From Christensenella sp. (lineage in GTDB: Bacteria > Bacillota > Clostridia > Christensenellales > CAG-138), in the NCBI GenBank assembly GCA_034927595.1, contig JAYFPQ010000017.1, forward strand, positions 34,224-98,223: a stretch of DNA of 64,000 nucleotides, written 5' to 3'. The notes under the pieces were generated by a model. The model did no database searches. It was not told where the DNA came from and worked only from the letters and a program-made list of their open reading frames with translations. This document shows, piece by piece, positions 1-64,000 of this stretch. Each line of letters starts with the position of its first letter. Position 1 is the stretch's first letter. Position numbers and translations under genes: made by a program.

Positions 1-337
1 GCTCAATGCCGAATTCACCCGGCCAGAACCCCGGTTTTGCCGCGCCGATGTCCACGCCTTTGACAAAGAACGGCTCAAAAGAGCCGCCCTCGGTTCGCAC
101 CAGAAACGTCTTCCCCTCCACGCGGGAAACGGGGCCTATATAGGAGGGCGTTGGCGGCGGTGTGGGCTCGGCGGTCGCGGCCGGTGAGTCGACGACCGCC
201 TGCGCGGCGTTCGCCGGTTCATCGGACGACACCTCGTTTTTTGGCGAACAGGCGAAGGAGCCGAGCAGCCCGCTGATTAAGGCCGCGGTTACCACGAGGT
301 ACATGGCTGTATTCGGAGAAGGCCTTCTGTTTTGCAT
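1..337 (-). CDS. lipoprotein of unknown function (partial; 3' end outside window)
   Basis: Absent from the ORF track because it runs off the window. Reverse-strand ATG at 337..335 follows a GAGGGG RBS. Translation starts MQNRRPSPNTAMYLVVTAALISGLLGSFAC-SPKNE, giving a signal peptide plus lipobox. A Pro/Ala/Thr linker follows, then ...FFVKGVDIGAAKPGFWPGEFGIE continues past position 1. Confidence 0.55.
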   Translation of the reverse strand, partial: MQNRRPSPNTAMYLVVTAALISGLLGSFACSPKNEVSSDEPANAAQAVVDSPAATAEPTPPPTPSYIGPVSRVEGKTFLVRTEGGSFEPFFVKGVDIGAAKPGFWPGEFGIE

Positions 338-386
338 AGGAACCCCTCGCTATCCGCCGGACGTCCATCCGGCGAATGGTATGGTG

Positions 387-414
387 TACGATTGATACAA
401 TACGAATGATACAA
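387..414. repeat. tandem 14-bp direct repeat TACGATTGATACAA / TACGAATGATACAA
   Basis: Two directly adjacent units (387..400 and 401..414) identical at 13 of 14 positions. They lie 50-77 bp upstream of the minus-strand lipoprotein start. Confidence 0.8.
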
Positions 415-551
415 CTAGTATAGGGTATCGTTTCCGCGTGGTCAAATGAATTCCATCTGACTTGTTTCCAACATGCGGCTGAGAATCTGTTGCAAAAGAA
501 AAACAAGCAAAAGGTGTTAACAAACGCGGGGAATCTTCCTTTCCCAGCGCA

Positions 552-580
552 TTGACGGATGGAGTGAACCATACTACAAT
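552..580 (+). promoter_or_regulatory. candidate sigma-70-type promoter for the GGDEF gene
   Basis: TTGACG (552..557), a 17-nt spacer, then TACAAT (575..580). This would give a leader of roughly 260 nt before the ATG at 848. Confidence 0.4.
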
Positions 581-847
581 GGAGGAAAGACGGTTTTTCC
601 AGTGACCGCGCGGCATTGCTGGCGGTGAAGGATTTGCACAAATGGGGAGAACGTCTTGTTTTTGACCCGTCCAACTGTTATAACTGGTTGCAACGCACTT
701 TCGCATCCTTCGATGCATTCATTTCACGATCCGGATGGCGCATCCTCGGCATATGAACGCCGGGCGCACAATCCGCAACGGCGCCGTTCCTGACTGCGGC
801 GGTTCGAACTATAATCCCACAAGAGCGAAACGAAGAGGCGCATCATC

Positions 848-3175
848 ATGTCAAACGACCCAGCACAGAAGACAATCTCCATCTGCGTCATGATTGGCGA
901 CGTCAGCTATGACTTTTCCGCCGAACTGATGAAGGGAATTTTGAGCAAGGCGGAAGAGGAAGGCATTCAACTGCTGTATATGATGGGCATGCCGCGGCAT
1001 GCCGAGCCGGTGGAACCCGGAAGCGAGCTTAAGACCGCCTACCATCACAACAGCATCTATGACTACGCCTATCTCTTTGGCGCGGACGCCTACATTCTGT
1101 CCTGCGGTTCGCTGTCCGGCTTTGAGGCCGAAGATACGTATCAAAAATTTCTGAAGCGGTTTGATGAAACACCGTCCGTCATTTTGCAGGAACGCATTGA
1201 CGACACCCAGCATAAAAAATCCTGCATCACGGTGGATAATTATAATAGCTTTTGCCAGTGCATCGAGCACCTGATTCTGGTACATGGCTGCAAAAAAATC
1301 GCGTTTCTGTCCGGCGTTCGGGATCATCCCGATTCCAAGGAGCGCATGCAGGCATATTTAGACACCATGCATGCGCACAATCTGCCCGTGGAAGACAGCA
1401 TGATCGTCTATGGCGATTTTTCGGAGTTCTCGGATTCACTGGTCGCCCAGCTGCTCGACCAGAATCCCGGACTGGACGCGATTGCGTTTTGCAACGACGA
1501 GATGGCGCGCGGCGGTTATCGGGTTTGCGCAAAGCGCGGCATTCGCATCGGCAAAGACATCGCCTTTACCGGATTTGACAACTTTTCGACAAGCCGTGCG
1601 CTGATGCCCGCGCTGACAACGGTTTCCCAGAACGTCTATCGCATGGGCGAGATGTCCGTTTTGCAAGCGATCGACCATGTGAGAGGCCTTCCCGTAAAAT
1701 CCGCACAATTGGACACGAAACTGGAAATCCGTCGTTCCTGCGGCTGCGAGCCGGATACCGTGCAACAGATCTTTTCACCGGATGAATCCGGCGTTCTTTC
1801 GCTCGACGCTGCTCTGCGGCGCATTCAAAGGGACTTAAAGGAGTGCTATGCCGGTTCGGAAACGGCGTTTAGCGATGCGCTGATCGGCCGCTACATCGAG
1901 ATCATTCGGCGGCTCGCGGACATCGAGCTGCCGTTTGTGGATCGATATCAGATGAGCGACTGGTTTCAGGCGTTTGCGCAGGAATTTGGCAGCATGACGT
2001 TTCTTCTGGCGACGCGCCTGAACGACTACATGATTCAAATGCCAAAGGAAAGCCTGAGTACGCCGCTGATGCGAAAGCTCTACGATATCCTCGGTTTCAG
2101 CCAGGGGTTTCTATTCTCGTACAAAGCGCGCCTGGTGGAGCGTTCGCTGGACGACTTTCGCGCGCAGTCGTGGTTTATTCCGGAGTTCATTCGCGACCTC
2201 GTTGACAGCGATCTGGCGGAGGAGAGCGTTCTGCTCAACGTGGTGAAACGTCTCACGGGGATTGGACTGAACGACGTCTATATCTGCCTGCTGCCCGAGG
2301 CGCAGCCGCTGCATCACACCGATGTCAAGAATCTGCCAAACCGGCTGCTGCTCGCGGCCTACGACAGCGGCGCAGGAGCAAAGTCGTTTCCTCGCCTGCA
2401 GATGCCGGTGATCGACACGAATCACCCGCTGCGGGATCTGCCGGGGCTGGGGGCAACGACGCATCTGATGAGCTTTAGCGTCTTTTCCGGCAATATTCAA
2501 TATGGCATTCTGTTGTGCGAGGTCAATACCACAAAGAGCTCGCTGCTGCATGTCGTCGGTTTGCAGCTTGGCATTTTGATTAACTTTCTGGATCTCAAGC
2601 GCAAGGAAAAGATCATTGGCGACCAGCTCGAGAGCATTCTGGAGCGGAACCAGATTCTCAACTTCCTGTCGGAGTACGATCCGCTTTGCAACATATTAAA
2701 CCGCCGCGGCTTCATTGAGGAGGCGATCCATCTCAACCGCGAGCAGGCGGGCAAACCCGCAATTTGCGTGTTTATGGATCTGGATCACCTCAAGCAGATC
2801 AACGATACCTTCGGGCATACGGAAGGGGACGCCGCTTTGAACGCGTTCTGCTCCATTCTCAAGCAGACGGTTCGGCGGGACGATTTGATTGCGCGCATCG
2901 GCGGGGATGAGTTTGTCGGCATGTTTGTGATTGATCAGCCGGAGTTCGGCTCGGTCTTCCGCAGCCGGATTCGGCAGGCGTTTGACGCGTTCAACCAAAC
3001 GTCCGGCTTGCCATACTATGTCGAGGCGTCGATCGGCATTGCCCACTTCACCTGCGACCACACGCTGGAGATTGGCCGCATCGTGGCCGAGGCGGATCAA
3101 TACTTATATGAAGAAAAGAAGAATAAACGCTTCAGCGCGATCAAAGCGAACGGGCTGAATCAGAAAGAGGCGTAA
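848..3175 (+). CDS. diguanylate cyclase: LacI-type ligand-binding core (no HTH) + unassigned middle region + GGDEF domain
   Basis: 775 aa. The N-terminal ~300 aa read like a LacI/PurR sugar-binding core (ITVDNYNSF, IAFLSG, AIAFCNDEMARG, TTVSQN) with no DNA-binding HTH. The C-terminus is a GGDEF domain (DLDHLKQINDTFGHTEGD ... RIGGDEF). An RxxD I-site (RRDD) sits 5 residues before GGDEF. A GAAGAGG RBS lies 9 nt upstream. Confidence 0.85.
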   Translation: MSNDPAQKTISICVMIGDVSYDFSAELMKGILSKAEEEGIQLLYMMGMPRHAEPVEPGSELKTAYHHNSIYDYAYLFGADAYILSCGSLSGFEAEDTYQKFLKRFDETPSVILQERIDDTQHKKSCITVDNYNSFCQCIEHLILVHGCKKIAFLSGVRDHPDSKERMQAYLDTMHAHNLPVEDSMIVYGDFSEFSDSLVAQLLDQNPGLDAIAFCNDEMARGGYRVCAKRGIRIGKDIAFTGFDNFSTSRALMPALTTVSQNVYRMGEMSVLQAIDHVRGLPVKSAQLDTKLEIRRSCGCEPDTVQQIFSPDESGVLSLDAALRRIQRDLKECYAGSETAFSDALIGRYIEIIRRLADIELPFVDRYQMSDWFQAFAQEFGSMTFLLATRLNDYMIQMPKESLSTPLMRKLYDILGFSQGFLFSYKARLVERSLDDFRAQSWFIPEFIRDLVDSDLAEESVLLNVVKRLTGIGLNDVYICLLPEAQPLHHTDVKNLPNRLLLAAYDSGAGAKSFPRLQMPVIDTNHPLRDLPGLGATTHLMSFSVFSGNIQYGILLCEVNTTKSSLLHVVGLQLGILINFLDLKRKEKIIGDQLESILERNQILNFLSEYDPLCNILNRRGFIEEAIHLNREQAGKPAICVFMDLDHLKQINDTFGHTEGDAALNAFCSILKQTVRRDDLIARIGGDEFVGMFVIDQPEFGSVFRSRIRQAFDAFNQTSGLPYYVEASIGIAHFTCDHTLEIGRIVAEADQYLYEEKKNKRFSAIKANGLNQKEA

Positions 3176-3320
3176 AGCATCGACCGATTCTTAAACGGAT
3201 ATTGATTTTACTTACGATCTGTACATTGTATTCTGCAAATCAAACACATTTGTAAGCGGCCCTTGCCGCAGGCATTCCAATTCCTGACCGGAACAAAACA
3301 ACGGATGGGGGATGACTCGA

Positions 3321-4628
3321 ATGCGACGCAAATCCTTTCTGGCAGTTCTATCGCTGCTACTGGCAACGACCTTTCTGTTTTCCTGTGCAAATTTCAATCA
3401 GTCTGCAGACTCTGCCAACGCTGCGGCATCCGAGCCGGTGCAGCCAATCTCCTTCCGGATTACCTGGACGGACTATTCCGGTCGCGGTCAGGCGATTCAA
3501 GAAATCGTGAACGACTACAACACATCGCAGCCAAGCGCGGCGGTTCAACTGCTGGGCGGAGACGAGGATGCGGAGACGATCCGCGCCCTGCTGGCCAGCC
3601 AGCCGGAGACCGTTTTTGTGCTGCCATATCGCTATGTGCAACACTTTGGCGACCTCGGCTTGCTGCTCGATCTGAGCGATGCGTTTGCCGCGGAGCAGAC
3701 GTTGTTTTATCCCGCCATCTGGAAGCTTGGCACCATGGGAGGCAAGACCTACGGCATTCCATGGCTGGGGCATTCCATGTGCCTGCTCTACAACAAAAGT
3801 CTCTTGAAAGAAGCGGACGTTGACCCCGATTCGATTCAAAGCGTCGACGCACTCGTTGCTGCACTGGAGCAGGTGGAACGGAATACCTCGGCGCGCGGCA
3901 TCGGGCTGGTTGGGGCGGAGAGCAACGACGTCTCCTGGATGGTGAATCAGTTTGTGTATGGCTTTGGCGGCAAGCTGGTCAACGACGCAGGCACGCAGGT
4001 TGCGGTCAATAGCCCGCAGGCGGAAGCCGCGATTGATTTTTATAAGAACGTGCTGGGCGCGCATGCGCAGCCGACCTGGACGGAGGATACCGGCGTCGAG
4101 GTGATGGAGGCGTTCCGCAAGCAGCAGGTCGCGTTTGAGATTCAGGGCATTTGGGGCATTACGGACATTCAAAAGAACGGCTCGCCGTTTGAGGTTGGAG
4201 CCATCGCGCTCAAAGACATTGGGCTATACGCCGAGGTAGGACCCATGATGCTGTCCATTCCCGCCGGCATGAGCGAAGGCGGGAGGGAGCAGGCGGTTTC
4301 GTTCATTCGATACCTGATCTCAAAGGACGCGCAGGAGCAGATCCTCAACGGCGAATACAGCGTGGAACACGACACGTATTATCCGTTTCGAACGCCGATT
4401 CGCACCGATATGACGGATATGCCGTTGGTGCAGATAAATCCGGTCTATCAGATGTTTATCGAGGGGTTTGAACAACCGAGTGTGGATGTTCCCGTTCCGG
4501 CCTGGCAGACGGTGAAGAGCGAGCTCTACGAACCGGGGCTGCATCGGGTGATGACGGGCGAACTGCCGATTTCCGATTTTCTCGCGCAGATGGAGGCGGA
4601 GGGGAACCGAATCCTCGCCGCACAGTAG
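3321..4628 (+). CDS. extracellular solute-binding lipoprotein (ABC family-1 type), no cognate permease or ATPase nearby
   Basis: Track ORF is 3312..4628. The second ATG (3321) is better spaced from the GGGGG RBS. It has a signal peptide and lipobox (LLLATTFLFSC). The length and sequence texture are those of a sugar/oligosaccharide-type binding protein. Confidence 0.8.
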   Translation: MRRKSFLAVLSLLLATTFLFSCANFNQSADSANAAASEPVQPISFRITWTDYSGRGQAIQEIVNDYNTSQPSAAVQLLGGDEDAETIRALLASQPETVFVLPYRYVQHFGDLGLLLDLSDAFAAEQTLFYPAIWKLGTMGGKTYGIPWLGHSMCLLYNKSLLKEADVDPDSIQSVDALVAALEQVERNTSARGIGLVGAESNDVSWMVNQFVYGFGGKLVNDAGTQVAVNSPQAEAAIDFYKNVLGAHAQPTWTEDTGVEVMEAFRKQQVAFEIQGIWGITDIQKNGSPFEVGAIALKDIGLYAEVGPMMLSIPAGMSEGGREQAVSFIRYLISKDAQEQILNGEYSVEHDTYYPFRTPIRTDMTDMPLVQINPVYQMFIEGFEQPSVDVPVPAWQTVKSELYEPGLHRVMTGELPISDFLAQMEAEGNRILAAQ

Positions 4629-4709
4629 AATCTCGGAACCGCGAGACGGGCAAGAACGAACCGAAACACGAGAGTCCAACGGGCAGATCGGCAGAAAGGG
4701 ATGTGCAAC

Positions 4710-5777
4710 ATGAAAATCCTGATTGCGGACGATTCCAAAACGGATGTCGCGCTGATCAGCGGAATACTATCCGCCTATGAGACACTGACGGCATACGACG
4801 GGGTGGAAGCGCTGGAGCGCCTTCGCGAGCACCCGGACATCGATATGTTGATCCTCGACATCAGCATGCCACGCATGAACGGTTTTGAAGTGCTGGAGGC
4901 GATGCGGGCGGACCCGGAATTCAACGACATTGCGACGCTGATTTTGACGAACTCGGACGAGATCGACAACGAGATGCGCGGGCTCGATCTGGGTGCGGTG
5001 GACTACATTCGAAAGCCGCTCAACATTCGCTCGCTGCGTAAACGCGTGGAACTCCACATCAAGCTAAAGAGCGCGCGAAACGAGCTGGCGCAGCAGAACA
5101 GCATTCTCGAAAAGACAGTTCGCGAGCGAACGCGAGAAAGCGTGCTGACGCGAGACGTCACGATTCGCGCGCTGGTCGGGCTATTGGAAGTTCGCAACAT
5201 CGAATCGAGCAACCACACCAAGCGGACGCAGTTGATGATGCGCGCGCTTTGCAACCATCTTCGCGCACAGGAGCCATTTCACACCATTCTCACGGACGCG
5301 TATTCGACGGAGCTGTTTGATACGACGCCGCTGCACGACATCGGAAAAGTCGGCATTCCGGATCATATTTTGCTCAAGCCCGGCAAACTGACGCCGGAGG
5401 AATTCGAAATCATGAAGAAGCATACGACCTACGGCATGGAAGCCCTCCGCGGAAAAGACCGCGAAGGAGATAACTTATCGTTTATTCGCACCGCGGCGGA
5501 AATTGCGGGAACGCACCACGAAAAGTTCGACGGCTCCGGGTATCCAAACGGGCTCGCGGGGAAGGAGATTCCGCTCTCCGGCCGACTGATGGCGATTATT
5601 GACGTATACGACGCGCTCGTGAACAAGCGCGTGTATAAGCCCGCGTTTTCGCACGAAGAGGCGATGAAGATCATTGCGGAGAGCCGCGGCACGCATTTTG
5701 ACCCGGACATCACGGACGCATTTTTCAAGATTGAGGAAAGCATTCGAAAGATCAGCGAAACCTTTGCGCAGCAATAA
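4710..5777 (+). CDS. response regulator with HD-GYP c-di-GMP phosphodiesterase output domain
   Basis: Track ORF is 4701..5777. MKILIADD at 4710 is the typical REC start. REC motifs are present (DMLILDISMPRMNG, KP). The HD-GYP motifs are intact (HDIGKVGIP ... HHEKFDGSGYPNGL). Confidence 0.85.
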   Translation: MKILIADDSKTDVALISGILSAYETLTAYDGVEALERLREHPDIDMLILDISMPRMNGFEVLEAMRADPEFNDIATLILTNSDEIDNEMRGLDLGAVDYIRKPLNIRSLRKRVELHIKLKSARNELAQQNSILEKTVRERTRESVLTRDVTIRALVGLLEVRNIESSNHTKRTQLMMRALCNHLRAQEPFHTILTDAYSTELFDTTPLHDIGKVGIPDHILLKPGKLTPEEFEIMKKHTTYGMEALRGKDREGDNLSFIRTAAEIAGTHHEKFDGSGYPNGLAGKEIPLSGRLMAIIDVYDALVNKRVYKPAFSHEEAMKIIAESRGTHFDPDITDAFFKIEESIRKISETFAQQ

Positions 5778-5795
5778 GCGGAAAGGAATGATTCT

Positions 5796-8726
5796 ATGAG
5801 AAAGGCAAGCATTTTGCTCCTCGGTGTACTGCTCCTAAGTCTGCTGCTCGGGGTGTTCGGCGCTCCGGCGCTGGCTGCGCAGACGGATGCAGCGCCGTTA
5901 CTGAATCTGACCCCGGAGGAACAGGCGTTTCTTCGGGAGCATTCCATGATTCGACTGGGCGTTGATCCGACCTTCGTGCCTTACGAGTTCATCGATCTGG
6001 ACGGAACGTATAAGGGAATTGCGGCGGACTACATCACCCTGATCGAGGAGCGCACCGGCCTGAATATGGTGGTCACGACGGGGCTCACCTGGGCGGAGGC
6101 CTATGATCAGGCGGTCAACGGTAAGATCGATGTGCTGCCCTGCGTTGGGCAGACGCCGGAGCGGGAGAAGTACTTTCTCTTTTCGGATGGGTACTTCACT
6201 TTCCACCGCGCGGTGTTCTTCAACGAGGACACCAAGGGCATCAATCGCTTTGAAGATCTCTACGGCAAAAAGGTCGCCGTTCAGTTCAACAGTTCGCACT
6301 ATAGCTTCATGAAGGATTATCCGCAAATCGAGCTTAGCCTGTATCCAACCGTGGAACAGGGGCTCGGTGCGGTGTCCAGCGGGCTGGAAATCGCGTTTGT
6401 CGGCAATCTCGCGACATCCAGCTATTTGGCAAAATCCATCGGCATTACAAACCTCAAATACATCACGCTTGAGACCGACACAAATGATCCGTCGCAATCC
6501 CTGCATTTCGCGGTTCGAAAGGACTGGCCGGAGCTGGTGAGTATTCTAAACAAAGCACTCGCCAGCATCACGAAGGAGGAGCGCACCCAGATTACCAACA
6601 AGTGGATCGGCGTGGAAAGCACCGTGAATTATGCGGATATTCTGCGGGTGATTGAAATCTCCGGAGCCGTGCTTGTTTTGATCGTTGGCGTATCCTACTT
6701 CTGGATCATCCGGCTACGAAAGGAGATCAAAAAGCGCCGCGAGGCGCAAGACGCGTTGATTGCCGCCAAGGAGGAAGCGGAGTCTGCCAACGAGGTGAAG
6801 TCGCTATTTCTCGCGCGCATGTCGCACGAAATTCGAACGCCTCTCAGCGCGATTCTGGGGATGTCCTACCTGATTCGGAAAACCGAGCTCTCCGTAACGC
6901 AGGGGCTCTACCTGGATAAGCTCACGCAGGCAGCGCACAATATGCTCGGCACGATCAACGATATTCTGGATTTTTCCAAGATCGAAGCCGGAAAGATTAC
7001 GATTGAACGGGTTTCGTTCGATCTGGATTCGGTGCTCCAGCGAATCGTGAACATCTCGTCCGTCAAGGCGGAGGAGCAGGGAATTGAACTTGGCATGGAA
7101 AAGGACGCGAGTCTGCCCTCGTTCTTCCTTGGCGACCCGCTTCGCATTGAGCAGATTCTGCTCAATCTCGTGAACAATGCGGTCAAGTTTACGTCCCAAG
7201 GGTATGTCTGCATTCGTATCCGGGAGAAGGAGCGCGACGGGCGGAATCGCCTGGTCGAGTTCACCGTAGAGGACAGCGGAATCGGCATGAGTCAGGAGCA
7301 GCTCGACCATCTGTTTATCCCGTTCGATCAGGGTGATTCCAGCATCAGCCGCCGCTTCGGCGGGAGCGGGCTGGGGCTCTCCATCGTCAAGAGTCTGACC
7401 GACCTGATGGGCGGAAAGATCGAGGTTTCCAGCGAACTGGGCAAGGGGTCTACGTTTGTCGTGAGCCTGCCGCTGGAGGAAGACCCCCGGCCGGAACGAG
7501 CCGAAATCAAGCAGATGGCGACGAACTACTTTCGGGCCATCCGCGCGCTGGTGGTGGACCCAAACGAATCCTCCGGCGTGCTGCTGACGCAGTACCTCCG
7601 CTCCTTCGGGATTTTGACCGATCTGGCCTCCGCCGAGCAGGAGGCAAGCAAGTTGATTCGTCGGGCAACGGAGGAAGAGGAGAAGCCCTATCAACTGATT
7701 GCGGTGGACTTTGCCCATTCGGTCGACGCCGGAGCCGAGTTTGTGCGGAAACTGCGCAATTCGCCATACTCGAATTCGAAATGCAAGTATATTGCGATTT
7801 TGCCGATGTCCCGCGACGAACTCTGCGAGGAGATGGAGTCCGCCGGGGTGGATTTCAGCATACTCAAGCCGGTGATTCCCTCCGTGTTGTTCAACGGAAT
7901 CGTCGAGATATTCGAAATCGGGCCGCCGGAGTTACAACGCCCCATTCCGCTCGACGAGGACCAGCCGAAACGTGAACAATACTCGATTTTGCTGGTGGAG
8001 GACAACAAGACGAATCAGTTCATCGCAAAAACCATTCTGGAGCAGGCGGGCATGCAGGTTTCGCTAGCTTCCAACGGCGAGGAAGGCTGCCGGTATTTCG
8101 AAGAACACCGAAACGAGATTCACCTGATCCTTATGGACCTGCATATGCCGGTGATGGACGGGTATGCGGCGTCGGACTGCATTCGCGCGCTCGACCCGAA
8201 TGTTCCAATCGTCGCCATGACGGCGGACGCGATTGCCGGCGTGGAAGAGAAATGCAGAGCCCACGGAATCTATCATTATGCGAGCAAGCCCTTTGATCCG
8301 GAGCAATTGATCGATTCGATTGATACCATTCTCCAGAATCAGCGAGCGTCTTTTGCCGAGCAGCAGCCAGTGGCGGACGTCGCCGGAAGCGGCGCACTCG
8401 ACACGGCGGACGGACTCAAACGAATTGGCGGGGACGAAGCGGTCTATCGGCTGGTGCTGGACGCGTTTGCAGAGGAGAACCAGTCGGTCGGCGAGGAACT
8501 AAAGCGCGTAATCGAGGCAAAGGACTTCGACCCGGCAATTCAGATTGTGCATAAGATCAAGAGCAGCTCCGGCAGCATTGGCGCGAGCGGCCTGCACGAC
8601 ACCGCCGCGGAGTTGCAACAGGCATTGAAGGAACGCGACGGCGACGCGATCACGCGCCTGCATGAGTTGTTTCAGCAACAACTATCGCAGTTGCTGCGGG
8701 CGATTGAGGACTATCGAGCCAACTGA
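5796..8726 (+). CDS. hybrid sensor histidine kinase (periplasmic SBP_bac_3-like sensor, HisKA, HATPase, REC-like, REC, HPt)
   Basis: 976 aa. It opens with a signal/TM segment, then an amino-acid-binding-protein-like domain ([14 protein letters not shown]...GIAADY) and a TM segment ([16 protein letters not shown]). The H-box is [11 protein letters not shown], and the ATPase G-boxes are DSGIGM and [11 protein letters not shown] receiver-like region ([17 protein letters not shown]) precedes a canonical REC ([22 protein letters not shown]). The C-terminus is an HPt domain ([12 protein letters not shown]). Confidence 0.85.
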
Positions 8727-8743
8727 TGTAGCGCAACAGAACG

Positions 8744-8792
8744 AAAAAACCGGATTGCGTTTCTCCGTTTCGGAGATCGCAACCCGGTTTTT
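8744..8792. terminator. bidirectional rho-independent terminator between convergent genes
   Basis: AAAAAACCGGATTGCG ... CGCAACCCGGTTTTT forms a stem with one mismatch. An inner TCTCCG-TTTC-GGAGA hairpin sits within it. An A-tract lies upstream and a T-tract downstream. Confidence 0.6.
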
Positions 8793-8805
8793 GCACGCAT
8801 TCGGA

Positions 8806-9369
8806 TTATTCGGTGATCGCTTGCTGTTTTTTCAGCGCACGGATTTTCCTACGAATCGGCATGCCGAGAAAGAAGAACATAAACCCAAGCGCCACCAAAC
8901 AAACGCCCAGAACGAAATTACCGTTCGAAAAATTGCCCAGCTGTCCGTCGACTACCAAGTTGGCGATGCCAACCGCCAGATTGCAGGCACCCACAGACCA
9001 TTCAATTGCGGTCATTGCGTTCAAGAAGGTGCTGACGCGCTTGTAATGCTGAATCTGCGAATTGAGATCGGTATAGATATCGAAGGGACCGTCCGCCGCG
9101 TCTCGTCTTAAGTAGACCCAGCGCATGTAGCTGGTTACGACCTCTACGCCGTTCTCTTCCAGAAAACGCAGGTATGCCTGGCTTTCCGGGTGCGAAGGCA
9201 GGTTCTCGAGCAGCTCGATGCGATAGAGGTATTGTCCCCTCGGTGTTTCTTCAAACGCATAGCGGCACCAGGTGTAGTCCGTCAGCGCGAGCCCCTTAGC
9301 CGCCATGTCGTTGAGCCAGCGTTCTTCCTTTTCAAAATTCCAATAGGCTTTGTAAACAATGTGCTTCAT
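8806..9369 (-). CDS. DUF2812-like membrane protein (usual partner of PadR regulators)
   Basis: 187 aa. The N-terminus (YKAYWNFEKEERWLNDMAAKGLAL) matches my recollection of DUF2812. Two C-terminal hydrophobic helices are present. Its ATG overlaps the PadR stop (ATGA). Confidence 0.65.
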   Translation of the reverse strand: MKHIVYKAYWNFEKEERWLNDMAAKGLALTDYTWCRYAFEETPRGQYLYRIELLENLPSHPESQAYLRFLEENGVEVVTSYMRWVYLRRDAADGPFDIYTDLNSQIQHYKRVSTFLNAMTAIEWSVGACNLAVGIANLVVDGQLGNFSNGNFVLGVCLVALGFMFFFLGMPIRRKIRALKKQQAITE

Positions 9370-9695
9370 GTGCGTTTTCCCTCAACAATCTGTTTTCCGT
9401 TGGAAAGCAGTTCTTCCAGCCGCGTGATTTCGTCGCGGCAGACCTGTTTTCCCAACTCGGTGATTACATATTCCTTCTTGCGCGAGTCTTGCTCGCCGGG
9501 GCGCGCCTCGATCCAGCGTTTCTCCAGCAGCGTGGTAATTGCGCCATAGAGCGTGCCCGCGCCCAATACGACGCGGTCGTGGCTGAGTTCTCGAATGTTC
9601 TGCATCATGCGGTAGCCGTGCATCGGCGTATAGAGCGATAGCAGTATGTAGAAGACCGCTTCAGTCAGCGCACCGCGTTCGGAACTTTCCGGCAT
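9366..9695 (-). CDS. PadR family transcriptional regulator
   Basis: Track ORF is 9366..9779 (137 aa). Its first ~28 codons overlap a consensus promoter, so they are probably not coding. The ATG at 9695 lies 9 nt after AGGAG (9709..9705). The resulting 109-aa product (TEAVFYILLSL..HGYRMMQ..LYGAITTLLEKRWIE) has the typical PadR winged helix and length. Confidence 0.8.
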   Translation of the reverse strand: MPESSERGALTEAVFYILLSLYTPMHGYRMMQNIRELSHDRVVLGAGTLYGAITTLLEKRWIEARPGEQDSRKKEYVITELGKQVCRDEITRLEELLSNGKQIVEGKRT

Positions 9696-9750
9696 TTTCA
9701 TCATCTCCTGATAATTAATACGCTTAGCGATATATCGGTTAACGTAATAG

Positions 9751-9779
9751 ATTATATCGGCATGCGATATAGTTGTCAA
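9751..9779 (-). promoter_or_regulatory. consensus sigma-70-type promoter for the padR-DUF2812 operon with embedded palindromes
   Basis: On the minus strand: TTGACA (9779..9774), a 17-nt spacer, TATAAT (9756..9751). ATATCG-N5-CGATAT (9754..9770) spans the spacer and -10. CGATATATCG (9728..9737) lies just downstream. Confidence 0.6.
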
Positions 9780-9791
9780 GTAGTCATAGCT

Positions 9792-9823
9792 AAAAAAATA
9801 CCCCCGCTCACGAAGCAGGGGTA
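9792..9823 (-). terminator. rho-independent terminator downstream of the LysM gene
   Basis: Minus strand reads TACCCCTGC-TTCGTGA-GCGGGGGTA followed by TTTTTTT. Confidence 0.65.
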
Positions 9824-9844
9824 AATCGTCTACGATGGAAGAAA

Positions 9845-10165
9845 TCAGCGGTAATCCGGCACTTTGAGCACCGTTCCAACATGAATCAGGTTGGGGTCTT
9901 TGATCGAAGGATTCGCTTTTGTGATGTCCGCGACGGTGGTTTTAAACATCTTGGCAATCTTCGAGAGCGAATCGCCGGGAACGACGGTATAACTGGCGTA
10001 CTTCGACGGCGCCGGTTTCGTTACCGGGATATTTAGTTCCCAGCCGATCTCAATATGGCCGGGGTCCTTAATCTTCGGGTTGAGTTTGATGATTTCCTGT
10101 TACGTCGTTTTGTATTTCGCCGCGATTTTCAGCAGGGTATCACCCTTGACAACGTTGTGTACCAT
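9845..10165 (-). pseudogene. two-LysM-domain protein gene interrupted by one in-frame TAA (codon 22)
   Basis: Hand translation of the minus strand gives MVHNVVKGDTLLKIAAKYKTT*QEIIKLNPKIKDPGHIEIGWELNIPVTKPAPSKYASYTVVPGDSLSKIAKMFKTTVADITKANPSIKDPNLIHVGTVLKVPDYR*. Both halves match the LysM consensus. The stop is at 10102..10100. A good RBS (AAGGAGGG) and a terminator are retained. It is missing from the ORF track because both pieces are under 60 aa. Confidence 0.75.
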
Positions 10166-10370
10166 TACAACAAAACCCTCCTTCAATAAATTGCTTTCCT
10201 CACTACGTTTGGATTGTTCAATCAAGTAAACTGTGTTTCACGAGAAATGTCTGTCTGAATTATACAATGGGAATAAACCATGTCGCAATAGATAGATGGA
10301 TGATAGTACCAGAAAGAAAAGTGTTTCGATTTTGGATTTGCTTTTTCACGTAGTTGTGCTATCATGATTT

Positions 10371-10385
10371 CGTTCGTAGGGCGAA
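10371..10385. promoter_or_regulatory. palindrome GTTCGTAGGGCGAAC (copy 1), candidate MarR/FabT-like operator or leader hairpin
   Basis: It extends to a 7-5-7 inverted repeat (TCGTTCG-TAGGG-CGAACGA) followed by ATTTTTTT. It lies about 40 nt upstream of the MarR start. A near-identical copy sits at 11163..11177. Confidence 0.5.
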
Positions 10386-10423
10386 CGATTTTTTTACGCG
10401 AGCTTGGAGAGGAAGTTACACCC

Positions 10424-10873
10424 ATGACCGATCAGGAGATTGAACTGCTGCTGAATCAGGCACTCAAGGATATGTTCTATAGCGTGCTGAGATTGCAGGA
10501 GCAGAGCGTTTCGAAGCTGGCAAAGGGAAACCTGAGCCGAACGGAGATGCACGCGCTGGAGATTGTTCAGGATCTTCCGGAGGCGACGCTTACGCAGATT
10601 TCGGATATTCTCGGCATCACGAAGGCGACGCTGAGCGTCTCCGTGAACCGTCTCGTCGAGAAGGGGTTCCTGCAAAAGCACCGCTCCGAAACGGACGGGC
10701 GAAAGAGCATTCTGCGGCTGACCGAAACCGGCGAGGCAATGTGCAAAAAGCATACCCAGTTTCACGACATGCTCATTCACAGCGTGTTGCGGGATTTCAA
10801 GGTTGCAGAGTATCCCGAGGTGCTTAAATCGATGCAGGCGCTTGTGAACTTTTTCAACCACCTGCGTGTGTGA
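10424..10873 (+). CDS. MarR family transcriptional regulator (FabT-like by position)
   Basis: Track ORF is 10364..10873. The ATG at 10424 follows a GGAGAGGAAG RBS. The winged HTH reads LSRTEMHALEIV..TLTQISDILGITKATLSVSVNRLVEKGFLQK. It sits directly upstream of the acc/fab operon. Confidence 0.8.
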   Translation: MTDQEIELLLNQALKDMFYSVLRLQEQSVSKLAKGNLSRTEMHALEIVQDLPEATLTQISDILGITKATLSVSVNRLVEKGFLQKHRSETDGRKSILRLTETGEAMCKKHTQFHDMLIHSVLRDFKVAEYPEVLKSMQALVNFFNHLRV

Positions 10874-11053
10874 TTCTGCATAACAAGCTCTTACATTCGG
10901 CTCTTCGTTTGCCGGAGATGAAATAGAAATCTCAAAGAAACAAGCGATTTTCTGGAGTTCGAACGAACCGGTCGATCGTTTCTTAACATAACAGAAGAAC
11001 CAGTATATAAAAACCACAACTTCACATTTCACTGTCGGTAAACGGCCATAGCC

Positions 11054-11082
11054 TTGACAAGCGAAAACCCGCGTGCTATGAT
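11054..11082 (+). promoter_or_regulatory. candidate promoter of the acc-fab operon
   Basis: TTGACA (11054..11059), a 17-nt spacer ending in TGC (extended -10), then TATGAT (11077..11082). Confidence 0.55.
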
Positions 11083-11091
11083 TCTGCGCAA

Positions 11092-11110
11092 GTTAGTTAG
11101 CACTACTAAC
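11092..11110. promoter_or_regulatory. inverted repeat GTTAGT-N7-ACTAAC at the predicted transcription start
   Basis: 6-bp arms are perfectly complementary. It lies immediately downstream of the -10 hexamer. Confidence 0.45.
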
Positions 11111-11162
11111 GATAAGCGGGGGATCATTTTTTTATTATTTCCGCAAGTCGTTTACCCAAATA

Positions 11163-11177
11163 GTTCGTAGTGCGAAC
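11163..11177. promoter_or_regulatory. palindrome GTTCGTAGTGCGAAC (copy 2)
   Basis: Identical to 10371..10385 at 14 of 15 positions. It lies about 45 nt upstream of the accB start. Confidence 0.5.
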
Positions 11178-11222
11178 GAAACGCGGACTTATACTTTTTT
11201 ATATCCGAAAGGAACCCATTGA

Positions 11223-11639
11223 ATGGAACTTGACACAATCTTCCGGTTGATGGACCGAGCGGAATCCTCGTCTTTCTCGAAGGTTGAAGTGCAAATGGGC
11301 GATCTGAGGTTGGTGTTGGAACGGGGCGCTTTGGCGTCCGCGCCGGCATTTGCTCCTGTGCCCGCAGCGACCCCGGAACCGGCCGAACCGAAGGAACTGG
11401 ACGCGATTCGCTCGCCCATCTCCGGCGTGTTTTACCTGGCCAAGGAACCCGGCGCGGAGCCGTTTGTTCAACCGGGCAGCCGCGTGAGTAAGGGCGACAC
11501 CCTCTGCATCATCGAAGCCATGAAGACGATGAACGAGATTCGCGCACCGCGTGCGGGCGTTGTTACCGCCATTCTCGCCAAGGACAGCGCAACGGTCACC
11601 GCCGGGGATCCGCTCTTTGCGCTCGGCGAAGGAAACTGA
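11223..11639 (+). CDS. accB: acetyl-CoA carboxylase biotin carboxyl carrier protein
   Basis: 138 aa. A Pro/Ala linker is followed by the biotinyl-lysine motif CIIEAMKTMNEI. Confidence 0.9.
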   Translation: MELDTIFRLMDRAESSSFSKVEVQMGDLRLVLERGALASAPAFAPVPAATPEPAEPKELDAIRSPISGVFYLAKEPGAEPFVQPGSRVSKGDTLCIIEAMKTMNEIRAPRAGVVTAILAKDSATVTAGDPLFALGEGN

Positions 11640-11641
11640 AC

Positions 11642-13003
11642 ATGCAGACCGTATTAGTGGACAACCGCGGCGAAATCGCGGTTCGCGTGATTCGCACCTG
11701 CAAAAAACTGGGACTACGTACCATCGCCGTCTACTCGGAAAACGACGAGGGCGGTCTTCCCGTGCGCCTTGCGGACGAGAGCGTCTGCATCGGCCCGCGC
11801 CCGGCGGAGAAGAGCTATCTCAACATCGACAGCATCCTCGCCGCGGCGAAAGCCTACCGCGCGGATCTGATTCACCCCGGCGTCGGCTTTCTCTCGGAGA
11901 ACGAGGCGTTCGCGCTAGCCTGCGCAGAGGCGGGGATTCGCTTCATCGGCCCCGCGCCGGAGACCATGCTGCTGCTTGGCGACAAGCAGATGGCGCGAAA
12001 GACGATGATTTCTAACGGCTTTCCCGTTGTTCCCGGTTCGGACGGCACGGTGGACAGCCTGAAGGAAGCGCTCGTCATTGCCAAGGCGATTGGCTTTCCG
12101 CTGATGATCAAGGCGGCACGCGGCGGCGGCGGAAAGGGAATCCGCGTCGTCGAAGATGCTTCCGCGCTCGAACGGGAGTATACGCTGGTGCGCCGCGAGG
12201 CGGAGCTGGCGTTTGGCGACGGCAGCGTTTATCTGGAAGCGTACTTGCCCAACGCAAGACACATTGAGGTGCAGATTCTGGCGGACATGCACGGAAACGT
12301 GCTCCACCTCGGCACGCGCGAATGCACCCTGCAACGAAAGAACCAGAAGCTGCTCGAGGAAGCGCCCGCCGCGAACATCGGCGACGCGACGCGCGCGGCC
12401 ATGGAGCAGACCGCGGTGGAGATTGCCCGCTGCGTCGGGTACCAGAACGCGGGTACGGTGGAATGTCTGCTGGCGCAGGACGGGCGTTTCTTCTTTATGG
12501 AGATGAACGCCCGCATTCAGGTGGAACACCCCGTGACGGAGAGCATCTTCGGAATCGATCTGATCAAGGCGCAGATTCAGGTTGCCTTGTCGCACCATAT
12601 TCGCGTTTCACAGGAGCAACTCGTGTCCCGCGGGCACGCGATAGAGTGCCGCATCAACGCGGAGTGCCCCGCCGAGCAGTTCCGGCCTTCGCCGGGCGTG
12701 CTGCTAAACGTGGTGCTGCCGGGCGGACAGGGAATCCGCGTCGACAGCGGCTACGTGGTGGGGGACGAGATTTCGCCATTCTATGATTCCATGGTGCTCA
12801 AACTGATTGCTACGGGGGACGACCGCGACGAGGCGATTCGCCTCAGCAGCGCGGCGCTTTCGGAACTGCGCATCGACGGCATTCTCCACAACGCGGAGTT
12901 TGCGCGCGCCATGCTGGCCGATCCGGACGTGCGCGCGGGCAAGGTGCACACCAAGTGGATTGAAGAGGTCTTTCTGGACCGCTATCTGAGGGCAAGAGTA
13001 TGA
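11642..13003 (+). CDS. accC: acetyl-CoA carboxylase biotin carboxylase
   Basis: 453 aa. Motifs: NRGEIAVRVIRTCKKLG, GGGGKGIRVV, ARIQVEHPVTE. Starts 2 nt after accB. Confidence 0.92.
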   Translation: MQTVLVDNRGEIAVRVIRTCKKLGLRTIAVYSENDEGGLPVRLADESVCIGPRPAEKSYLNIDSILAAAKAYRADLIHPGVGFLSENEAFALACAEAGIRFIGPAPETMLLLGDKQMARKTMISNGFPVVPGSDGTVDSLKEALVIAKAIGFPLMIKAARGGGGKGIRVVEDASALEREYTLVRREAELAFGDGSVYLEAYLPNARHIEVQILADMHGNVLHLGTRECTLQRKNQKLLEEAPAANIGDATRAAMEQTAVEIARCVGYQNAGTVECLLAQDGRFFFMEMNARIQVEHPVTESIFGIDLIKAQIQVALSHHIRVSQEQLVSRGHAIECRINAECPAEQFRPSPGVLLNVVLPGGQGIRVDSGYVVGDEISPFYDSMVLKLIATGDDRDEAIRLSSAALSELRIDGILHNAEFARAMLADPDVRAGKVHTKWIEEVFLDRYLRARV

Positions 13004-13052
13004 ATCTGTTTATGAAAGAATTGATCTCCGATCTGTTTCGGAGGATAAAATC

Positions 13053-13937
13053 ATGAATCTTTTTTCGGAAGAACTCAACACGCTCGTAACCCCGGAGCCG
13101 GAAGCGGCGGCAAGCCCGCTGGACATGCTCCGCTGCGGCGGCTGCGGCCGCGAGATGGTTGCGGACGTGGTGCTCGCCGGGGACGCGACCTGCCCATATT
13201 GCGGCAATCTGTTTCGCCAGCCCGCCTATCGCCGCATTGAGGCGATTGTGGACAGCGGCAGCTTTATCGAAATTGAGCGCGAGGCGGAGGGCAGGGATCC
13301 GCTCTCATTTCCGGGTTATAAGACCAAGATTGAGAAAGAACGCATGAAGTCCAAGATGCAGGAAGGGGTCGTCATTGGCAAGGCGACGATCAAGGGCCTG
13401 CGCACGGCGCTCGCCGTGATGGACTCGTACTTTATGATGTGCAGCATGGGCACCGTGGTTGGCGAAAAAATCGTGATTCTCGCGGAATTCGCGCTGACCA
13501 ACCGCCTGCCGCTCGTGATCTTCTGCGCGTCCGGCGGCGCGCGCATGCAGGAGGGGATTCTCTCGCTCATGCAGATGTCGCGCACGACCATTGCGCTTGC
13601 GCGGCACAGCGCGGCGGGACTGCTGCACGTGAACGTGCTCACGCATCCGACCACGGGCGGCGTGACCGCGAGCTTTGCCATGCAGGGGGACATCACACTC
13701 GCGGAGCCGGGCGCGCTGATTGGCTTTGCCGGGCCGCGCGTGATTGAACAGACCGTGCGCGACAAACTGCCGGAGGGGTTCCAGACGGCGGAATATCTCT
13801 TTGAGCACGGGCTCATCGACCGCATCGTCGAACGAAGGGACCTACGCGAAACGCTGGCGGCGCTGCTCGCGCTGCACAACGGCGACGGCTGCCCGAAAAC
13901 GTATGCAAGGGGGCTGTTTGAACATGGCGTCTCTTAA
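13053..13937 (+). CDS. accD: acetyl-CoA carboxylase carboxyltransferase beta subunit
   Basis: 294 aa. An N-terminal Zn-ribbon (CGGCG...CPYCG) precedes the carboxyltransferase core (GSMGTVVGEK...SGGARMQEG). Confidence 0.9.
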   Translation: MNLFSEELNTLVTPEPEAAASPLDMLRCGGCGREMVADVVLAGDATCPYCGNLFRQPAYRRIEAIVDSGSFIEIEREAEGRDPLSFPGYKTKIEKERMKSKMQEGVVIGKATIKGLRTALAVMDSYFMMCSMGTVVGEKIVILAEFALTNRLPLVIFCASGGARMQEGILSLMQMSRTTIALARHSAAGLLHVNVLTHPTTGGVTASFAMQGDITLAEPGALIGFAGPRVIEQTVRDKLPEGFQTAEYLFEHGLIDRIVERRDLRETLAALLALHNGDGCPKTYARGLFEHGVS

Positions 13938-14760
13938 AAAGATGGAAACAACTCCAACCGTCGAGCCGATGGAACCCGCTTGGGAGCGCGTGATGAACGC
14001 GCGCAAGGAGGATCGCCCGCAGGCGCGGGACTATATGGAGAAGCTCTTTCACGGCGTATTCGAGGTAAAGGGCGACCAGTGCATGGGGGATGACGAGGCA
14101 ATCATCACCGCGATTGCCTGGTTTGAAACATTCCCAGTGACCGTGATCGGCCAGCAAAAGGGACATACCCTCGAGGAGCGCATGCGCTGCAACTTCGGCA
14201 TGCCCTCGCCGGAAGGGTACCGAAAGTCCATGCGCGCGCTCAAGCAGGCGGAGAAATTCCAGCGCCCCGTCATCTGCCTCGTCGATACGCCGGGCGCGTT
14301 TTGCGGCGTGGAGGCGGAGGCAAAGGGGCAGGGGCGCGTAATTGCGGAGCACCTCCGCGCGATGGCGACCGTGAAAACACCTTGCATCTCAATCATCATT
14401 GGCGAAGGCGGCAGCGGCGGCGCGCTCGCGCTGTCCCTTTCGGATCGACTGATCATGCTTGAGAACAGCTATTTTTCGGTCATTTCGCCGGAGGGCGCGG
14501 CTTCGATTCTGTTTAAGGACAGCTCGATGGCCTCCGAAGCGGCGAAGAATCTGAAACTGACCGCAAGTGACCTCAAGGGTTTTCATTTAGTGGACGCGGT
14601 GATTCGCGAACAGAGCGGATTTTCGCGTACACAGATGGACGAAAGTGTAGACGAAATTCGAAAGGCGATTCGCGTCGCGCTCAAGCGCCTGACGCGCATT
14701 CCGCCCGACCGGCTGGTGGAAAACCGCCAGCAGAAATTCCTGAATATGAGGGGGTTCTAA
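13924..14760 (+). CDS. accA: acetyl-CoA carboxylase carboxyltransferase alpha subunit
   Basis: Track ORF is 13744..14760, but its first 60 codons are an alternative frame of accD. The ATG at 13924 (MASLKKME...) overlaps the accD end by 14 nt. Motifs: VDTPGAFCG, EGGSGGALAL. Confidence 0.88.
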   Translation: MASLKKMETTPTVEPMEPAWERVMNARKEDRPQARDYMEKLFHGVFEVKGDQCMGDDEAIITAIAWFETFPVTVIGQQKGHTLEERMRCNFGMPSPEGYRKSMRALKQAEKFQRPVICLVDTPGAFCGVEAEAKGQGRVIAEHLRAMATVKTPCISIIIGEGGSGGALALSLSDRLIMLENSYFSVISPEGAASILFKDSSMASEAAKNLKLTASDLKGFHLVDAVIREQSGFSRTQMDESVDEIRKAIRVALKRLTRIPPDRLVENRQQKFLNMRGF

Positions 14761-15750
14761 TTGTTGGCGAACGTAACGATTGCTGGCGTTGCCAGTTCGA
14801 TCCCGAAAAAAGTCGTAACGAATACGGAACTGGAGTCGCTGGTGGAAACGAGCGACGAATGGATCACGAAGCGCACGGGCATCCGCACGCGCCATATCGC
14901 GGTGGAGGAAACGGCGGTTGGGATGGCGGCCGATTCCGCGGCAAAGGCACTGGCAATGTCCGGCGTACCCAAGGAATCCATTGGACTCATCGTCGCCTGC
15001 ACGATCACCGGCGAGGACCTCACGCCTTCCATGGCGAGCAGCGTGCAAAAGGCGCTCGGTATTTCGACCTGTGCGGCGTTTGACGTTTCCGCCGGATGCA
15101 CCGGGTTCATCTACGCGCTGGTCACCGCCGCGTCGCTGATGGATACGCTGGACGTGGAGACGGCAATCGTCGTTGCGAGCGAGAAAATGTCGAACTATAC
15201 GGACTGGAGCGACCGCTCCACCTGCGTGCTCTTTGGGGACGGCGCGGGCGCGGTGGTGCTGAGACGCAGCGATACGCCGCGCGTGCAGTTTCCAATTTTG
15301 AACGCGGCGCCGGATACGGGCGACGTGATCGTGCTGAAAAAGGACCCGCGCAGCACGCCGTTCTCGCCTACGGACGATACGGCAAAGGAGTACATCCGCA
15401 TGAAGGGCGCGGACGTGTTTACCTACGCGGTGGGCGTGCTCGAAGATACACTCAAGCGGCTCTACGCGCTCTGCGGGGACAAGCCGTTTACAAAGGTGAT
15501 TCCACATCAGGCGAACGAAAAGATCATCGATTACGTAATGCGGACGATGAGCATGAGCCGTGATGCGTTCTTTCTCAACATCGCGAACTACGCAAATACC
15601 TCCTCCGCGACGATTCCGATCGCGCTGTGCGACGCCTGGGAGGCCGGCTGGCTTCGGCGCGGGGATCGCGTTGCGCTCGCCGGGTTCGGCTCCGGACTCA
15701 CGAGCGGCGGCGTGGTAATCGACTGGGATCTGCCGGACAAAACCAAGTAA
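14761..15750 (+). CDS. fabH: 3-oxoacyl-ACP synthase III
   Basis: 329 aa with a TTG start immediately after the accA stop. Catalytic Cys in SAGCTGFIYAL, His in IPHQAN, Asn in NYANTSSATIP. Confidence 0.9.
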   Translation: MLANVTIAGVASSIPKKVVTNTELESLVETSDEWITKRTGIRTRHIAVEETAVGMAADSAAKALAMSGVPKESIGLIVACTITGEDLTPSMASSVQKALGISTCAAFDVSAGCTGFIYALVTAASLMDTLDVETAIVVASEKMSNYTDWSDRSTCVLFGDGAGAVVLRRSDTPRVQFPILNAAPDTGDVIVLKKDPRSTPFSPTDDTAKEYIRMKGADVFTYAVGVLEDTLKRLYALCGDKPFTKVIPHQANEKIIDYVMRTMSMSRDAFFLNIANYANTSSATIPIALCDAWEAGWLRRGDRVALAGFGSGLTSGGVVIDWDLPDKTK

Positions 15751-15805
15751 GAAACGAATTCTACCCAACCATCGATCAATATAAAATCAAAAGGAGAACT
15801 TATTT

Positions 15806-16033
15806 ATGCAGGAAATTATCATCAAGAATCTCATGGCGCAACTGGATCTGGAGCGGGACGCGATCAAGCCGGAGAGCCGGTTTGTCGAGGACTTCTCGAT
15901 GGACTCGCTGGACATGGTCGAAATGCTGATCGACCTCGAAAAGGAAACGGGCATTAAGGTACCCGTGGAGGAAGTCGGGGATATTCACACCGTCGGCGAG
16001 CTGATCAAGCACCTCGAGGGCAAGCAGGCATGA
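15806..16033 (+). CDS. acpP: acyl carrier protein
   Basis: 75 aa. Phosphopantetheine site DSLDMVEM. RBS AAAGGAGA. Confidence 0.9.
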   Translation: MQEIIIKNLMAQLDLERDAIKPESRFVEDFSMDSLDMVEMLIDLEKETGIKVPVEEVGDIHTVGELIKHLEGKQA

Positions 16034-16986
16034 AGTACGGCGGCACCATCTGTGCGCTGACGAAGACGCGGTTTCCGCTGATTCAGGGCGGCATGGCCTG
16101 GGTGTCCGACGCGAACCTCGCCGCCGCCGTCTCGATGGCGGGCGGTCTTGGCGTCATCGCCGCGGGCAACGCGCCGCCGGACTGGGTGGAAACGCAGATT
16201 CGGCTCCTGCGCGAAAAGACCGACCAGCCGTTCGGGCTCAACGTGATGCTGCTCAGCCCCTACGTTGCCGAGGTGGCCCAGCTGGCCGCCGATCTTCGGG
16301 TGCCGGTGGTCATTACGGGCGCGGGCAATCCGGACGCGTACATCGCGCGCTGGAAGGCGGCGGGCTGCGTGGTTGCGCCCGTGGTCGCGAGCCGCGCGCT
16401 CGCGCAGCTCATGGAGCGCATGGGCGCGGATTTCGTGATTGCGGAAGGCTGCGAAGCGGGCGGTCACATTGGCGAGCTCACCTCCATGGTGCTCTGGCCG
16501 GACATCGTGCGCAACGTGAAGATTCCGGTCGTTGCGGCGGGCGGCGTGTTCGACGCGGCAACGGTTGCGGCGGCGTTCACGCTCGGCGCAAAGGGCGTTC
16601 AGGTTGGCACGCGCTTCATTCTGGCCGAGGAGTGCACCGCGCACGCGGAGTATAAGGAACGCGTGATGCGCGCCAAGGACATCGACAGCAAGGTCACAGG
16701 GCGCATCACCGGCCACCCCGTGCGTGTGCTGCGTAGCCCCTTGCAGCGGGAGCTGGCGAGCGCCGAATATGAGCCGAACGGCTTGGCGCAAGTGGAAAAA
16801 CTCGGCGAAGGTTCGCTGATGCGCGCGGTGCTGCATGGCGACAAGGAGCGCGGCTCGTTCATGGCGGGACAGTGCGCCTGTATGGTGAACTGCATTCAAC
16901 CCGCCGCCGAGATCGTCCGCGAGCTCTTTGACGCGGACGGCATCCGCGCGGCGCTGGACGGTGCTTCGGTACTGTTGGAGGATTGA
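16030..16986 (+). CDS. fabK: enoyl-ACP reductase II (FMN-dependent, FabK type)
   Basis: 318 aa. NPD/nitronate-monooxygenase fold motifs: PLIQGGMAWVSDANLAAAVSMAGGLGVIA, AEGCEAGGHIG. ATGA overlap with acpP. Confidence 0.85.
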   Translation: MKYGGTICALTKTRFPLIQGGMAWVSDANLAAAVSMAGGLGVIAAGNAPPDWVETQIRLLREKTDQPFGLNVMLLSPYVAEVAQLAADLRVPVVITGAGNPDAYIARWKAAGCVVAPVVASRALAQLMERMGADFVIAEGCEAGGHIGELTSMVLWPDIVRNVKIPVVAAGGVFDAATVAAAFTLGAKGVQVGTRFILAEECTAHAEYKERVMRAKDIDSKVTGRITGHPVRVLRSPLQRELASAEYEPNGLAQVEKLGEGSLMRAVLHGDKERGSFMAGQCACMVNCIQPAAEIVRELFDADGIRAALDGASVLLED

Positions 16987-16987
16987 C

Positions 16988-17917
16988 ATGAAAACGGCGT
17001 TTTTATTTCCCGGCCAGGGCGCGCAGGCGGTCGGCATGGGAGCGGACTTATACGAATCATCAACTGTTTACCGGTCGATGTTTGACGCCTGTCAGGCGCA
17101 GACCGGACTGGACCTGAAAGCCGCCTGTTTCGAAGGCAAGGGCATGGACAACAGCGGCGTGATTCAGGCGGCGATCTATACCCACACCGTCTCGTTGCTG
17201 AACGTTGTTCAAGCGCAGGGCGTGGACGCGGACGTGTTTGCCGGGCTTTCGCTCGGCGAGTACAGCGCGCTTGCCGCGGCGGGCGTGCTCGACGCCGCGC
17301 GCGGCGCGGCGCTGGTGCGTCAGCGCGGCGAAATCATGGACGGCGCGGTGCCTCCCGGCACGGGCGGCATGCTTTCCGTCGTTGGCCTCACGCTGGAGCA
17401 GGTGGAAGCCTGCATCGTGACCTATGAACATGTCTATGTGTCGAACCATCTGAACGAAACGCAGACGGTGCTCGGCGGGCTGCTGCCGGAGCTGGAAGCG
17501 GTCAAACCCGTGTTGGAAGCGGCGGGCGCGCGGATGGTGTCGCTGCTTGCGATGAAGGGCCCCTCGCACTGCCCGCTGCTGAACGACGCGGCTGCTTGCT
17601 TTGGCTCCGTGCTCGAATCCGAGCGAATGGGGGCCGTCGGCAAAACGGTCTACAGCAACGTGCTTGGCGCGCCGTATCCGGCGGATGCGGACGTGCGCGC
17701 GCTGCTCTGCGAGCAGATGCGATCCCGCGTGCGCTGGCACGACTGCGTGGAGCATATGCTCAATGATGGCGTAACCCGCTTTGTCGAGATTGGCCCCGGC
17801 AACGTGCTGAGCAAGATGCTCAAGCGGCGCGTCGGGGCGGGCGTAGAGGTATATTCCGTATCCAACGCGGCCTCGCTGGACGCGTTCTTAAGCGCAATCG
17901 AAGGAGACGGCAAATGA
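16988..17917 (+). CDS. fabD: malonyl-CoA:ACP transacylase
   Basis: Track ORF is 16928..17917. The ATG at 16988 gives [13 protein letters not shown]. Active site is [10 protein letters not shown]. Confidence 0.9.
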
Positions 17918-18648
17918 GCCGCGCGGCGCTGGTCACCGGCGGTTCCGGCGGAATCGGCCGCGCGATCTGCCGCCGTTTGGCACAGGACGGGTTTGACGTT
18001 GCTGTGCATTACCGCAGCAACGCGGGGGAAGCCGAGGCGGTCTGTGCGGAGATTCGCGCGCTCGGGCAAAGAGCCATTGCGTTCAGCGCGGATTTAACCA
18101 ACTCGGCGGAGTGCGCCGCGCTGGTGCAGGCCTGTGTAACGGAGCTCGGCGGCTTGGACGCGCTGGTCAACAACGCGGGCATCACAAACGACGGACTGTT
18201 GCTGCGTATGACGGATGAGCAGTACCAGAGTGTGCTAAGGGCAAACCTCGACAGCTGCTTCTATTGCACGCGCGAGGGAATTGCCCAGATGGCGCGCCAG
18301 AAGAGCGGGCGGATCGTGAACATTACGTCTGTCATCGGCATGACCGGCAACATCGGTCAGGCGAACTACGCCGCGTCGAAAGCGGGCATCATCGGGCTGA
18401 CGAAGTCGAGCGCGAAGGAGGTTGCCCGCTGGGGCATCTGCGTCAACGCGGTTGCCCCGGGGTATATTGAAACCGCCATGACGCAGAAGATGCCGCAGGC
18501 CGCGCGGGACGCGATGCAGCAGCATATTCCCCTGCGCAGGCTCGGCCAGCCGGAGGACGTTGCGAATCTGGTTGCCTTCCTCTGCGGAGACGGCGCTTCC
18601 TACATCACGGGGCAGGTCTTCGTGGTCGACGGCGGCATGGCAATTTAA
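17914..18648 (+). CDS. fabG: 3-oxoacyl-ACP reductase
   Basis: 244 aa SDR. Motifs: [22 protein letters not shown]. Confidence 0.9.
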
Positions 18649-18671
18649 TCGTTCGAAAGGAAACAGGGAAC

Positions 18672-19919
18672 ATGAACGTTTGTATTACCGGTATGGGCGC
18701 GGTGTCCCCCATTGGCGCAACCGCCACAGAGAGTTTTGCTTCGGCGGCGGCGGGCAAGAGCGGAATTGGCGCGCCGACCTTGTTCAGCGCGGAGGAAACA
18801 CAGATTTTCGCCGCGGGCGAGGTCAAGGATTTTAATCCGGAACCCTATGTCAACAAGCGCGAGGCAAAGCGCATGGCGCGTTTTACGCAGATGGCAATCG
18901 TCGCGGCGGCGCAGGCCTGGGAACAGAGCGGCTTACAGGACGCGGGGTTCGATCCCGAGCGGGTCGGCGTTGTGCTCGGCAGCGGTATGGGCGGGCTGGA
19001 CGTCATCTGCGAGCAGCACGAGGAGCTGCGCACCAACGGGCCAAGGAGCGTTTCGTCGCTCTTTATTCCGAAGACCATCATCAACACGACCGCCGGACTG
19101 ATTGCGATTCGCTACGGCCTCGTCGGGCCGTGTTTCGCGCTCGTGACCGCCTGCGCTTCCGGCGCGGACGCGATTGGCCACGCGTATTATGCGATTCGCG
19201 AGGGTCGCCTGGACGCGGTGCTCGTCGGCGGCGCGGAATCCGTGATGACGGAGCTCGCCGTGCAGGGCTTCCACCAGATGGGTGCGCTGTCGGAGAGCAC
19301 CGATCCTTCCCGCGCGAGCATTCCGTTTGACAAGGAGCGTCAGGGGTTCGTGATGGGCGAAGGAGCGGCGTTTTTGCTGCTCGAAAGCGAGGAGTCCGCG
19401 CGCAAACGCGGCGCAACCGTGCTCGGCGAACTCGCGGGCTACGCGCAGACCTGCGACGCGCACCACATCACCGCGCCGCAGCCGGAGGGCAAGCAGGCCG
19501 CCCGCGCGATGGCGGAGGCAATTCGCGACGCGGGGATCGCGAAGGAGCAAATTGGCTACATCAATGCGCACGGAACGAGCACGCCGCTCAACGACGCGGG
19601 CGAAAGCGCGGCCATCGAAACCTGCTTTGGGGAATATGCCAAAGAACTGAAGATCAGCTCGACCAAGTCGATGACCGGGCACATGCTCGGTGCGGCGGGC
19701 GCATTTGAGGCGGTTCTGTCGCTGCTTGCGCTGAACGAGGGAATTGCGCCGCCGACGATTGGACTCACCGAAGAAGCGGAAGACTGTCGCCTGAACTACG
19801 TGAAGGGCAAGGCGCAGCCGTTGCAGAGCGAATACGCGCTCTCCAATTCCTTTGGCTTTGGCGGGCACAATAGCTGCCTTGTGCTCAAGAAGCAATCAAA
19901 CGGCGGGAAACTGCTATGA
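18672..19919 (+). CDS. fabF: 3-oxoacyl-ACP synthase II
   Basis: 415 aa. Cys-His-His triad contexts: TACASGADAI, NAHGTSTPLND, GHMLGAAG. Confidence 0.92.
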   Translation: MNVCITGMGAVSPIGATATESFASAAAGKSGIGAPTLFSAEETQIFAAGEVKDFNPEPYVNKREAKRMARFTQMAIVAAAQAWEQSGLQDAGFDPERVGVVLGSGMGGLDVICEQHEELRTNGPRSVSSLFIPKTIINTTAGLIAIRYGLVGPCFALVTACASGADAIGHAYYAIREGRLDAVLVGGAESVMTELAVQGFHQMGALSESTDPSRASIPFDKERQGFVMGEGAAFLLLESEESARKRGATVLGELAGYAQTCDAHHITAPQPEGKQAARAMAEAIRDAGIAKEQIGYINAHGTSTPLNDAGESAAIETCFGEYAKELKISSTKSMTGHMLGAAGAFEAVLSLLALNEGIAPPTIGLTEEAEDCRLNYVKGKAQPLQSEYALSNSFGFGGHNSCLVLKKQSNGGKLL

Positions 19920-20350
19920 CGAGATTGAGCGTCGAGGAGATCAAGACAATTCTGCCGCACCGCGAGCCGTTTTTGATGCTGGATCGCGTGGAGGACTACG
20001 TTCCCGGCGAATTCGCAAAGGCGGTGAAGTCCGTCTCCGCGAACGAGTGGTTCTTTCTGGGGCACTTTGCCGAAACCAGGGTGATGCCGGGCGTGCTGAT
20101 TGTCGAGGCGCTCGCGCAGACGGGTGGCATCGCGCTCTTGACGATGGACGCCGTGCGCGGAAAGCTCGCGTTTCTGGGGCGCATCCGCAATGCGCGGTTC
20201 TTTGCCCCCGTCGTACCGGGCGATCGGTTGGAACTCGAAACCAAGATCGACGCAGTCAACGGCGGCATTGGCACCGGAACCGGCATAGCAACGGTGGACG
20301 GACAAAAAGTTGCCGAGTGCGAACTCGTGTTTGCCATTCGGGACGCATAA
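19916..20350 (+). CDS. fabZ: 3-hydroxyacyl-ACP dehydratase
   Basis: 144 aa. Motifs: LPHREPFLMLDRV, GHFAETRVMPGVLIVEALAQ. Confidence 0.9.
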   Translation: MTRLSVEEIKTILPHREPFLMLDRVEDYVPGEFAKAVKSVSANEWFFLGHFAETRVMPGVLIVEALAQTGGIALLTMDAVRGKLAFLGRIRNARFFAPVVPGDRLELETKIDAVNGGIGTGTGIATVDGQKVAECELVFAIRDA

Positions 20351-20383
20351 TGTGACTGGGGGAGGGGAGTTGGGGGACTCCTT

Positions 20384-20409
20384 GCGGCGCTTCGGCGCCG
20401 CATTTTTTG
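20384..20409 (+). terminator. rho-independent terminator of the acc-fab operon
   Basis: GCGGCGC-TTCG-GCGCCGC followed by ATTTTTTGTT. Confidence 0.8.
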
Positions 20410-20456
20410 TTGCGTTTTGCGTGAGCGAAAAAATCGGAAACAAATCCAAAAAACTA

Positions 20457-20507
20457 CTTGACCAACTGGTCAAGAGGTGCTATTCTCTATTTGACCAAGT
20501 GGTCAAG
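20457..20507 (+). promoter_or_regulatory. promoter with twin 7-2-7 palindromic operators TTGACCA-AC/AG-TGGTCAA
   Basis: Operator 1 is 20458..20473 and doubles as the -35 TTGACC. A 17-nt spacer ends in TGC, then TATTCT (20481..20486). Operator 2 is 20491..20506, at the predicted +1. RBS AAGGAGG follows at 20505..20511. Confidence 0.7.
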
Positions 20508-20517
20508 GAGGATGTGT

Positions 20518-21366
20518 ATGATTCAGGTCAACCATGTGTTTCACGATTACGAGGGCAAGGGCAAGTGCGCCGTGTCGGACATCTCCTTTCGCGTAGAGGA
20601 CGGGAGTATCTTCGGCTTTCTGGGCCCTTCCGGCGCGGGCAAGTCGACGATTCAAAACATCATGACGGGCTTGCTGCCGCTGCAACGGGGCGAAGTGCTC
20701 TACGAAGAGACGTCCGTCCACGCGCTGAAGACTCGTTTCTTTCAGCAGATTGGCGTTTCGTTTGAGCAAAACAACCTCTATCCGTCGCTGACCGGGTTCG
20801 AGAACCTCAAGTATTACGCCGCGCTGTTCTCCGTGCCGACCATTTCGCCGATGGAACTGCTCGAGCGGGTGGGACTACGGGACGACGCGAACAAGCGCGT
20901 TTCGAACTACTCCAAGGGTATGCGGCAGCGTCTGACCTTTGCGCGCGCGCTGCTGAACCGTCCGCGGTATCTCTTTCTGGACGAACCGACCAGCGGGCTC
21001 GATCCCAAGACGGCGGTTGGCATCCGCGAGCTGATCAACGAGCAGAAGGCGCGCGGCGCGGCGGTGTTTCTCACTACGCACAGCATGGAGCTTGCGGACG
21101 CGCTCAGCGACACGGTTGCGTTTCTTTACGGTGGAGAAATCGCCGCCTGCGACACGCCGGAGGCACTGAAACGCAAATACGGCAAACGGGATGTCCGCGT
21201 GCGCTATCTCGAAAACGGCGAGGAGCGCGAGAAAACCTTTTCCATGGACGAGAAGGCGGCGCTCTCCGCGTTTCTGACGCAGGCGGAGGTCGTGAAGATT
21301 CATTCGCAGGAGGCGACGCTGGAGGAGATCTTCCTTCAGGTAACCGGAAAGGAGCTCTCCGCGTGA
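20518..21366 (+). CDS. ABC transporter ATP-binding protein (ABC-2 exporter type)
   Basis: Track ORF is 20458..21366. The ATG at 20518 follows AAGGAGG. Walker A GPSGAGKST, signature YSKGMRQRL, Walker B LFLDEPTSGLD. Confidence 0.88.
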   Translation: MIQVNHVFHDYEGKGKCAVSDISFRVEDGSIFGFLGPSGAGKSTIQNIMTGLLPLQRGEVLYEETSVHALKTRFFQQIGVSFEQNNLYPSLTGFENLKYYAALFSVPTISPMELLERVGLRDDANKRVSNYSKGMRQRLTFARALLNRPRYLFLDEPTSGLDPKTAVGIRELINEQKARGAAVFLTTHSMELADALSDTVAFLYGGEIAACDTPEALKRKYGKRDVRVRYLENGEEREKTFSMDEKAALSAFLTQAEVVKIHSQEATLEEIFLQVTGKELSA

Positions 21367-22331
21367 AACGTGTGTTTCTCATCTGTGCGCAGGATATGAA
21401 GCGGCTGCTGACAAACGCGCTGTTCTGGGTGCTGACCGGAACGCTGGCGGTGATTGTACTGGTGGTCGATCTCGCCCTGCCAAAGGAAGCGGCGCAGCAG
21501 AACCTTCGCGTGTACACCTACCAAGCGCCCGCCGCGTTCTCCGCCGGGGAGGCCGTAGAAAGCCGCGATGCGCTGCGGCAGGCCGTGCGCGAGGGGGATG
21601 CGGTCGGCTTCTCGTTTGGCGAGGGCAATACTACGATTGTGCACCCCGGTTATTCCGCGCAAACGCTCGAAGCAATTGCGCTGGAGCTCTCCGGTGTGCA
21701 GCCCGCGCCGGTTGCGACGAAGACGCTCAACGAAACCGCGAAGGAGATTCCCTTTCACTTGACCAGCACGCCGATCTTCATCTGCTTTGAAGCGCTGATG
21801 GTCGGATTTATCCTCGGCGGGGCGCTGATGCTCTCCGAAAAGCAGGATGGAACGGTTCTGGCGCTGCGCGTGTCCCCGCTGAACACCGCAACCTATATCG
21901 TGTCTAAAACGCTGCTGTTTTCGCTGATTGGAACCGTCTATGCGTCGCTGATCGGCGTGCTGACGGTCGGCTTCTCCATTCACTGGGGAATGTTCCTGTT
22001 GCTTTCGTTCGTTGGCACGGCGATCTTTACGATGATTGGTTTGGCGTATACAACGCCGTTTCGCGATATGAGTGGCTGGTTTTTCTCAATGGTCGTGCTG
22101 CTCAGCGTAAACATGCTGCCGGTCATCAGCTACTCTTCGCCCGCGTTCACGCCATTTTGGATGAAGCTGATTCCGTCCTACCCGATTCTAATGGCCTACC
22201 GCAGCGCACTGTTTGGCGAGTCGCTCGACCTGCGGTATACGCTCATCGCAATGGCGGTTTGGCTCGTGGCGTCCTACCTATTGGCGCAGAGGGTTGTCTG
22301 GAAACGGCATTTGAGGAGGGCGAGCAGATGA
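21363..22331 (+). CDS. ABC-2 type transporter permease
   Basis: 322 aa. An N-terminal TM segment and a ~120-aa extracytoplasmic loop precede a C-terminal bundle of hydrophobic helices. Its start overlaps the ATPase stop. Confidence 0.7.
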   Translation: MKRVFLICAQDMKRLLTNALFWVLTGTLAVIVLVVDLALPKEAAQQNLRVYTYQAPAAFSAGEAVESRDALRQAVREGDAVGFSFGEGNTTIVHPGYSAQTLEAIALELSGVQPAPVATKTLNETAKEIPFHLTSTPIFICFEALMVGFILGGALMLSEKQDGTVLALRVSPLNTATYIVSKTLLFSLIGTVYASLIGVLTVGFSIHWGMFLLLSFVGTAIFTMIGLAYTTPFRDMSGWFFSMVVLLSVNMLPVISYSSPAFTPFWMKLIPSYPILMAYRSALFGESLDLRYTLIAMAVWLVASYLLAQRVVWKRHLRRASR

Positions 22332-23323
22332 AGGCGTTCTTTGCATCGGTGGATCAGGAGTTCAAGCGAATCTTTCGCAACGGCATCTCGATTTTCATGG
22401 TGGCGGCTCCGGCCATTCTCGCGTTTGTATTCATTCTCGTGTTTGGCGCGGTGAACCAGACGACGGTGAAACTCGCCGTGGACAGCACGCTGGGTGCCGC
22501 GCTGGTCGAACGGCTGGCGCGTGTCGCCGAGGTGGAGCGCTTTCCCGACACGGCGCGCATGGAAGCGCGCGTGCTCAGCGCGGACGCGGTAGTGGGCGTA
22601 ACCATGCAAAACGGCTTGGTGACCGCGGTGCTTGAGGGCAACGAGGGAACGAACGTGAGAACCTCCGTCGAAAAGGTCATTGGTCTTGCGTTGAACGCGC
22701 CGCCGGACGGGGTGTCCTACCAGAGCGAAACGGTGGAAGCCAAGGGCGGAATGGCGTATACTCTGTCTATGATCAGCATGCTGCTCATGTCGCTGTTCAT
22801 CGGCGGCGCGACGGTTGGGCTATCCATTGTGGACGAGCGGGAGAGCGGCGCAATCCGCGCCATCACGGTGAGCCCCACGCGGCTTTCGGGCTATGTGGTG
22901 TCCAAGCTTGCGCCCGCGCTGATTCTCGGACTAGTTGGCATCGGCGCGGCGGCGCTGATCATTGGAAAAGCCGAGCTGGTGCCGCGTTATCTGCTGCTCG
23001 CGCTCTCCAGCGTGCTGGTTTCGGGCATGATGACGTTTGCGCTTGGCTCGTTTGCGAACAATCAAATCGCGGCAATCGGCGTGCTGAAGATACTGATTCC
23101 GCTGAGCATGATTCTGCCGGTTTCGGCAATGTTCGTTCCGGATCAATGGCAGTTTTTCTACTATGTACTACCGATGTATTGGCAGTATCGCGCGCTCAGC
23201 GCGGTGCTCGCCGGGGCGCCGTGGCTCTGGCCGGCGCTGCTCACGCTGCTGGTCAGCGTGCCGTGGTTTCTGGCGGCGGTTTTGCATTTTGCGAACAAGA
23301 CAAAGTTTCGAATGGGGAGGTGA
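22328..23323 (+). CDS. ABC-2 type transporter permease (second subunit)
   Basis: Track ORF is 22157..23323. The ATG at 22328 (MKAFFASVDQEFKRIF) forms an ATGA overlap with the upstream stop. Topology is the same as the preceding permease. Confidence 0.7.
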   Translation: MKAFFASVDQEFKRIFRNGISIFMVAAPAILAFVFILVFGAVNQTTVKLAVDSTLGAALVERLARVAEVERFPDTARMEARVLSADAVVGVTMQNGLVTAVLEGNEGTNVRTSVEKVIGLALNAPPDGVSYQSETVEAKGGMAYTLSMISMLLMSLFIGGATVGLSIVDERESGAIRAITVSPTRLSGYVVSKLAPALILGLVGIGAAALIIGKAELVPRYLLLALSSVLVSGMMTFALGSFANNQIAAIGVLKILIPLSMILPVSAMFVPDQWQFFYYVLPMYWQYRALSAVLAGAPWLWPALLTLLVSVPWFLAAVLHFANKTKFRMGR

Positions 23324-23329
23324 ACGAAC

Positions 23330-23467
23330 ATGGCATGGTATTGGTGGGCACTGATCGCGGTTGGCGTGGCGATCATCGTTTGGCTGAAGATCCTGTTTGT
23401 GCCGAAGTATCTGAAAAAACAGCAGGAGAAACGAGAGCAGCGCGCTCGCATGGAGGATGAGGACTGA
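23330..23467 (+). CDS. 45-aa single-pass membrane peptide (not in ORF track)
   Basis: MAWYWWALIAVGVAIIVWLKILFVPKYLKKQQEKREQRARMEDED. A GGAGG RBS (23316..23320) lies 9 nt upstream. Its stop overlaps the TetR ATG (TGATG). Confidence 0.5.
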   Translation: MAWYWWALIAVGVAIIVWLKILFVPKYLKKQQEKREQRARMEDED

Positions 23468-24096
23468 TGGGGGAACCCCTGAAACTAAAATGGATGGCCG
23501 CCGGGCTTGGTAACCCGCTCGATCAGTCGCAGGCGCTCTATGAAGCGGCGTTGACGGAGTTTGCCGCGCACTCCTTTCAGGATGCGTCGCTCAACGATAT
23601 CCTCAAGGCGGCGGACATGAACAAAGGAAGCTTCTACTACCGTTTCTCGGATAAGATGGAGCTCTATCTTTCACTGCTCTATCGCGTTGGAATGGAGAAG
23701 CTGAAGCTTTTCGAGGAGGCCGGGGTGTCCAAATCATCCGGCGGGTTCTTTGACGAGTTTCGAAACATGGCGATTCTCGGTCTTCGAATGGCACAAAAGG
23801 ACGTCCGGTTCCTCGTCTTCTCGCGGAGAATTCTGCAGGAGGACCCGTCCGTTCGCGAACAGATCACAAAGACGTTCGGAAACCTCAGCGGAACGCTTCT
23901 GACCGACATGGTGGAGCGCGCAAAAGCGGCCGGGGAGTTCCGGCCGGATTTGCCGACCGAAACCGTTGTGTTTGTGATTGAAACGCTGCTGAACCACCTG
24001 GATTCCATGATTCCGCCGGACTGGGACAACGAATCCGTACTTCAGGCGGTCGACCGGTTGCTGGATGTGATACGTTCCGGCGTGGGAGCAAAGTAA
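23467..24096 (+). CDS. TetR/AcrR family transcriptional regulator
   Basis: 209 aa. N-terminal HTH: AALTEFAAHSFQDASLNDILKAADMNKGSFYYRFSDKMELY. Confidence 0.85.
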   Translation: MGEPLKLKWMAAGLGNPLDQSQALYEAALTEFAAHSFQDASLNDILKAADMNKGSFYYRFSDKMELYLSLLYRVGMEKLKLFEEAGVSKSSGGFFDEFRNMAILGLRMAQKDVRFLVFSRRILQEDPSVREQITKTFGNLSGTLLTDMVERAKAAGEFRPDLPTETVVFVIETLLNHLDSMIPPDWDNESVLQAVDRLLDVIRSGVGAK

Positions 24097-24118
24097 CAGA
24101 AGAATCGTCTCAAAAATT

Positions 24119-24157
24119 CCTCGAACTCGCGTTGTGCGCTGGTTCGGGGATTTTTTT
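24119..24157 (+). terminator. rho-independent terminator after the TetR gene
   Basis: CCTCGAAC ... GTTCGGGG stem with an inner CGC/GCG helix, followed by ATTTTTTT. Confidence 0.6.
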
Positions 24158-24178
24158 GTAACGCTGTCACTTTTCAGA

Positions 24179-24221
24179 TTGACAAATCTTGATTTGACGA
24201 GTAAGATGAATATAAATCAAG
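24179..24221 (+). promoter_or_regulatory. promoter plus inverted repeat upstream of arsR
   Basis: TTGACA (24179..24184), a 17-nt spacer, TAAGAT (24202..24207). The inverted repeat CTTGATTT (24188..24195) / AAATCAAG (24214..24221) brackets the -10. Confidence 0.55.
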
Positions 24222-24244
24222 TATTTTTGATGTGAGGAAATGGA

Positions 24245-24559
24245 ATGGAATCTTCTTATCTGCGCGACGCCAAGGTGTTTAAGGCGTTTTGCGACGAAAA
24301 CCGGCTGCGTATTTTGGAGCGATTGCGCGGCGGGGAGAAGTGCGCCTGCAAACTGACCGAGGATCTTGAGATTGGCCAGAGCGCGCTGTCCTACCACATG
24401 AAGATTCTCGTGGAGTCCGGCGTGGTAGCCGCGCGGCAGGAGGGCAAGTGGACGCACTATAGCCTCTGCGAAACGGGCAGCGCGTATGCGCTCTCTCTGC
24501 TTCGGGCAATCACCACCCCGCTGGAGACGCAGGACGAAGACGCCTGCTGCAATCAATAA
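24245..24559 (+). CDS. arsR: ArsR/SmtB family metalloregulator
   Basis: 104 aa. FKAFCDENRLRILERLRGGEKCACKLTEDL carries a CxC metalloid site in the position of the ELCVCDL motif. Also SALSYHMKILVESG. The C-terminal tail is DEDACCNQ. Confidence 0.85.
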   Translation: MESSYLRDAKVFKAFCDENRLRILERLRGGEKCACKLTEDLEIGQSALSYHMKILVESGVVAARQEGKWTHYSLCETGSAYALSLLRAITTPLETQDEDACCNQ

Positions 24560-24583
24560 TAGAGAATAGAAAGATAGACGAAC

Positions 24584-25606
24584 ATGACCTTTGTGCAAGT
24601 GTTAAAAACAATTTGGGACTTTTTCCAACATCAGGTGCTCGCCATGCAGTGGCTCAACGAGTTGCTGGGGCGGATGCTGACCTCGTTCGGACTGGACACG
24701 GCGAACCGCTGGGTCGGCAGCCTGCAATTTTTCCTTTACGACGTGATTAAGATTACGATTCTGCTCTGCACGCTGATCTTTGTGATCAGCTACATTCAGA
24801 GCTTCTTTCCGCCGGAACGCAGCAAAAAAATCCTCGGCCGGTTTCGTGGCATCGGCGCAAACATCGTCGCCGCGCTGCTGGGTACGGTTACGCCGTTTTG
24901 CTCCTGCTCGTCCATTCCGCTGTTCATCGGCTTTACCTCGGCGGGGCTGCCGGTCGGCGTTACGTTTTCGTTTCTGATTTCGTCGCCCATGGTCGATCTG
25001 GGTTCTTTGGTGCTCTTAATGAGCATCTTCGGCGCGAAGGTTGCGGTGATCTATGTGGTATTTGGCCTCGTCATCGCGGTGCTCGGCGGCACGCTGATCG
25101 AGAAACTGCACATGGAGCGGCATGTCGAAAGTTTTATTCTCACCGCGGGCAGTGTGGACATCGACTCGCCCACGCTGACCATTCGCGAACGGTTGATCTA
25201 CGCCAAAGAGCAGATGGTCAATACCTTCAAGAAGGTGTTTCCATATATCCTGATCGGCGTCGGCATCGGCGCGGTGATTCATAACTGGATTCCGGAAACG
25301 TGGATCGTCACCGTGCTGGGCAACAAAAACCCCTTTGGCGTCGTGCTGGCTACGTTGATTGGCGTGCCGATGTACGCGGACATCTTTGGCACGATTCCCA
25401 TCGCGGAGGCGCTGTTTACCAAGGGGGCGCAGCTTGGGTCGGTGCTGTCGTTTATGATGGCGGTGACCACGCTCTCGCTGCCGTCGATGATCATGCTTCG
25501 TAAGGCCGTCAAGCCGAAACTCCTCGCGCTGTTCATCGCAATCTGCACCGCAGGGATCATTCTGGTTGGTTATTTATTCAACGCGCTTCAGCCGTTGATT
25601 GCATAG
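24584..25606 (+). CDS. arsP: ArsP-type permease (DUF318 family)
   Basis: 340 aa polytopic protein. It contains the vicinal-Cys motif TPFCSCSSIPLF characteristic of ArsP organoarsenical permeases. Confidence 0.75.
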   Translation: MTFVQVLKTIWDFFQHQVLAMQWLNELLGRMLTSFGLDTANRWVGSLQFFLYDVIKITILLCTLIFVISYIQSFFPPERSKKILGRFRGIGANIVAALLGTVTPFCSCSSIPLFIGFTSAGLPVGVTFSFLISSPMVDLGSLVLLMSIFGAKVAVIYVVFGLVIAVLGGTLIEKLHMERHVESFILTAGSVDIDSPTLTIRERLIYAKEQMVNTFKKVFPYILIGVGIGAVIHNWIPETWIVTVLGNKNPFGVVLATLIGVPMYADIFGTIPIAEALFTKGAQLGSVLSFMMAVTTLSLPSMIMLRKAVKPKLLALFIAICTAGIILVGYLFNALQPLIA

Positions 25607-25618
25607 GAGAAGAAACGT

Positions 25619-25897
25619 ATGGCAAAAACTTGGTACCCCGTTGTGGACTATTCCATCTGCTCGGAATGCGGCAGCTGCGTGGAGAAATGCCCGCACGCCG
25701 TCTACGACACGAACAAAGCCCCGACTCCGGTGGTGGTAGCTCCGGACGACTGCGTGGATCACTGCCACGGCTGCGGAAACCGCTGCCCGGTCGGTGCGAT
25801 TACCTATGTCGGAGAAGATACGGACTGGACGCCGCCGAACGGCGCGAAGACGCAGGAAGAAGAGGCTTGCTCCTGTGGGGGAAGCTGCTGTGGATGA
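25619..25897 (+). CDS. small 4Fe-4S ferredoxin-like protein with Cys-rich C-terminal tail
   Basis: 92 aa. CSECGSCVEKCP and CVDHCHGCGNRCP cluster motifs. The tail is EEEACSCGGSCCG. Confidence 0.75.
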   Translation: MAKTWYPVVDYSICSECGSCVEKCPHAVYDTNKAPTPVVVAPDDCVDHCHGCGNRCPVGAITYVGEDTDWTPPNGAKTQEEEACSCGGSCCG

Positions 25898-26468
25898 GGA
25901 GCAAAAGGACAAAAGAAGCATTCTTCTGAAAATCCTGGTGCTGACGATGATTCTCGTGGCGATTGGTACCATCTGGGTCATCAAAAACGGGATTCCTGTT
26001 CGAAACGCCGCCGAAACGCAGACACTGGAACCAAGCGCTACAGCAGCGGACACGACGACGGAAAACACCGGCTTTGCGCTGGAGGTGGAGTCCATCGATC
26101 TGGCGGCGCTGCTGTCTGCCCGGCTTCCAATCGTTCTCGACTTTGGGTCGGATTCCTGCATTCCCTGTCAGCAGATGGCGCCGGTGCTGCAAAGCGCCAA
26201 TGCGGACTATCAGGGCAAGGCGATCGTCCAGTTTCTGGATGTTCGAAAATATCCGGACGCGGTGGGCAACTTTCCCGTGCAGGTGATTCCGACGCAGTTT
26301 TTCATCAACGCGGACGGAACGCCTTATGTTCCGAATGAGGAACTGGGCGTGGAGTTTATCCTGTATCGTACCAAGGACACGCAGCAGCACGTATTTACCG
26401 CGCATCAGGGCGCTCTGACCAGCGAGGCGCTGGACGCAATTCTGGCGGACATGGGTGCGGGCAAATGA
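25890..26468 (+). CDS. membrane-anchored thioredoxin-fold protein (TlpA/ResA-like, CxxC)
   Basis: Track ORF is 25794..26468 and overlaps the ferredoxin gene. GTG at 25890 follows GGGGGAAG. TM anchor ILLKILVLTMILVAIGTIWVI. Redox motif DFGSDSCIPCQ. The start codon is uncertain. Confidence 0.7.
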   Translation: MDEEQKDKRSILLKILVLTMILVAIGTIWVIKNGIPVRNAAETQTLEPSATAADTTTENTGFALEVESIDLAALLSARLPIVLDFGSDSCIPCQQMAPVLQSANADYQGKAIVQFLDVRKYPDAVGNFPVQVIPTQFFINADGTPYVPNEELGVEFILYRTKDTQQHVFTAHQGALTSEALDAILADMGAGK

Positions 26469-27154
26469 TCGACGCTTGGCTGGAACAGATTGGTCAGCTC
26501 ATCGGTCAGAGTCTTTGGCTGGCGCCGTTGCTTGCCTTGCTCGCGGGGGTGCTCACCTCGTTTACGCCCTGCGCGCTGTCCAGCATTCCTCTCGTGATTG
26601 CGTATGTTGGCGGCACCGGCGTCGAGCCGAAGAAAGCGGCGAAGCTTTCGCTCGTCTTTGCGCTCGGTTCGGCGGTTACGTTTACGGTGCTTGGCGTGGT
26701 TGCCGCGAGCATCGGGTATCTCATCGGCGTTGGCGCGAAGTGGTGGTACCTCGTGCTCGGCGCGCTGATGGTGCTCATGGCGCTACAGACATGGGGAATC
26801 GTGAACCTTGTTCCCTCGACCTATCTGACCGGAAGGAGCAAACGGCGCGGATATCTCGGTGCGTTGCTCACGGGAATGCTCGGCGGGCTGTTCTCGTCTC
26901 CTTGTGCAACGCCCGTATTGGTTGCTTTGCTGGCGGTCGCGGCGGGCAGCGGCAGTCTGCTCCGGGGAACTATGCTCCTGCTGCTCTACGGCGTCGGCCA
27001 CGGCGCGCTTGCTGTTCTGGCGGGGTCGTCGATTGGCGCGGTGAACAAGCTCACACAAAGCGAGCGGTATGGTGCACTCTCCTGTGTACTCAAGATTGTG
27101 TTGGGCGTGCTGATCTTGCTCATTGGACTGTACCTGTTCTATTTGGGATTCTAA
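26465..27154 (+). CDS. ccdA: CcdA/DsbD-family transmembrane thiol:disulfide electron transporter
   Basis: 229 aa. Motifs: LAGVLTSFTPCALSSIPLVIAYV and GGLFSSPCATPVL (two conserved Cys in TM helices). ATGA overlap with the upstream gene. Confidence 0.85.
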   Translation: MIDAWLEQIGQLIGQSLWLAPLLALLAGVLTSFTPCALSSIPLVIAYVGGTGVEPKKAAKLSLVFALGSAVTFTVLGVVAASIGYLIGVGAKWWYLVLGALMVLMALQTWGIVNLVPSTYLTGRSKRRGYLGALLTGMLGGLFSSPCATPVLVALLAVAAGSGSLLRGTMLLLLYGVGHGALAVLAGSSIGAVNKLTQSERYGALSCVLKIVLGVLILLIGLYLFYLGF

Positions 27155-27238
27155 AGGCAAGAATTCCAAATTAGGATTTAACAAAACGAAAACAAAATTG
27201 ATTTAGAATAAAAGAGAATTCGAAAGGAAATAATTATT

Positions 27239-27592
27239 ATGGCACTCTTTGGAAAACGGAAAGAAAAAGAAGAACCGAAATCTTCCTGCTGCTGCGGCGC
27301 GGGCTGCGACTGCAACAGCATGGAACAAGCGGAAAGCGCGAAGACGGAAGGTGCTTCCGTAAAGGTGCTCGGCAGCGGCTGCCAGAAGTGCAACGCGCTG
27401 GAAGCGGCGACCAAGGAAGCGCTCGCCCAGCTTGGTATGGACACCACGATTGAGCACGTAACCGATTTTGCGAAGATCGCAAGTTATGGCGTGATGACGA
27501 CGCCCGCGCTGGTCGTGGACGGCAAAGTCGTTTCCTACGGCAAGGTGCTCAAGACCGAGGAAGTCGTCGCGATTCTCAAGAAAATTCGATAA
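27239..27592 (+). CDS. thioredoxin_3-type redox-active disulfide protein with Cys-rich N-terminal extension
   Basis: 117 aa. The core VKVLGSGCQKCNALE...YGVMTTPALVVDGKVV resembles the small glutaredoxin-like proteins common next to ArsP-type permeases. The N-terminal extension is KSSCCCGAGCDCNS. Confidence 0.75.
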   Translation: MALFGKRKEKEEPKSSCCCGAGCDCNSMEQAESAKTEGASVKVLGSGCQKCNALEAATKEALAQLGMDTTIEHVTDFAKIASYGVMTTPALVVDGKVVSYGKVLKTEEVVAILKKIR

Positions 27593-27622
27593 CAAGAACG
27601 AACGAGGGGGACAGGGATTTGT

Positions 27623-28678
27623 ATGGAAGCGAAAAAAAGCTCCGGCATTGGTTTCTTTGAAAAATATCTGACGCTCTGGGTCATTCTCTGCATGGTTGCC
27701 GGCGTATTGATCGGGCGGTTTTTGCCCGACGTTCCGGCGTTTTTAGGCAAGTTTGAGTACGCGAACGTTTCCATTCCCATTGCGATTCTGATTTGGCTGA
27801 TGATTTACCCCATGATGCTCAAGGTGGATTTCCAGAGCATTCGGGACGTCGGCAAAAATCCAAAGGGGCTGTTCGTCACGTGGGTCACCAACAGGCGGAT
27901 CAAACCGTTTACGATGTTTGGCATCGCCTGGCTGTTTTTCTTCGTAATTTTCAAGACACTGATTCCGGCCGACCTGGCCAAGGACTATCTCGCGGGGGCA
28001 ATTCTGCTTGGCGCCGCGCCCTGCACGGCAATGGTCTTCGTTTGGAGCCATCTGACCAAGGGCAACGCGGCCTATACGGTGGTGCAGGTTGCGACGAACG
28101 ACCTGATCATCCTCGTCGCGTTTACGCCGATTGTCGCACTGTTGCTCGGCATTGGCGGGGTAAAGATTCCCTGGGACACGCTGCTGCTCTCCGTTGCGCT
28201 GTTTGTCGTGATTCCGCTCGTCGGCGGCATGCTCACGCGAAACACCGTGATTAAAAAGCGCGGGCTGGAATACTTTGAAAAAGGCTTTCTGCCGAAGTTC
28301 AGCAATGTCACCATCGCGGGGCTGCTGCTTACGCTCGTGATCATCTTCTCTTTCCAGGGCAAGGTGATTCTGGAAAACCCGCTGCACATCGTGCTGATCG
28401 CCGTGCCGCTCGTGATTCAGACGTTCCTGATCTTCTTTATCGCCTATGGCGCAAGTAGGCTTCTCAAACTGCCGCACGACATCGCCGCGCCCGCGGGCAT
28501 GATTGGCGCTTCCAACTTCTTTGAACTCGCGGTTGCGGTTGCGATATCGCTGTTTGGGGCGAAGAGCCCCGTTGCGCTGGCAACCATCGTTGGCGTGCTG
28601 GTGGAGGTCCCCGTTATGCTGACGCTGGTGAAAATTGCAAATCGAACCACGCACTGGTTCCCCGAATCGAACAAATAG
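27623..28678 (+). CDS. acr3: ACR3 family arsenite efflux transporter
   Basis: 351 aa. Motifs: FFEKYLTLWVILCMVAGVLIG, GAAPCTAMVFVW (conserved Cys), NFFELAVAVA (conserved Glu). Confidence 0.88.
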   Translation: MEAKKSSGIGFFEKYLTLWVILCMVAGVLIGRFLPDVPAFLGKFEYANVSIPIAILIWLMIYPMMLKVDFQSIRDVGKNPKGLFVTWVTNRRIKPFTMFGIAWLFFFVIFKTLIPADLAKDYLAGAILLGAAPCTAMVFVWSHLTKGNAAYTVVQVATNDLIILVAFTPIVALLLGIGGVKIPWDTLLLSVALFVVIPLVGGMLTRNTVIKKRGLEYFEKGFLPKFSNVTIAGLLLTLVIIFSFQGKVILENPLHIVLIAVPLVIQTFLIFFIAYGASRLLKLPHDIAAPAGMIGASNFFELAVAVAISLFGAKSPVALATIVGVLVEVPVMLTLVKIANRTTHWFPESNK

Positions 28679-28722
28679 GATAGAATGAATTCATCAGAAA
28701 TTCGCTTGAGGAGGCGCGGCAT

Positions 28723-30369
28723 ATGAGAATTGTCATCATTGGCGCAGTGGCGGCGGGAACGTCCGCCGCGGCGAAGGCCAGACGCAACACCGAGGACGCG
28801 CAGATTACGGTCTACGAGAAGGATCGCTTCATTTCGTATTCCGGCTGCGGCATGCCGTATTTCCTCGGCGGCGAGGTTGCGCATGCCGAAGAACTGACTC
28901 CGCGTGACCCTGCATTCTTTTTGAGTAAGTACAACGTTGAGATCAAAACCGAGCACGAGGTGCTTGCCGTTTCGCCGGGGACCAAGAGCCTCTCGGTGAA
29001 GAATCTGCGCACAGGTGAGTTCTTTACGGACGTTTACGACAAGCTCATCCTCGCGACGGGCGCGCGCGCGGTCACCCCGCCGATTCCCGGACGCGATCTG
29101 GAGCACGTGTTCACGCTGCGCAACATCAACGACATGCTGAAGATTCACGCGTTTCTCGATTTGCACAAGCCGAAGACGGCGGCGATTGTCGGCACGGGGT
29201 TCATCGGACTGGAGATGTGCGAAAACCTTCGCAATCTTGGCGTTTCGGTAACCCTGCTCGAGAAACTCCCGCAGGTCACGCCGGGGCTGGACCCCGACAT
29301 GGCGGTGCACGTGGAAGAGCATCTCAAGTCAAGCGGAGTTGCGGTGTATACCGGAGCGTCGATTCAGGAGATCACCCAAGATGCGGTGCTACTCGCGGAC
29401 GGAACGCGCATACCCTCCGAACTAACCCTGCTTTCCACGGGTGTTCGCCCGAACGTCGATCTCGCTTCGGACGCGGGCGTGAAGCTCGGCACCTCCGGTG
29501 CAATTCTCGTCAACGACCGAATGGAGACCAACGTGGCCGACGTCTCCGCCTGCGGGGACTGCGTTGAGCAGTTTCACGTGGTGACCGGCAAGCAGGTCTA
29601 TCGCCCGCTGGGGTCCACCGCGAACAAGACGGGCCGCATCGCGGGGGATTGCATCACCGGCGGATCGCTGCGCTACCGCGGCACGCTCGGTACGGGCATC
29701 TTCCGCGTGCTGGGGCTCACCGTCGGGCAGACGGGACTGAGTGAACGCGAAGCGCGCGAGGCGGGCTACGACGTCGTCTTTTGCCACAACACCAAACCGG
29801 ACAAACCGGAATACCTCGGCGGCAGGGAGATGACGATCAAAGCGGTTGCCGACCGCGCGACCGGGCGGATGCTCGGCGCACAGATCGTCGGCGAGAGCGG
29901 CGTGGACAAGCGAATTGACGTGTTTGCCACCGCGATTACCTATGGCGCGAAGGCGGAGGATCTGTTTCATCTGGATCTGGCGTATGCGCCACCGTTTGCC
30001 ACAACAAAGGATCCGGTCGCGTATACCGGCATGATCCTCGAGAACGCGATTCATGGCGGTAAGCCGTTGATGGGAGCCACCGAGCTGGATGCAAGAAAAA
30101 ACGCAGGTGAGTCGGTAATCGTGATCGACACACGCGTACCGGCTCAGTATGAAAAAGCTCATGTCGACGGCGCGAGGAACATTCCGCATTCGGATGTTCG
30201 AGCGGCTGTGGGTTCGCTGGACAAGGATTCCATCATCGTGACCTACTGCAACAAGGGGGTAACCGGCAACGCCGTGCAGAACATTCTGCTCAATCGCGGC
30301 TTCAAGCGCGTGTACAACCTCTCCGGCGGATTCAAGCAGTACTCCGCCGTGCGGAGAAAGCGCATCTAG
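28723..30369 (+). CDS. CoA-disulfide reductase-type FAD/NAD(P)H oxidoreductase with C-terminal rhodanese domain
   Basis: 548 aa. Motifs: IVIIGAVAAGTSAAAKARR, redox Cys in SYSGCGMPY, second dinucleotide fold AAIVGTGFIGLE. The C-terminal rhodanese has VTYCNKGVTG. Confidence 0.85.
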   Translation: MRIVIIGAVAAGTSAAAKARRNTEDAQITVYEKDRFISYSGCGMPYFLGGEVAHAEELTPRDPAFFLSKYNVEIKTEHEVLAVSPGTKSLSVKNLRTGEFFTDVYDKLILATGARAVTPPIPGRDLEHVFTLRNINDMLKIHAFLDLHKPKTAAIVGTGFIGLEMCENLRNLGVSVTLLEKLPQVTPGLDPDMAVHVEEHLKSSGVAVYTGASIQEITQDAVLLADGTRIPSELTLLSTGVRPNVDLASDAGVKLGTSGAILVNDRMETNVADVSACGDCVEQFHVVTGKQVYRPLGSTANKTGRIAGDCITGGSLRYRGTLGTGIFRVLGLTVGQTGLSEREAREAGYDVVFCHNTKPDKPEYLGGREMTIKAVADRATGRMLGAQIVGESGVDKRIDVFATAITYGAKAEDLFHLDLAYAPPFATTKDPVAYTGMILENAIHGGKPLMGATELDARKNAGESVIVIDTRVPAQYEKAHVDGARNIPHSDVRAAVGSLDKDSIIVTYCNKGVTGNAVQNILLNRGFKRVYNLSGGFKQYSAVRRKRI

Positions 30370-30407
30370 ACGGATTCGATAGAAACAACAGATTGCATCG
30401 AAAACAT

Positions 30408-30440
30408 AAAACCACGCGGGAGATTCCTGCGTGGTTTCTT
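30408..30440. terminator. bidirectional terminator between the ars island and the VOC gene
   Basis: AAAACCACGCGGGA-GAT-TCCTGCGTGGTTT forms a 13-bp stem with one G-T pair. It is flanked by A and T runs. Confidence 0.7.
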
Positions 30441-30460
30441 CATACAAACGATCATCGAGT

Positions 30461-30838
30461 TTATTCGTGCGATTTGTCGCCGATTTCGACGATATGGCCA
30501 TCCGGGTCGTACACGCGAAATAGCGTCTCGCCCCAGGCCGTGAGTTGCAGCGGAAAGAACACCTCAAAGCCCGCGGTAATCAGGCGCTCCTGCAGTTCCG
30601 GCAAATGGTCGGAGGTAAAGTAGAGGTCGAGATTATCCCGCCCCATTGCCTCGCCAGAATAGGGCTTCTGTAGATACTCATAAAACAGGTCCGCGCGATG
30701 CAGCCCCAGATTTCCTTCGAGCAGCACAAACGTGTCAAAGTCCTCTTTGATCCCGATGCCAAGCAGACCGTGGTAAAAGGCCTTCGACGCCTCCATGTCC
30801 CGAACAAACAGAATGGGGTTGCGAAATTGAACCGGCAT
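30461..30838 (-). CDS. VOC (glyoxalase/bleomycin-resistance fold) family protein
   Basis: 125 aa. PILFVRDMEASKAFYHGLLG ... DPDGHIVEI. Confidence 0.75.
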   Translation of the reverse strand: MPVQFRNPILFVRDMEASKAFYHGLLGIGIKEDFDTFVLLEGNLGLHRADLFYEYLQKPYSGEAMGRDNLDLYFTSDHLPELQERLITAGFEVFFPLQLTAWGETLFRVYDPDGHIVEIGDKSHE

Positions 30839-30885
30839 ATTTGGTCTTCCTTTCGTGTGACAATTATTTAGCGGGTTGAGTCGGG

Positions 30886-31434
30886 TTACTCGCCCAGAAG
30901 GCGCGAAACGGCCTCGACCGCGCGCTCCGGCTCGTTCGCCTTGATGCCGATCATGGGCAGCGAAATCCCGCGCGCATCCAGCTCCTGTTTCAGCGCGGCG
31001 AAAAAGAGCCCCTGACCGGCTACCTCTTCGCCGTGGTCCGAGGTGGTCTCAACGCCGCAGCTTGGCGAGCGATTGATTCCGATGACGCCGACGATGGCAA
31101 AACCGTTCTTGCGGTATTCCTCAATCTGATAGACGACCTGCTCCGCGAGCTGTTGCAGCTTCTTTGCAGGAGTTTGCGCTTGCAGCGCGGCGCGAATTCG
31201 CGTGTTTTCGACAATGACCGGGCGCTCGCCGCCGTGCACGTCCCCGCGGTCGAGCCCGAGGCAGAGCAGCTCCGGGCAGGGCATCTGCACGATGCCGACG
31301 TTGTACTCTAGCAACAGCGACACGACGGGAAGATTTGCGGCGGGAAAATCCGCGGTGCCGTCCGAGATGGAATTTTGATTCAGAAAACAGTGCGAAACAA
31401 AAACGACCTTGCGGCTTCTGGCGTCGTGAAACAT
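30886..31434 (-). CDS. DUF523/TudS-like three-Cys protein (putative Fe-S enzyme)
   Basis: 182 aa. VFVSHCFLNQNSISDG, MPCPE and NRSPSCG resemble the C..L......DG / CPE / third-Cys pattern I recall for the DUF523 family. The assignment is tentative. Confidence 0.4.
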   Translation of the reverse strand: MFHDARSRKVVFVSHCFLNQNSISDGTADFPAANLPVVSLLLEYNVGIVQMPCPELLCLGLDRGDVHGGERPVIVENTRIRAALQAQTPAKKLQQLAEQVVYQIEEYRKNGFAIVGVIGINRSPSCGVETTSDHGEEVAGQGLFFAALKQELDARGISLPMIGIKANEPERAVEAVSRLLGE

Positions 31435-31583
31435 AACCTATCTCCTCGGTACTCGTTCAACTTGGTGATCAGGTTCAGGATAGAACCGCTACGGCAGTCT
31501 GTCAAGCATCGATCGCAACGAGCAATAGGAAGTCCATCCCGCTTGACGGCATATGCCTGCCGATAGCTTCGCACTGGAAAATA

Positions 31584-31611
31584 TGGTAGAATTATTTGAA
31601 CAGTTTGTTCA
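31584..31611 (+). promoter_or_regulatory. extended -10 promoter (TGgTAGAAT) with palindrome TGAACA-GTT-TGTTCA at +1
   Basis: TG at 31584..31585 and TAGAAT at 31587..31592. The palindrome is at 31597..31611, about 50 nt upstream of the MoaD-like start. Confidence 0.4.
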
Positions 31612-31662
31612 GAATTGTTGAGAAAGAACCGCACTCGCTCGAACGAAAGATGGTAATGACGC

Positions 31663-31929
31663 ATGGTTGTGTATCTTCGGTTTCTCGCGTTTTCGGATCG
31701 CCTGCCGCGGTCGTTTGCGCCGTTTACCCTGCCGGATGGTTCTAGGACGGAGGATTTACTCCGCGAAGTTCGGCGTCAATGGACGGAAACGGGCGTTGGC
31801 ACGGCCGAGGAACGGGACAATTTGGAAGAGCAGGCTTTGTTGGCTTCGGGGGGCAGGGTGCTGCAACCGGAGGAAGCATTGACGGAAGGACAGCAAATCA
31901 GCGTGATCGGATCGATTCTCGGCGGCTGA
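31663..31929 (+). CDS. MoaD/ThiS-like ubiquitin-fold sulfur-carrier protein
   Basis: 88 aa ending ...GQQISVIGSILGG-stop. The C-terminal Gly-Gly and the ...G(D/Q)x(I/V)xxxxxxxGG pattern are typical of MoaD. The RBS is weak. Confidence 0.55.
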   Translation: MVVYLRFLAFSDRLPRSFAPFTLPDGSRTEDLLREVRRQWTETGVGTAEERDNLEEQALLASGGRVLQPEEALTEGQQISVIGSILGG

Positions 31930-32064
31930 ATACCTGCCGGCTAACCGGCGAACGACGAATTTAAGCAACACCGCAGCTATAATGTGATTGACAGAAGAAA
32001 ACGTTTGTGTATACTAATCGGTAACAAGAAATCGATTCAAACGAAAGAAGAATGAGGAAGAGCT

Positions 32065-32472
32065 ATGGCAAAGGTTTTGCGAGCGAACGGCATGAACAAG
32101 TGCATCGGGTGTTTCACCTGCATGCTCACGTGTGCCGCGGTCAATAAAAAGGAGCATACGACGTTTAAGAGCGCGATTCGCGTCCGCACCACGGGCGGTT
32201 TAACAAGCAGCTTTGTCAGCATCGTCTGCCTTGCCTGCACGGACGAGCGCGCCTGCGCGGAGGCCTGCCCGACGGGCGCGCTGAAGCCGAGAAAGGGTGG
32301 CGGCGTGCTGCTGGAACCGGACAAGTGCATCGGCTGCCGCAAGTGCATCGACGCCTGCATCGTCGGCGCCGTTGGGTTCGACGAGGATTTGAAGGTGCCT
32401 ATCATCTGCAAACACTGCGGCATCTGCGCGCAGTTCTGCCCGCATGAGTGCCTGACGATGGAGGAGGTTTGA
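32065..32472 (+). CDS. 4Fe-4S dicluster ferredoxin-type electron-transfer subunit
   Basis: 135 aa with several CxxCxxCxxxC motifs (CIGCFTCMLTC, CIGCRKCIDAC, CKHCGICAQFCP). Own promoter candidate is TTGACA..TATACT near 31989..32016. Confidence 0.85.
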   Translation: MAKVLRANGMNKCIGCFTCMLTCAAVNKKEHTTFKSAIRVRTTGGLTSSFVSIVCLACTDERACAEACPTGALKPRKGGGVLLEPDKCIGCRKCIDACIVGAVGFDEDLKVPIICKHCGICAQFCPHECLTMEEV

Positions 32473-32475
32473 GCC

Positions 32476-34260
32476 ATGTTCAACGAAGACAAACGCATCC
32501 TGTTCATCGACTTAAACACCGAAAAGCTGCGCATTGAGAAGCGTCCGGACCTCAACGAATATCTCGGCGGGGTCGGCATCGCGATGAAGCTCTTCGAAGA
32601 GAACGTTCACGTAGACCTTCCGCCGCTGCATGAAACCCAGCCGGTGGTCTTTGCCGTAGGCGCGCTGACCTCGATTTTCCCCGTCATGACCAAGACGGTT
32701 GCCGTGTTCTACTCGCCGCATACCGGCGAACTGGGCGAGAGCTACGCGGGCGGCCGCCTCGCGTTTGCGATGATGGACGCCGGGTTCGACGCCATCGTCA
32801 TCACCGGAAAATCGAAGAAACCGACCTACATTTCGGTTCGCTCGGACAGCGTTTCGTTTCGCGATGCGCGCGCCCTCTGGGGACTGCCGAGCACGGTCAT
32901 CGGCCGCATCATTCGCGAGCGGGAGCCGGGCCCCGGCAAGCGCAGCATCATTCGCATCGGCCCCGCGGGCGAAAACGGCGTGACCTACGCGAGCGTCTGC
33001 GTGGACACCTATCGCCACTTTGGGCGGCTTGGTCTCGGCGCGGTGCTGGGGTCGAAGAACCTCAAAGCGATGCAGGTCTATGGCACGACGTCGATTCCGA
33101 TCAAGGACTTTACGGCGTACTGGAAGGCCTATCGCGAAATCTACAAGAAATGCACGGACACCGAGCTCATGCAGAAGTATCACGACCTCGGCACGTCCAT
33201 CAACATTGAGCCGCTCAACGCGCTCGGCGTATTGCCGACCAAGAACCTCAAGCAGGCGGTGTTTGAGCATGGCGACAAGATCAGCGGCGAGCAGTTTGCC
33301 GAGTGCAATCTGGTTCGAAAGATGGCCTGCGTCGGCTGCCCGGTGGGCTGCATCCACATTGGTCAGTTCCGCCGCGAGTTTGACAAGGCGGGGCACGAGT
33401 ACGAGTCCATCAGTGTCGGCTACGATTACGAGCTGATCTTTGCGCTCGGCAGCTACCTTGGCATCAAGTCGACGGACGAAATTCTGGAGCTGATCGACGA
33501 GGTCGAGGAGCTGGGCATGGACGCGATGTCCGCCGGTGTTGCGCTCGGTTGGGCGACGGAAGCGTTCCAGCGGGGGCTCGTCACCGAAAAAGAAACCCTC
33601 GTTCCGCTCAAATTCGGCGAGAAGGACAACTACCTCAAGGCGCTGCGCTACATCGCCTGCATGGAAAACGACTTTTACTCCGCGCTGGGCAAGGGCGTTG
33701 CCCATGCGTCGAGCGTCTATGGCGGCAAGGACTATGCCATGCAGATTGCGGGCAACGAGATGGCGGGGTATCATACGGGCTACGGCGCGCTGATCGGCAT
33801 GGCCTGCGGCGCGCGGCACTCGCACCTTTGCAACGGCGGGTACTCGATTGACCAGGGCTTGAAGACGCCGGACGTCGACGTGATCGTCGACAAGATGTTC
33901 AAGGAAGAGGTCGACCGCTGCATGCTCAACTCCCTTGTCATGTGCCTCTTTGCGCGAAAGGTCTACGACCGTGACACGATTCTTTTGGCGCTCAACTCGG
34001 TTGGGTACCAGTTTACGAGCGACGATTTGTCGCACATTGCCGAGAAAATCTATGCAACGAAGATTCGCGTCAAGCGCGCCATGGGATTTGAGCAGGAGAA
34101 GGTGGAGTTTCCGAAGCGCTTCTTCGAAACACCCAGCCTGCACGGTCTGCTGGATGAGGCAACCGCCTACGAAGCGCAGCGTAAGTTCAACGCACTGACC
34201 AACGCGCTGGTATCGAAATACGAACCCGCGCCCGAACCGAAAGCGGCAAGCGACAAGTAA
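32476..34260 (+). CDS. aldehyde:ferredoxin oxidoreductase family (tungsto/molybdopterin) enzyme
   Basis: 594 aa. AOR N-terminal domain (ILFIDLNTEKLRIEKRPDLNEYLGGVGIAMKL). The Fe-S ligand region is ACVGCPVGCIH. Starts 3 nt after the ferredoxin gene. Confidence 0.88.
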   Translation: MFNEDKRILFIDLNTEKLRIEKRPDLNEYLGGVGIAMKLFEENVHVDLPPLHETQPVVFAVGALTSIFPVMTKTVAVFYSPHTGELGESYAGGRLAFAMMDAGFDAIVITGKSKKPTYISVRSDSVSFRDARALWGLPSTVIGRIIREREPGPGKRSIIRIGPAGENGVTYASVCVDTYRHFGRLGLGAVLGSKNLKAMQVYGTTSIPIKDFTAYWKAYREIYKKCTDTELMQKYHDLGTSINIEPLNALGVLPTKNLKQAVFEHGDKISGEQFAECNLVRKMACVGCPVGCIHIGQFRREFDKAGHEYESISVGYDYELIFALGSYLGIKSTDEILELIDEVEELGMDAMSAGVALGWATEAFQRGLVTEKETLVPLKFGEKDNYLKALRYIACMENDFYSALGKGVAHASSVYGGKDYAMQIAGNEMAGYHTGYGALIGMACGARHSHLCNGGYSIDQGLKTPDVDVIVDKMFKEEVDRCMLNSLVMCLFARKVYDRDTILLALNSVGYQFTSDDLSHIAEKIYATKIRVKRAMGFEQEKVEFPKRFFETPSLHGLLDEATAYEAQRKFNALTNALVSKYEPAPEPKAASDK

Positions 34261-34277
34261 GACAAAACACGGTAAAT

Positions 34278-34312
34278 AAAACGAGCGCTCCGTCGATGGA
34301 GCGCTCGTTTTC
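34278..34312. terminator. bidirectional rho-independent terminator
   Basis: AAAACGAGCGCTCC-GTCGAT-GGAGCGCTCGTTTT, an 11-bp GC-rich stem with flanking A and T tracts, between convergent genes. Confidence 0.8.
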
Positions 34313-34358
34313 TGTTTGTCATTCGTTCTTGATCGTTCGTCAACTCGAAGGCTGTTTT

Positions 34359-36041
34359 CTATTGATCGTACGGCAGGCCAAACGCGGTTTGATACTCTTT
34401 GTAAAGGTCGTTGCCCGTCCAGCCGCCCTCGCCGGAACTGCTCGCCTTGAAGCAAATCTGGCAGTCCGGCAGCGCTTTGACGAGCTGGTCGCGCTGTTCC
34501 TTGGTTACGTTCTTCACGCTCACAAACCAGAGCATTTCGAGGTCCTTGAGCCCTAGCAGCGGAGTAATGTCGTTAAACAGCGTAGCGCTGCAATTGAGAT
34601 AGCGCAGCTTGGGCAGCGCCGTGACCGTAGAGATGTCCGTTATGGGGTTCTGGTAGATTTCGAGACACTCCAGATTGGTCAGCGATTTAAGAGGGGAGAT
34701 GTCCACGATTTTGTTCATCGAAACAATCAGCGCGCGGAGCTTCGTGAGTCCGGACAGCGGAGTTAAATCGGTGATCCGGTTTCCGTGCCCCAGATCGAGA
34801 AAGACCAGATCCGTGCAGTACTTGAGCGGAACAATGTCCTCGTCGTGCAGGTTTGCCAGATTCTCGTCGACGAACCGACCCATATCATTGGGAAACACCT
34901 TGCGGTTCCCCTTGGAAAATGCCGTGATGTCCGTTCGCATTTCCCAGGCGCCGACCTGAATCATCCAGACGAACTTGACGTTTGGAAACGCCGCCATGAG
35001 CTGCTCCATCTGCTCGTTGGTTAGCCCGCAGTTGCACAAATTCGCATACGTCAGATTCGGCAGGTATTGCAACGCCGCCTCAACTTCCTCCGGCGAGGTC
35101 AGCGGGTAGCCGTTGAGCTCCAGCCGCGTCGCGTCGGTCGAAACCGTCTGCCCGAACAGCTCGATGGAGCAGATGAACACGACGTTCGGTAGTGCCGCTT
35201 TCAGCGCGCCCAGTTGCTCCAGCGTAAGCGTGTGCCCTTGCAGATTGACGCTCTTGAGCGCGGGGAACGCGCCTAGGAGCTCCGGCAATGCGGCAATGTC
35301 CACGTCCGCCGCGGACGAGAGATCAATCGACTCCGCAGTCGAAGGAATCTGCTGACCAAACAGCGATACGCCGTTGAGAAACGTCTTGTCGGGGTAAGCG
35401 CTTTGGAGCGCGGCAACCTGCTCCGCCGTCCAGCCCGTTTCGTTGAGGTCAATCTGCGCCAGCGCGGGCAGGCCAAACAGATACGCGCCGAACTGTTCCG
35501 GCGTCAGATCGCCGCCACCCCGAAGGACGACGGAGGTATCCGTGCTTTGGATCGTAATATCGCCAACGGTCACGTTCCAGGTAAAGGAGACGTTCGGGTA
35601 CGCCTGCGCGGCGGTTGCGAACGCATCGTTGACGAAGCAGAGCGTCGCGTCGACCTTTTTCAGCGAGGGAAAGCTGCGAAGCGTCGCCAGATCTGCGTCG
35701 CTGCAACCCGTTGGCAGCGTGAGCTCGGTTGCGCCGCTGTCAAAGCGCTCTCCACAGAGCGGAACGTTCCAAAGAATCGTGCAGTTCGGCAGCGCGGCAG
35801 ACAGGCGTTCGACCAGAGCCGCGTCCGCTTCCACGGCGCGCAGGTCCAGCGTCTTGAGCCGGTCAAATCCTTCGAACGACTCCGACTCCACCTGGGCAAT
35901 GTTGGAAACGACAATGGTCTCCGCGTTTTTGTCCAGCGTAGCCGCCGCACAGCCAGCGGAGAACAAAGCGATTGCAAAAACAAGGCTGAAACAAGCGAGC
36001 AGAACTATTCTTTTGGTGTGCCGATGAATTGATTGATTCAA
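34359..36041 (-). CDS. leucine-rich-repeat surface lipoprotein
   Basis: 560 aa. Signal peptide plus lipobox (FAIALFSAGC). Five ~70-aa modules share the ...A(L/Y/F)PN(V/C)xFxW... signature. Classic C-terminal LRRs follow (LTxLxxLxxLxxLxIxxNxIxDISPL). Confidence 0.8.
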   Translation of the reverse strand: MNQSIHRHTKRIVLLACFSLVFAIALFSAGCAAATLDKNAETIVVSNIAQVESESFEGFDRLKTLDLRAVEADAALVERLSAALPNCTILWNVPLCGERFDSGATELTLPTGCSDADLATLRSFPSLKKVDATLCFVNDAFATAAQAYPNVSFTWNVTVGDITIQSTDTSVVLRGGGDLTPEQFGAYLFGLPALAQIDLNETGWTAEQVAALQSAYPDKTFLNGVSLFGQQIPSTAESIDLSSAADVDIAALPELLGAFPALKSVNLQGHTLTLEQLGALKAALPNVVFICSIELFGQTVSTDATRLELNGYPLTSPEEVEAALQYLPNLTYANLCNCGLTNEQMEQLMAAFPNVKFVWMIQVGAWEMRTDITAFSKGNRKVFPNDMGRFVDENLANLHDEDIVPLKYCTDLVFLDLGHGNRITDLTPLSGLTKLRALIVSMNKIVDISPLKSLTNLECLEIYQNPITDISTVTALPKLRYLNCSATLFNDITPLLGLKDLEMLWFVSVKNVTKEQRDQLVKALPDCQICFKASSSGEGGWTGNDLYKEYQTAFGLPYDQ

Positions 36042-36080
36042 AATAACATCAGTCCGTTTCTATTCAAATAATCAATTGCT

Positions 36081-36959
36081 TTAGAGGTATAGAATCGCCA
36101 GCATGGCAACGACCAGCAGCCCAACCATCGCCAGCAGCCAACGGTCGCCAAAGAGCACTTCGACCGGGTCGCCGTCCGAGCGTCCCTCGGCGGTCAGGCT
36201 GTATTTCAGGCAGATTAAAATTACGAGCGGAACCGTCCAGAGCAGGTAGTCCCCGGAGGCGTGCTTCGCGGAAATCCCGTCCACGCACCAGAGGGAGTAA
36301 AACAGAATTCCGAGCGTCAGGCACATATACATGCCCTTGTCGAGAAACGAGTAGCTGTACCAGTTCAGCACCGCGCGCGTCTCTCCCTGCGTTTCGCCGG
36401 ACTGCAGCGCGCGCAGCTCGTTTCTGCGCTTGCCAAGCCCCATGAAGAACGACAGCGCGACGACGGTGAGATACAGCCAGTCGGAAATCGAAATCGAAAC
36501 GAGCGCCGAGCCATACAGCAGACGCAGTAGGAAACCGAGCATCAGAATCGTGATGTCCAGAATGGGCACGTTCTTCAGCCCCAGACTGTAGCCGACGTTG
36601 AACAACAGGTAGACCACCATGAAGATCCACGGCAGCAGCGCGCGCCCGCAGGCAAACGCGTTGACCACCAGCGCGAGAACGAGCAGCACCGCCGCGATGA
36701 CACGCGCCGTCGCAATCGGCACCGCACCGCTCGCGATGGGGCGGTTCTTCTTCGTCGGATGCAGGCGATCCTTCTCCACGTCCCGAATGTCATTGATGAT
36801 GTACACGGCGGACGACAGCAGCGAGAATGCGACGAAGCCAAGTAACACCGGAATCAGTAGCGACAGGTTGGAGAGCTGACGCCCGAACACGAGCGGCAGA
36901 AACAGCAGGACGTTCTTGCTGTAGTGCTTTACGCGCAATAGCTTAAAATACGGCTTCAT
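36081..36959 (-). CDS. UbiA-family prenyltransferase, decaprenyl-phosphate phosphoribosyltransferase-like
   Basis: 292 aa polytopic protein. MKPYFKLLRVKHYSKNVLLFLPLVFG plus the Asp-rich motif YIINDIRDVEKDRLHPTKKNRPIASG, as in DPPR synthases. Confidence 0.75.
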   Translation of the reverse strand: MKPYFKLLRVKHYSKNVLLFLPLVFGRQLSNLSLLIPVLLGFVAFSLLSSAVYIINDIRDVEKDRLHPTKKNRPIASGAVPIATARVIAAVLLVLALVVNAFACGRALLPWIFMVVYLLFNVGYSLGLKNVPILDITILMLGFLLRLLYGSALVSISISDWLYLTVVALSFFMGLGKRRNELRALQSGETQGETRAVLNWYSYSFLDKGMYMCLTLGILFYSLWCVDGISAKHASGDYLLWTVPLVILICLKYSLTAEGRSDGDPVEVLFGDRWLLAMVGLLVVAMLAILYL

Positions 36960-37009
36960 GCGTCACCTCCAAAATAGATGGGTGTTCGGCGATTCTCGTT
37001 GAAAGGGGG

Positions 37010-38677
37010 TCAGGAAACGGGGTAGTATTGCAGTCCAAAGCGAAGGATGTCCGCAAGACCCAGCGTATTCAGGTAAGCCAGCGCGAGGATACCCGCGCCA
37101 AGCAGACCATATTGCAGCGGGCGAATCTGCCGGAACAACCGCTTGATCAGCAGCAGAATCAACGACACAAACGCCCAGCCAAAGTAGAGCGTATAGAGCA
37201 CCAGCCCGTTTTCCGAGGTGCCCCAGCCGAGCACGCAGAGCAGCAGAAACGAGCAGGCGACCCATGCGGCGCAGATGCGCGCAAAGACGCTCTTCCGGTT
37301 CAGCAGGAATCCGGCGATTGCCGCGGCAAGAACGGCAAACCCGCCGACGCTCCAGCTCGTTACCTCCAGTTGATGGTACACGGCCATGCCGGAGTCGTAA
37401 TGGAACACCTGCGCCGCCGGGGCAACGAAGCACGAGGCGACAAAGCGGATGTACTGCATCAGCCGGGCAAGGAACGGAAGCTTATCTCCCGCAAATTGGA
37501 GCAGAAACTGAAGGTTCGCGGCGGTGGTCATCACCATGGCCGCGCGCCCGAACAGAAGGGCGATCAGCACAAACCAGAGAACGGCGAGCGCGCCTTGCTG
37601 AAACCGCTGCTTCCAGGATTTGCCGCTTGGAACGAGAACAATCGACACGCCGCTGATCAAAATCGAGCCGGTGGCGGCGATCCAGGCGGTGTCCCGACCC
37701 TCGGTTTCGCCGGACACAAACAGCCAGACCAGCAAGATCAGCCAGAACACGGAGAAGATGTATTGCTCCATGTTCAGCAAAAACAACAGCGTTGGAAACA
37801 TGACACTCAGCAGAACCAGCGACAGCGCCTTGCCTCCGCCGGACGTGCCGAACATGCGAACGATCAGAATCAAAGCCAGCAACAAAAGCGCAGCCTGCAC
37901 AATTTGAAGCAGCGGCAGGTATACTGCCGGAAGCAACAGCAGGCGGGAAACGAGCGAAGCGCCGAGCGCAAACGGCGCGGCGAACACCCCAAAGAGCGGC
38001 TGGCGGATGTCGTTTTCCGACGCGGCAACGTTGAGAAACACGTTTTGTTCCGTCAGGGAAGACGTATCACTCGTGTAGAGAATGTCGACTTTTTTCCAAA
38101 CGTTATCCGCCGAAGCATTCGGGTTTGAAAACACGCTTGTCTGGGAATAGACGACTACGATGGCGACGACGCAGAGCGCGAGCGCGACGAGAAAGAACCA
38201 GCGCTCGACCGCGTCCGTCTTTTGCAAAATGGCGCGCATCCGTGCGGAAAGCCAGCCAAGAAACCAGTAGAGATACACAAATAGCGCGAGAACGGCGACC
38301 AGCCCCGCAAGCGCGGAGGCTGCGGCGCCGTAGCGGCCGGCCAGATCGAGAATCAGCGGCTTTGCGCTTTCGGCGGCAAAGCTGTTGAGGTGCACCAGAA
38401 AGAGATTCGCATAAACCTCGGCCGCATAGGCGGCGAGCACGAGACTCAGCGCCGCGCGCCCCAGATGGAACGAGGCGAACACCCGCTCGAGAAACCGAAA
38501 GCGAAAGACGAGGAAGATCAGCGCGAGCACAACGAGCGGCAGGCTGGCCACGACCCAGACGAGTTCGCCCTTGACGGAGAGCAGCCCGGCAAGCGCGGTT
38601 GCCGAGAGCAAGAACAGCCAGCGAAACGCCTTGGTCGGCGTTTGATCTGCCTGTAGGAACAGATGGTTCATTCCCAA
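37010..38677 (-). CDS. large polytopic membrane protein, possible GT-C-type glycosyltransferase
   Basis: 555 aa, with at least 12 hydrophobic segments by eye. One hydrophilic loop contains ...VAASENDIRQPLFG. I recognise no family motif with certainty. It lies 50 nt upstream of the UbiA gene on the same strand. Confidence 0.5.
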   Translation of the reverse strand: MGMNHLFLQADQTPTKAFRWLFLLSATALAGLLSVKGELVWVVASLPLVVLALIFLVFRFRFLERVFASFHLGRAALSLVLAAYAAEVYANLFLVHLNSFAAESAKPLILDLAGRYGAAASALAGLVAVLALFVYLYWFLGWLSARMRAILQKTDAVERWFFLVALALCVVAIVVVYSQTSVFSNPNASADNVWKKVDILYTSDTSSLTEQNVFLNVAASENDIRQPLFGVFAAPFALGASLVSRLLLLPAVYLPLLQIVQAALLLLALILIVRMFGTSGGGKALSLVLLSVMFPTLLFLLNMEQYIFSVFWLILLVWLFVSGETEGRDTAWIAATGSILISGVSIVLVPSGKSWKQRFQQGALAVLWFVLIALLFGRAAMVMTTAANLQFLLQFAGDKLPFLARLMQYIRFVASCFVAPAAQVFHYDSGMAVYHQLEVTSWSVGGFAVLAAAIAGFLLNRKSVFARICAAWVACSFLLLCVLGWGTSENGLVLYTLYFGWAFVSLILLLIKRLFRQIRPLQYGLLGAGILALAYLNTLGLADILRFGLQYYPVS

Positions 38678-38827
38678 ATCCCCCCGTCGGCGCGCGCAGC
38701 CGGACGACTGCCGATGCAGAGCGCCTTATTTCGATTTTTACCTCTGGTCGATACCGGATATTATAGCATACCGCCGCGAATACTGACAATCGAAGCGGCG
38801 ACGAGCCGTAGGAACGCGGCATGCATT

Positions 38828-38875
38828 CCGCCGGATGAATTTCGGTTTGATTTCCGGTTGCAGACGCGATAGAAT
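38828..38875 (+). promoter_or_regulatory. conserved box + promoter upstream of the yesN-like operon
   Basis: CGCCGGATGAATTTCGGTTTGATTTCCGG. The TTGATT (38847..38852) can serve as -35, then a 17-nt spacer and TAGAAT (38870..38875). The 12-mer TTCGGTTTGATT recurs at 44521..44532. Confidence 0.5.
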
Positions 38876-39007
38876 AGTCCACAGGTTAGACACATCCGTA
38901 AGAATCACATGAGATATTGCTTGTTTTCCATTCAAAATCACGTATCATTCGAAATACGCAGTATGGTATAAGTGTATTTACATCATTTGTTTAGGGGAAA
39001 GAACCGT

Positions 39008-40606
39008 ATGCCGGAATACCGCATCATGATTGTGGACGACGAAACCGAGGTTCGCGAGGGCATTGCCAGCCGCGTGGACTGGAAAGCCGCCGGGTTTACG
39101 ATTGTCGCCACTGCCGAAAACGGACAGGATGCGCTGGAGAAGGCGGAGTTTCTGGATCTCGACGTCGTGCTGACGGACATCAAGATGCCGTATATGGACG
39201 GACTGACCCTCGGGGCGGAGCTGCTCAGCCGATACCCGGCAACGAAGCTGATCATCCTCTCCGGGTTCGACGAGTTTGAGTACGCCAAGGAGGCAATCAA
39301 GCTCAACGTGCTGGAGTATGTGCTCAAGCCCGTGAATGCGGACGAGCTGCTGCTGGTGTTGCAGCGGGCAAAGGCAAGGCTCGACGCGGAGTTCAACGCA
39401 AAGCAGGATATCGAGTCCCTACGCTCGCGCTACGAGCAGGCGCTGCCGCTGCTGCGGGACCAGAGCCTGCGCGAAATCCTCGCGGGGTCCGTTCCGGCGG
39501 AAGAGGTATCGCGGCTGTTCGAACTCTACGGCGTCCACCTCGATATCACAAACCCGATGATCGTCGCCGTATTCGACACGAGCGGGCAGATTCCGGCCGG
39601 GTCGATGATTACGCGGGAACTGCTGCCCGTTTCGGTGCGCGCGCTGGTGGAAGCGGCGCTGGAAGGCAAGTGCTCCTACGCTACGTTTTTGAGTTTTTAC
39701 AACGTCATCGTCGTTTCCAGCTGGGTGAGCGATCCGGTGGATCATATGATGATGGCGGCAAATGAAATCTGCGGCGAGTGCAAATCGCTCTTCGGCGTCG
39801 AGGTGACGGCGGGGGTCGGGCGCCGCTGCGGCGAGGTTTCGCTGCTGCGCGAGTCGCTCTTTGAAGCGCGTTCCGCGCTGGAATATCAGCGCGTGGTCGG
39901 TGGCGGCAAGGCGATCTATATTCGGGACGTCGAGCGCATGACGCGCCACCCCGCGACGCTGGACAGCCGTTATGAGCAGCGCCTGACCGCGGCGGTGAAG
40001 TTCGGCTCCGGCGAGCAGATTGAAACCGAGATTGGAGAGATTCTCGAAGGACTCAGCGACGCCGCGCCCGGCGACTGGAAGTACCGCGCCTATGTGACGG
40101 GCATTCTCAACGCGCTCAACCAGATCATCGCGCGCTACGACCTGCCCGCGGAAGAGGTAATGGGCGACGAAGGCATGCTGCTGTTTCAAGAGGGCGGCAG
40201 GCTGGGCGTTCCCTCACTCCAGAAAGCCCTGTTGGAGGTTTGCCTTCGCATCGGCGGCTACATGAACCAGCGCCGCTCCTCCATGGCGGGCACACTCGTA
40301 GAAAAGGCGAAGCAGTTCATTCTCAAGCACTTTGCAGACGTCGATCTTTCCGTCGAGAAGGTCTGCGAACACCTGCACATCAGCCAGTCCTACTTTTCCT
40401 CCATCTTCAAGCAGGACACGGGGCGCAGCTTTGTGCAGTATTTAATCGATCTTCGCATGGATCACGCCGCGGAACTGCTGCGTGAGTCCGACGAAAAGAC
40501 CTATGTCATTGCCCAGCGGGTCGGCTACGACGAGCCGAACTATTTTTCCTACGTGTTTAAACGCAAATTCGGCGTATCACCCTCGCAATTCCGAAACGGG
40601 AACTAG
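39008..40606 (+). CDS. YesN-type response regulator (REC + AraC-family HTH)
   Basis: Track ORF is 38972..40606 (GTG). The ATG at 39008 (MPEYRIMIVDDE) follows AGGGGAAAG. REC motif DVVLTDIKMPYMDG. C-terminal AraC HTH: GYDEPNYFSYVFKRKFGVSPSQFR. Confidence 0.88.
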   Translation: MPEYRIMIVDDETEVREGIASRVDWKAAGFTIVATAENGQDALEKAEFLDLDVVLTDIKMPYMDGLTLGAELLSRYPATKLIILSGFDEFEYAKEAIKLNVLEYVLKPVNADELLLVLQRAKARLDAEFNAKQDIESLRSRYEQALPLLRDQSLREILAGSVPAEEVSRLFELYGVHLDITNPMIVAVFDTSGQIPAGSMITRELLPVSVRALVEAALEGKCSYATFLSFYNVIVVSSWVSDPVDHMMMAANEICGECKSLFGVEVTAGVGRRCGEVSLLRESLFEARSALEYQRVVGGGKAIYIRDVERMTRHPATLDSRYEQRLTAAVKFGSGEQIETEIGEILEGLSDAAPGDWKYRAYVTGILNALNQIIARYDLPAEEVMGDEGMLLFQEGGRLGVPSLQKALLEVCLRIGGYMNQRRSSMAGTLVEKAKQFILKHFADVDLSVEKVCEHLHISQSYFSSIFKQDTGRSFVQYLIDLRMDHAAELLRESDEKTYVIAQRVGYDEPNYFSYVFKRKFGVSPSQFRNGN

Positions 40607-40683
40607 CGCGTTTCGTGCGGCCTAAGAGGGAAGGACAAACCGGCAAACATCAGCCGGCGCATACCATACGGGAGTGGATCGAA

Positions 40684-42495
40684 ATGGGAAAGTCACTGGT
40701 TCGTGCGCTTTCCGGCAGGCTCGTTTCGCAATCGGAGCGTTCGAGCATCCGCTATACGGTCTTTCTGTCGTTCACCATCAGCGCAATCGCCGCGATGGTG
40801 CTGACCGGCATGCTGTTCTATTTCAATTTTTCACGTCAGTTGGAGCAAACGATCCAGAGTGAGAACGAAATGCTCGTCAAGCAGGTCAACCAATCGGTCG
40901 ATACGTACCTGCGCGACATGCTCCGGCTCTCGAACTCCATCTACTACAACGTCATCAAGAATGTGGATATCGACAGCGACCCGATCAACTCCGAATTGCA
41001 GCTGCTCTACGGAACCTATTCGAGCTATGTGGAGAACATCGCTCTGTACGATCTGGATGGAAACCTGCTCGCCACCGCGCCGCCCGCGCTCAGTAAGCCC
41101 GGCGTGGACGTCCGGCAGGCGCAGTGGTTTCAAAAGGCGCTCAACCGAACGGAGAACCTGCACTTTGCAACGCCGGAGATTCAAAATCTGTTTGTCAACG
41201 CGGAGCATCGCTACATCCGCGTGATTTCGCTTTCCTCCGCCGTGGAAATCACGAGCGGAAAGAGCACCATGGGCGGCGTGCTGCTGATTGACCTCAAGTA
41301 CAACAGCCTTACGGAGCTGTTTGACCACATGTCGCTGGCAAATGGCGGCTATCTGTACCTGATGGACGCCAACGGAGAATTGATCTACCATCCGGAGCAG
41401 CAGCTGATCGCCTCGGGACTCGCGAAGGAAAACAACCTCGTCGCGGCAACGTATGACGACGGCGGGCATCAGGAGACGTTTAACGGAGAAGCGCGTTCCA
41501 TCATCGTGCGCACGGTCGGGTACACCGGCTGGCGCATTGTCGGCGTGATTCCGCAGCAGGGCATCGTGCTCAATCAGCTGGACAATGTGCTCATCATCAT
41601 TGCAATATTCCTGATGCTGTTTGACATCGTCATTCTGATCAATTCGTTTATCTCAACCAAGCTCACCGCGCCGATCAAGCACCTGGAGGAGTCCGTCCAG
41701 ACGCTGGAATACGGGGACGCGAGCAAGGCCATCTATCAGGGCGGTTCCTACGAGATCCGTCACCTCGGCGCGTCGATTCAGGGCATGGTCGACCAACTCC
41801 AGCAACTGACGGACGACATCGTCCGCGAGCACGAACAAAAGCAGAAGAGCGAGCTGGACGCGCTGCAAAGCCAGATCAACCCGCATTTCCTCTACAACGC
41901 GCTCGACATCATCGTTTGGATGATTGAGCGGGAGCAGCCGCGCGAAGCGGTGAACATCGTCACTGCGCTGGCGAGGCTCTTCCGCATCAGCCTCAGCCGC
42001 GGCAAGAACATCATTCCCGTTCGGGACGAGCTGGAGCACGTGCAGAACTACCTGACCATTCAGACGATGCGCTATAAGAACAAGTTCTCCTATGTCATCG
42101 AGATGGATGACGAGGTGAAGGACCTCGCGATCATCAAGCTCGTTGTCCAGCCGCTCGTGGAAAACGCAATCTACCACGGCATGGACTTTATGGACGGCGA
42201 CGGAATGATCACGATCTCGGCAAAGATCGTTGGCGACGAGCTGCATCTGACGGTCGCGGACAACGGCCTCGGCATGAAGCCGGAGGTCGTCGAGCGATTA
42301 TTGGTTGAATACACACCCGTCTCCAAAGGTTCCGGCGTCGGGCTGAAGAACGTCAACGAGCGCATCAAACTCTACTTTGGCGACCGCTACGGGGTACTGA
42401 TCAAGAGCGAACCGGACGAGGGCACCTGGATTACGCTTGTGCTGCCGATCATTCGCTACGAAACAGAGGAGGCGAGCGACGTTGGGCAAAAGTGA
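40684..42495 (+). CDS. YesM/LytS-type sensor histidine kinase (two TM segments, extracytoplasmic domain, HAMP, His_kinase, HATPase)
   Basis: Track ORF is 40615..42495. The ATG at 40684 gives MGKSLVRAL. TM1 is FTISAIAAMVLTGMLFYF. A ~270-aa external domain is followed by TM2 (LIIIAIFLMLFDIVILI). H-box QINPHFLYNALD. ATPase motif GSGVGLKNVNERI. Confidence 0.88.
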   Translation: MGKSLVRALSGRLVSQSERSSIRYTVFLSFTISAIAAMVLTGMLFYFNFSRQLEQTIQSENEMLVKQVNQSVDTYLRDMLRLSNSIYYNVIKNVDIDSDPINSELQLLYGTYSSYVENIALYDLDGNLLATAPPALSKPGVDVRQAQWFQKALNRTENLHFATPEIQNLFVNAEHRYIRVISLSSAVEITSGKSTMGGVLLIDLKYNSLTELFDHMSLANGGYLYLMDANGELIYHPEQQLIASGLAKENNLVAATYDDGGHQETFNGEARSIIVRTVGYTGWRIVGVIPQQGIVLNQLDNVLIIIAIFLMLFDIVILINSFISTKLTAPIKHLEESVQTLEYGDASKAIYQGGSYEIRHLGASIQGMVDQLQQLTDDIVREHEQKQKSELDALQSQINPHFLYNALDIIVWMIEREQPREAVNIVTALARLFRISLSRGKNIIPVRDELEHVQNYLTIQTMRYKNKFSYVIEMDDEVKDLAIIKLVVQPLVENAIYHGMDFMDGDGMITISAKIVGDELHLTVADNGLGMKPEVVERLLVEYTPVSKGSGVGLKNVNERIKLYFGDRYGVLIKSEPDEGTWITLVLPIIRYETEEASDVGQK

Positions 42496-43402
42496 GAAAT
42501 CCGCGTTTATTCTGATTACGGCGCTGCTCGTGCTGCTGATCGGCTTTATTCTGATTCGCGCGCTGACGAGCCACGACGCGGTGCGCGTTTACCGCGTTTC
42601 GATCATTACGGACGACGTGCAGGGGGACTACAGCGCAAACGTGCTCAAGGGTCTCGACCGCGCGGCGCGGGACTATAACATCGACCTGCAGGTCATTGCC
42701 CTGCACAGCGGCATGACGACGGAGCAGCAGAAGAACTCGCTCGAGCGCGAGCTGGAGTCGGAGACGGATGCGATCATCCTCAACCTCCAGCAAAACCCGA
42801 ACCTCTCCGAACAGCTCGACCTTTCGGCCATGTCGGTGCCGGTCATTTCGCTTGGCACCGCCTGGGACGGCTCTTCCTCCATTCGCAGCATATCGACAGA
42901 CGACGCCGCCATGGGGCGCATGCTTGCCGAGGAGATGATTAAGGACGGGGTTACCTCCTGCGCGATTCGCGCGAGCCTGGACAACGCGCGTGTTCGCCTG
43001 CGGGAACAGGGGTTTATTGAAGCGATCGAAGCGGCCGGCATTCCGTATGCGAGCGAGTGGAACCCGGAGTCAATTGCCTGGGGCAGCTTTCCCGCCGGGG
43101 TTGCCGTAGCCGCGCTGGACGAACCGTCGCTGGAGATGGTGCTTGACCAGCGCATGCTCAATCGTCCCGCGCTGTATGGAATCGGCTACACAAACACGTT
43201 GCTGTCGAATCTGGAGTCCGGCGTCATCCGCCGCCTGATTGTGGAGGACGACTACGCGATGGGGTATCTTGCGCTGCAGAGCGCCGTGGACGCGATTGAA
43301 AACCACGGAAAGGTTTACGAACAGATCTTGGAGTGCTATGTGGCCGACGCGGAGCACCTCTATCAGGAACCGCTGAAGCACATTCTGTTTCCAATTTCGT
43401 AA
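42482..43402 (+). CDS. membrane-anchored type-I periplasmic-binding-protein-fold protein (sensor-associated)
   Basis: Track ORF is 42437..43402. A TTG at 42482 follows GAGGAGG and overlaps the kinase stop. The N-terminal uncleaved-looking TM segment is AFILITALLVLLIGFILI. An RbsB/LacI-core-like domain follows (RVSIITDD...DAIILN...VPVISLG). The start is uncertain. Confidence 0.7.
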   Translation: MGKSEKSAFILITALLVLLIGFILIRALTSHDAVRVYRVSIITDDVQGDYSANVLKGLDRAARDYNIDLQVIALHSGMTTEQQKNSLERELESETDAIILNLQQNPNLSEQLDLSAMSVPVISLGTAWDGSSSIRSISTDDAAMGRMLAEEMIKDGVTSCAIRASLDNARVRLREQGFIEAIEAAGIPYASEWNPESIAWGSFPAGVAVAALDEPSLEMVLDQRMLNRPALYGIGYTNTLLSNLESGVIRRLIVEDDYAMGYLALQSAVDAIENHGKVYEQILECYVADAEHLYQEPLKHILFPIS

Positions 43403-43453
43403 GAGCATTCACTCGGATCACGTTTTTCAGATATACAGAATGGAGGGATCGCG

Positions 43454-44479
43454 ATGGAATGGAAGCGCGCCGCGCGCTCAGCCCTGGCGCTTGTAATGGT
43501 TTTGGCAAGCTTGCCTCTGCTGGGGTGCTCCCGCGGGAACACCGAGCAGGGACCTTCGATTAGCCTCGGCGTGGCGATTTACAACGGGGACGACACGTTC
43601 ATTTCGAACATGATGCTCTCGCTCACCGAGATTGCCGCGCGCTACGAGCAGGACACGGGTACCCGCGTCTACGTGAACCTCACGGACGCGCAGGAGAACC
43701 AGACGAACCAAAACAAGCAGATCGACCGGTTCGTTTCAATGAACTACGACGTGCTCTGCGTCAACCTCGTGGATCGCACGGACGCTTCCTACACGATTGA
43801 CCGCGCAATGGACGCGGACATCCCGGTGGTCTTCTTTAACCGCGAGCCGGTGCAGGAGGACCTCCAAAAATGGGATCGAATTTACTACGTCGGCACCGAC
43901 CCGGCGGAGAACGGGCGGCTGGAGGGGCAGATCGTCGTGGACGCCTACAAGGCGGACCCCGCGCGCTTCGATAAAAACGGCGACGGCATCGTGCAATACA
44001 TCATCATCGAGGGCGAAATTCGCCATCAGGACGCGATGATTCGAACGGAGGTATCCGTCCAAACGCTCAAGGACGCGGGCATTGAACTCGAAAAGCTCGA
44101 CGGCGGCATCGCAAGCTGGGTGCGCAGTCAGGCGGCGGCACTCTCCGATCAGTATTTTGAAAAGTACGGCGATCAGATTGAGCTGATCATCTGCAACAAC
44201 GACGACATGGCGCTTGGCGTAATCGACACGGTCGAGCGGCGGGGGCTTTCGTTTAACAACATCGTCGGCATCGACGGGACGCCCGCGGGGCTAGCCGCCG
44301 TGGAGCAGGGCAAGATGCTTGGCACGGTGGTCATCGACTACGCCACGCAGGCCAAGCTCATCTTTGACCTCGCCAGCACCCTCGCGGTGGACGGCGACCC
44401 GAAGCAGGTCGTCGATATGGGCGCCGACCGAACGGTACGCGCACCAATGTATGTGGTAAAGGCGGATTTCATTCCGTAA
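43454..44479 (+). CDS. MglB-like galactose/glucose-binding lipoprotein paralogue (in the sensor operon)
   Basis: 341 aa. Lipobox LPLLGC. ISLGVAIYNGDDTFIS..., NKQIDRFVSMNYDVLCVNLVD, DIPVVFFNREP and ICNNDDMALG align by eye with the downstream MglB. Confidence 0.8.
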   Translation: MEWKRAARSALALVMVLASLPLLGCSRGNTEQGPSISLGVAIYNGDDTFISNMMLSLTEIAARYEQDTGTRVYVNLTDAQENQTNQNKQIDRFVSMNYDVLCVNLVDRTDASYTIDRAMDADIPVVFFNREPVQEDLQKWDRIYYVGTDPAENGRLEGQIVVDAYKADPARFDKNGDGIVQYIIIEGEIRHQDAMIRTEVSVQTLKDAGIELEKLDGGIASWVRSQAAALSDQYFEKYGDQIELIICNNDDMALGVIDTVERRGLSFNNIVGIDGTPAGLAAVEQGKMLGTVVIDYATQAKLIFDLASTLAVDGDPKQVVDMGADRTVRAPMYVVKADFIP

Positions 44480-44516
44480 CGGCGGGTTTTGCCGCGTTTC
44501 GCCGGACGAAACCGGA

Positions 44517-44537
44517 GAAATTCGGTTTGATTCCTGG
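44517..44537 (+). promoter_or_regulatory. second copy of the conserved box GAAATTCGGTTTGATTCCTGG
   Basis: The exact 12-mer TTCGGTTTGATT (44521..44532) is shared with 38841..38852. CGCCGGA(C/T)GAA precedes both copies (44500..44510 here). Confidence 0.5.
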
Positions 44538-44574
44538 AAATCGGGATTTTATCGGTAAAATCGCGAAAAAATGG

Positions 44575-44604
44575 ATTGTTGCCGACTCGAAAATCTATTA
44601 TAAT
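44575..44604 (+). promoter_or_regulatory. candidate promoter upstream of mglB
   Basis: TTGTTG (44575..44580), an 18-nt spacer, TATAAT (44599..44604). Confidence 0.4.
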
Positions 44605-44645
44605 CCTAGCAAGAACTAAAACAATTCCTCCGAAATCACAGTAGA

Positions 44646-44681
44646 TTTTTCATGGATTCAGCGAGAATTTTGCATGGAATT
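44646..44681 (+). repeat. direct repeat TTTTTCATGGATT / ATTTTGCATGGAATT (CATGGA cores 22 bp apart)
   Basis: CATGGA occurs at 44651..44656 and 44673..44678 with similar T-rich flanks. Spacing is two helical turns, as expected for an AraC-type activator site. Confidence 0.45.
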
Positions 44682-44698
44682 TACAATTGATCGCCGTT

Positions 44699-44736
44699 AA
44701 GATGTGGATGTACCCGGATGACGGGTATCACATCTT
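44699..44736 (+). promoter_or_regulatory. long leader stem-loop just upstream of the mglB RBS
   Basis: AAGATGTGGAT(G)TACCCG-GATGA-CGGGTATCCACATCTT-type pairing: 16 bp with one bulge. It ends 8 nt before AGGAGG. Confidence 0.6.
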
Positions 44737-44757
44737 ATCTTATCAGGAGGAAATCAA

Positions 44758-45780
44758 ATGAAGAAGATTCTTGTGTTCGTGTTGCTTCTTGCGTTGGCTT
44801 TCAGCACGATCGCCTGCGCAGCGCCGGCAGCCGCACCCGCCGAAGAGGCGAAGACGGAAGCCGCTACCGAACCCGCCGCTGAACCCGCTGCCGCGGTTAC
44901 CACCTACAAAGTAGGCGTCAGCATCTACAAGTTTGACGACAACTTCATGACCCTCTATCGTCAGGAACTCGAAAGCTACTTCAAGAGCCTTGAGACCGAC
45001 GCTGTGAAGTACGAAGTTACGATCGTAGACGGCAAAGGCGACATGGCCGAGCAGACCAATCAGGTTGACACGTTCCTTGCTCAGGGCGTGGATGTGCTGA
45101 TCGTGAACCTCGTTCAGTCCTCCTCCGCTGCCACCATCACGGACAAGGCCAAGGCCGCCGGCGTGCCGGTTGTCTACATCAACCGTGAACCCTCCGCCGA
45201 CGATATGAAGGCCTGGGACAAGATCTGCTACGTTGGTGCGGATGCCCGCCAGAGCGGCACCTACCAGGGCGAGATCATCGCGAGCCTGCCGAACAAGGGC
45301 GACCAGAACGGCGACGGCGTGGTCAGCTACGTCATGATCATGGGCGACCCGGAGAACGTGGATGCCCAGTATCGTACCGAGTTCTCCATCAAGGCGCTCA
45401 CGGACGCCGGCATCAAGGTCGAAGAGCTGTTCAAACAGCGCGGCGACTGGGCGCAGGAAAAGGGCCAGGAACTGGCCGCGAACGCTCTTGCGCAGTTCGG
45501 CGATAAGATCGACGTCATCTTCTGCAACAACGACGGCATGGCGCTTGGCGCCTACCAGGCGATCGTCGCCGCGGGCCGTACGGTTGGCACGGATATCTAC
45601 CTGGTCGGCGTTGATGCGCTGCCCGAGTGCGTCCAGATGGTTAAGGACGGCACCATGACCGGTACCGTGCTCAACGACCACATTGGACAGTCCCACACCG
45701 CGGTTGACGCCGCCGTGAAGTACATCATGGGCGAGACCGTTGACACCTACCTCTGGGTTGACTACCAGAAGGTTGCGTAA
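44758..45780 (+). CDS. mglB: galactose/glucose ABC transporter substrate-binding lipoprotein
   Basis: 340 aa. Lipobox FSTIAC, then an Ala/Glu/Pro tether. YKVGVSIYKFDDNFMTLYRQ, VDVLIVNLV, VPVVYINREP, FCNNDGMALG and VGVDALPE closely track E. coli MglB as I recall it. Confidence 0.88.
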   Translation: MKKILVFVLLLALAFSTIACAAPAAAPAEEAKTEAATEPAAEPAAAVTTYKVGVSIYKFDDNFMTLYRQELESYFKSLETDAVKYEVTIVDGKGDMAEQTNQVDTFLAQGVDVLIVNLVQSSSAATITDKAKAAGVPVVYINREPSADDMKAWDKICYVGADARQSGTYQGEIIASLPNKGDQNGDGVVSYVMIMGDPENVDAQYRTEFSIKALTDAGIKVEELFKQRGDWAQEKGQELAANALAQFGDKIDVIFCNNDGMALGAYQAIVAAGRTVGTDIYLVGVDALPECVQMVKDGTMTGTVLNDHIGQSHTAVDAAVKYIMGETVDTYLWVDYQKVA

Positions 45781-45809
45781 GCGACTTCGCATCGGACTAC
45801 TGGAACAAA

Positions 45810-45844
45810 GGAATTGCGTGCGGTATCATGCCGCACGCAATTCC
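45810..45844 (+). promoter_or_regulatory. intercistronic 14-bp stem-loop after mglB (no U-tract)
   Basis: GGAATTGCGTGCGG-TATCATG-CCGCACGCAATTCC, a perfect stem. Confidence 0.7.
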
Positions 45845-45883
45845 GCATATCATCGTTCAACTCGAACAAGGGGATAACAAGCA

Positions 45884-47398
45884 ATGCAGGAATACGTGCT
45901 AGAGATGAAGGGCGTATGCAAGTCCTTTCCGGGCGTTAAGGCGCTCGACATGGCTCAATTGCATCTTCGGCCCGGAACCGTCCATGCGCTGATGGGAGAA
46001 AACGGCGCGGGGAAATCCACGCTCATGAAATGCCTGTTCGGTGTTTACAAGATGGACGAAGGGGAAATCATTTACAACGGCGAACACGTAAAGATTGACA
46101 ACCCGTTTGACGCGCTGCAAAAAGGAATCGCGATGGTGCACCAGGAGCTGCAGCCGATTCCAGAGCGGTCGATCGCGGAGAACATCTATTGCGGGCGCTA
46201 TCCGGAAACGAAAATTCTCGGTCTGATTCGGACCGTCAACCATAAGAAAATGTACGAACAGACCGGGGCGCTGCTCAAGAGCCTCGGCCTGAACTTTGAC
46301 CCGAAGGCCAAGCTCGGCTCGCTCTCGGTTTCGCAGATGCAGCTCGTGGAAATCGCCAAAGCGGTGTCCGCAAACGCGAAGATCGTGATCATGGACGAGC
46401 CGACCTCCTCGTTGACGCGAAACGAGGTCGACACGCTGTTTTCGATTATCCACCGCCTCAAGGAAAGCGGCTGCTCGATTATCTATATCTCCCACAAGAT
46501 GGAGGAGATCCTCCAGATTTCGGATGAAGTCACCATCATGCGGGACGGGAAATACATTGGTACATGGACGAGCAAGGAGCTCACAACGGATCTGATCATC
46601 ACCAGAATGGTCGGCCGCGAACTGACCAATCTGTATCCGAAACGTGAAAACGTGCCCGGGGACGTGATTCTTCAGGTCGAGGACTTTACCTCGATTCACC
46701 CGAAATCCTTTCGCAACGTCAATTTCGAGCTGCGCAAGGGCGAAATCCTCGGCGTTTCCGGCCTGGTTGGCGCGCAGCGCACGGAGCTCATGGAGGGTAT
46801 CTTCGGCCTTCGCGCGAGCGAACGCGGAACGATTACCTACCTTGGCAAGAAACTGCACATCACACGCCCGAAGGCGGCAATTGAAAACGGTATCGCGCTA
46901 CTGACCGAGGATCGGCGCGGCAGCGGCATCTTTGGCGTACTCAGCGTGGCGGACAACGTATCCGTCGCATCGCTGCAGCAATATCTGCTATTTCGCATCA
47001 TGCTCAACGACAAGAAGATCGCGCAGCTCGTCAAGGACAACGTGAAAAAACTCAGCATCAAAACGCCGAGCATCAAAACGCCGATTCAGTCGCTTTCCGG
47101 CGGCAACCAGCAGAAGGTCATCATCAGCCGCTGGCTGGCAAACGATCCGGACGTGCTGATTATGGACGAACCGACGCGCGGCATTGACGTTGGCGCGAAA
47201 TACGAAATCTACTGCATCATTGCGGAGCTCGCCAAGCAGGGCAAGAGCATCATCATGATCAGCTCGGAGATGCCGGAGCTCATCGGCATGGCGGACCGCA
47301 TTATGGTTATGTGCGACGGGCGGGTAACCGGCTTTGTCGACGGCGAACAAATGAACCAGGAAACCATTATGGAGCTGGCCACGCGCTTTGCTTCCTGA
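45884..47398 (+). CDS. mglA: galactose/methyl-galactoside ABC transporter ATP-binding protein (duplicated ABC domains)
   Basis: 504 aa. GENGAGKSTL, LSVSQMQLVEIAKA, VIMDEPTSSL, and a second LSGGNQQKV / LIMDEPTRGID. Confidence 0.9.
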   Translation: MQEYVLEMKGVCKSFPGVKALDMAQLHLRPGTVHALMGENGAGKSTLMKCLFGVYKMDEGEIIYNGEHVKIDNPFDALQKGIAMVHQELQPIPERSIAENIYCGRYPETKILGLIRTVNHKKMYEQTGALLKSLGLNFDPKAKLGSLSVSQMQLVEIAKAVSANAKIVIMDEPTSSLTRNEVDTLFSIIHRLKESGCSIIYISHKMEEILQISDEVTIMRDGKYIGTWTSKELTTDLIITRMVGRELTNLYPKRENVPGDVILQVEDFTSIHPKSFRNVNFELRKGEILGVSGLVGAQRTELMEGIFGLRASERGTITYLGKKLHITRPKAAIENGIALLTEDRRGSGIFGVLSVADNVSVASLQQYLLFRIMLNDKKIAQLVKDNVKKLSIKTPSIKTPIQSLSGGNQQKVIISRWLANDPDVLIMDEPTRGIDVGAKYEIYCIIAELAKQGKSIIMISSEMPELIGMADRIMVMCDGRVTGFVDGEQMNQETIMELATRFAS

Positions 47399-47413
47399 TT
47401 TACGGAGGACGAC

Positions 47414-48406
47414 ATGAGAGAAAAGCAATCTTTCGGCAATTTTCTGCTCAACAACGCAATGATCATTTTCATGATCGGCGCGGCAATCGTGGTTGGGCTT
47501 TTGCGATCCACGTTCTTTTCGATGTATAACTTTAAAAACCTCATCAGCAACACCGCGATTCGGTTCATCATCGCCGTCGGCGTCTCCGGCTGCCTGATTA
47601 CGAAGGGCACCGACCTCTCCGCCGGACGAACCGTAGGCCTCGCGGCCTGTATCGCGGCTACGTTCATGCAGGCGGCGGACTACTCCTCGAAGGTGTATCC
47701 GAACCTTGGCGAACTGCCGATGCTATTGGTACTGCTGGGCGTCATTTTTGTCTCCGTCCTAGTCGGCCTGCTCAATGGCCTGGTCATCGCGCTGCTCAAC
47801 GTACCGCCGTTCATCGCGACGCTTGGCATGCAGACCATTGTCTACGGCGCGTGCCTCGTCTTCACCGGCGCGCAGCCGATTGGCGGCCTTCGCAAGGATT
47901 ATACGAACCTCTCTTCGGGGTCGATCTTCAACGTTCAGATGTTGCCGTACCTCGGCTTGTTTGCGCTGATCATCGGCGTGATCATGTGGTTTGTTTACAA
48001 CAAGACGCCGCACGGTAAATACATGTACGCCATCGGCGGCAACGAGAACTCCGCCGAGGTTTCCGGCATCAACACCGTGAAAACGAAGCTCATCATCTAC
48101 ATGACCGCCGGTCTGATGTACGGCATTGCGGGATTCCTGCTTGGCGCGAAGTCGGGCGGCGCGTCCGTGAACATGGGCATGGGCTACGAACTCGAGGCGA
48201 TTGCGGGTTGTACGATCGGCGGCGTTTCCACCAACGGCGGCGTCGGACGCATCAGTGGCATCCTCATTGGCGTATTGGTGTTTGAACTGCTCAAGATTGC
48301 CATGCAGTTCATGGGCGTTGAAACTTCCTATACCTATATTGTACAAGGTATCGTCATCATCATCGCCGTTGCGCTCGACATTCGCAAGTACGTTGCAAAG
48401 CGGTAG
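47414..48406 (+). CDS. mglC: galactose/methyl-galactoside ABC transporter permease
   Basis: 330 aa. Typical RbsC/MglC texture (TDLSAGRTVGLAA..., PPFIATLGMQ, GGTSxxGG-like GGVSTNGGVG). Confidence 0.88.
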   Translation: MREKQSFGNFLLNNAMIIFMIGAAIVVGLLRSTFFSMYNFKNLISNTAIRFIIAVGVSGCLITKGTDLSAGRTVGLAACIAATFMQAADYSSKVYPNLGELPMLLVLLGVIFVSVLVGLLNGLVIALLNVPPFIATLGMQTIVYGACLVFTGAQPIGGLRKDYTNLSSGSIFNVQMLPYLGLFALIIGVIMWFVYNKTPHGKYMYAIGGNENSAEVSGINTVKTKLIIYMTAGLMYGIAGFLLGAKSGGASVNMGMGYELEAIAGCTIGGVSTNGGVGRISGILIGVLVFELLKIAMQFMGVETSYTYIVQGIVIIIAVALDIRKYVAKR

Positions 48407-48411
48407 TATAT

Positions 48412-48609
48412 ATGGAGCAGAAGAACGACAACCAGTGGGACGGTAAGCGACCGGACCCCATCACGCAGGTCAAGGAAGGCTGGTATGAAAAGCTGCTTGC
48501 CCGCGTACCGCTGACGGTGAAATCGCTTAACATCATCATTGCAATTCTGTTTCTGCTGCTCGTTGCGGCGCTCGTGATCGGCACGCTCAAGGGAAACGGA
48601 ATCCTATAA
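48412..48609 (+). CDS. 65-aa tail-anchored membrane protein, unknown function
   Basis: Starts 6 nt after mglC. A hydrophilic N-terminus precedes a single C-terminal TM segment (IIIAILFLLLVAALVIG). The RBS is weak. Confidence 0.4.
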   Translation: MEQKNDNQWDGKRPDPITQVKEGWYEKLLARVPLTVKSLNIIIAILFLLLVAALVIGTLKGNGIL

Positions 48610-48656
48610 CCGTGCTTCGTTCGCTTCAATACAGCGAGCCAACGAAGAAAACTATA

Positions 48657-48689
48657 CGCAAAAGCCACCCGGTAAGGGTGGCTTTTGCG
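48657..48689. terminator. hairpin 1 of a tandem pair (bidirectional terminator)
   Basis: CGCAAAAGCCACCC-GGTAA-GGGTGGCTTTTGCG, a perfect 14-bp stem. Confidence 0.75.
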
Positions 48690-48706
48690 ACTAAAAAACA
48701 CTTACA

Positions 48707-48739
48707 CGCAAAAACCACCCTTATGAGGTGGTTTTTGCG
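48707..48739. terminator. hairpin 2 of the tandem pair (sequence-related to hairpin 1)
   Basis: CGCAAAAACCACC-CTTATGA-GGTGGTTTTTGCG, a perfect 13-bp stem. It shares the CGCAAAA.CCACC / GGTGG.TTTTGCG arms with hairpin 1. Confidence 0.75.
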
Positions 48740-48873
48740 ATCTTGGAGGATGGCCCCGAAGCAATTGCACTTTCATACCTGTATGGTTCCAAAGCCGCCG
48801 TGCTGCCGTTTCCTGCTCCCTGTCACAGGAAGCGACCGGCTGGCTTTTAAGAAGAACTCCCGCAAAATCCTTC

Positions 48874-49821
48874 TTACAGTTCGAAAATGCGTTTGTAATT
48901 GTCGTCTATGGTCTGGACTTCCGCGGCGGTGAGTTCCCAGTCGCCCGCTTTGGCGTTTTCAATCGCCATTTCCGGCGTGGTCGCGCCCATCAGTGCGCAG
49001 GTGATGCCGGGCTGGGCGAGCACCCAGTTGATCGCGACTTCCGGAATGGTTGCGCCGCGTTTGTCGCCAATGTCCTTCAGAATCTTGAGCAGCTCCTGCG
49101 CCTTGCTCCAGCCGGGTTCCTCAAAGCAGTTGTAGAACCCGACGCGCTGCTCCTTGCCGCCGACCGCGGGCTTTTCGAGCTTGCCGGAGAGAATGCCGCC
49201 GCCCAGCGCGCCATAGGTGACGCAGCCGATGTTGTTCTTGCGGCAGAAGTCGACAACTCCGTTGTTCAGGCTGACCTGATTGAGCAGGCTCAGCGGCGGC
49301 TGGCAGCTGACGATACCGGCCAGCTCGATGCCAACCTGCATCTGTTCCGGCGAGAAGTTGGAGACGCCAACCTCACGGCAGAGGCCTTCCTTCTTCATCT
49401 TGGCGAGCTCGATCAGCGCGCCTTCGATGCCGAAGTTCGCGTCCGGCCAGTGAATCATGTACAGGTCGATGTAGTCCGTCTGCAGGCGCTTGAGCGACTG
49501 CTCCATCTCCCAACGGACGAGCTTCGGGCTCAGGCACTTCACGTACTCGCCCGCGATGCGGTGAATGCCGCACTTCGTCGCGAGGCAGACCTTGTCCCGG
49601 CGACCCTGAATTGCTTTGCCGACCGCGATTTCGGACTCGAAATGCGGGCCGTAACCCGGCGCGGTGTCGACCATGTTGATGCCGACGTCGATGGCTGCCT
49701 GAATGGCCTTGATGCCCTGATCGACGTCCACCTCGCCGAAGAAATCGTTGCCAAGCGCCCAGGTGCCCTGACCGACGACCGAAACCTTCAGACTGCTGTT
49801 TCCAAGCTGTTTATACCGCAT
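48874..49821 (-). CDS. aldo/keto reductase
   Basis: 315 aa. MRYKQLGNSSLKVSVVGQGTWALG, DTAPGYG, HWPD; typical AKR. Confidence 0.88.
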   Translation of the reverse strand: MRYKQLGNSSLKVSVVGQGTWALGNDFFGEVDVDQGIKAIQAAIDVGINMVDTAPGYGPHFESEIAVGKAIQGRRDKVCLATKCGIHRIAGEYVKCLSPKLVRWEMEQSLKRLQTDYIDLYMIHWPDANFGIEGALIELAKMKKEGLCREVGVSNFSPEQMQVGIELAGIVSCQPPLSLLNQVSLNNGVVDFCRKNNIGCVTYGALGGGILSGKLEKPAVGGKEQRVGFYNCFEEPGWSKAQELLKILKDIGDKRGATIPEVAINWVLAQPGITCALMGATTPEMAIENAKAGDWELTAAEVQTIDDNYKRIFEL

Positions 49822-49961
49822 GTTGTCTTCTCCTTATGTCGATTTTTTGATGATCGGATGATGAATGATGACCAAATTCCGGACGGTGCGTCGCCGGTCA
49901 TTTCGAATGTACTACGGTTGAACAACCGCGAAAGAACAGGCGCTTTCCACGCTTTATCCAG

Positions 49962-49990
49962 ATTATGACATATGCTTTGACAAATGTCAA
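49962..49990 (-). promoter_or_regulatory. promoter of the AKR gene overlapping operator copy 1 (TTGACAAATGTCAA)
   Basis: Minus strand: TTGACA (49990..49985), a 17-nt spacer, CATAAT (49967..49962). The 6-2-6 palindrome TTGACA-AA-TGTCAA occupies 49977..49990. Confidence 0.55.
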
Positions 49991-50250
49991 TGCAAACTGT
50001 AAAAAGAATTCCGTATGATTTTTACCCCAAATGGATACGAAAGAAAGCGCAGGAAGGGGATCCCTGTGAAGACAGGTTTTTGAAATGAGAAACGCAAGCA
50101 ACCGCGAAAAATTACACGGCTCAATTTCTTTCTTGCATCGACTGCGATACAATAGCAGAGAACATATCCTTAATTATGTAACAAGTCGAACGACGAAGTG
50201 CAAACCGGAAGACAGGCAAAAAATCTTCCCGGAAATTCGTGAAAAATGTG

Positions 50251-50309
50251 TTGACAAACGTCAAAGCGTTTGATACGATGACGCCAACAAACGTTATGAC
50301 AAATGTCAA
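50251..50309 (+). promoter_or_regulatory. promoter of the sugar ABC operon with operator copies 2 and 3
   Basis: TTGACA (50251..50256), a 17-nt spacer, TACGAT (50274..50279). TTGACAAACGTCAA (50251..50264) overlaps the -35. ATGACAAATGTCAA (50296..50309) lies just downstream of +1. Confidence 0.6.
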
Positions 50310-50622
50310 AACAGCAAGAAACACAAATCCGCAAGAGATTCTATTGTAATTCAGAAGAACCACGATCCTTCGACAATCCAAGAACAACCCCTACAAGAAT
50401 AATTTGAACTCATAGTTGAGAAACACTCTTTTACGCAAACGGTAACGGCTTTCTTTTGCAACGCCCTTTAACGAAAGCAGAACAAAAAACACTCTTCCGA
50501 AAACAAATTCCGCAGGATATACGCGAAGCAAACCACCTAATCAAAAAAATCATACACCAATATGGATTTAGCCAGAGGCGATATCTGGTTGAACATAAAA
50601 ACAATTAGGAGGAAGACACAGG

Positions 50623-51753
50623 ATGAAGAAATTGGTTCTGATCGTTCTGAGCATGCTCATGGTTCTTTCGATGTTTGCTTGCCAGAACACGCAACCGGCA
50701 GCGACGACCGAAGAGGCTCCCGCAGCAGCTGCTGCGACCGAAGCCCCCGCCGCTGAAGCGGCAGCCCCGGCGGAGAAGACCACCGAGGGAATGAAGATTG
50801 CTTACTTCGTTTCCACAATGGCCAACGAGTTCCACCAGGCGCGTGCCGCGGCAGCCATCAAGTATGCCAAAGAAAAGTATGGCGCCGAAGTCACGATCCT
50901 CGATGGCAAGTCGGATGACAACACCATGATCAACAACGTCGATATGCTTGCTACCTCCGACTATGATGCGGCGGTGCTGCATGTCTGGCAGCCGGATGCG
51001 GTCGCTCCCCTCGTGGAGAACGCAATTGATGCCGGCGTAGCCATGATGACCTTCTTCAGCCCGCTCGCGGACACCGGCATCCCGGTCTTCCGTTCGGACG
51101 AAGCAGGCGGTTCCTTCGCGATGGGCGCCAGCGCTGCGGAGCAGTGGGTTGCCGCGCATCCGGACAAGCCGGTCGTTACCGTTCAGCTTGGCTGGCCGGA
51201 TCACACGGAAGTGAAGAGCGGCCGTACCGATCCGTTCGTTGCCGGTATTGAGAGCGTTGTTGGCGCGGGCAACTACACCAACCTCGGCTGCATCGATTCC
51301 AAGGGCAGCGCGGACGCGACCAAGGAAGCAATGGCAAACATCCTGATCTCCAATCCGGAAGTCAACATCATCTACTCCGAAGCGGGCGACCTCACCCCGG
51401 GCTGCATGGCGGCTCTCGTGGATGCCGGCAGAGGCACGATGGACAACGGCGTACCCAAGACGGAAATCGTCGTGAGCGTCGACTGCCCGGTTAGCGAACT
51501 CAAGTCGATCTACGATCCCAGCAGCTCGCTGAAGATGTCCCTCGGCCTCCCGCCGATTCAGACGTCTGAAAAGATCATCGACATCATCGTCGGCGTCTAC
51601 CTTGGCGAAATCCCGCAGAAGTCGGTTCCCGCTGAGGAACTCTTCGGTGAAGTCTACCCGGTCGACTACTACAAACTGAAGCTCGCGGACGTCATCACCT
51701 GGTACAACACGCAGTTTGGCACCAGCCTGGTGGAAGCGGATATCATGGGCTAA
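50623..51753 (+). CDS. sugar ABC transporter substrate-binding lipoprotein (type-I PBP, RbsB-like)
   Basis: 376 aa. Lipobox LSMFAC and an Ala/Glu/Pro tether, then MKIAYFVSTMANEFHQ... RBS AGGAGGAAG. Confidence 0.85.
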   Translation: MKKLVLIVLSMLMVLSMFACQNTQPAATTEEAPAAAAATEAPAAEAAAPAEKTTEGMKIAYFVSTMANEFHQARAAAAIKYAKEKYGAEVTILDGKSDDNTMINNVDMLATSDYDAAVLHVWQPDAVAPLVENAIDAGVAMMTFFSPLADTGIPVFRSDEAGGSFAMGASAAEQWVAAHPDKPVVTVQLGWPDHTEVKSGRTDPFVAGIESVVGAGNYTNLGCIDSKGSADATKEAMANILISNPEVNIIYSEAGDLTPGCMAALVDAGRGTMDNGVPKTEIVVSVDCPVSELKSIYDPSSSLKMSLGLPPIQTSEKIIDIIVGVYLGEIPQKSVPAEELFGEVYPVDYYKLKLADVITWYNTQFGTSLVEADIMG

Positions 51754-51780
51754 CAACAAGATAGGTAAATCGCGAATCGC

Positions 51781-51810
51781 TTGGGAGGAGTCTAACTAGG
51801 CTCCTCCCAA
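51781..51810 (+). promoter_or_regulatory. intercistronic 10-bp stem-loop after the binding-protein gene
   Basis: TTGGGAGGAG-(10 nt)-CTCCTCCCAA, perfect arms, no U-tract. Confidence 0.65.
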
Positions 51811-51836
51811 GAAATGGATTGGATGGAGACAAGTCA

Positions 51837-53327
51837 ATGGAAAGTAATGTGTTGGAGATCAAGGGGCTGGTCAAGGATTATCCGGGCGTACGCGCGGTGA
51901 ACGAAGTCAGCTTCGAGATCAAGCGAAATGTGGTGCACTGCCTGGTTGGCGAAAACGGGGCGGGCAAATCCACGTTGATTAAGATACTCACTGGCGCCTG
52001 CGAGCGGACCTGCGGCGAAATCACGCTCAACGGCGCGGACTATTGCGCGAGAAACCCGAAGGAAGCAAGAGAAAAGGGAATCAGCACGCTGTTTCAGGAG
52101 CTGAACGTCGTCGACCAATTGACGGTGGAAGAGAACCTGACCCTCGGCATCGAAGACACGATTTGCGGGTTTCTGCGTAAGACGGACAAGATCAAGAAGA
52201 TCATTGCCGTCCTAAAGGATCTGGAACCCAGCATCAACCCCAAGGAGCGGGTTTCCCGACTCAGCGTTGCCAAGAAGCAGATCATTGAAATTGCCAAGGC
52301 GGTTGCGGCGGAGACGGATATCATCATCATGGACGAACCGACGGCGGCGCTCTCGGAATCGGAAATCAACCGACTGTTTACGATTATAAAACGACTGCGC
52401 GATAAAGGCGTTACCGTTATCTATATATCCCATCGACTGGATGAGATTTTTACACTGGGGGATTACGTCACCGTCATGCGAGATGGCAAGCACGTTGCGA
52501 CCAAGCCGATTGCAGAGGTGAAGGATCGCTCGGAGCTGGTGCAGCTCATGATTGGCAAAACCGTCATCGAGGCATATACGCCAAAGGAGAAACCGGCGGA
52601 AGAACTGCTGCTCGAGCTCAAGGACGTTTGCAACCATAAACTGCGCAATGTTTCGCTCCGGGTCAACCGCGGCGAGATCGTCGGGTTCTACGGCCTGATT
52701 GGCGCCGGCAAAACCGAGCTTGCCCGCGCGATCTACGGCGCGGATGAGTACTCCGGCGAAATCCGGCTCAATGGCGAAAAACTCGGCAAATCGCCGGAGA
52801 AGACCATCCGCGCGGGCATAGCGCTGGTTCCGGAAGAGCGCCGGACGCAAGGGCTCTTTACGCTCTTAACCATCAAACAGAACATCTCCGCGATGAACCT
52901 GACGCGCATCTCGAAGCTCGGCATGATCAATGCCATGCAGGAGCGCAACACCGCGAAGGATTACATTGCCAAGCTCAATATCAAAACGGACTCCATGGAC
53001 AAGGAGACCTCGAAGCTTTCCGGCGGAAATCAGCAAAAGGTCGTCTTCTCCAAGTGCCTGTTTGCCAACGCCGACCTGCTGATTCTGGACGAACCCACGC
53101 GCGGAATCGACGTTGGCGCCAAGGCGGAAATCTACGCGATTGTTCGCGGCCTTGTGGAACAAGGAAAAACCATCCTGTTCTTTTCGTCTGAACTACCTGA
53201 GATCCTCAACTCCTGTGATCGGATATTCCTGCTGTATGAGGGTGAAATCAAAGCAGAACTTCAGAACGGAATTGATATTAACAGCCAGGATATCATTCAC
53301 ATCGTTACGGGAGGAACTGCATCGTGA
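51837..53327 (+). CDS. sugar ABC transporter ATP-binding protein (duplicated ABC domains)
   Basis: Track ORF is 51819..53327 (TTG). The ATG at 51837 gives MESNVLEIKGL. GENGAGKSTL, LSVAKKQIIEIAKA, IIMDEPTAAL, LSGGNQQKV, LILDEPTRGID. Confidence 0.9.
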   Translation: MESNVLEIKGLVKDYPGVRAVNEVSFEIKRNVVHCLVGENGAGKSTLIKILTGACERTCGEITLNGADYCARNPKEAREKGISTLFQELNVVDQLTVEENLTLGIEDTICGFLRKTDKIKKIIAVLKDLEPSINPKERVSRLSVAKKQIIEIAKAVAAETDIIIMDEPTAALSESEINRLFTIIKRLRDKGVTVIYISHRLDEIFTLGDYVTVMRDGKHVATKPIAEVKDRSELVQLMIGKTVIEAYTPKEKPAEELLLELKDVCNHKLRNVSLRVNRGEIVGFYGLIGAGKTELARAIYGADEYSGEIRLNGEKLGKSPEKTIRAGIALVPEERRTQGLFTLLTIKQNISAMNLTRISKLGMINAMQERNTAKDYIAKLNIKTDSMDKETSKLSGGNQQKVVFSKCLFANADLLILDEPTRGIDVGAKAEIYAIVRGLVEQGKTILFFSSELPEILNSCDRIFLLYEGEIKAELQNGIDINSQDIIHIVTGGTAS

Positions 53328-54346
53328 GCAAACAATTAGAGGGAAAGAATCTGTCGCTCGCAGGCAAGATCAGCAACGAGTCCTACCTCAACCGTGTGAT
53401 GTTTCTGGTACTGATCGCGCTGTTTGGCATTGCGAGTCTGACGATTGGAAATTACTTTTCTACGGCGACGGCGCTGAACCTGATTGCCAACAACTGGTAC
53501 ATCGTGATCCTCGGCGTTGGAGTCACGTTCCTGCTCGTGTCCGGGCATCTGGATATGTCCGTCGGCGGCATCGTCGCGATGGCGGGCGTGCTCTCCGCGT
53601 ATTTTTGCCAGCCGGCAAACGAAGGCTTTTCCGAGTTGGGACAGGGCCTCGGCCTGCCATATGGGGTTGCGGTTGTCCTGACGCTGGTCTGTTGCCTCGG
53701 AATTGGCGCACTCAACGCGCTGTTCATCGCGAAGATGCGCGTGGCGTCGATCATCGTGACGCTGGGAACCATGTCGATTGCGCGCGGCATCGGCCAAGTG
53801 GCTGCCCTCGGCGCGCAGCGCAGCGCGGGCATGCCGGACATCTTTGGTGTCATCGGCAACGTGCCGCTCTTCGGGCCAATCAAGATTGCCGCGGCCATTG
53901 CCGCAATCCTCGTGGTCATTGCGCTCTACATTGAGAAGAACACGACCTTCGGACGCAGGACCTACCTCATCGGCGCAAATCGCGAAGCTGCGCGGCTCTC
54001 CGGCATCAAGGTGGAACGGCACATCGCGCTCTTGTACCTGCTCAGCTCTTTGCTCGCGGGTATTACGGGAATTCTGCTCGCCTCCGAAATGAAGGCCGGC
54101 ATCTCCACGCGCGGTACCGGGTTTGAGTTCAGCGCGCTGGTGGTTACGCTGCTTGGCGGCGCGAGCATCGACGGCGGCGTCGGCTCCGTGCTGGGCATGG
54201 TGATTGGCGCCATGATTCTGGGCGTCGTCTCCTCGGCGGCGTACAGCATGCTGCTGCGTCCGGAATGGCAGTTCATTCTGAAAGCGACGGTAACGTTCCT
54301 GGCAATCATTGCGCAGCGCTACCTGCTGGATCGAAGAAGCAGATAG
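53324..54346 (+). CDS. sugar ABC transporter permease
   Basis: 340 aa RbsC-like polytopic protein. ATGA-type overlap with the ATPase gene. Confidence 0.85.
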   Translation: MSKQLEGKNLSLAGKISNESYLNRVMFLVLIALFGIASLTIGNYFSTATALNLIANNWYIVILGVGVTFLLVSGHLDMSVGGIVAMAGVLSAYFCQPANEGFSELGQGLGLPYGVAVVLTLVCCLGIGALNALFIAKMRVASIIVTLGTMSIARGIGQVAALGAQRSAGMPDIFGVIGNVPLFGPIKIAAAIAAILVVIALYIEKNTTFGRRTYLIGANREAARLSGIKVERHIALLYLLSSLLAGITGILLASEMKAGISTRGTGFEFSALVVTLLGGASIDGGVGSVLGMVIGAMILGVVSSAAYSMLLRPEWQFILKATVTFLAIIAQRYLLDRRSR

Positions 54347-54385
54347 CGGGCGGGATTGAACGGACGAGTTGAAAGGATAAAAACT

Positions 54386-55402
54386 ATGTCGGCTAATTGC
54401 AATACGACAAATCTTCGAGGCGTAAAAGCCAAGAGATTGATCAAACAAATATATGTCTACGTGATTCTGGCAATCGTGGTTGCCGTACTGAGCTTGCTCA
54501 AGGGTGACCTGTTCCAGCGAGGGAACTTCCTGTTTCCGCCGAACATTGCAAACCTCTTGCGTATGTCGGCCCCGATTCTGATGATCAGCAGCGCGTTTAC
54601 GCTGATTTTCATCACCGGCAACATGGATCTTTCCGTGGGCAGCATCCTGAGTCTGACGACCGTGGTCAACGCGATCCTGCTGCTCAACGGGTTCTCGTTT
54701 CTTACCGCGATGGTCATCGTTCTTGCTCTTGGTGTCGTGCTCGGCTTCGTCAACGGCTTTCTCGTGATGAAACTGCGCATTACTCCCGTCATCGCAACGC
54801 TGATCACGATGAACGCCTATCAGGGACTGGCGCGTTATCTGGTTCCGCCGGGAATCTCGTCTATCACGAATACGGACACGCTGACCATGCCGGAATGGAT
54901 GGGGCATTTCGCAAAAGGACAGGTGTTTCTGGGGCTTTCGTGGGCGTTTATCGTGGCGATTGCGCTGTTGATCGGTCTCGTGATTCTGCAGCGGTGTACG
55001 GTCTTTGGAAAATACCTCGTCGCGGCGGGTGGAAACCGCACCGCGGCGGAACTCTCCGGCATCAACGTGGTCAAGGTGGTCTGGGGCGTATACATTCTGC
55101 TCGGCGCGGTCTCCGCATTGGCGGGCGTTGCGCGGGCAAGCTACCTGCTCATTGGCGAGCCGTACACCGGCACTGGCGCGGAAACGGAGGCGATCATCGC
55201 CTGCCTGCTGGGCGGAACGGTGTTCTCCGGCGGCGAGGGTTCCGTGGTGAAATCGTTCGTCGGCGCGCTGATCATCGTTTGCCTGACGTTCGGACTTAAG
55301 TCCGTCATACCGGAGTACTGGCAAATGCTGGCCAAGGGCGCGGTGCTCGTGTTCGCGGTGGTGCTCAACCACCTGCTCTCCAAGGAGACCGCCGTCGCGT
55401 AA
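54386..55402 (+). CDS. sugar ABC transporter permease (second subunit)
   Basis: Track ORF is 54356..55402 (TTG). The ATG at 54386 follows GAAAGGA. RbsC-like. Confidence 0.85.
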   Translation: MSANCNTTNLRGVKAKRLIKQIYVYVILAIVVAVLSLLKGDLFQRGNFLFPPNIANLLRMSAPILMISSAFTLIFITGNMDLSVGSILSLTTVVNAILLLNGFSFLTAMVIVLALGVVLGFVNGFLVMKLRITPVIATLITMNAYQGLARYLVPPGISSITNTDTLTMPEWMGHFAKGQVFLGLSWAFIVAIALLIGLVILQRCTVFGKYLVAAGGNRTAAELSGINVVKVVWGVYILLGAVSALAGVARASYLLIGEPYTGTGAETEAIIACLLGGTVFSGGEGSVVKSFVGALIIVCLTFGLKSVIPEYWQMLAKGAVLVFAVVLNHLLSKETAVA

Positions 55403-55465
55403 GGACGAATACCGATTTAATTAATCTGAAACTGATCTGAATGGATTTGATCTGGGGGAACTAGT

Positions 55466-56107
55466 ATGTACGAACAGGATAAGCGTGAGATCATTCACGC
55501 GGCAATGGAGATTAAGAATTACGGGCTCATTGCGCTCTCCGGCGGCAACGTCAGCGTCCGCAAGGAGAACGGCGATGTGATTGTTACGCCTTCCGGCACG
55601 GCTTATGAGACGATGAAGGAAGACGACCTGATTGTGTTCAACGCCAAGGGCGAGCGAATCGAAGGTACGCTGCGTGAGTCCGTCGATACGGTGGCGCTGC
55701 AGTATATTTTCAACGAACTGCCGGAGGTCAACGCGATCATCCATACGCATCAGCCGTACGCAACGGCGGTCGGTCTGATTGGGGACACGTTTCCCGCCGC
55801 GCTGACCACGCTGGCAAACGTGACGCTGGGCGCGATCAACGTCGCTCCCTATTGCTCGGCGGCGAGCCTGGACATGGGCGTGCAGAGCGTGAAGTACCTT
55901 GGCGGAAAACGCGCCGTCATCCTCAAGCACCACGGCGTCATCGCCGTTGGCGGCAACCTGAAGGAAGCGCTCTATGCCGCAATATATATGGAAGAAGCTG
56001 CCAAGGCGTACCTTGCGGCGAAGGCCGCGGGCGACGTCGCCATCATGACCGACGAACAGACCCGGGACGCGGTGGAGATCCACAGAACCTACGGGCAGGG
56101 GCATTAA
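55466..56107 (+). CDS. class II aldolase/adducin fold, L-ribulose-5-phosphate 4-epimerase-like (AraD/SgbE/UlaF family)
   Basis: 213 aa. ALSGGNVSVR, VIVTPSG, HTHQPYATAV, ILKHHGVIAVG. Confidence 0.8.
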   Translation: MYEQDKREIIHAAMEIKNYGLIALSGGNVSVRKENGDVIVTPSGTAYETMKEDDLIVFNAKGERIEGTLRESVDTVALQYIFNELPEVNAIIHTHQPYATAVGLIGDTFPAALTTLANVTLGAINVAPYCSAASLDMGVQSVKYLGGKRAVILKHHGVIAVGGNLKEALYAAIYMEEAAKAYLAAKAAGDVAIMTDEQTRDAVEIHRTYGQGH

Positions 56108-56164
56108 CCATCGCGGCGGAACACGCCAAGTTTGGTCCGGATACGATACGTTGGAGGCAGGCAG

Positions 56165-57013
56165 TTGAACAACAAGCAGGACAACCTAATTGGACTCTAC
56201 GAAAAGGCGCTGCCAAAGCAGCTGAGCTGGGAAGAACGGCTCTCCACGGCGAAAGACGCGGGCTATGATTTCATGGAAATCAGCATCGACGAGACGGATG
56301 GACGGATTGCGCGCCTTTCCTGGAACAAGCAGGAACGCACGAAGCTGATGGAGACGATTCACCGGCTGAATATGCCGATCTTGACCATGTGCCTCAGCGG
56401 CAACCGGCGATACCCCATTGGCAGCGAGGACGAAAAGACCCGCCAAAACGGGCTTCAATTGATTCGAAACGCAATCGACTTTGCTCTTGACTGTGGAATC
56501 CGCGTGATTCAGCTCGCGGGCTACGACGAATACGCAAACCCGAGCACGGAAGCTACGATTCGGAATTTTCACGATTCCCTCGCGCTCAGCGCGCGCTATG
56601 CGCAGGAGAAAGCGGTCATGCTCGCGCTGGAGACGATGGAAAACGACCTCATGGACTCCATCACAAAGGCCAAGGCGTTTGTCGATTCCATTCAGTCTCC
56701 CTGGCTCAAGATTTATCCCGATCTGGGCAATCTCTACGCAACGGGGCAGGACGTAGAGAGTGAGTTCCGGCTCGGCATGCAGGACATCGTTTCGATTCAC
56801 CTGAAGGACACGCTGCCCGGCATCGTTCGGGAGATTCCGTTCGGAAGCGGCAACGTCGATTTCGTTTCGTTCTTTCGGCTCATGGAGCAGGAGCACTACA
56901 GCGGCCTCTACGTGGCCGAAATGTGGACGGACGAAACACAGGAGTCCATCCGCGCCGCGAAGGATGCGCGCAAGTTCCTCGCGGACAAGCTCGCGCAGGC
57001 AAGGCAACGTTGA
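56165..57013 (+). CDS. L-xylulose-5-phosphate/L-ribulose-5-phosphate 3-epimerase-like (UlaE/SgbU family, TIM barrel)
   Basis: Track ORF is 56132..57013. A TTG at 56165 lies 7 nt after GGAGG. IGLYEKALPKQLSWEERLSTAKDAGYDFMEISIDETDGRIARLSWNKQER parallels E. coli UlaE/SgbU as I recall it. Confidence 0.8.
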   Translation: MNNKQDNLIGLYEKALPKQLSWEERLSTAKDAGYDFMEISIDETDGRIARLSWNKQERTKLMETIHRLNMPILTMCLSGNRRYPIGSEDEKTRQNGLQLIRNAIDFALDCGIRVIQLAGYDEYANPSTEATIRNFHDSLALSARYAQEKAVMLALETMENDLMDSITKAKAFVDSIQSPWLKIYPDLGNLYATGQDVESEFRLGMQDIVSIHLKDTLPGIVREIPFGSGNVDFVSFFRLMEQEHYSGLYVAEMWTDETQESIRAAKDARKFLADKLAQARQR

Positions 57014-57049
57014 CCGCGCAAAGATAGAAACCGATCACAGGAGGACAAG

Positions 57050-57559
57050 ATGCGAAAGACGGGAATCAAGCGCCTGACCAAGGATAACTTTGAACCATAC
57101 GGCTCCTTTGCGAGCATTCTGGAACCGACCGGCGAGAGCTTTGGCGAGGCACCGGTGGTGTTCTATCGGGATATGGTGCAGCAGAGTCTTGGCTTTGCAA
57201 CGAGCGCTTCCTACTCGACCTGCGTGGTCGAGCAGCGCCCGTGGGTCATTACGAATTCGGAAGTGCACGATTACTGCCACGAGACCATACTCTGCCTCGA
57301 TGGCGATTATCTGATGCACGTTGCCCCGGCGACGTTTGACAAGCAGATTCCGGCGGACAAAATCGAAGTGTTCCTGATTCCGAAAGGAACGCTGGTGAAC
57401 GTGAAAGCGGGTGTCTGGCATCAGGCGGGGTTCCCCTATCAGTGCGAACGCGTGCACATTCTCTGCGTGCTGCCGGAGCGCACCTACGCGCGGGACTGCT
57501 ACTGCTTCGATCTTTCCAAGAAGGATCAAATTGAGGTTTCGCCGGAGTTTATCGAGTAA
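57050..57559 (+). CDS. cupin-fold protein of the ureidoglycolate-lyase (AllA)/DUF4867-like family, function unknown here
   Basis: 169 aa. LTKDNFEPYGSFASILEP ..., EVHDYCHETILCLDGDYLMHVAP ... and GVWHQAGFP echo the AllA pattern (F..YG, ERHP....F.P, G.WHH). Confidence 0.5.
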   Translation: MRKTGIKRLTKDNFEPYGSFASILEPTGESFGEAPVVFYRDMVQQSLGFATSASYSTCVVEQRPWVITNSEVHDYCHETILCLDGDYLMHVAPATFDKQIPADKIEVFLIPKGTLVNVKAGVWHQAGFPYQCERVHILCVLPERTYARDCYCFDLSKKDQIEVSPEFIE

Positions 57560-57562
57560 CAC

Positions 57563-57666
57563 ATTCCGGCATTAACGGGTTTCGGCGGCAACTCTCGCCG
57601 GAATTGATTTGTTCGAATGTTCCATGTATGATGACAGTAGGCGGTGTCTTTGGCGAACGCGTTCGC
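57563..57666 (+). promoter_or_regulatory. structured intercistronic region (hairpin + perfect 14-bp palindrome)
   Basis: ATTCCGGC (57563..57570) pairs with GCCGGAAT (57597..57604). The perfect palindrome GCGAACGCGTTCGC is at 57653..57666. GGCAA-GA-TTGCC lies further on. Confidence 0.5.
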
Positions 57667-57741
57667 TTGTTTCGTCGTACGGCAAGATTGCCAAAGGTCG
57701 CGAGCAAACTTGGAATGTCTCGCTGTTTGGGAGGGGAATGG

Positions 57742-59274
57742 ATGCGTCGGACCTATCTATTGGGGCTGGACAACGGCGGCACGGTGACGAAAGCCGCTTT
57801 ATATGGAACGGACGGCGCGGAGATTGCGGTTGCCAGCGCGCGGGTGAAACCGATTATGGAAAAGGTCGGCTTTGTGGAGCGCGATATGGACGAGCTCTGG
57901 GCGGCAAACGCAAAGGCCATTCGGGACGTGATTCAAAAATCGAATGTAAATCCAAAGGATATTCTGGGCGTTGCGGTATCCGGACACGGCTGCGGCGCTT
58001 ATTTTGTAGACGAAAACGGCCACCCGGCGGCAAACGGCATTATCTCGACCGACACGCGCGCGAAGGATTACGTGGAGCGCTGGAACGCGGACGGCACCTA
58101 CGAAACGCTGCTGCCGATGACCATGCAGATCATCTGGGCGGGGCAAACGCCGTCCATCGTTGCCTGGCATCGGGACGAGAAGCCGGAGGTGCTCCGGCGC
58201 GCAAAGTGGGTGCTTTCCTGCAAGGACTATATCCGCTTTTGCCTGACGGGGGAGGCCTATCGCGAGCTGACGGATGTTTCCGTTGCCAACACCATCAACC
58301 TCAACACGATTGATTATGACGACGCGATCTTTGACGCGTTTGGACTACAGGAATACAAGCACCTGTTTGCGCCGCTTCGAAAGTGCACAGACGTCTGCGG
58401 AACGGTCACGGAGAAAGCTGCGCGGGAAACCGGGCTGGTCGAAGGTACACCCGTTGCGGGCGGGCTCTGCGACGTTGCGGCCTGCTGCATCGGCACGGGC
58501 GTGACCACGCCGGAAAAGATGTGCATGGTCGCGGGCACCTGGAGCATCAACGAGTTCATCTCCGACAAACCGATTTGCTCAAAGGAGCTGTTCCAGTCCG
58601 CGCTGTATTGCATGGACGACTACTGGATGATTCTCGAAAACAGCATGACCTCCGCCAGCAACCTCGAATGGTTTATTCAGAACCTGATGACGGAGGAAAA
58701 GGCGCGCGCGGAGCAGTCCGGCGCCAGCGTGTTTCAAACGGCGGACGCGATGGTCGCGTCCATTGCGCCGGAGGATTGCCCGGTGCTCTTTCTGCCGTTT
58801 CTGTTTGGCACAAACGTCAACGCGGATGCGAAGGCCTGCTTCCTTGGCATCAGCGGGCTGCACACAAAGGCACATTTGATTCGCGCGGTCTACGAGGGCG
58901 TTGTGTTTTCGCACCGCACGCATATGGAAAACCTCCTGCGCTTTCGCGACCGGCCGACGAGCATTCGCATCTCCGGCGGCGCGGCGCGCTCGCGCGACTG
59001 GATTCAGATCTTCGCGGATGCGTTTCAGATTCCGATTGAAGTTTCCGCCGCGTCGGAGCTCGGTGCGATGGGCGCCGCCATGTGCGCGGGCATTGCCGCG
59101 GGCGAGTTTGGAGATTTCCAGAGCGCAGTGGATACGTTTTCCAAGGTGAGCTATACCTGCCTGCCGAATCCGGATAAGGAGAAAATCTACGACGACAAGT
59201 TCCGACTCTATCAAAAACTGAGCCGACAGTTGGATGAAACGTGGAAAGACTGGGAAGATATTTTTAATAGTTGA
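57742..59274 (+). CDS. FGGY-family carbohydrate kinase (L-xylulose/ribulose kinase-like)
   Basis: Track ORF is 57604..59274. The ATG at 57742 follows GGGAGGGGAA and gives MRRTYLLGLDNGGTVTKAALY. C-terminal FGGY motif IRISGGAARSRDWIQIFADAF. Confidence 0.85.
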   Translation: MRRTYLLGLDNGGTVTKAALYGTDGAEIAVASARVKPIMEKVGFVERDMDELWAANAKAIRDVIQKSNVNPKDILGVAVSGHGCGAYFVDENGHPAANGIISTDTRAKDYVERWNADGTYETLLPMTMQIIWAGQTPSIVAWHRDEKPEVLRRAKWVLSCKDYIRFCLTGEAYRELTDVSVANTINLNTIDYDDAIFDAFGLQEYKHLFAPLRKCTDVCGTVTEKAARETGLVEGTPVAGGLCDVAACCIGTGVTTPEKMCMVAGTWSINEFISDKPICSKELFQSALYCMDDYWMILENSMTSASNLEWFIQNLMTEEKARAEQSGASVFQTADAMVASIAPEDCPVLFLPFLFGTNVNADAKACFLGISGLHTKAHLIRAVYEGVVFSHRTHMENLLRFRDRPTSIRISGGAARSRDWIQIFADAFQIPIEVSAASELGAMGAAMCAGIAAGEFGDFQSAVDTFSKVSYTCLPNPDKEKIYDDKFRLYQKLSRQLDETWKDWEDIFNS

Positions 59275-59275
59275 T

Positions 59276-59303
59276 AAAGCAATGATAAATCATCATTTGC
59301 TTT
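59276..59303 (+). terminator. weak AT-rich hairpin after the kinase gene
   Basis: AAAGCAATGAT-AAATC-ATCATTTGCTTT with one bulge. The U-tract is short. Confidence 0.35.
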
Positions 59304-59425
59304 AAAATAGCAGAAAAGCATACGATAAATACTCCCCGACACCTGTAGAGCATGAAAACCGTTTTCAAACACGGCGAATTATGGTACGATATCTCATTAT
59401 TGAATCTTGCGGATGAGGGTGCCGA

Positions 59426-60379
59426 ATGGAATCTCGATATGACATGCAAATGATGGTACATGTTGCGAAGATGTACTACATGGAAGGGCTCACGCAGCAG
59501 AGCATTGCGAAGGAGCTTGGTATCTCCCGGTCCTATATCTCCATGATTCTGTCCGAAGCCAGAGAACTGGGCATTGTCGAAATCAACATCAAAAACCCGC
59601 TCGCAAGCAACGAAGAACTGGCCGGCGAGCTTTCGAGCGCCTTTGGAATCTCCAACTGCTACGTGACCCCGACCGTGGTCACCGCGCTGACGCCGTTGAC
59701 CAAAATTCTCGCCGCGCAGGGCGCAATCGTTGCCGAAAAGCTCATCGAAAACCACTCGACGGTCGGCGTTGCCTGGGGCATGACCTGCTACGAGTTCATG
59801 AAGGCATTTTCAAACGATTCCGGCCTGTTCGACGTCAACGTGGTTCCGCTCATCGGCGGGTCGCACCACCTTTCGTCGGAGTATCAGCTCAACGAGATGG
59901 TTCGCCTGTTTGCGGAGAAACTACGCGGAACGCCGTCGTTTATCTATGCGCCCGCGCTGGCGGAGTCCATTGAGGACAAGGCGCTGCACCTCAAGAGCCA
60001 ATACATGCAGTCCATCGCGGAAAAATGGCGTAAGATCGACGTTGCAATCGTCGGCGTCGGCTCCCCGCCGGAGTATTACAGCGACAAGAGCCAGTTTGAT
60101 CCCGTTGCAATGCGGCAGTCCTACGAGAGCAATCCGGAGAAGACGGTCGGGGACATTGGCGCCCGCCGCTTCAACATTCAGGGGGAGTTCCTCAAGAACG
60201 ACTACAACGACCGCATCATGGGCATCGACGAGGAAGGCCTCAAGAGCGCGAAAAACGTGCTGAGCATTGCGGCTGGACACCACAAGGTGCTCTCGATCAT
60301 CGGCGCGCTTCGCCTGAACATCATTACGCACTTTGTGACGGACGAGAACACGGCAAAGACGATTCTCTCGCTCGTATAA
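59426..60379 (+). CDS. SorC/DeoR(Bsu)-family sugar-binding transcriptional regulator
   Basis: 317 aa. N-terminal HTH: VAKMYYMEGLTQQSIAKELGISRSYISMILSEARELGIVEI. A C-terminal sugar-phosphate-binding domain follows. Confidence 0.85.
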   Translation: MESRYDMQMMVHVAKMYYMEGLTQQSIAKELGISRSYISMILSEARELGIVEINIKNPLASNEELAGELSSAFGISNCYVTPTVVTALTPLTKILAAQGAIVAEKLIENHSTVGVAWGMTCYEFMKAFSNDSGLFDVNVVPLIGGSHHLSSEYQLNEMVRLFAEKLRGTPSFIYAPALAESIEDKALHLKSQYMQSIAEKWRKIDVAIVGVGSPPEYYSDKSQFDPVAMRQSYESNPEKTVGDIGARRFNIQGEFLKNDYNDRIMGIDEEGLKSAKNVLSIAAGHHKVLSIIGALRLNIITHFVTDENTAKTILSLV

Positions 60380-60435
60380 CCGAATTTCAACGAAGCCTCC
60401 CATTTTAACTCCACACGAATTTATAGCGTAGAACA

Positions 60436-60471
60436 AAAGAACAGAACCGCGGGGTAACCCGCGGTTCTTTG
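60436..60471. terminator. bidirectional terminator between the convergent SorC genes
   Basis: AGAACCGCGGG-GTAA-CCCGCGGTTCT, a perfect 11-bp stem flanked by AAAAGA and TTTG. Confidence 0.75.
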
Positions 60472-60486
60472 CGTTGTGATCGCTCT

Positions 60487-61440
60487 TTATTTCTCGCTCA
60501 GAATTGCCAGAGCGGCACTGCGATCCGTAATCAGCACGTCGATGTACTTTCCCTTGAGCGCGCCGGTGATGATGTCCTTCTTTTCCTCGCCGCAGGCAAC
60601 GCCGATGACGGTTGGAATTCGCTTGAGGTCGTCCAGCGAGGCGGAGATGATTCGATCCATGAGCGGGGTTTCGCAGCGGTGCCCGTCAATATCGATGTAC
60701 CGCCCGCAGATGTCCCCAACCGCGCCCTCGTTGCGCAGGGACTGCGCGTCCTCCATGCTGATGTGGCCGGAGCGGAACTGTGCGCTGAGTTCCGGCCGCG
60801 TGGAGCCGAGACCGACGACGGCGACGTTTGCGCTCGAAAGCCGCTGAAAATGCTCCTGAATGTGCGGCTCGTCCATTAGCAGGTCGCGCAGCACCTTGCT
60901 TTTGACCATAAACGGCGCCTGCAGCAGGTAGCTGTCCCCGTTGAACGCGCTGGCGAGCGTCAGCGCGAGGGCGTTTGCGTCCGTATCCGTGGTTTTGTTG
61001 CCAATGCCGCCGAGCAGTTGAATCACGTCCACCCGCTTATAGGCGTTGTGCCGAATGTTCTTGACCACGTAGCTCAGCGTGGTGCCCCAGGCGATTGCCA
61101 GCAGCGAGCCGTTTTCGAGGAACGACTCCAGATAGATCGCCGCCGCGGCGCCGACGTTTTGCTTGCTTTCCTCAAGATTGTGGCTGCTGGGCGCAACGAT
61201 GACATGGCGAATACCAAAGCGATCCTGAATGCGCTTGGCCCGCTCAATACCGAAGGAAGAGATGTCATCGATGCGAATCTGTACGATACCGGAGGAGATG
61301 GAGCTTTTCAGCAGGCGCGAAACCGTTGGGCGCGAAACGTGAACCTCCTGGGCGATCTCCTCCTGCGAGTGACCTTCCAGGTAGTAGAGCTTGGCGACCT
61401 TGATCAATAAATCGCGTTTTTCATCCAGCGGTTGCGTCAT
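60487..61440 (-). CDS. SorC/DeoR(Bsu)-family sugar-binding transcriptional regulator (second, diverged paralogue)
   Basis: 317 aa. VAKLYYLEGHSQEEIAQEVHVSRPTVSRLLKSSISSGIVQI, and the same domain order as 59426..60379. Confidence 0.85.
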   Translation of the reverse strand: MTQPLDEKRDLLIKVAKLYYLEGHSQEEIAQEVHVSRPTVSRLLKSSISSGIVQIRIDDISSFGIERAKRIQDRFGIRHVIVAPSSHNLEESKQNVGAAAAIYLESFLENGSLLAIAWGTTLSYVVKNIRHNAYKRVDVIQLLGGIGNKTTDTDANALALTLASAFNGDSYLLQAPFMVKSKVLRDLLMDEPHIQEHFQRLSSANVAVVGLGSTRPELSAQFRSGHISMEDAQSLRNEGAVGDICGRYIDIDGHRCETPLMDRIISASLDDLKRIPTVIGVACGEEKKDIITGALKGKYIDVLITDRSAALAILSEK

Positions 61441-61587
61441 TCAAACACCCCTTACGTCGATAATCTGAATATAGTGCATCGAGTTTCGCTTGTCAAGGGA
61501 AATGCGAGCAAATGTTATGAATGGAGAACAAAATGAACGCAAATGCGAATATAACAAACGAATTAGACCGTTGTAACATCTATTAGA

Positions 61588-61601
61588 TGAACATATGTTC
61601 A
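61588..61601. promoter_or_regulatory. perfect 14-bp palindrome TGAACATATGTTCA (SOS/Cheo-box-like core GAAC-N4-GTTC)
   Basis: It lies in the divergent region between the minus-strand SorC gene and rpe, 17 bp upstream of the rpe -35. Confidence 0.6.
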
Positions 61602-61617
61602 ATAAGCCGCAATAATA

Positions 61618-61646
61618 TTGACATAAAAACCCTTCGTGCCTATATT
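61618..61646 (+). promoter_or_regulatory. candidate promoter of the rpe-SDR-SDR operon
   Basis: TTGACA (61618..61623), a 17-nt spacer, TATATT (61641..61646). Confidence 0.55.
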
Positions 61647-61677
61647 GATAACAGAACGAATCAACGGGGTATTCCGC

Positions 61678-62322
61678 ATGAAACAAGTATCGGCGTCCAT
61701 TCTTTCCGCAAACTGGCTTTGCCTTGGCGAAGAGCTCCGGCGGGCGGAGAACGCAGGCTGCGACTGCATCCATGTCGACGTGACGGACGGGCACTTCGTC
61801 TCCAACCTGACCATGGGCATGGACATTACGCGCGCGGTGTGCAAGGCGACGAGCCTTCGCGTGGACGTGCATCTAATGATTGCCGAGCCCGGCCGGTTCA
61901 TCGCCGCGTTTGCCGAGGCGGGCGCGGACTCGATTACCTTTCACGCCGAGGCGACCACGCACGCGTTTGAGCTGATCAAGGCGATCAAGAAAGAGGGCAA
62001 GCTCGTTGGCGTCGCGCTCGACCCGGCAACCCCGGTGGAGACGATTGAGCACTATCTCGACCAGCTCGACCTCGTGCTGCTCGTTTCCGTCTGCGTCGGC
62101 TTTGGCGGACAGAAGTTCATCGACGCGGTGGACGAGAAGATCAAACGCCTCGCGAAGATGCGCGAGGAGCGCGGATTGCACTTCGAGATTCAGGTGGACG
62201 GCGGCATCAACACCGAAAACGGCAGCGAGAAGCGTGCACTCGGCGTGGACAATCTCGTCGGCGGGTCGATGATCTTCCTCGCGGAGGACATCGACGATAC
62301 GGTTCGTCGGTTAAAAGCCTGA
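61678..62322 (+). CDS. rpe: ribulose-phosphate 3-epimerase
   Basis: Track ORF is 61636..62322 (GTG). The ATG at 61678 gives MKQVSASILSANWLCLGEELRRAENAGCDCIHVDVTDGHFVSNLTMG. VDGGIN near the C-terminus. Confidence 0.88.
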   Translation: MKQVSASILSANWLCLGEELRRAENAGCDCIHVDVTDGHFVSNLTMGMDITRAVCKATSLRVDVHLMIAEPGRFIAAFAEAGADSITFHAEATTHAFELIKAIKKEGKLVGVALDPATPVETIEHYLDQLDLVLLVSVCVGFGGQKFIDAVDEKIKRLAKMREERGLHFEIQVDGGINTENGSEKRALGVDNLVGGSMIFLAEDIDDTVRRLKA

Positions 62323-62400
62323 CATCGATTCCGCTTCAAAATAGTTTATCCATATAAATAAAACTTCATAAAGAAATGATAGCAAACAGGAGGAACCAAT

Positions 62401-63189
62401 ATGAGTCTCACAAGTGATCGAATCCAGGGTAAGGTTTGCGTCGTCACCGGCGCGGCAAAGAGCATCGGCTTTGCCATTGCGGAGAAATACGCGCAGTCGG
62501 GCGCGAAGGTCGTGTTGATCGACATCGACCCGCTCGTGGAAGCCTCCGCCAAATCGCTGGCGGACAAGGGCTACACCGCAAAGGCGTATGTGCTGAACAT
62601 TACGAACCGTGACGCGGTGCTCAAGTGCTTTGAGGACATCGTGGCGACCTACGGCGATGTTTTCGCGCTGGTCAACAATGCGGGCGTCGTCGATACCCGC
62701 CCGTTCGAAGAGAACGACGAGGCCATTCTGGACAAGATGTTCAAGGTAAACGTCTACGGCACGACCTATTGCATGCAGGGCGCGCTGCCGAGCATGAAGA
62801 AGAGCAAGCAGGGCAAGATCATCAACTTCGCGTCGAAGTCCGGCAAGACCGGCTCCGCGTTGATGGGGCCCTATAGCGCAGCAAAGGGCGCGGTCATTGT
62901 GCTGACGCAGGCGCTGGCGTTTGAATATGCCGCCGACAACCTCAACATCAACGCCGTCTGCCCCGGCATTACGGACGCGACGGGCGTTTGGTCCTCCGTC
63001 AGCAAAGGCTACGTCGAGAACATGAAGATGGAGCGCGACGAGATCGTGAAAAAGTTCACCGCCAAGGTGCCGCTTGGCCGCCTGACGGACATTCAGGACG
63101 TGGTGGAATTCGTCTTCTTCCTCACCGTGTCCGGCGACTACTGCACGGGTCAGGCGTTTAACATCACCGGCGGACGCGAAATGCACTAA
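62401..63189 (+). CDS. short-chain dehydrogenase/reductase (polyol or sugar-acid dehydrogenase-like)
   Basis: 262 aa. VVTGAAKSIGFAIA, NNAG, YSAAKGAV. RBS AGGAGGAA. Confidence 0.8.
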   Translation: MSLTSDRIQGKVCVVTGAAKSIGFAIAEKYAQSGAKVVLIDIDPLVEASAKSLADKGYTAKAYVLNITNRDAVLKCFEDIVATYGDVFALVNNAGVVDTRPFEENDEAILDKMFKVNVYGTTYCMQGALPSMKKSKQGKIINFASKSGKTGSALMGPYSAAKGAVIVLTQALAFEYAADNLNINAVCPGITDATGVWSSVSKGYVENMKMERDEIVKKFTAKVPLGRLTDIQDVVEFVFFLTVSGDYCTGQAFNITGGREMH

Positions 63190-63213
63190 GCGGCAAAGCA
63201 AAGGAGCACGGCT

Positions 63214-63978
63214 ATGGAATTAAATCTGAAGGGCAAAACCGCCATCGTTACTGGCGGAACCACCGGACTTGGCGCGGGCATCTGCGACGTTCTCGCGGAA
63301 GAGGGCATGAACATCATCGCGAACTATCTCTTCGACGAAGAGAGTTCCGTTCGCTTTGCCAAGGAACTCGGCGAGAAATACGGCACGAAGTGTGTTGCCA
63401 TGTACGGCGACATCTCCAAGGCGGAGGACATCGATAAAATCTTTGAGCAGGCGGAGCAGGAGTTTGGCCATGTGGATGTTCTCGTGAACAACGCGGGCAT
63501 CTGGCCCACCACGCCGGTGGAAAAGATGACCGATGAGGAATGGAAAAAGGTCATCGACATCGATCTCAACGGCACATTCATGTTCTCCAAGCGCGCAATT
63601 CTGCATTTTCTCAAGCACGATGTCAAAGGTCACGTCGTGAGCATTTCGTCCAAGTCCGGCTTTACCGTTTCCTCGCCGGACCACGCGCATTATGTCGCGG
63701 CCAAGGGCGCGGTAAACATGATGACCAAAGCGCTTGCGCGCGAATTCTCCTCCCGCGGGATCATCGTCAACGGCGTTGCGCCGGGCATGGTGCGCACCCC
63801 GCTCAACGAGGACAAGCTCTCCCAGCCAGAGTGGCTGAAGTACTACGAGGACCGCATTCCGGTCGGCCGTGTTTCGACCGCACGTGAAGTGGCCTATACG
63901 GTCGCCTTCCTCGCCTCGGAAAAGGGCATGTACATCACCGGCGCAATTGTGGACGTTACCGGCGGCATGTTGATCTAA
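63214..63978 (+). CDS. short-chain dehydrogenase/reductase (second, tandem)
   Basis: 254 aa. IVTGGTTGLGAGI, NNAG, YVAAKGAV. RBS AAAGGAG. Confidence 0.8.
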   Translation: MELNLKGKTAIVTGGTTGLGAGICDVLAEEGMNIIANYLFDEESSVRFAKELGEKYGTKCVAMYGDISKAEDIDKIFEQAEQEFGHVDVLVNNAGIWPTTPVEKMTDEEWKKVIDIDLNGTFMFSKRAILHFLKHDVKGHVVSISSKSGFTVSSPDHAHYVAAKGAVNMMTKALAREFSSRGIIVNGVAPGMVRTPLNEDKLSQPEWLKYYEDRIPVGRVSTAREVAYTVAFLASEKGMYITGAIVDVTGGMLI

Positions 63979-64000
63979 CGCGACAATTCGAATAACAGCA

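Follow-up and report, generated by a model that had tools for sequence, protein, structure and literature searches.

The locus lies in a 64-kb window, the whole stretch of Christensenella sp. DNA that was analyzed (64,000 nucleotides), and consists of eight co-directional genes on the + strand. They encode, in order, a regulator (RR), a kinase (HK), an anchored binding protein (aPBP), a second binding protein (PBP2), MglB, MglA, MglC, and a 65-residue protein. The initial annotation had read the sensor side as an operon of a yesN-like gene, a yesM-like gene, a TM-anchored binding protein overlapping the kinase stop, and an MglB paralogue, and all eight genes were found as it described them. 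RR, HK, aPBP, and PBP2 form a single tightly packed unit. RR is the first gene of this four-gene module and keeps that place across related loci. The aPBP and PBP2 genes are separated by 51 nt with no terminator in between, and the gap from PBP2 to mglB is 278 nt. A 14-bp hairpin located by a hairpin scan (48657..48689, no strand assigned) separates the end of the operon from a convergent aldo/keto reductase gene and is likely a bidirectional terminator.

RR (39008..40606, +) is a YesN-type regulator with a receiver domain, a GGDEF_2-like linker, and an AraC-type HTH (Pfam Response_reg 9e-25, GGDEF_2 1.5e-6, HTH_18 5e-22). HK (40615..42495, +) is a YesM-type kinase with dCache_1, HAMP, His_kinase (PF06580), and HATPase_c domains, and an ATG at 40684 is a possible alternative start. 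The Pfam scores are 1.3e-27 for dCache_1 and 1e-27 for His_kinase. Two TM helices surround an extracellular dCache domain of about 250 residues that is 42–60% identical across the family. An AF2 model of residues 70–322 has a pLDDT of 88, and its best PDB folds are the dCache ligand-binding domains of Mlp24, PctA, and PscC. The top 50 PDB folds matched by this model do not include LytS (5XSJ), nor did a PDB sequence search with HK at E ≤ 0.01 find LytS. A four-helix-bundle (TarH-like) sensor domain of the LytS kind was considered for HK and rejected; both Pfam and the AF2 fold match identify a dCache domain. The dCache domain of HK could itself bind ligand.

The third gene encodes aPBP (42482..43402, +), a membrane-anchored protein of 306 residues with a type-I periplasmic-binding-protein fold. 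Its start was set to the TTG at 42482, which has GGAGG upstream, because the homologues are 306 residues long. The start overlaps the kinase stop codon (42493–42495) by 14 nt. The corresponding overlap is 4 nt in Agathobacter rectalis and 1 nt in Clostridium tertium. The protein matches Peripla_BP_4 at 6e-19 (Pfam), a TM helix is predicted at residues 3–32 of the N terminus, and the AF2 model (pLDDT 83) has a two-lobe fold. BLASTP detected no similarity of aPBP to PBP2 or to the window MglB. The nearest solved relatives include GanP, AraP, and XylFII. GanP of Geobacillus is the closest (profile E = 2.7e-20) and occupies Foldseek ranks 1–3 with TM scores of 0.69–0.71, at only 18–20% identity. 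XylFII (5XSJ/5XSS) is a remote relative with a profile E of 3e-11, TM scores of 0.68–0.69, and 16–18% identity.

The binding pocket of aPBP was judged by alignment to canonical positions at 13–20% identity, and by this measure the canonical sugar-contact residues appear to be mostly lost in the aPBP family. The position of RbsB-D215 is Gly in 142 of 150 family representatives. The Asp is retained in seven of the 150, two of which adjoin a PBP2 gene; therefore, the loss of the pocket is neither universal nor strictly linked to PBP2. The first loop of the pocket is hypervariable and contains indels, and the residues at the D89/R90 positions differ among members. R174 (67%) and an N/S-D/E pair at 256–257 are the conserved leftovers, and the best-conserved residues lie outside the pocket, for example in a C-terminal LFP motif. 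The G-x-D motif whose Asp contacts the sugar hydroxyls is GFD in GanP and GIGYT in the window aPBP. The canonical D/N/D residues are kept by the anchored binding protein of L021, a related locus without PBP2 that lies beside rhamnulokinase. Orthologues of aPBP are 23–32% identical compared to 40–66% for PBP2 and 42–60% for HK, and the rate of evolution of the aPBP family is about double that of PBP2.

PBP2 (43454..44479, +) is an MglB/GGBP-family lipoprotein dedicated to the sensor module. An LLGC lipobox is present, and 14 out of 19 distinct N termini among the orthologues fit a strict lipobox pattern. The assignment of this protein as a paralogue of the transporter MglB held, with 35% identity between the two at E = 8e-58, and PBP2 matches the PDB MglB 8fxu at 9e-70. 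Against the NCBIfam MglB model, whose equivalog cut-off is 420 bits, PBP2 scores 219 bits and the window MglB 229 bits; both are members of the MglB family, yet not equivalogs of E. coli MglB. The pocket was compared with what we take to be the E. coli GGBP reference sequence, the numbering of which was verified by script. The contacts compared were D14, F16, N91, K92, H152, D154, R158, W183, N211, D236, and N256, together with the Ca2+ loop. The window PBP2 retains 10 of the 11 sugar contacts plus the Ca2+ site. K92 is a conservative Arg, and Arg occupies this position throughout the PBP2 orthologues in place of the E. coli Lys. N256 is Ile in the window protein and Ile or Met in the PBP2 clade and one related clade. 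D14, F/Y16, N91, H152, D154, R158, W183, N211, and D236 are invariant in all PBP2 orthologues. Nothing that a transport binding protein needs is missing from PBP2, so that, like ChvE, it could additionally supply the transporter.

The transporter genes follow. MglB (44758..45780, +) is the substrate-binding lipoprotein (Pfam Peripla_BP_4 4e-53; NCBIfam MglB 8e-68, under the equivalog cut-off), and its His152 position is Asn. MglA (45884..47398, +) is the double ABC ATPase of a CUT2 sugar transporter with two ABC_tran domains (Pfam), and it matches the NCBIfam MglA model at 1.3e-204 and 680 bits, under the cut-off of 828. MglC (47414..48406, +) is the permease (NCBIfam MglC 5e-107; Pfam BPD_transp_2). 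Between mglB and mglA, a hairpin scan located a GC-rich hairpin of 14 bp (45810..45844, no strand assigned). This hairpin probably sets an excess of the binding protein over the membrane components, a role assigned because a title by Wu et al. 2022 suggests it. The last gene, directly 3' of mglC, encodes a 65-residue single-TM protein (48412..48609, +) that had no match in Pfam and NCBIfam searches. It is kept 3' of mglC in the related loci L001, L003–L005, and L009. In Clostridium tertium (L045) and L041, mglC is followed by similar proteins of 54–55 residues that have a motif in common. The protein is a putative small accessory protein.

Several features occupy the gap between PBP2 and mglB. 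A weak terminator-like hairpin read from the sequence directly follows PBP2 (44480..44503, +; CGGCGGGTTTTGCCGCG then TTTCG). In L003 and L005, a clear intrinsic terminator (CTGCCC-N4-GGGCAG followed by T7) stands at the equivalent place. Some read-through from PBP2 into mglB is possible because the terminator in the window is weak. A direct repeat with a 22-bp period, ATTTTTCATGGATT / ATTTTGCATGGAAT, lies at 44645..44680 (+). These two copies are the sole matches in the 64 kb, none of 100 shuffles gave two or more matches, and the window holds no second direct-repeat pair of this kind. A −10-like hexamer, TAAGAT, was read from the sequence 17 nt past the proximal repeat (44698..44703, +), and a conserved 5'-UTR hairpin of mglB lies 3' of it (44710–44727, +). 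We infer the −10/−35 assignment for mglB; a consensus promoter scan did not flag TAAGAT or the −35 region upstream of the gene. The proximal repeat copy overlaps the −35 position. The direct repeat, GTTAAGATG, and the 5'-UTR hairpin are all retained in L001, L003, L004, L005, and L010, and variants of the same type of repeat lie 5' of transporter binding-protein genes in L009, L020, L025, L028, and L031. We propose the direct repeat as a candidate binding site of the phosphorylated regulator. These features suggest that mglB has its own promoter region, and the conserved, unique repeat over the −35 position supports the earlier claim that mglBAC is separately regulated.

The initial annotation had also called for a survey of synteny. 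The aPBP gene is followed by a full or contig-truncated PBP2 gene in 40 of 47 related loci, and in one further locus only the start of PBP2 precedes a contig break. The arrangement is not a chance juxtaposition because it recurs in these loci. The carriers include Agathobacter rectalis, Butyrivibrio fibrisolvens, Clostridium tertium, and C. estertheticum, and the four-gene arrangement persists even where the kinase sensor domains share as little as 42% identity. The gap between aPBP and PBP2 ranges from 12 to 51 nt. An ABC transporter lies downstream of the module in 15 loci and upstream in 15, and the order RR-HK-aPBP-PBP2 is unchanged whichever side it occupies. The PBP2 gene always directly follows aPBP and is not placed in the transporter operon next to mglA/mglC; in the 15 loci with the transporter upstream, it is at the far end and never beside mglB or mglA. 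Since the transporter can be on either side, PBP2 travels with the sensor and not with the transporter. A single neighbor-joining tree without support values places the sensor-side PBP2 copies in one clade, apart from several clades of transporter binding proteins, and the transporter binding proteins of the related loci spread over at least three clades. The module is inherited as a block in Christensenellales-like, Oscillospiraceae, Lachnospiraceae, and Clostridiaceae genomes, and the four-gene sensor, as predicted from these genomes, is conserved and widespread in gut Clostridia. A search of the open-access literature found no description of this four-gene sensor.

We consider it reasonably probable that the locus encodes a four-component sensor of extracellular sugar, which turns on the adjoining glucose/galactose-type CUT2 ABC transporter. 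PBP2, a lipoprotein with a near-complete E. coli MglB-type pocket and Ca2+ site, would be the sugar receptor. The TM-held aPBP, with its GanP/XylFII-like fold, would be produced in a fixed ratio with the kinase and serve as a co-receptor or adaptor on the dCache domain of HK. Sugar-loaded PBP2 would dock on the aPBP-kinase complex and raise autokinase activity. The phosphorylated AraC-type regulator would then bind both repeats over the −35 position and activate mglB-mglA-mglC and the small membrane-protein gene, and the hairpin after mglB would ensure that the binding protein outnumbers the membrane components. The initial proposal of a binding-protein-assisted YesM/YesN sensor with two different binding proteins gains support from the synteny in both transporter orientations and from the PBP2 clade.

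An ordinary three-component sensor is an alternative explanation, in which aPBP alone senses the sugar and PBP2 is a spare binding protein for MglAC, made constitutively for basal or differently specific uptake. PBP2 is indeed a full MglB-type lipoprotein whose pocket is intact, and the Ile replacing N256 in its clade could alter specificity. However, a spare transport protein fits poorly with a gene that never sits beside mglB or mglA when the transporter is upstream, and with one clade of PBP2 proteins accompanying transporters that use at least three. As for sensing by aPBP, its nearest solved relatives (GanP, AraP, and XylFII) are bona fide sugar sensors, and the related kinase of L021 is paired with a single anchored binding protein; but the aPBP family is without the Asp that both GanP and the L021 protein retain, and its rapid evolution relative to PBP2 also argues against this role. 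We regard this explanation as unlikely.

The initial annotation had left room for either a dual-ligand or a heteromeric receptor. In a dual-ligand receptor, aPBP and PBP2 would bind different sugars and the kinase would integrate both, as proposed for LevQ and LevT of Streptococcus mutans, a system that responds through two binding proteins, each of which influences substrate specificity (PMC3043104). The variable pocket of aPBP could mirror lineage-specific second ligands, and the two-lobe fold is kept with good model confidence. Yet families with a real ligand usually conserve the pocket best, the pocket positions of aPBP are among its least conserved and carry indels, and the PBP2 partner and the transporters stay glucose/galactose-type throughout. 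A second ligand is thus rather improbable, and a heteromeric receptor, in which PBP2 would bind the ligand and aPBP would be degenerate, fits the residue conservation better. Direct binding of the signal by the dCache domain of HK, with the two binding proteins merely modulating or serving another purpose, would agree with the conservation of this domain and with its fold matches to domains that bind small ligands directly. The inheritance of two binding-protein genes together with the kinase in 40 loci, and the translational coupling to it, argue against this idea, and binding proteins are known to dock on dCache-like domains such as those of LuxQ, VirA, and HptS (PMC8050422). We judge it very improbable.

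By analogy, the four-component sensor proposed here would work like the three-component XylFII-LytS-YesN and GanPST sensors and the four-component LevQRST sensor. It lies outside both the XylFII-LytS and LevQRST families. The likeness to XylFII-LytS/YesN of Clostridium beijerinckii (PDB 5XSJ) noted in the initial annotation holds at the level of function. Both have a Peripla_BP_4 sensor protein, a kinase, a YesN-type regulator with a receiver and an AraC-type HTH, and an adjacent CUT2 operon, and the Peripla_BP_4 protein here is a remote homologue of XylFII whose gene overlaps HK. The likeness does not extend to family membership: HK has a dCache domain and not a four-helix bundle, and aPBP is nearer to GanP. 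The XylFII system has a single, xylose-binding protein, whereas this locus adds a second one of MglB type, and the canonical pocket of aPBP is mostly not conserved. Its gene order is PBP-HK-RR compared to RR-HK-PBP-PBP at this locus. GanPST and AraPST reportedly pair a binding protein with a kinase and a regulator, and the gene order of GanPST is P-S-T. Structures of the Geobacillus stearothermophilus proteins are available for GanP (PDB 6GQ0/6GT9/6GUQ) and AraP (6SW4), and the PDB titles state that GanP binds glucose and galactose. GanPST has one binding protein, and GanP retains the canonical Asp (GFD) that aPBP lacks. The sensor domain of LytS consists of a four-helix bundle that binds XylFII sideways (PMC8050422), in contrast to the dCache domain of HK.

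LevQRST of S. mutans is a precedent for a sensor with two binding proteins that the initial annotation had missed (PMC3043104). One kinase, one regulator, and two extracellular sugar-binding-type proteins are likewise encoded in one operon (PMC3043104), and the output is also a neighboring sugar-uptake operon. The binding proteins of LevQRST are required for signaling, with LevQ necessary for complex integrity and LevT tuning substrate selectivity (PMC3043104). Descriptions of the system, rather than the LevQ and LevT sequences, set it apart from this locus. The LevQRST binding-protein genes flank the two-component system, whereas the order here is RR-HK-aPBP-PBP2. LevQ and LevT are reported to be membrane-associated, whereas PBP2 is an MglB-family lipoprotein with a lipobox and no TM anchor. 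LevS spans the membrane about five times and has little sequence outside the cell (PMC3043104), compared to two TM helices and a 250-residue dCache domain in HK. One survey places LevSR in the HPK7/NarL class (PMC3353171), whereas this locus has a PF06580 kinase core and an AraC-type regulator. LevQRST acts on a PTS and a fructanase and has no ABC transporter in its vicinity, in contrast to the CUT2 ABC transporter here. A plasmid collection was searched for a Lev-like operon and none was found.

Binding proteins activate the kinases in XylFII-LytS, LuxP-LuxQ, and ChvE-VirA, and ChvE serves an ABC transporter as well (PMC8050422). ChvE-VirA of Agrobacterium and LuxP-LuxQ of Vibrio are proteobacterial systems with a single binding protein and other kinase classes and outputs, but they resemble this locus in that a Peripla_BP_4 sugar-type protein docks on a dCache-like kinase domain (PMC8050422).

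The region at 39008-48609 of the window sequence contains eight genes, all co-directional. The initial annotation gave their content and order accurately, and its description required refinement only at the start of the anchored binding protein and at the type of kinase sensor domain. The YesN-type regulator gene (RR; 39008-40606, + strand) encodes 532 residues with the YesN architecture, in which a GGDEF_2-like linker joins a receiver domain to an AraC-type HTH. The kinase (HK; 40615-42495, + strand) has the YesM architecture, with a dCache_1 domain (E = 1.3e-27) flanked by two hydrophobic segments and followed by HAMP, a PF06580 His_kinase core, and HATPase_c. The next gene (42482-43402) encodes aPBP, a membrane-anchored Peripla_BP_4 protein. 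Its start was placed at TTG 42482, ten bases 3' of a GGAGG, because the homologues are uniformly 306 residues long. From this start, the gene shares 14 nt with the end of the kinase gene, stop codon included, and the overlap initially described is thus present. PBP2 (43454-44479), a 341-residue lipoprotein with an LLGC lipobox, starts 51 bases after aPBP, and no hairpin was found in the 51-base gap. The transporter genes mglB (44758-45780), mglA (45884-47398), and mglC (47414-48406) follow, and the last gene (48412-48609) encodes a 65-residue protein with one TM segment. A perfect, GC-rich 14-bp hairpin without a T-run on the + strand lies between mglB and mglA (45810-45844). It resembles an element for mRNA stabilisation or attenuation, which would set how much binding protein is made relative to the membrane components. 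A role in binding-protein excess is suggested by the title of Wu et al. 2022, cited in PMC11847368.

The recurrence of these genes was determined by two locus scans. An aPBP alignment run against one genome per species gave nine loci, all in Clostridia metagenome-assembled genomes labelled Christensenella, Christensenellaceae, Oscillospiraceae, or Eubacteriales, and the gene order RR-HK-aPBP-PBP2 is found in all nine. The second scan covered metagenomes with the kinase sensor domain alone as the anchor and gave 29 further loci, down to 42% identity. Protein and annotated-record look-ups added four cultured carriers: Butyrivibrio fibrisolvens 16/4, Clostridium tertium, Agathobacter rectalis DFI.5.28, and Clostridium estertheticum pCF009-b, the last with exactly the gene order of the window. 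A PBP2-type gene directly follows aPBP in 40 of the 47 loci compared. The start of PBP2 is visible before the contig break in one more (L019), five are fragments that end too early, and L021 is the one real exception. The mglBAC genes lie downstream of the four genes in 15 loci, as in the window, and upstream in 15 others, where the order is SBP-ATPase-permease-RR-HK-aPBP-PBP2. The transporter is thus found on either side, and therefore PBP2 travels with aPBP and not with the transporter. This synteny indicates that the four-gene module is tightly coupled and inherited as a block, and it backs the initial reading of a sensor with two binding proteins beside mglBAC. RefSeq names aPBP a 'substrate-binding domain-containing protein' and PBP2 a 'galactose ABC transporter substrate-binding protein'; there is no NCBIfam model for aPBP. 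The conserved position of PBP2 argues that it belongs to the sensor despite the transporter label.

The RR, HK, aPBP, and PBP2 genes were each called as two or more fragments in the B. fibrisolvens 16/4 locus (L039; FP929036.1) and in the related locus L040, which accounts for many 'partial' kinases in the protein search. These splits probably reflect sequencing frameshifts and not true pseudogenes.

The two sensor-side binding proteins are of different kinds. aPBP has no similarity to either PBP2 or MglB that is detectable by BLASTP. In its AlphaFold model (pLDDT 83), a single TM helix at the N-terminus (residues 3-32) precedes a two-lobe binding-protein fold. The closest solved relative, both by profile (E = 2.7e-20) and by Foldseek (ranks 1-3, TM about 0.70), is GanP of Geobacillus stearothermophilus, and CbpD, AraP, and XylFII come next. 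The family was sized by searching a profile against 1.8 billion cluster representatives, which gave 343 clusters (50% identity) at E <= 1e-30. An N-terminal hydrophobic anchor is present in 143 members of a 149-member sample, and a lipobox in one only. The identity of aPBP across the same locus pairs is 23-32% compared to 40-66% for PBP2, 42-60% for the kinase, and 34-53% for the regulator. The most conserved positions among 150 representatives are S40, G57, A61, Q83, E90, P120, G145, L148, G233, G235, G261, Y262, and the C-terminal L-F-P. Residue equivalences to canonical relatives were drawn at only 13-20% identity, and by these Gly occupies the position of RbsB D215, the Asp of the G-x-D motif, in 142 of the 150 representatives. 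The position of N190, the Asn of the N-D motif, is Leu in the family, the D89/R90 positions are variable, and the first pocket loop, which contains indels, is hypervariable. One Arg (R174) is still conserved, and GanP keeps the Asp of the G-x-D motif. From these alignments, aPBP appears to be a fast-evolving GanP-like fold that has mostly lost the canonical pocket. The Asp is retained in seven representatives, of which two (P0229 and P0178) adjoin PBP2. A strict coupling of pocket-Asp loss to the presence of PBP2 is thus not upheld.

The exceptional locus L021 (metagenome contig OJRC01002452.1, 1-5253) adjoins a rhamnulokinase gene and encodes a kinase sensor domain 45% identical to that of the window. 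PBP2 is absent, and the kinase gene is followed by that of a single anchored, RhaS/AlsB-like binding protein with all three canonical residues (TVDSD, GLNES, IACDS). L021 looks like an ordinary, rhamnose-type three-component relative of the module. The aPBP-family member of C. tertium (locus L045, 9001-9975; JBNOOS010000001.1) is named 'geranylgeranylglyceryl/heptaprenylglyceryl phosphate synthase' in the NCBI record. This name is very likely a misannotation, and a weak PcrB (PF01884) match is the apparent cause.

PBP2 shares 35% identity with the MglB of the window, whose gene starts after a 278-nt gap, and among solved structures its best match is an MglB (8fxu, 9e-70), in line with the paralogy noted at the outset. 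The idea that PBP2 is a recent local copy of mglB was rejected on a single neighbour-joining tree without support values. The sensor-side copies all fall into one clade of this tree. [quoted passage not shown] The pocket residues were aligned to E. coli MglB, with its numbering checked in a script. Every PBP2 orthologue keeps D14, F/Y16, N91, H152, D154, R158, W183, N211, and D236 along with the Ca2+ ligands. Position 92 is Arg in all orthologues compared to Lys in E. coli, and the H152 position is Asn in the transport MglB of the window. The only varying pocket position is N256, which is Ile in the clade of the window, Met in the L011-L017 clade of related loci, and Asn in all other orthologues. 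The change may mark a shifted sugar preference of the sensor in these two lineages. Most orthologues have a signal peptide ending in Cys, and 14 of 19 distinct N-termini match the strict lipobox pattern. PBP2 seems to have all it needs to bind a glucose/galactose-type sugar because the pocket residues and Ca2+ ligands are kept. These data support a widespread four-component sugar sensor with an MglB-family lipoprotein as its second binding protein and an anchored one that has apparently lost the canonical pocket.

The 278-nt spacer before mglB contains a direct repeat, ATTTTTCATGGATT (44645-44658) and ATTTTGCATGGAAT (44667-44680), with a 22-bp period. These two are the only matches in the 64-kb window, two or more matches arose in none of 100 shuffles, and no other such pair was found in the window even at two mismatches. 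Close loci keep the repeat and its spacing together with GTTAAGATG and a 5'-UTR hairpin after it. ATTTT-N-YATRG repeats about 22 bp apart are located upstream of the transporter SBP gene in distant loci of both gene orders. This sequence comparison indicates that the transporter has its own conserved operator-like repeat, and it backs the separate regulation of mglBAC proposed initially. Between the end of the proximal copy and a TAAGAT hexamer there are 17 nt, and the copy so covers the -35 position, over which AraC-type activators usually bind. A consensus scan of the region gave 6 promoter-like sites compared to 4.8 expected and 15 terminator-like sites compared to 11.3 expected. Neither number is above chance, and the assignment of the mglB promoter thus rests on conservation. 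The intrinsic terminator that follows PBP2 is clear in the orthologous loci L003 and L005 and only weak in the window. A TATAAT is found at 44599-44604, about 40 nt upstream of the direct repeats, with a weak -35 TTGTTG at a 17-nt spacer. TATAAT boxes also occur in the matching spacers of L001, L003-L005, and L010, and mglB may have a second, basal promoter at this site.

Two further roles of the repeat are not supported. For autoregulation of the sensor operon, no pair was found upstream of the RR gene or PBP2; there is a single half-site with two mismatches at 38925 on the other strand. The operon is thus probably not autoregulated via this site. Control of the second CUT2-type sugar ABC transporter of the window is likewise not supported, as no direct-repeat copy is present there. 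That transporter lies 2 kb downstream (50623-55402), on the far side of a convergent aldo/keto reductase gene (48874-49821, - strand), and no sensor genes adjoin it. Its genes encode a lipoprotein SBP (50623-51753) and an ATPase (51819-53327), and two ORFs of permease size come after these (53324-54346 and 54356-55402).

A small single-TM protein (54-68 residues) is encoded directly after mglC in the window, its close relatives, C. tertium, and L041. Copies are located at 48412-48609 in the window, 5262-5426 in L045, 3382-3549 in L041, and 13710-13916 in L009. They have in common the motif (L/W/F)-Y-(G/E)-(K/N)-(L/I)...V-(S/T)-V-(K/E)-(S/T)-(L/M/V)-(D/N) just before the TM segment, and no copy matched Pfam or NCBIfam. 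Possibly the protein is an accessory subunit of these CUT2 transporters that has so far gone unrecognised.

In the proposed mechanism, the gene overlap would keep the synthesis of aPBP in step with that of the kinase. aPBP would sit beside the kinase in the membrane and touch its dCache domain. PBP2 would bind sugar and dock in its closed form on the aPBP-kinase complex. The kinase would then phosphorylate the regulator, which would act on the two repeats to activate mglBAC, and the hairpin after mglB would keep the binding protein in excess. A possible reading, which we regard as rather doubtful, is a heteromeric Venus-flytrap receptor: an anchored, non-ligand-binding PBP subunit and a sugar-binding MglB paralogue would together gate a dCache kinase, and the several hundred aPBP-family clusters of gut Clostridia would be dedicated pseudo-receptors. 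This arrangement would resemble in its logic the GABA-B and T1R receptors, in which the ligand binds one flytrap and the other transmits. The module is a clean test case for a heteromeric binding-protein receptor.

To our knowledge, the abundant gut Clostridia are without many of the classical PTS-based circuits, and their extracellular sugar sensing is poorly understood. The module is common in these bacteria, including cultured A. rectalis, B. fibrisolvens, and C. tertium. If PBP2 is the receptor and aPBP the adaptor, the module would explain the induction of high-affinity glucose/galactose uptake. It would also be a second, independent case of a kinase needing two binding proteins, after LevQRST, and could serve the engineering of anaerobes as a compact, sequence-defined sugar-responsive switch made up of receptor, kinase, regulator, and operator. 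No description of an RR-HK(dCache)-aPBP-PBP2 module was found in the full text of open-access papers and preprints. The general principle has precedents; the module itself is common in gut bacteria and undescribed in the searchable literature.

The precedents were compared by kinase, gene order, and target. The sensor domain of the window kinase is a dCache domain, and the top fold matches of its model are chemoreceptor ligand-binding domains. LuxP-LuxQ, ChvE-VirA, and HptA-HptS are systems in which a binding protein docks on a dCache-like kinase domain, and the LytS sensor domain is a four-helix bundle (PMC8050422). The likeness to XylFII-LytS/YesN that the initial annotation drew is functional, but membership in that family was rejected on the kinase sensor domain (dCache versus four-helix bundle). 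The module also works like the three-component sugar sensors GanPST and AraPST. LevQRST has four components as well, and the proposed division of labour between aPBP and PBP2 echoes it. A plasmid collection was searched for a LevQRST-like operon and none was found; the A. rectalis and C. estertheticum copies of the module surfaced instead. LevS crosses the membrane about five times and exposes little sequence outside the cell, the genes of the Lev binding proteins lie on both sides of those of the two-component system, and a PTS is the target, near which there is no ABC transporter (PMC3043104). One survey lists LevSR as HPK7/NarL class (PMC3353171). The module is set apart from LevQRST by its kinase, gene order, and target as described. 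By these features, the module belongs to neither XylFII-LytS nor LevQRST, the two families tested.
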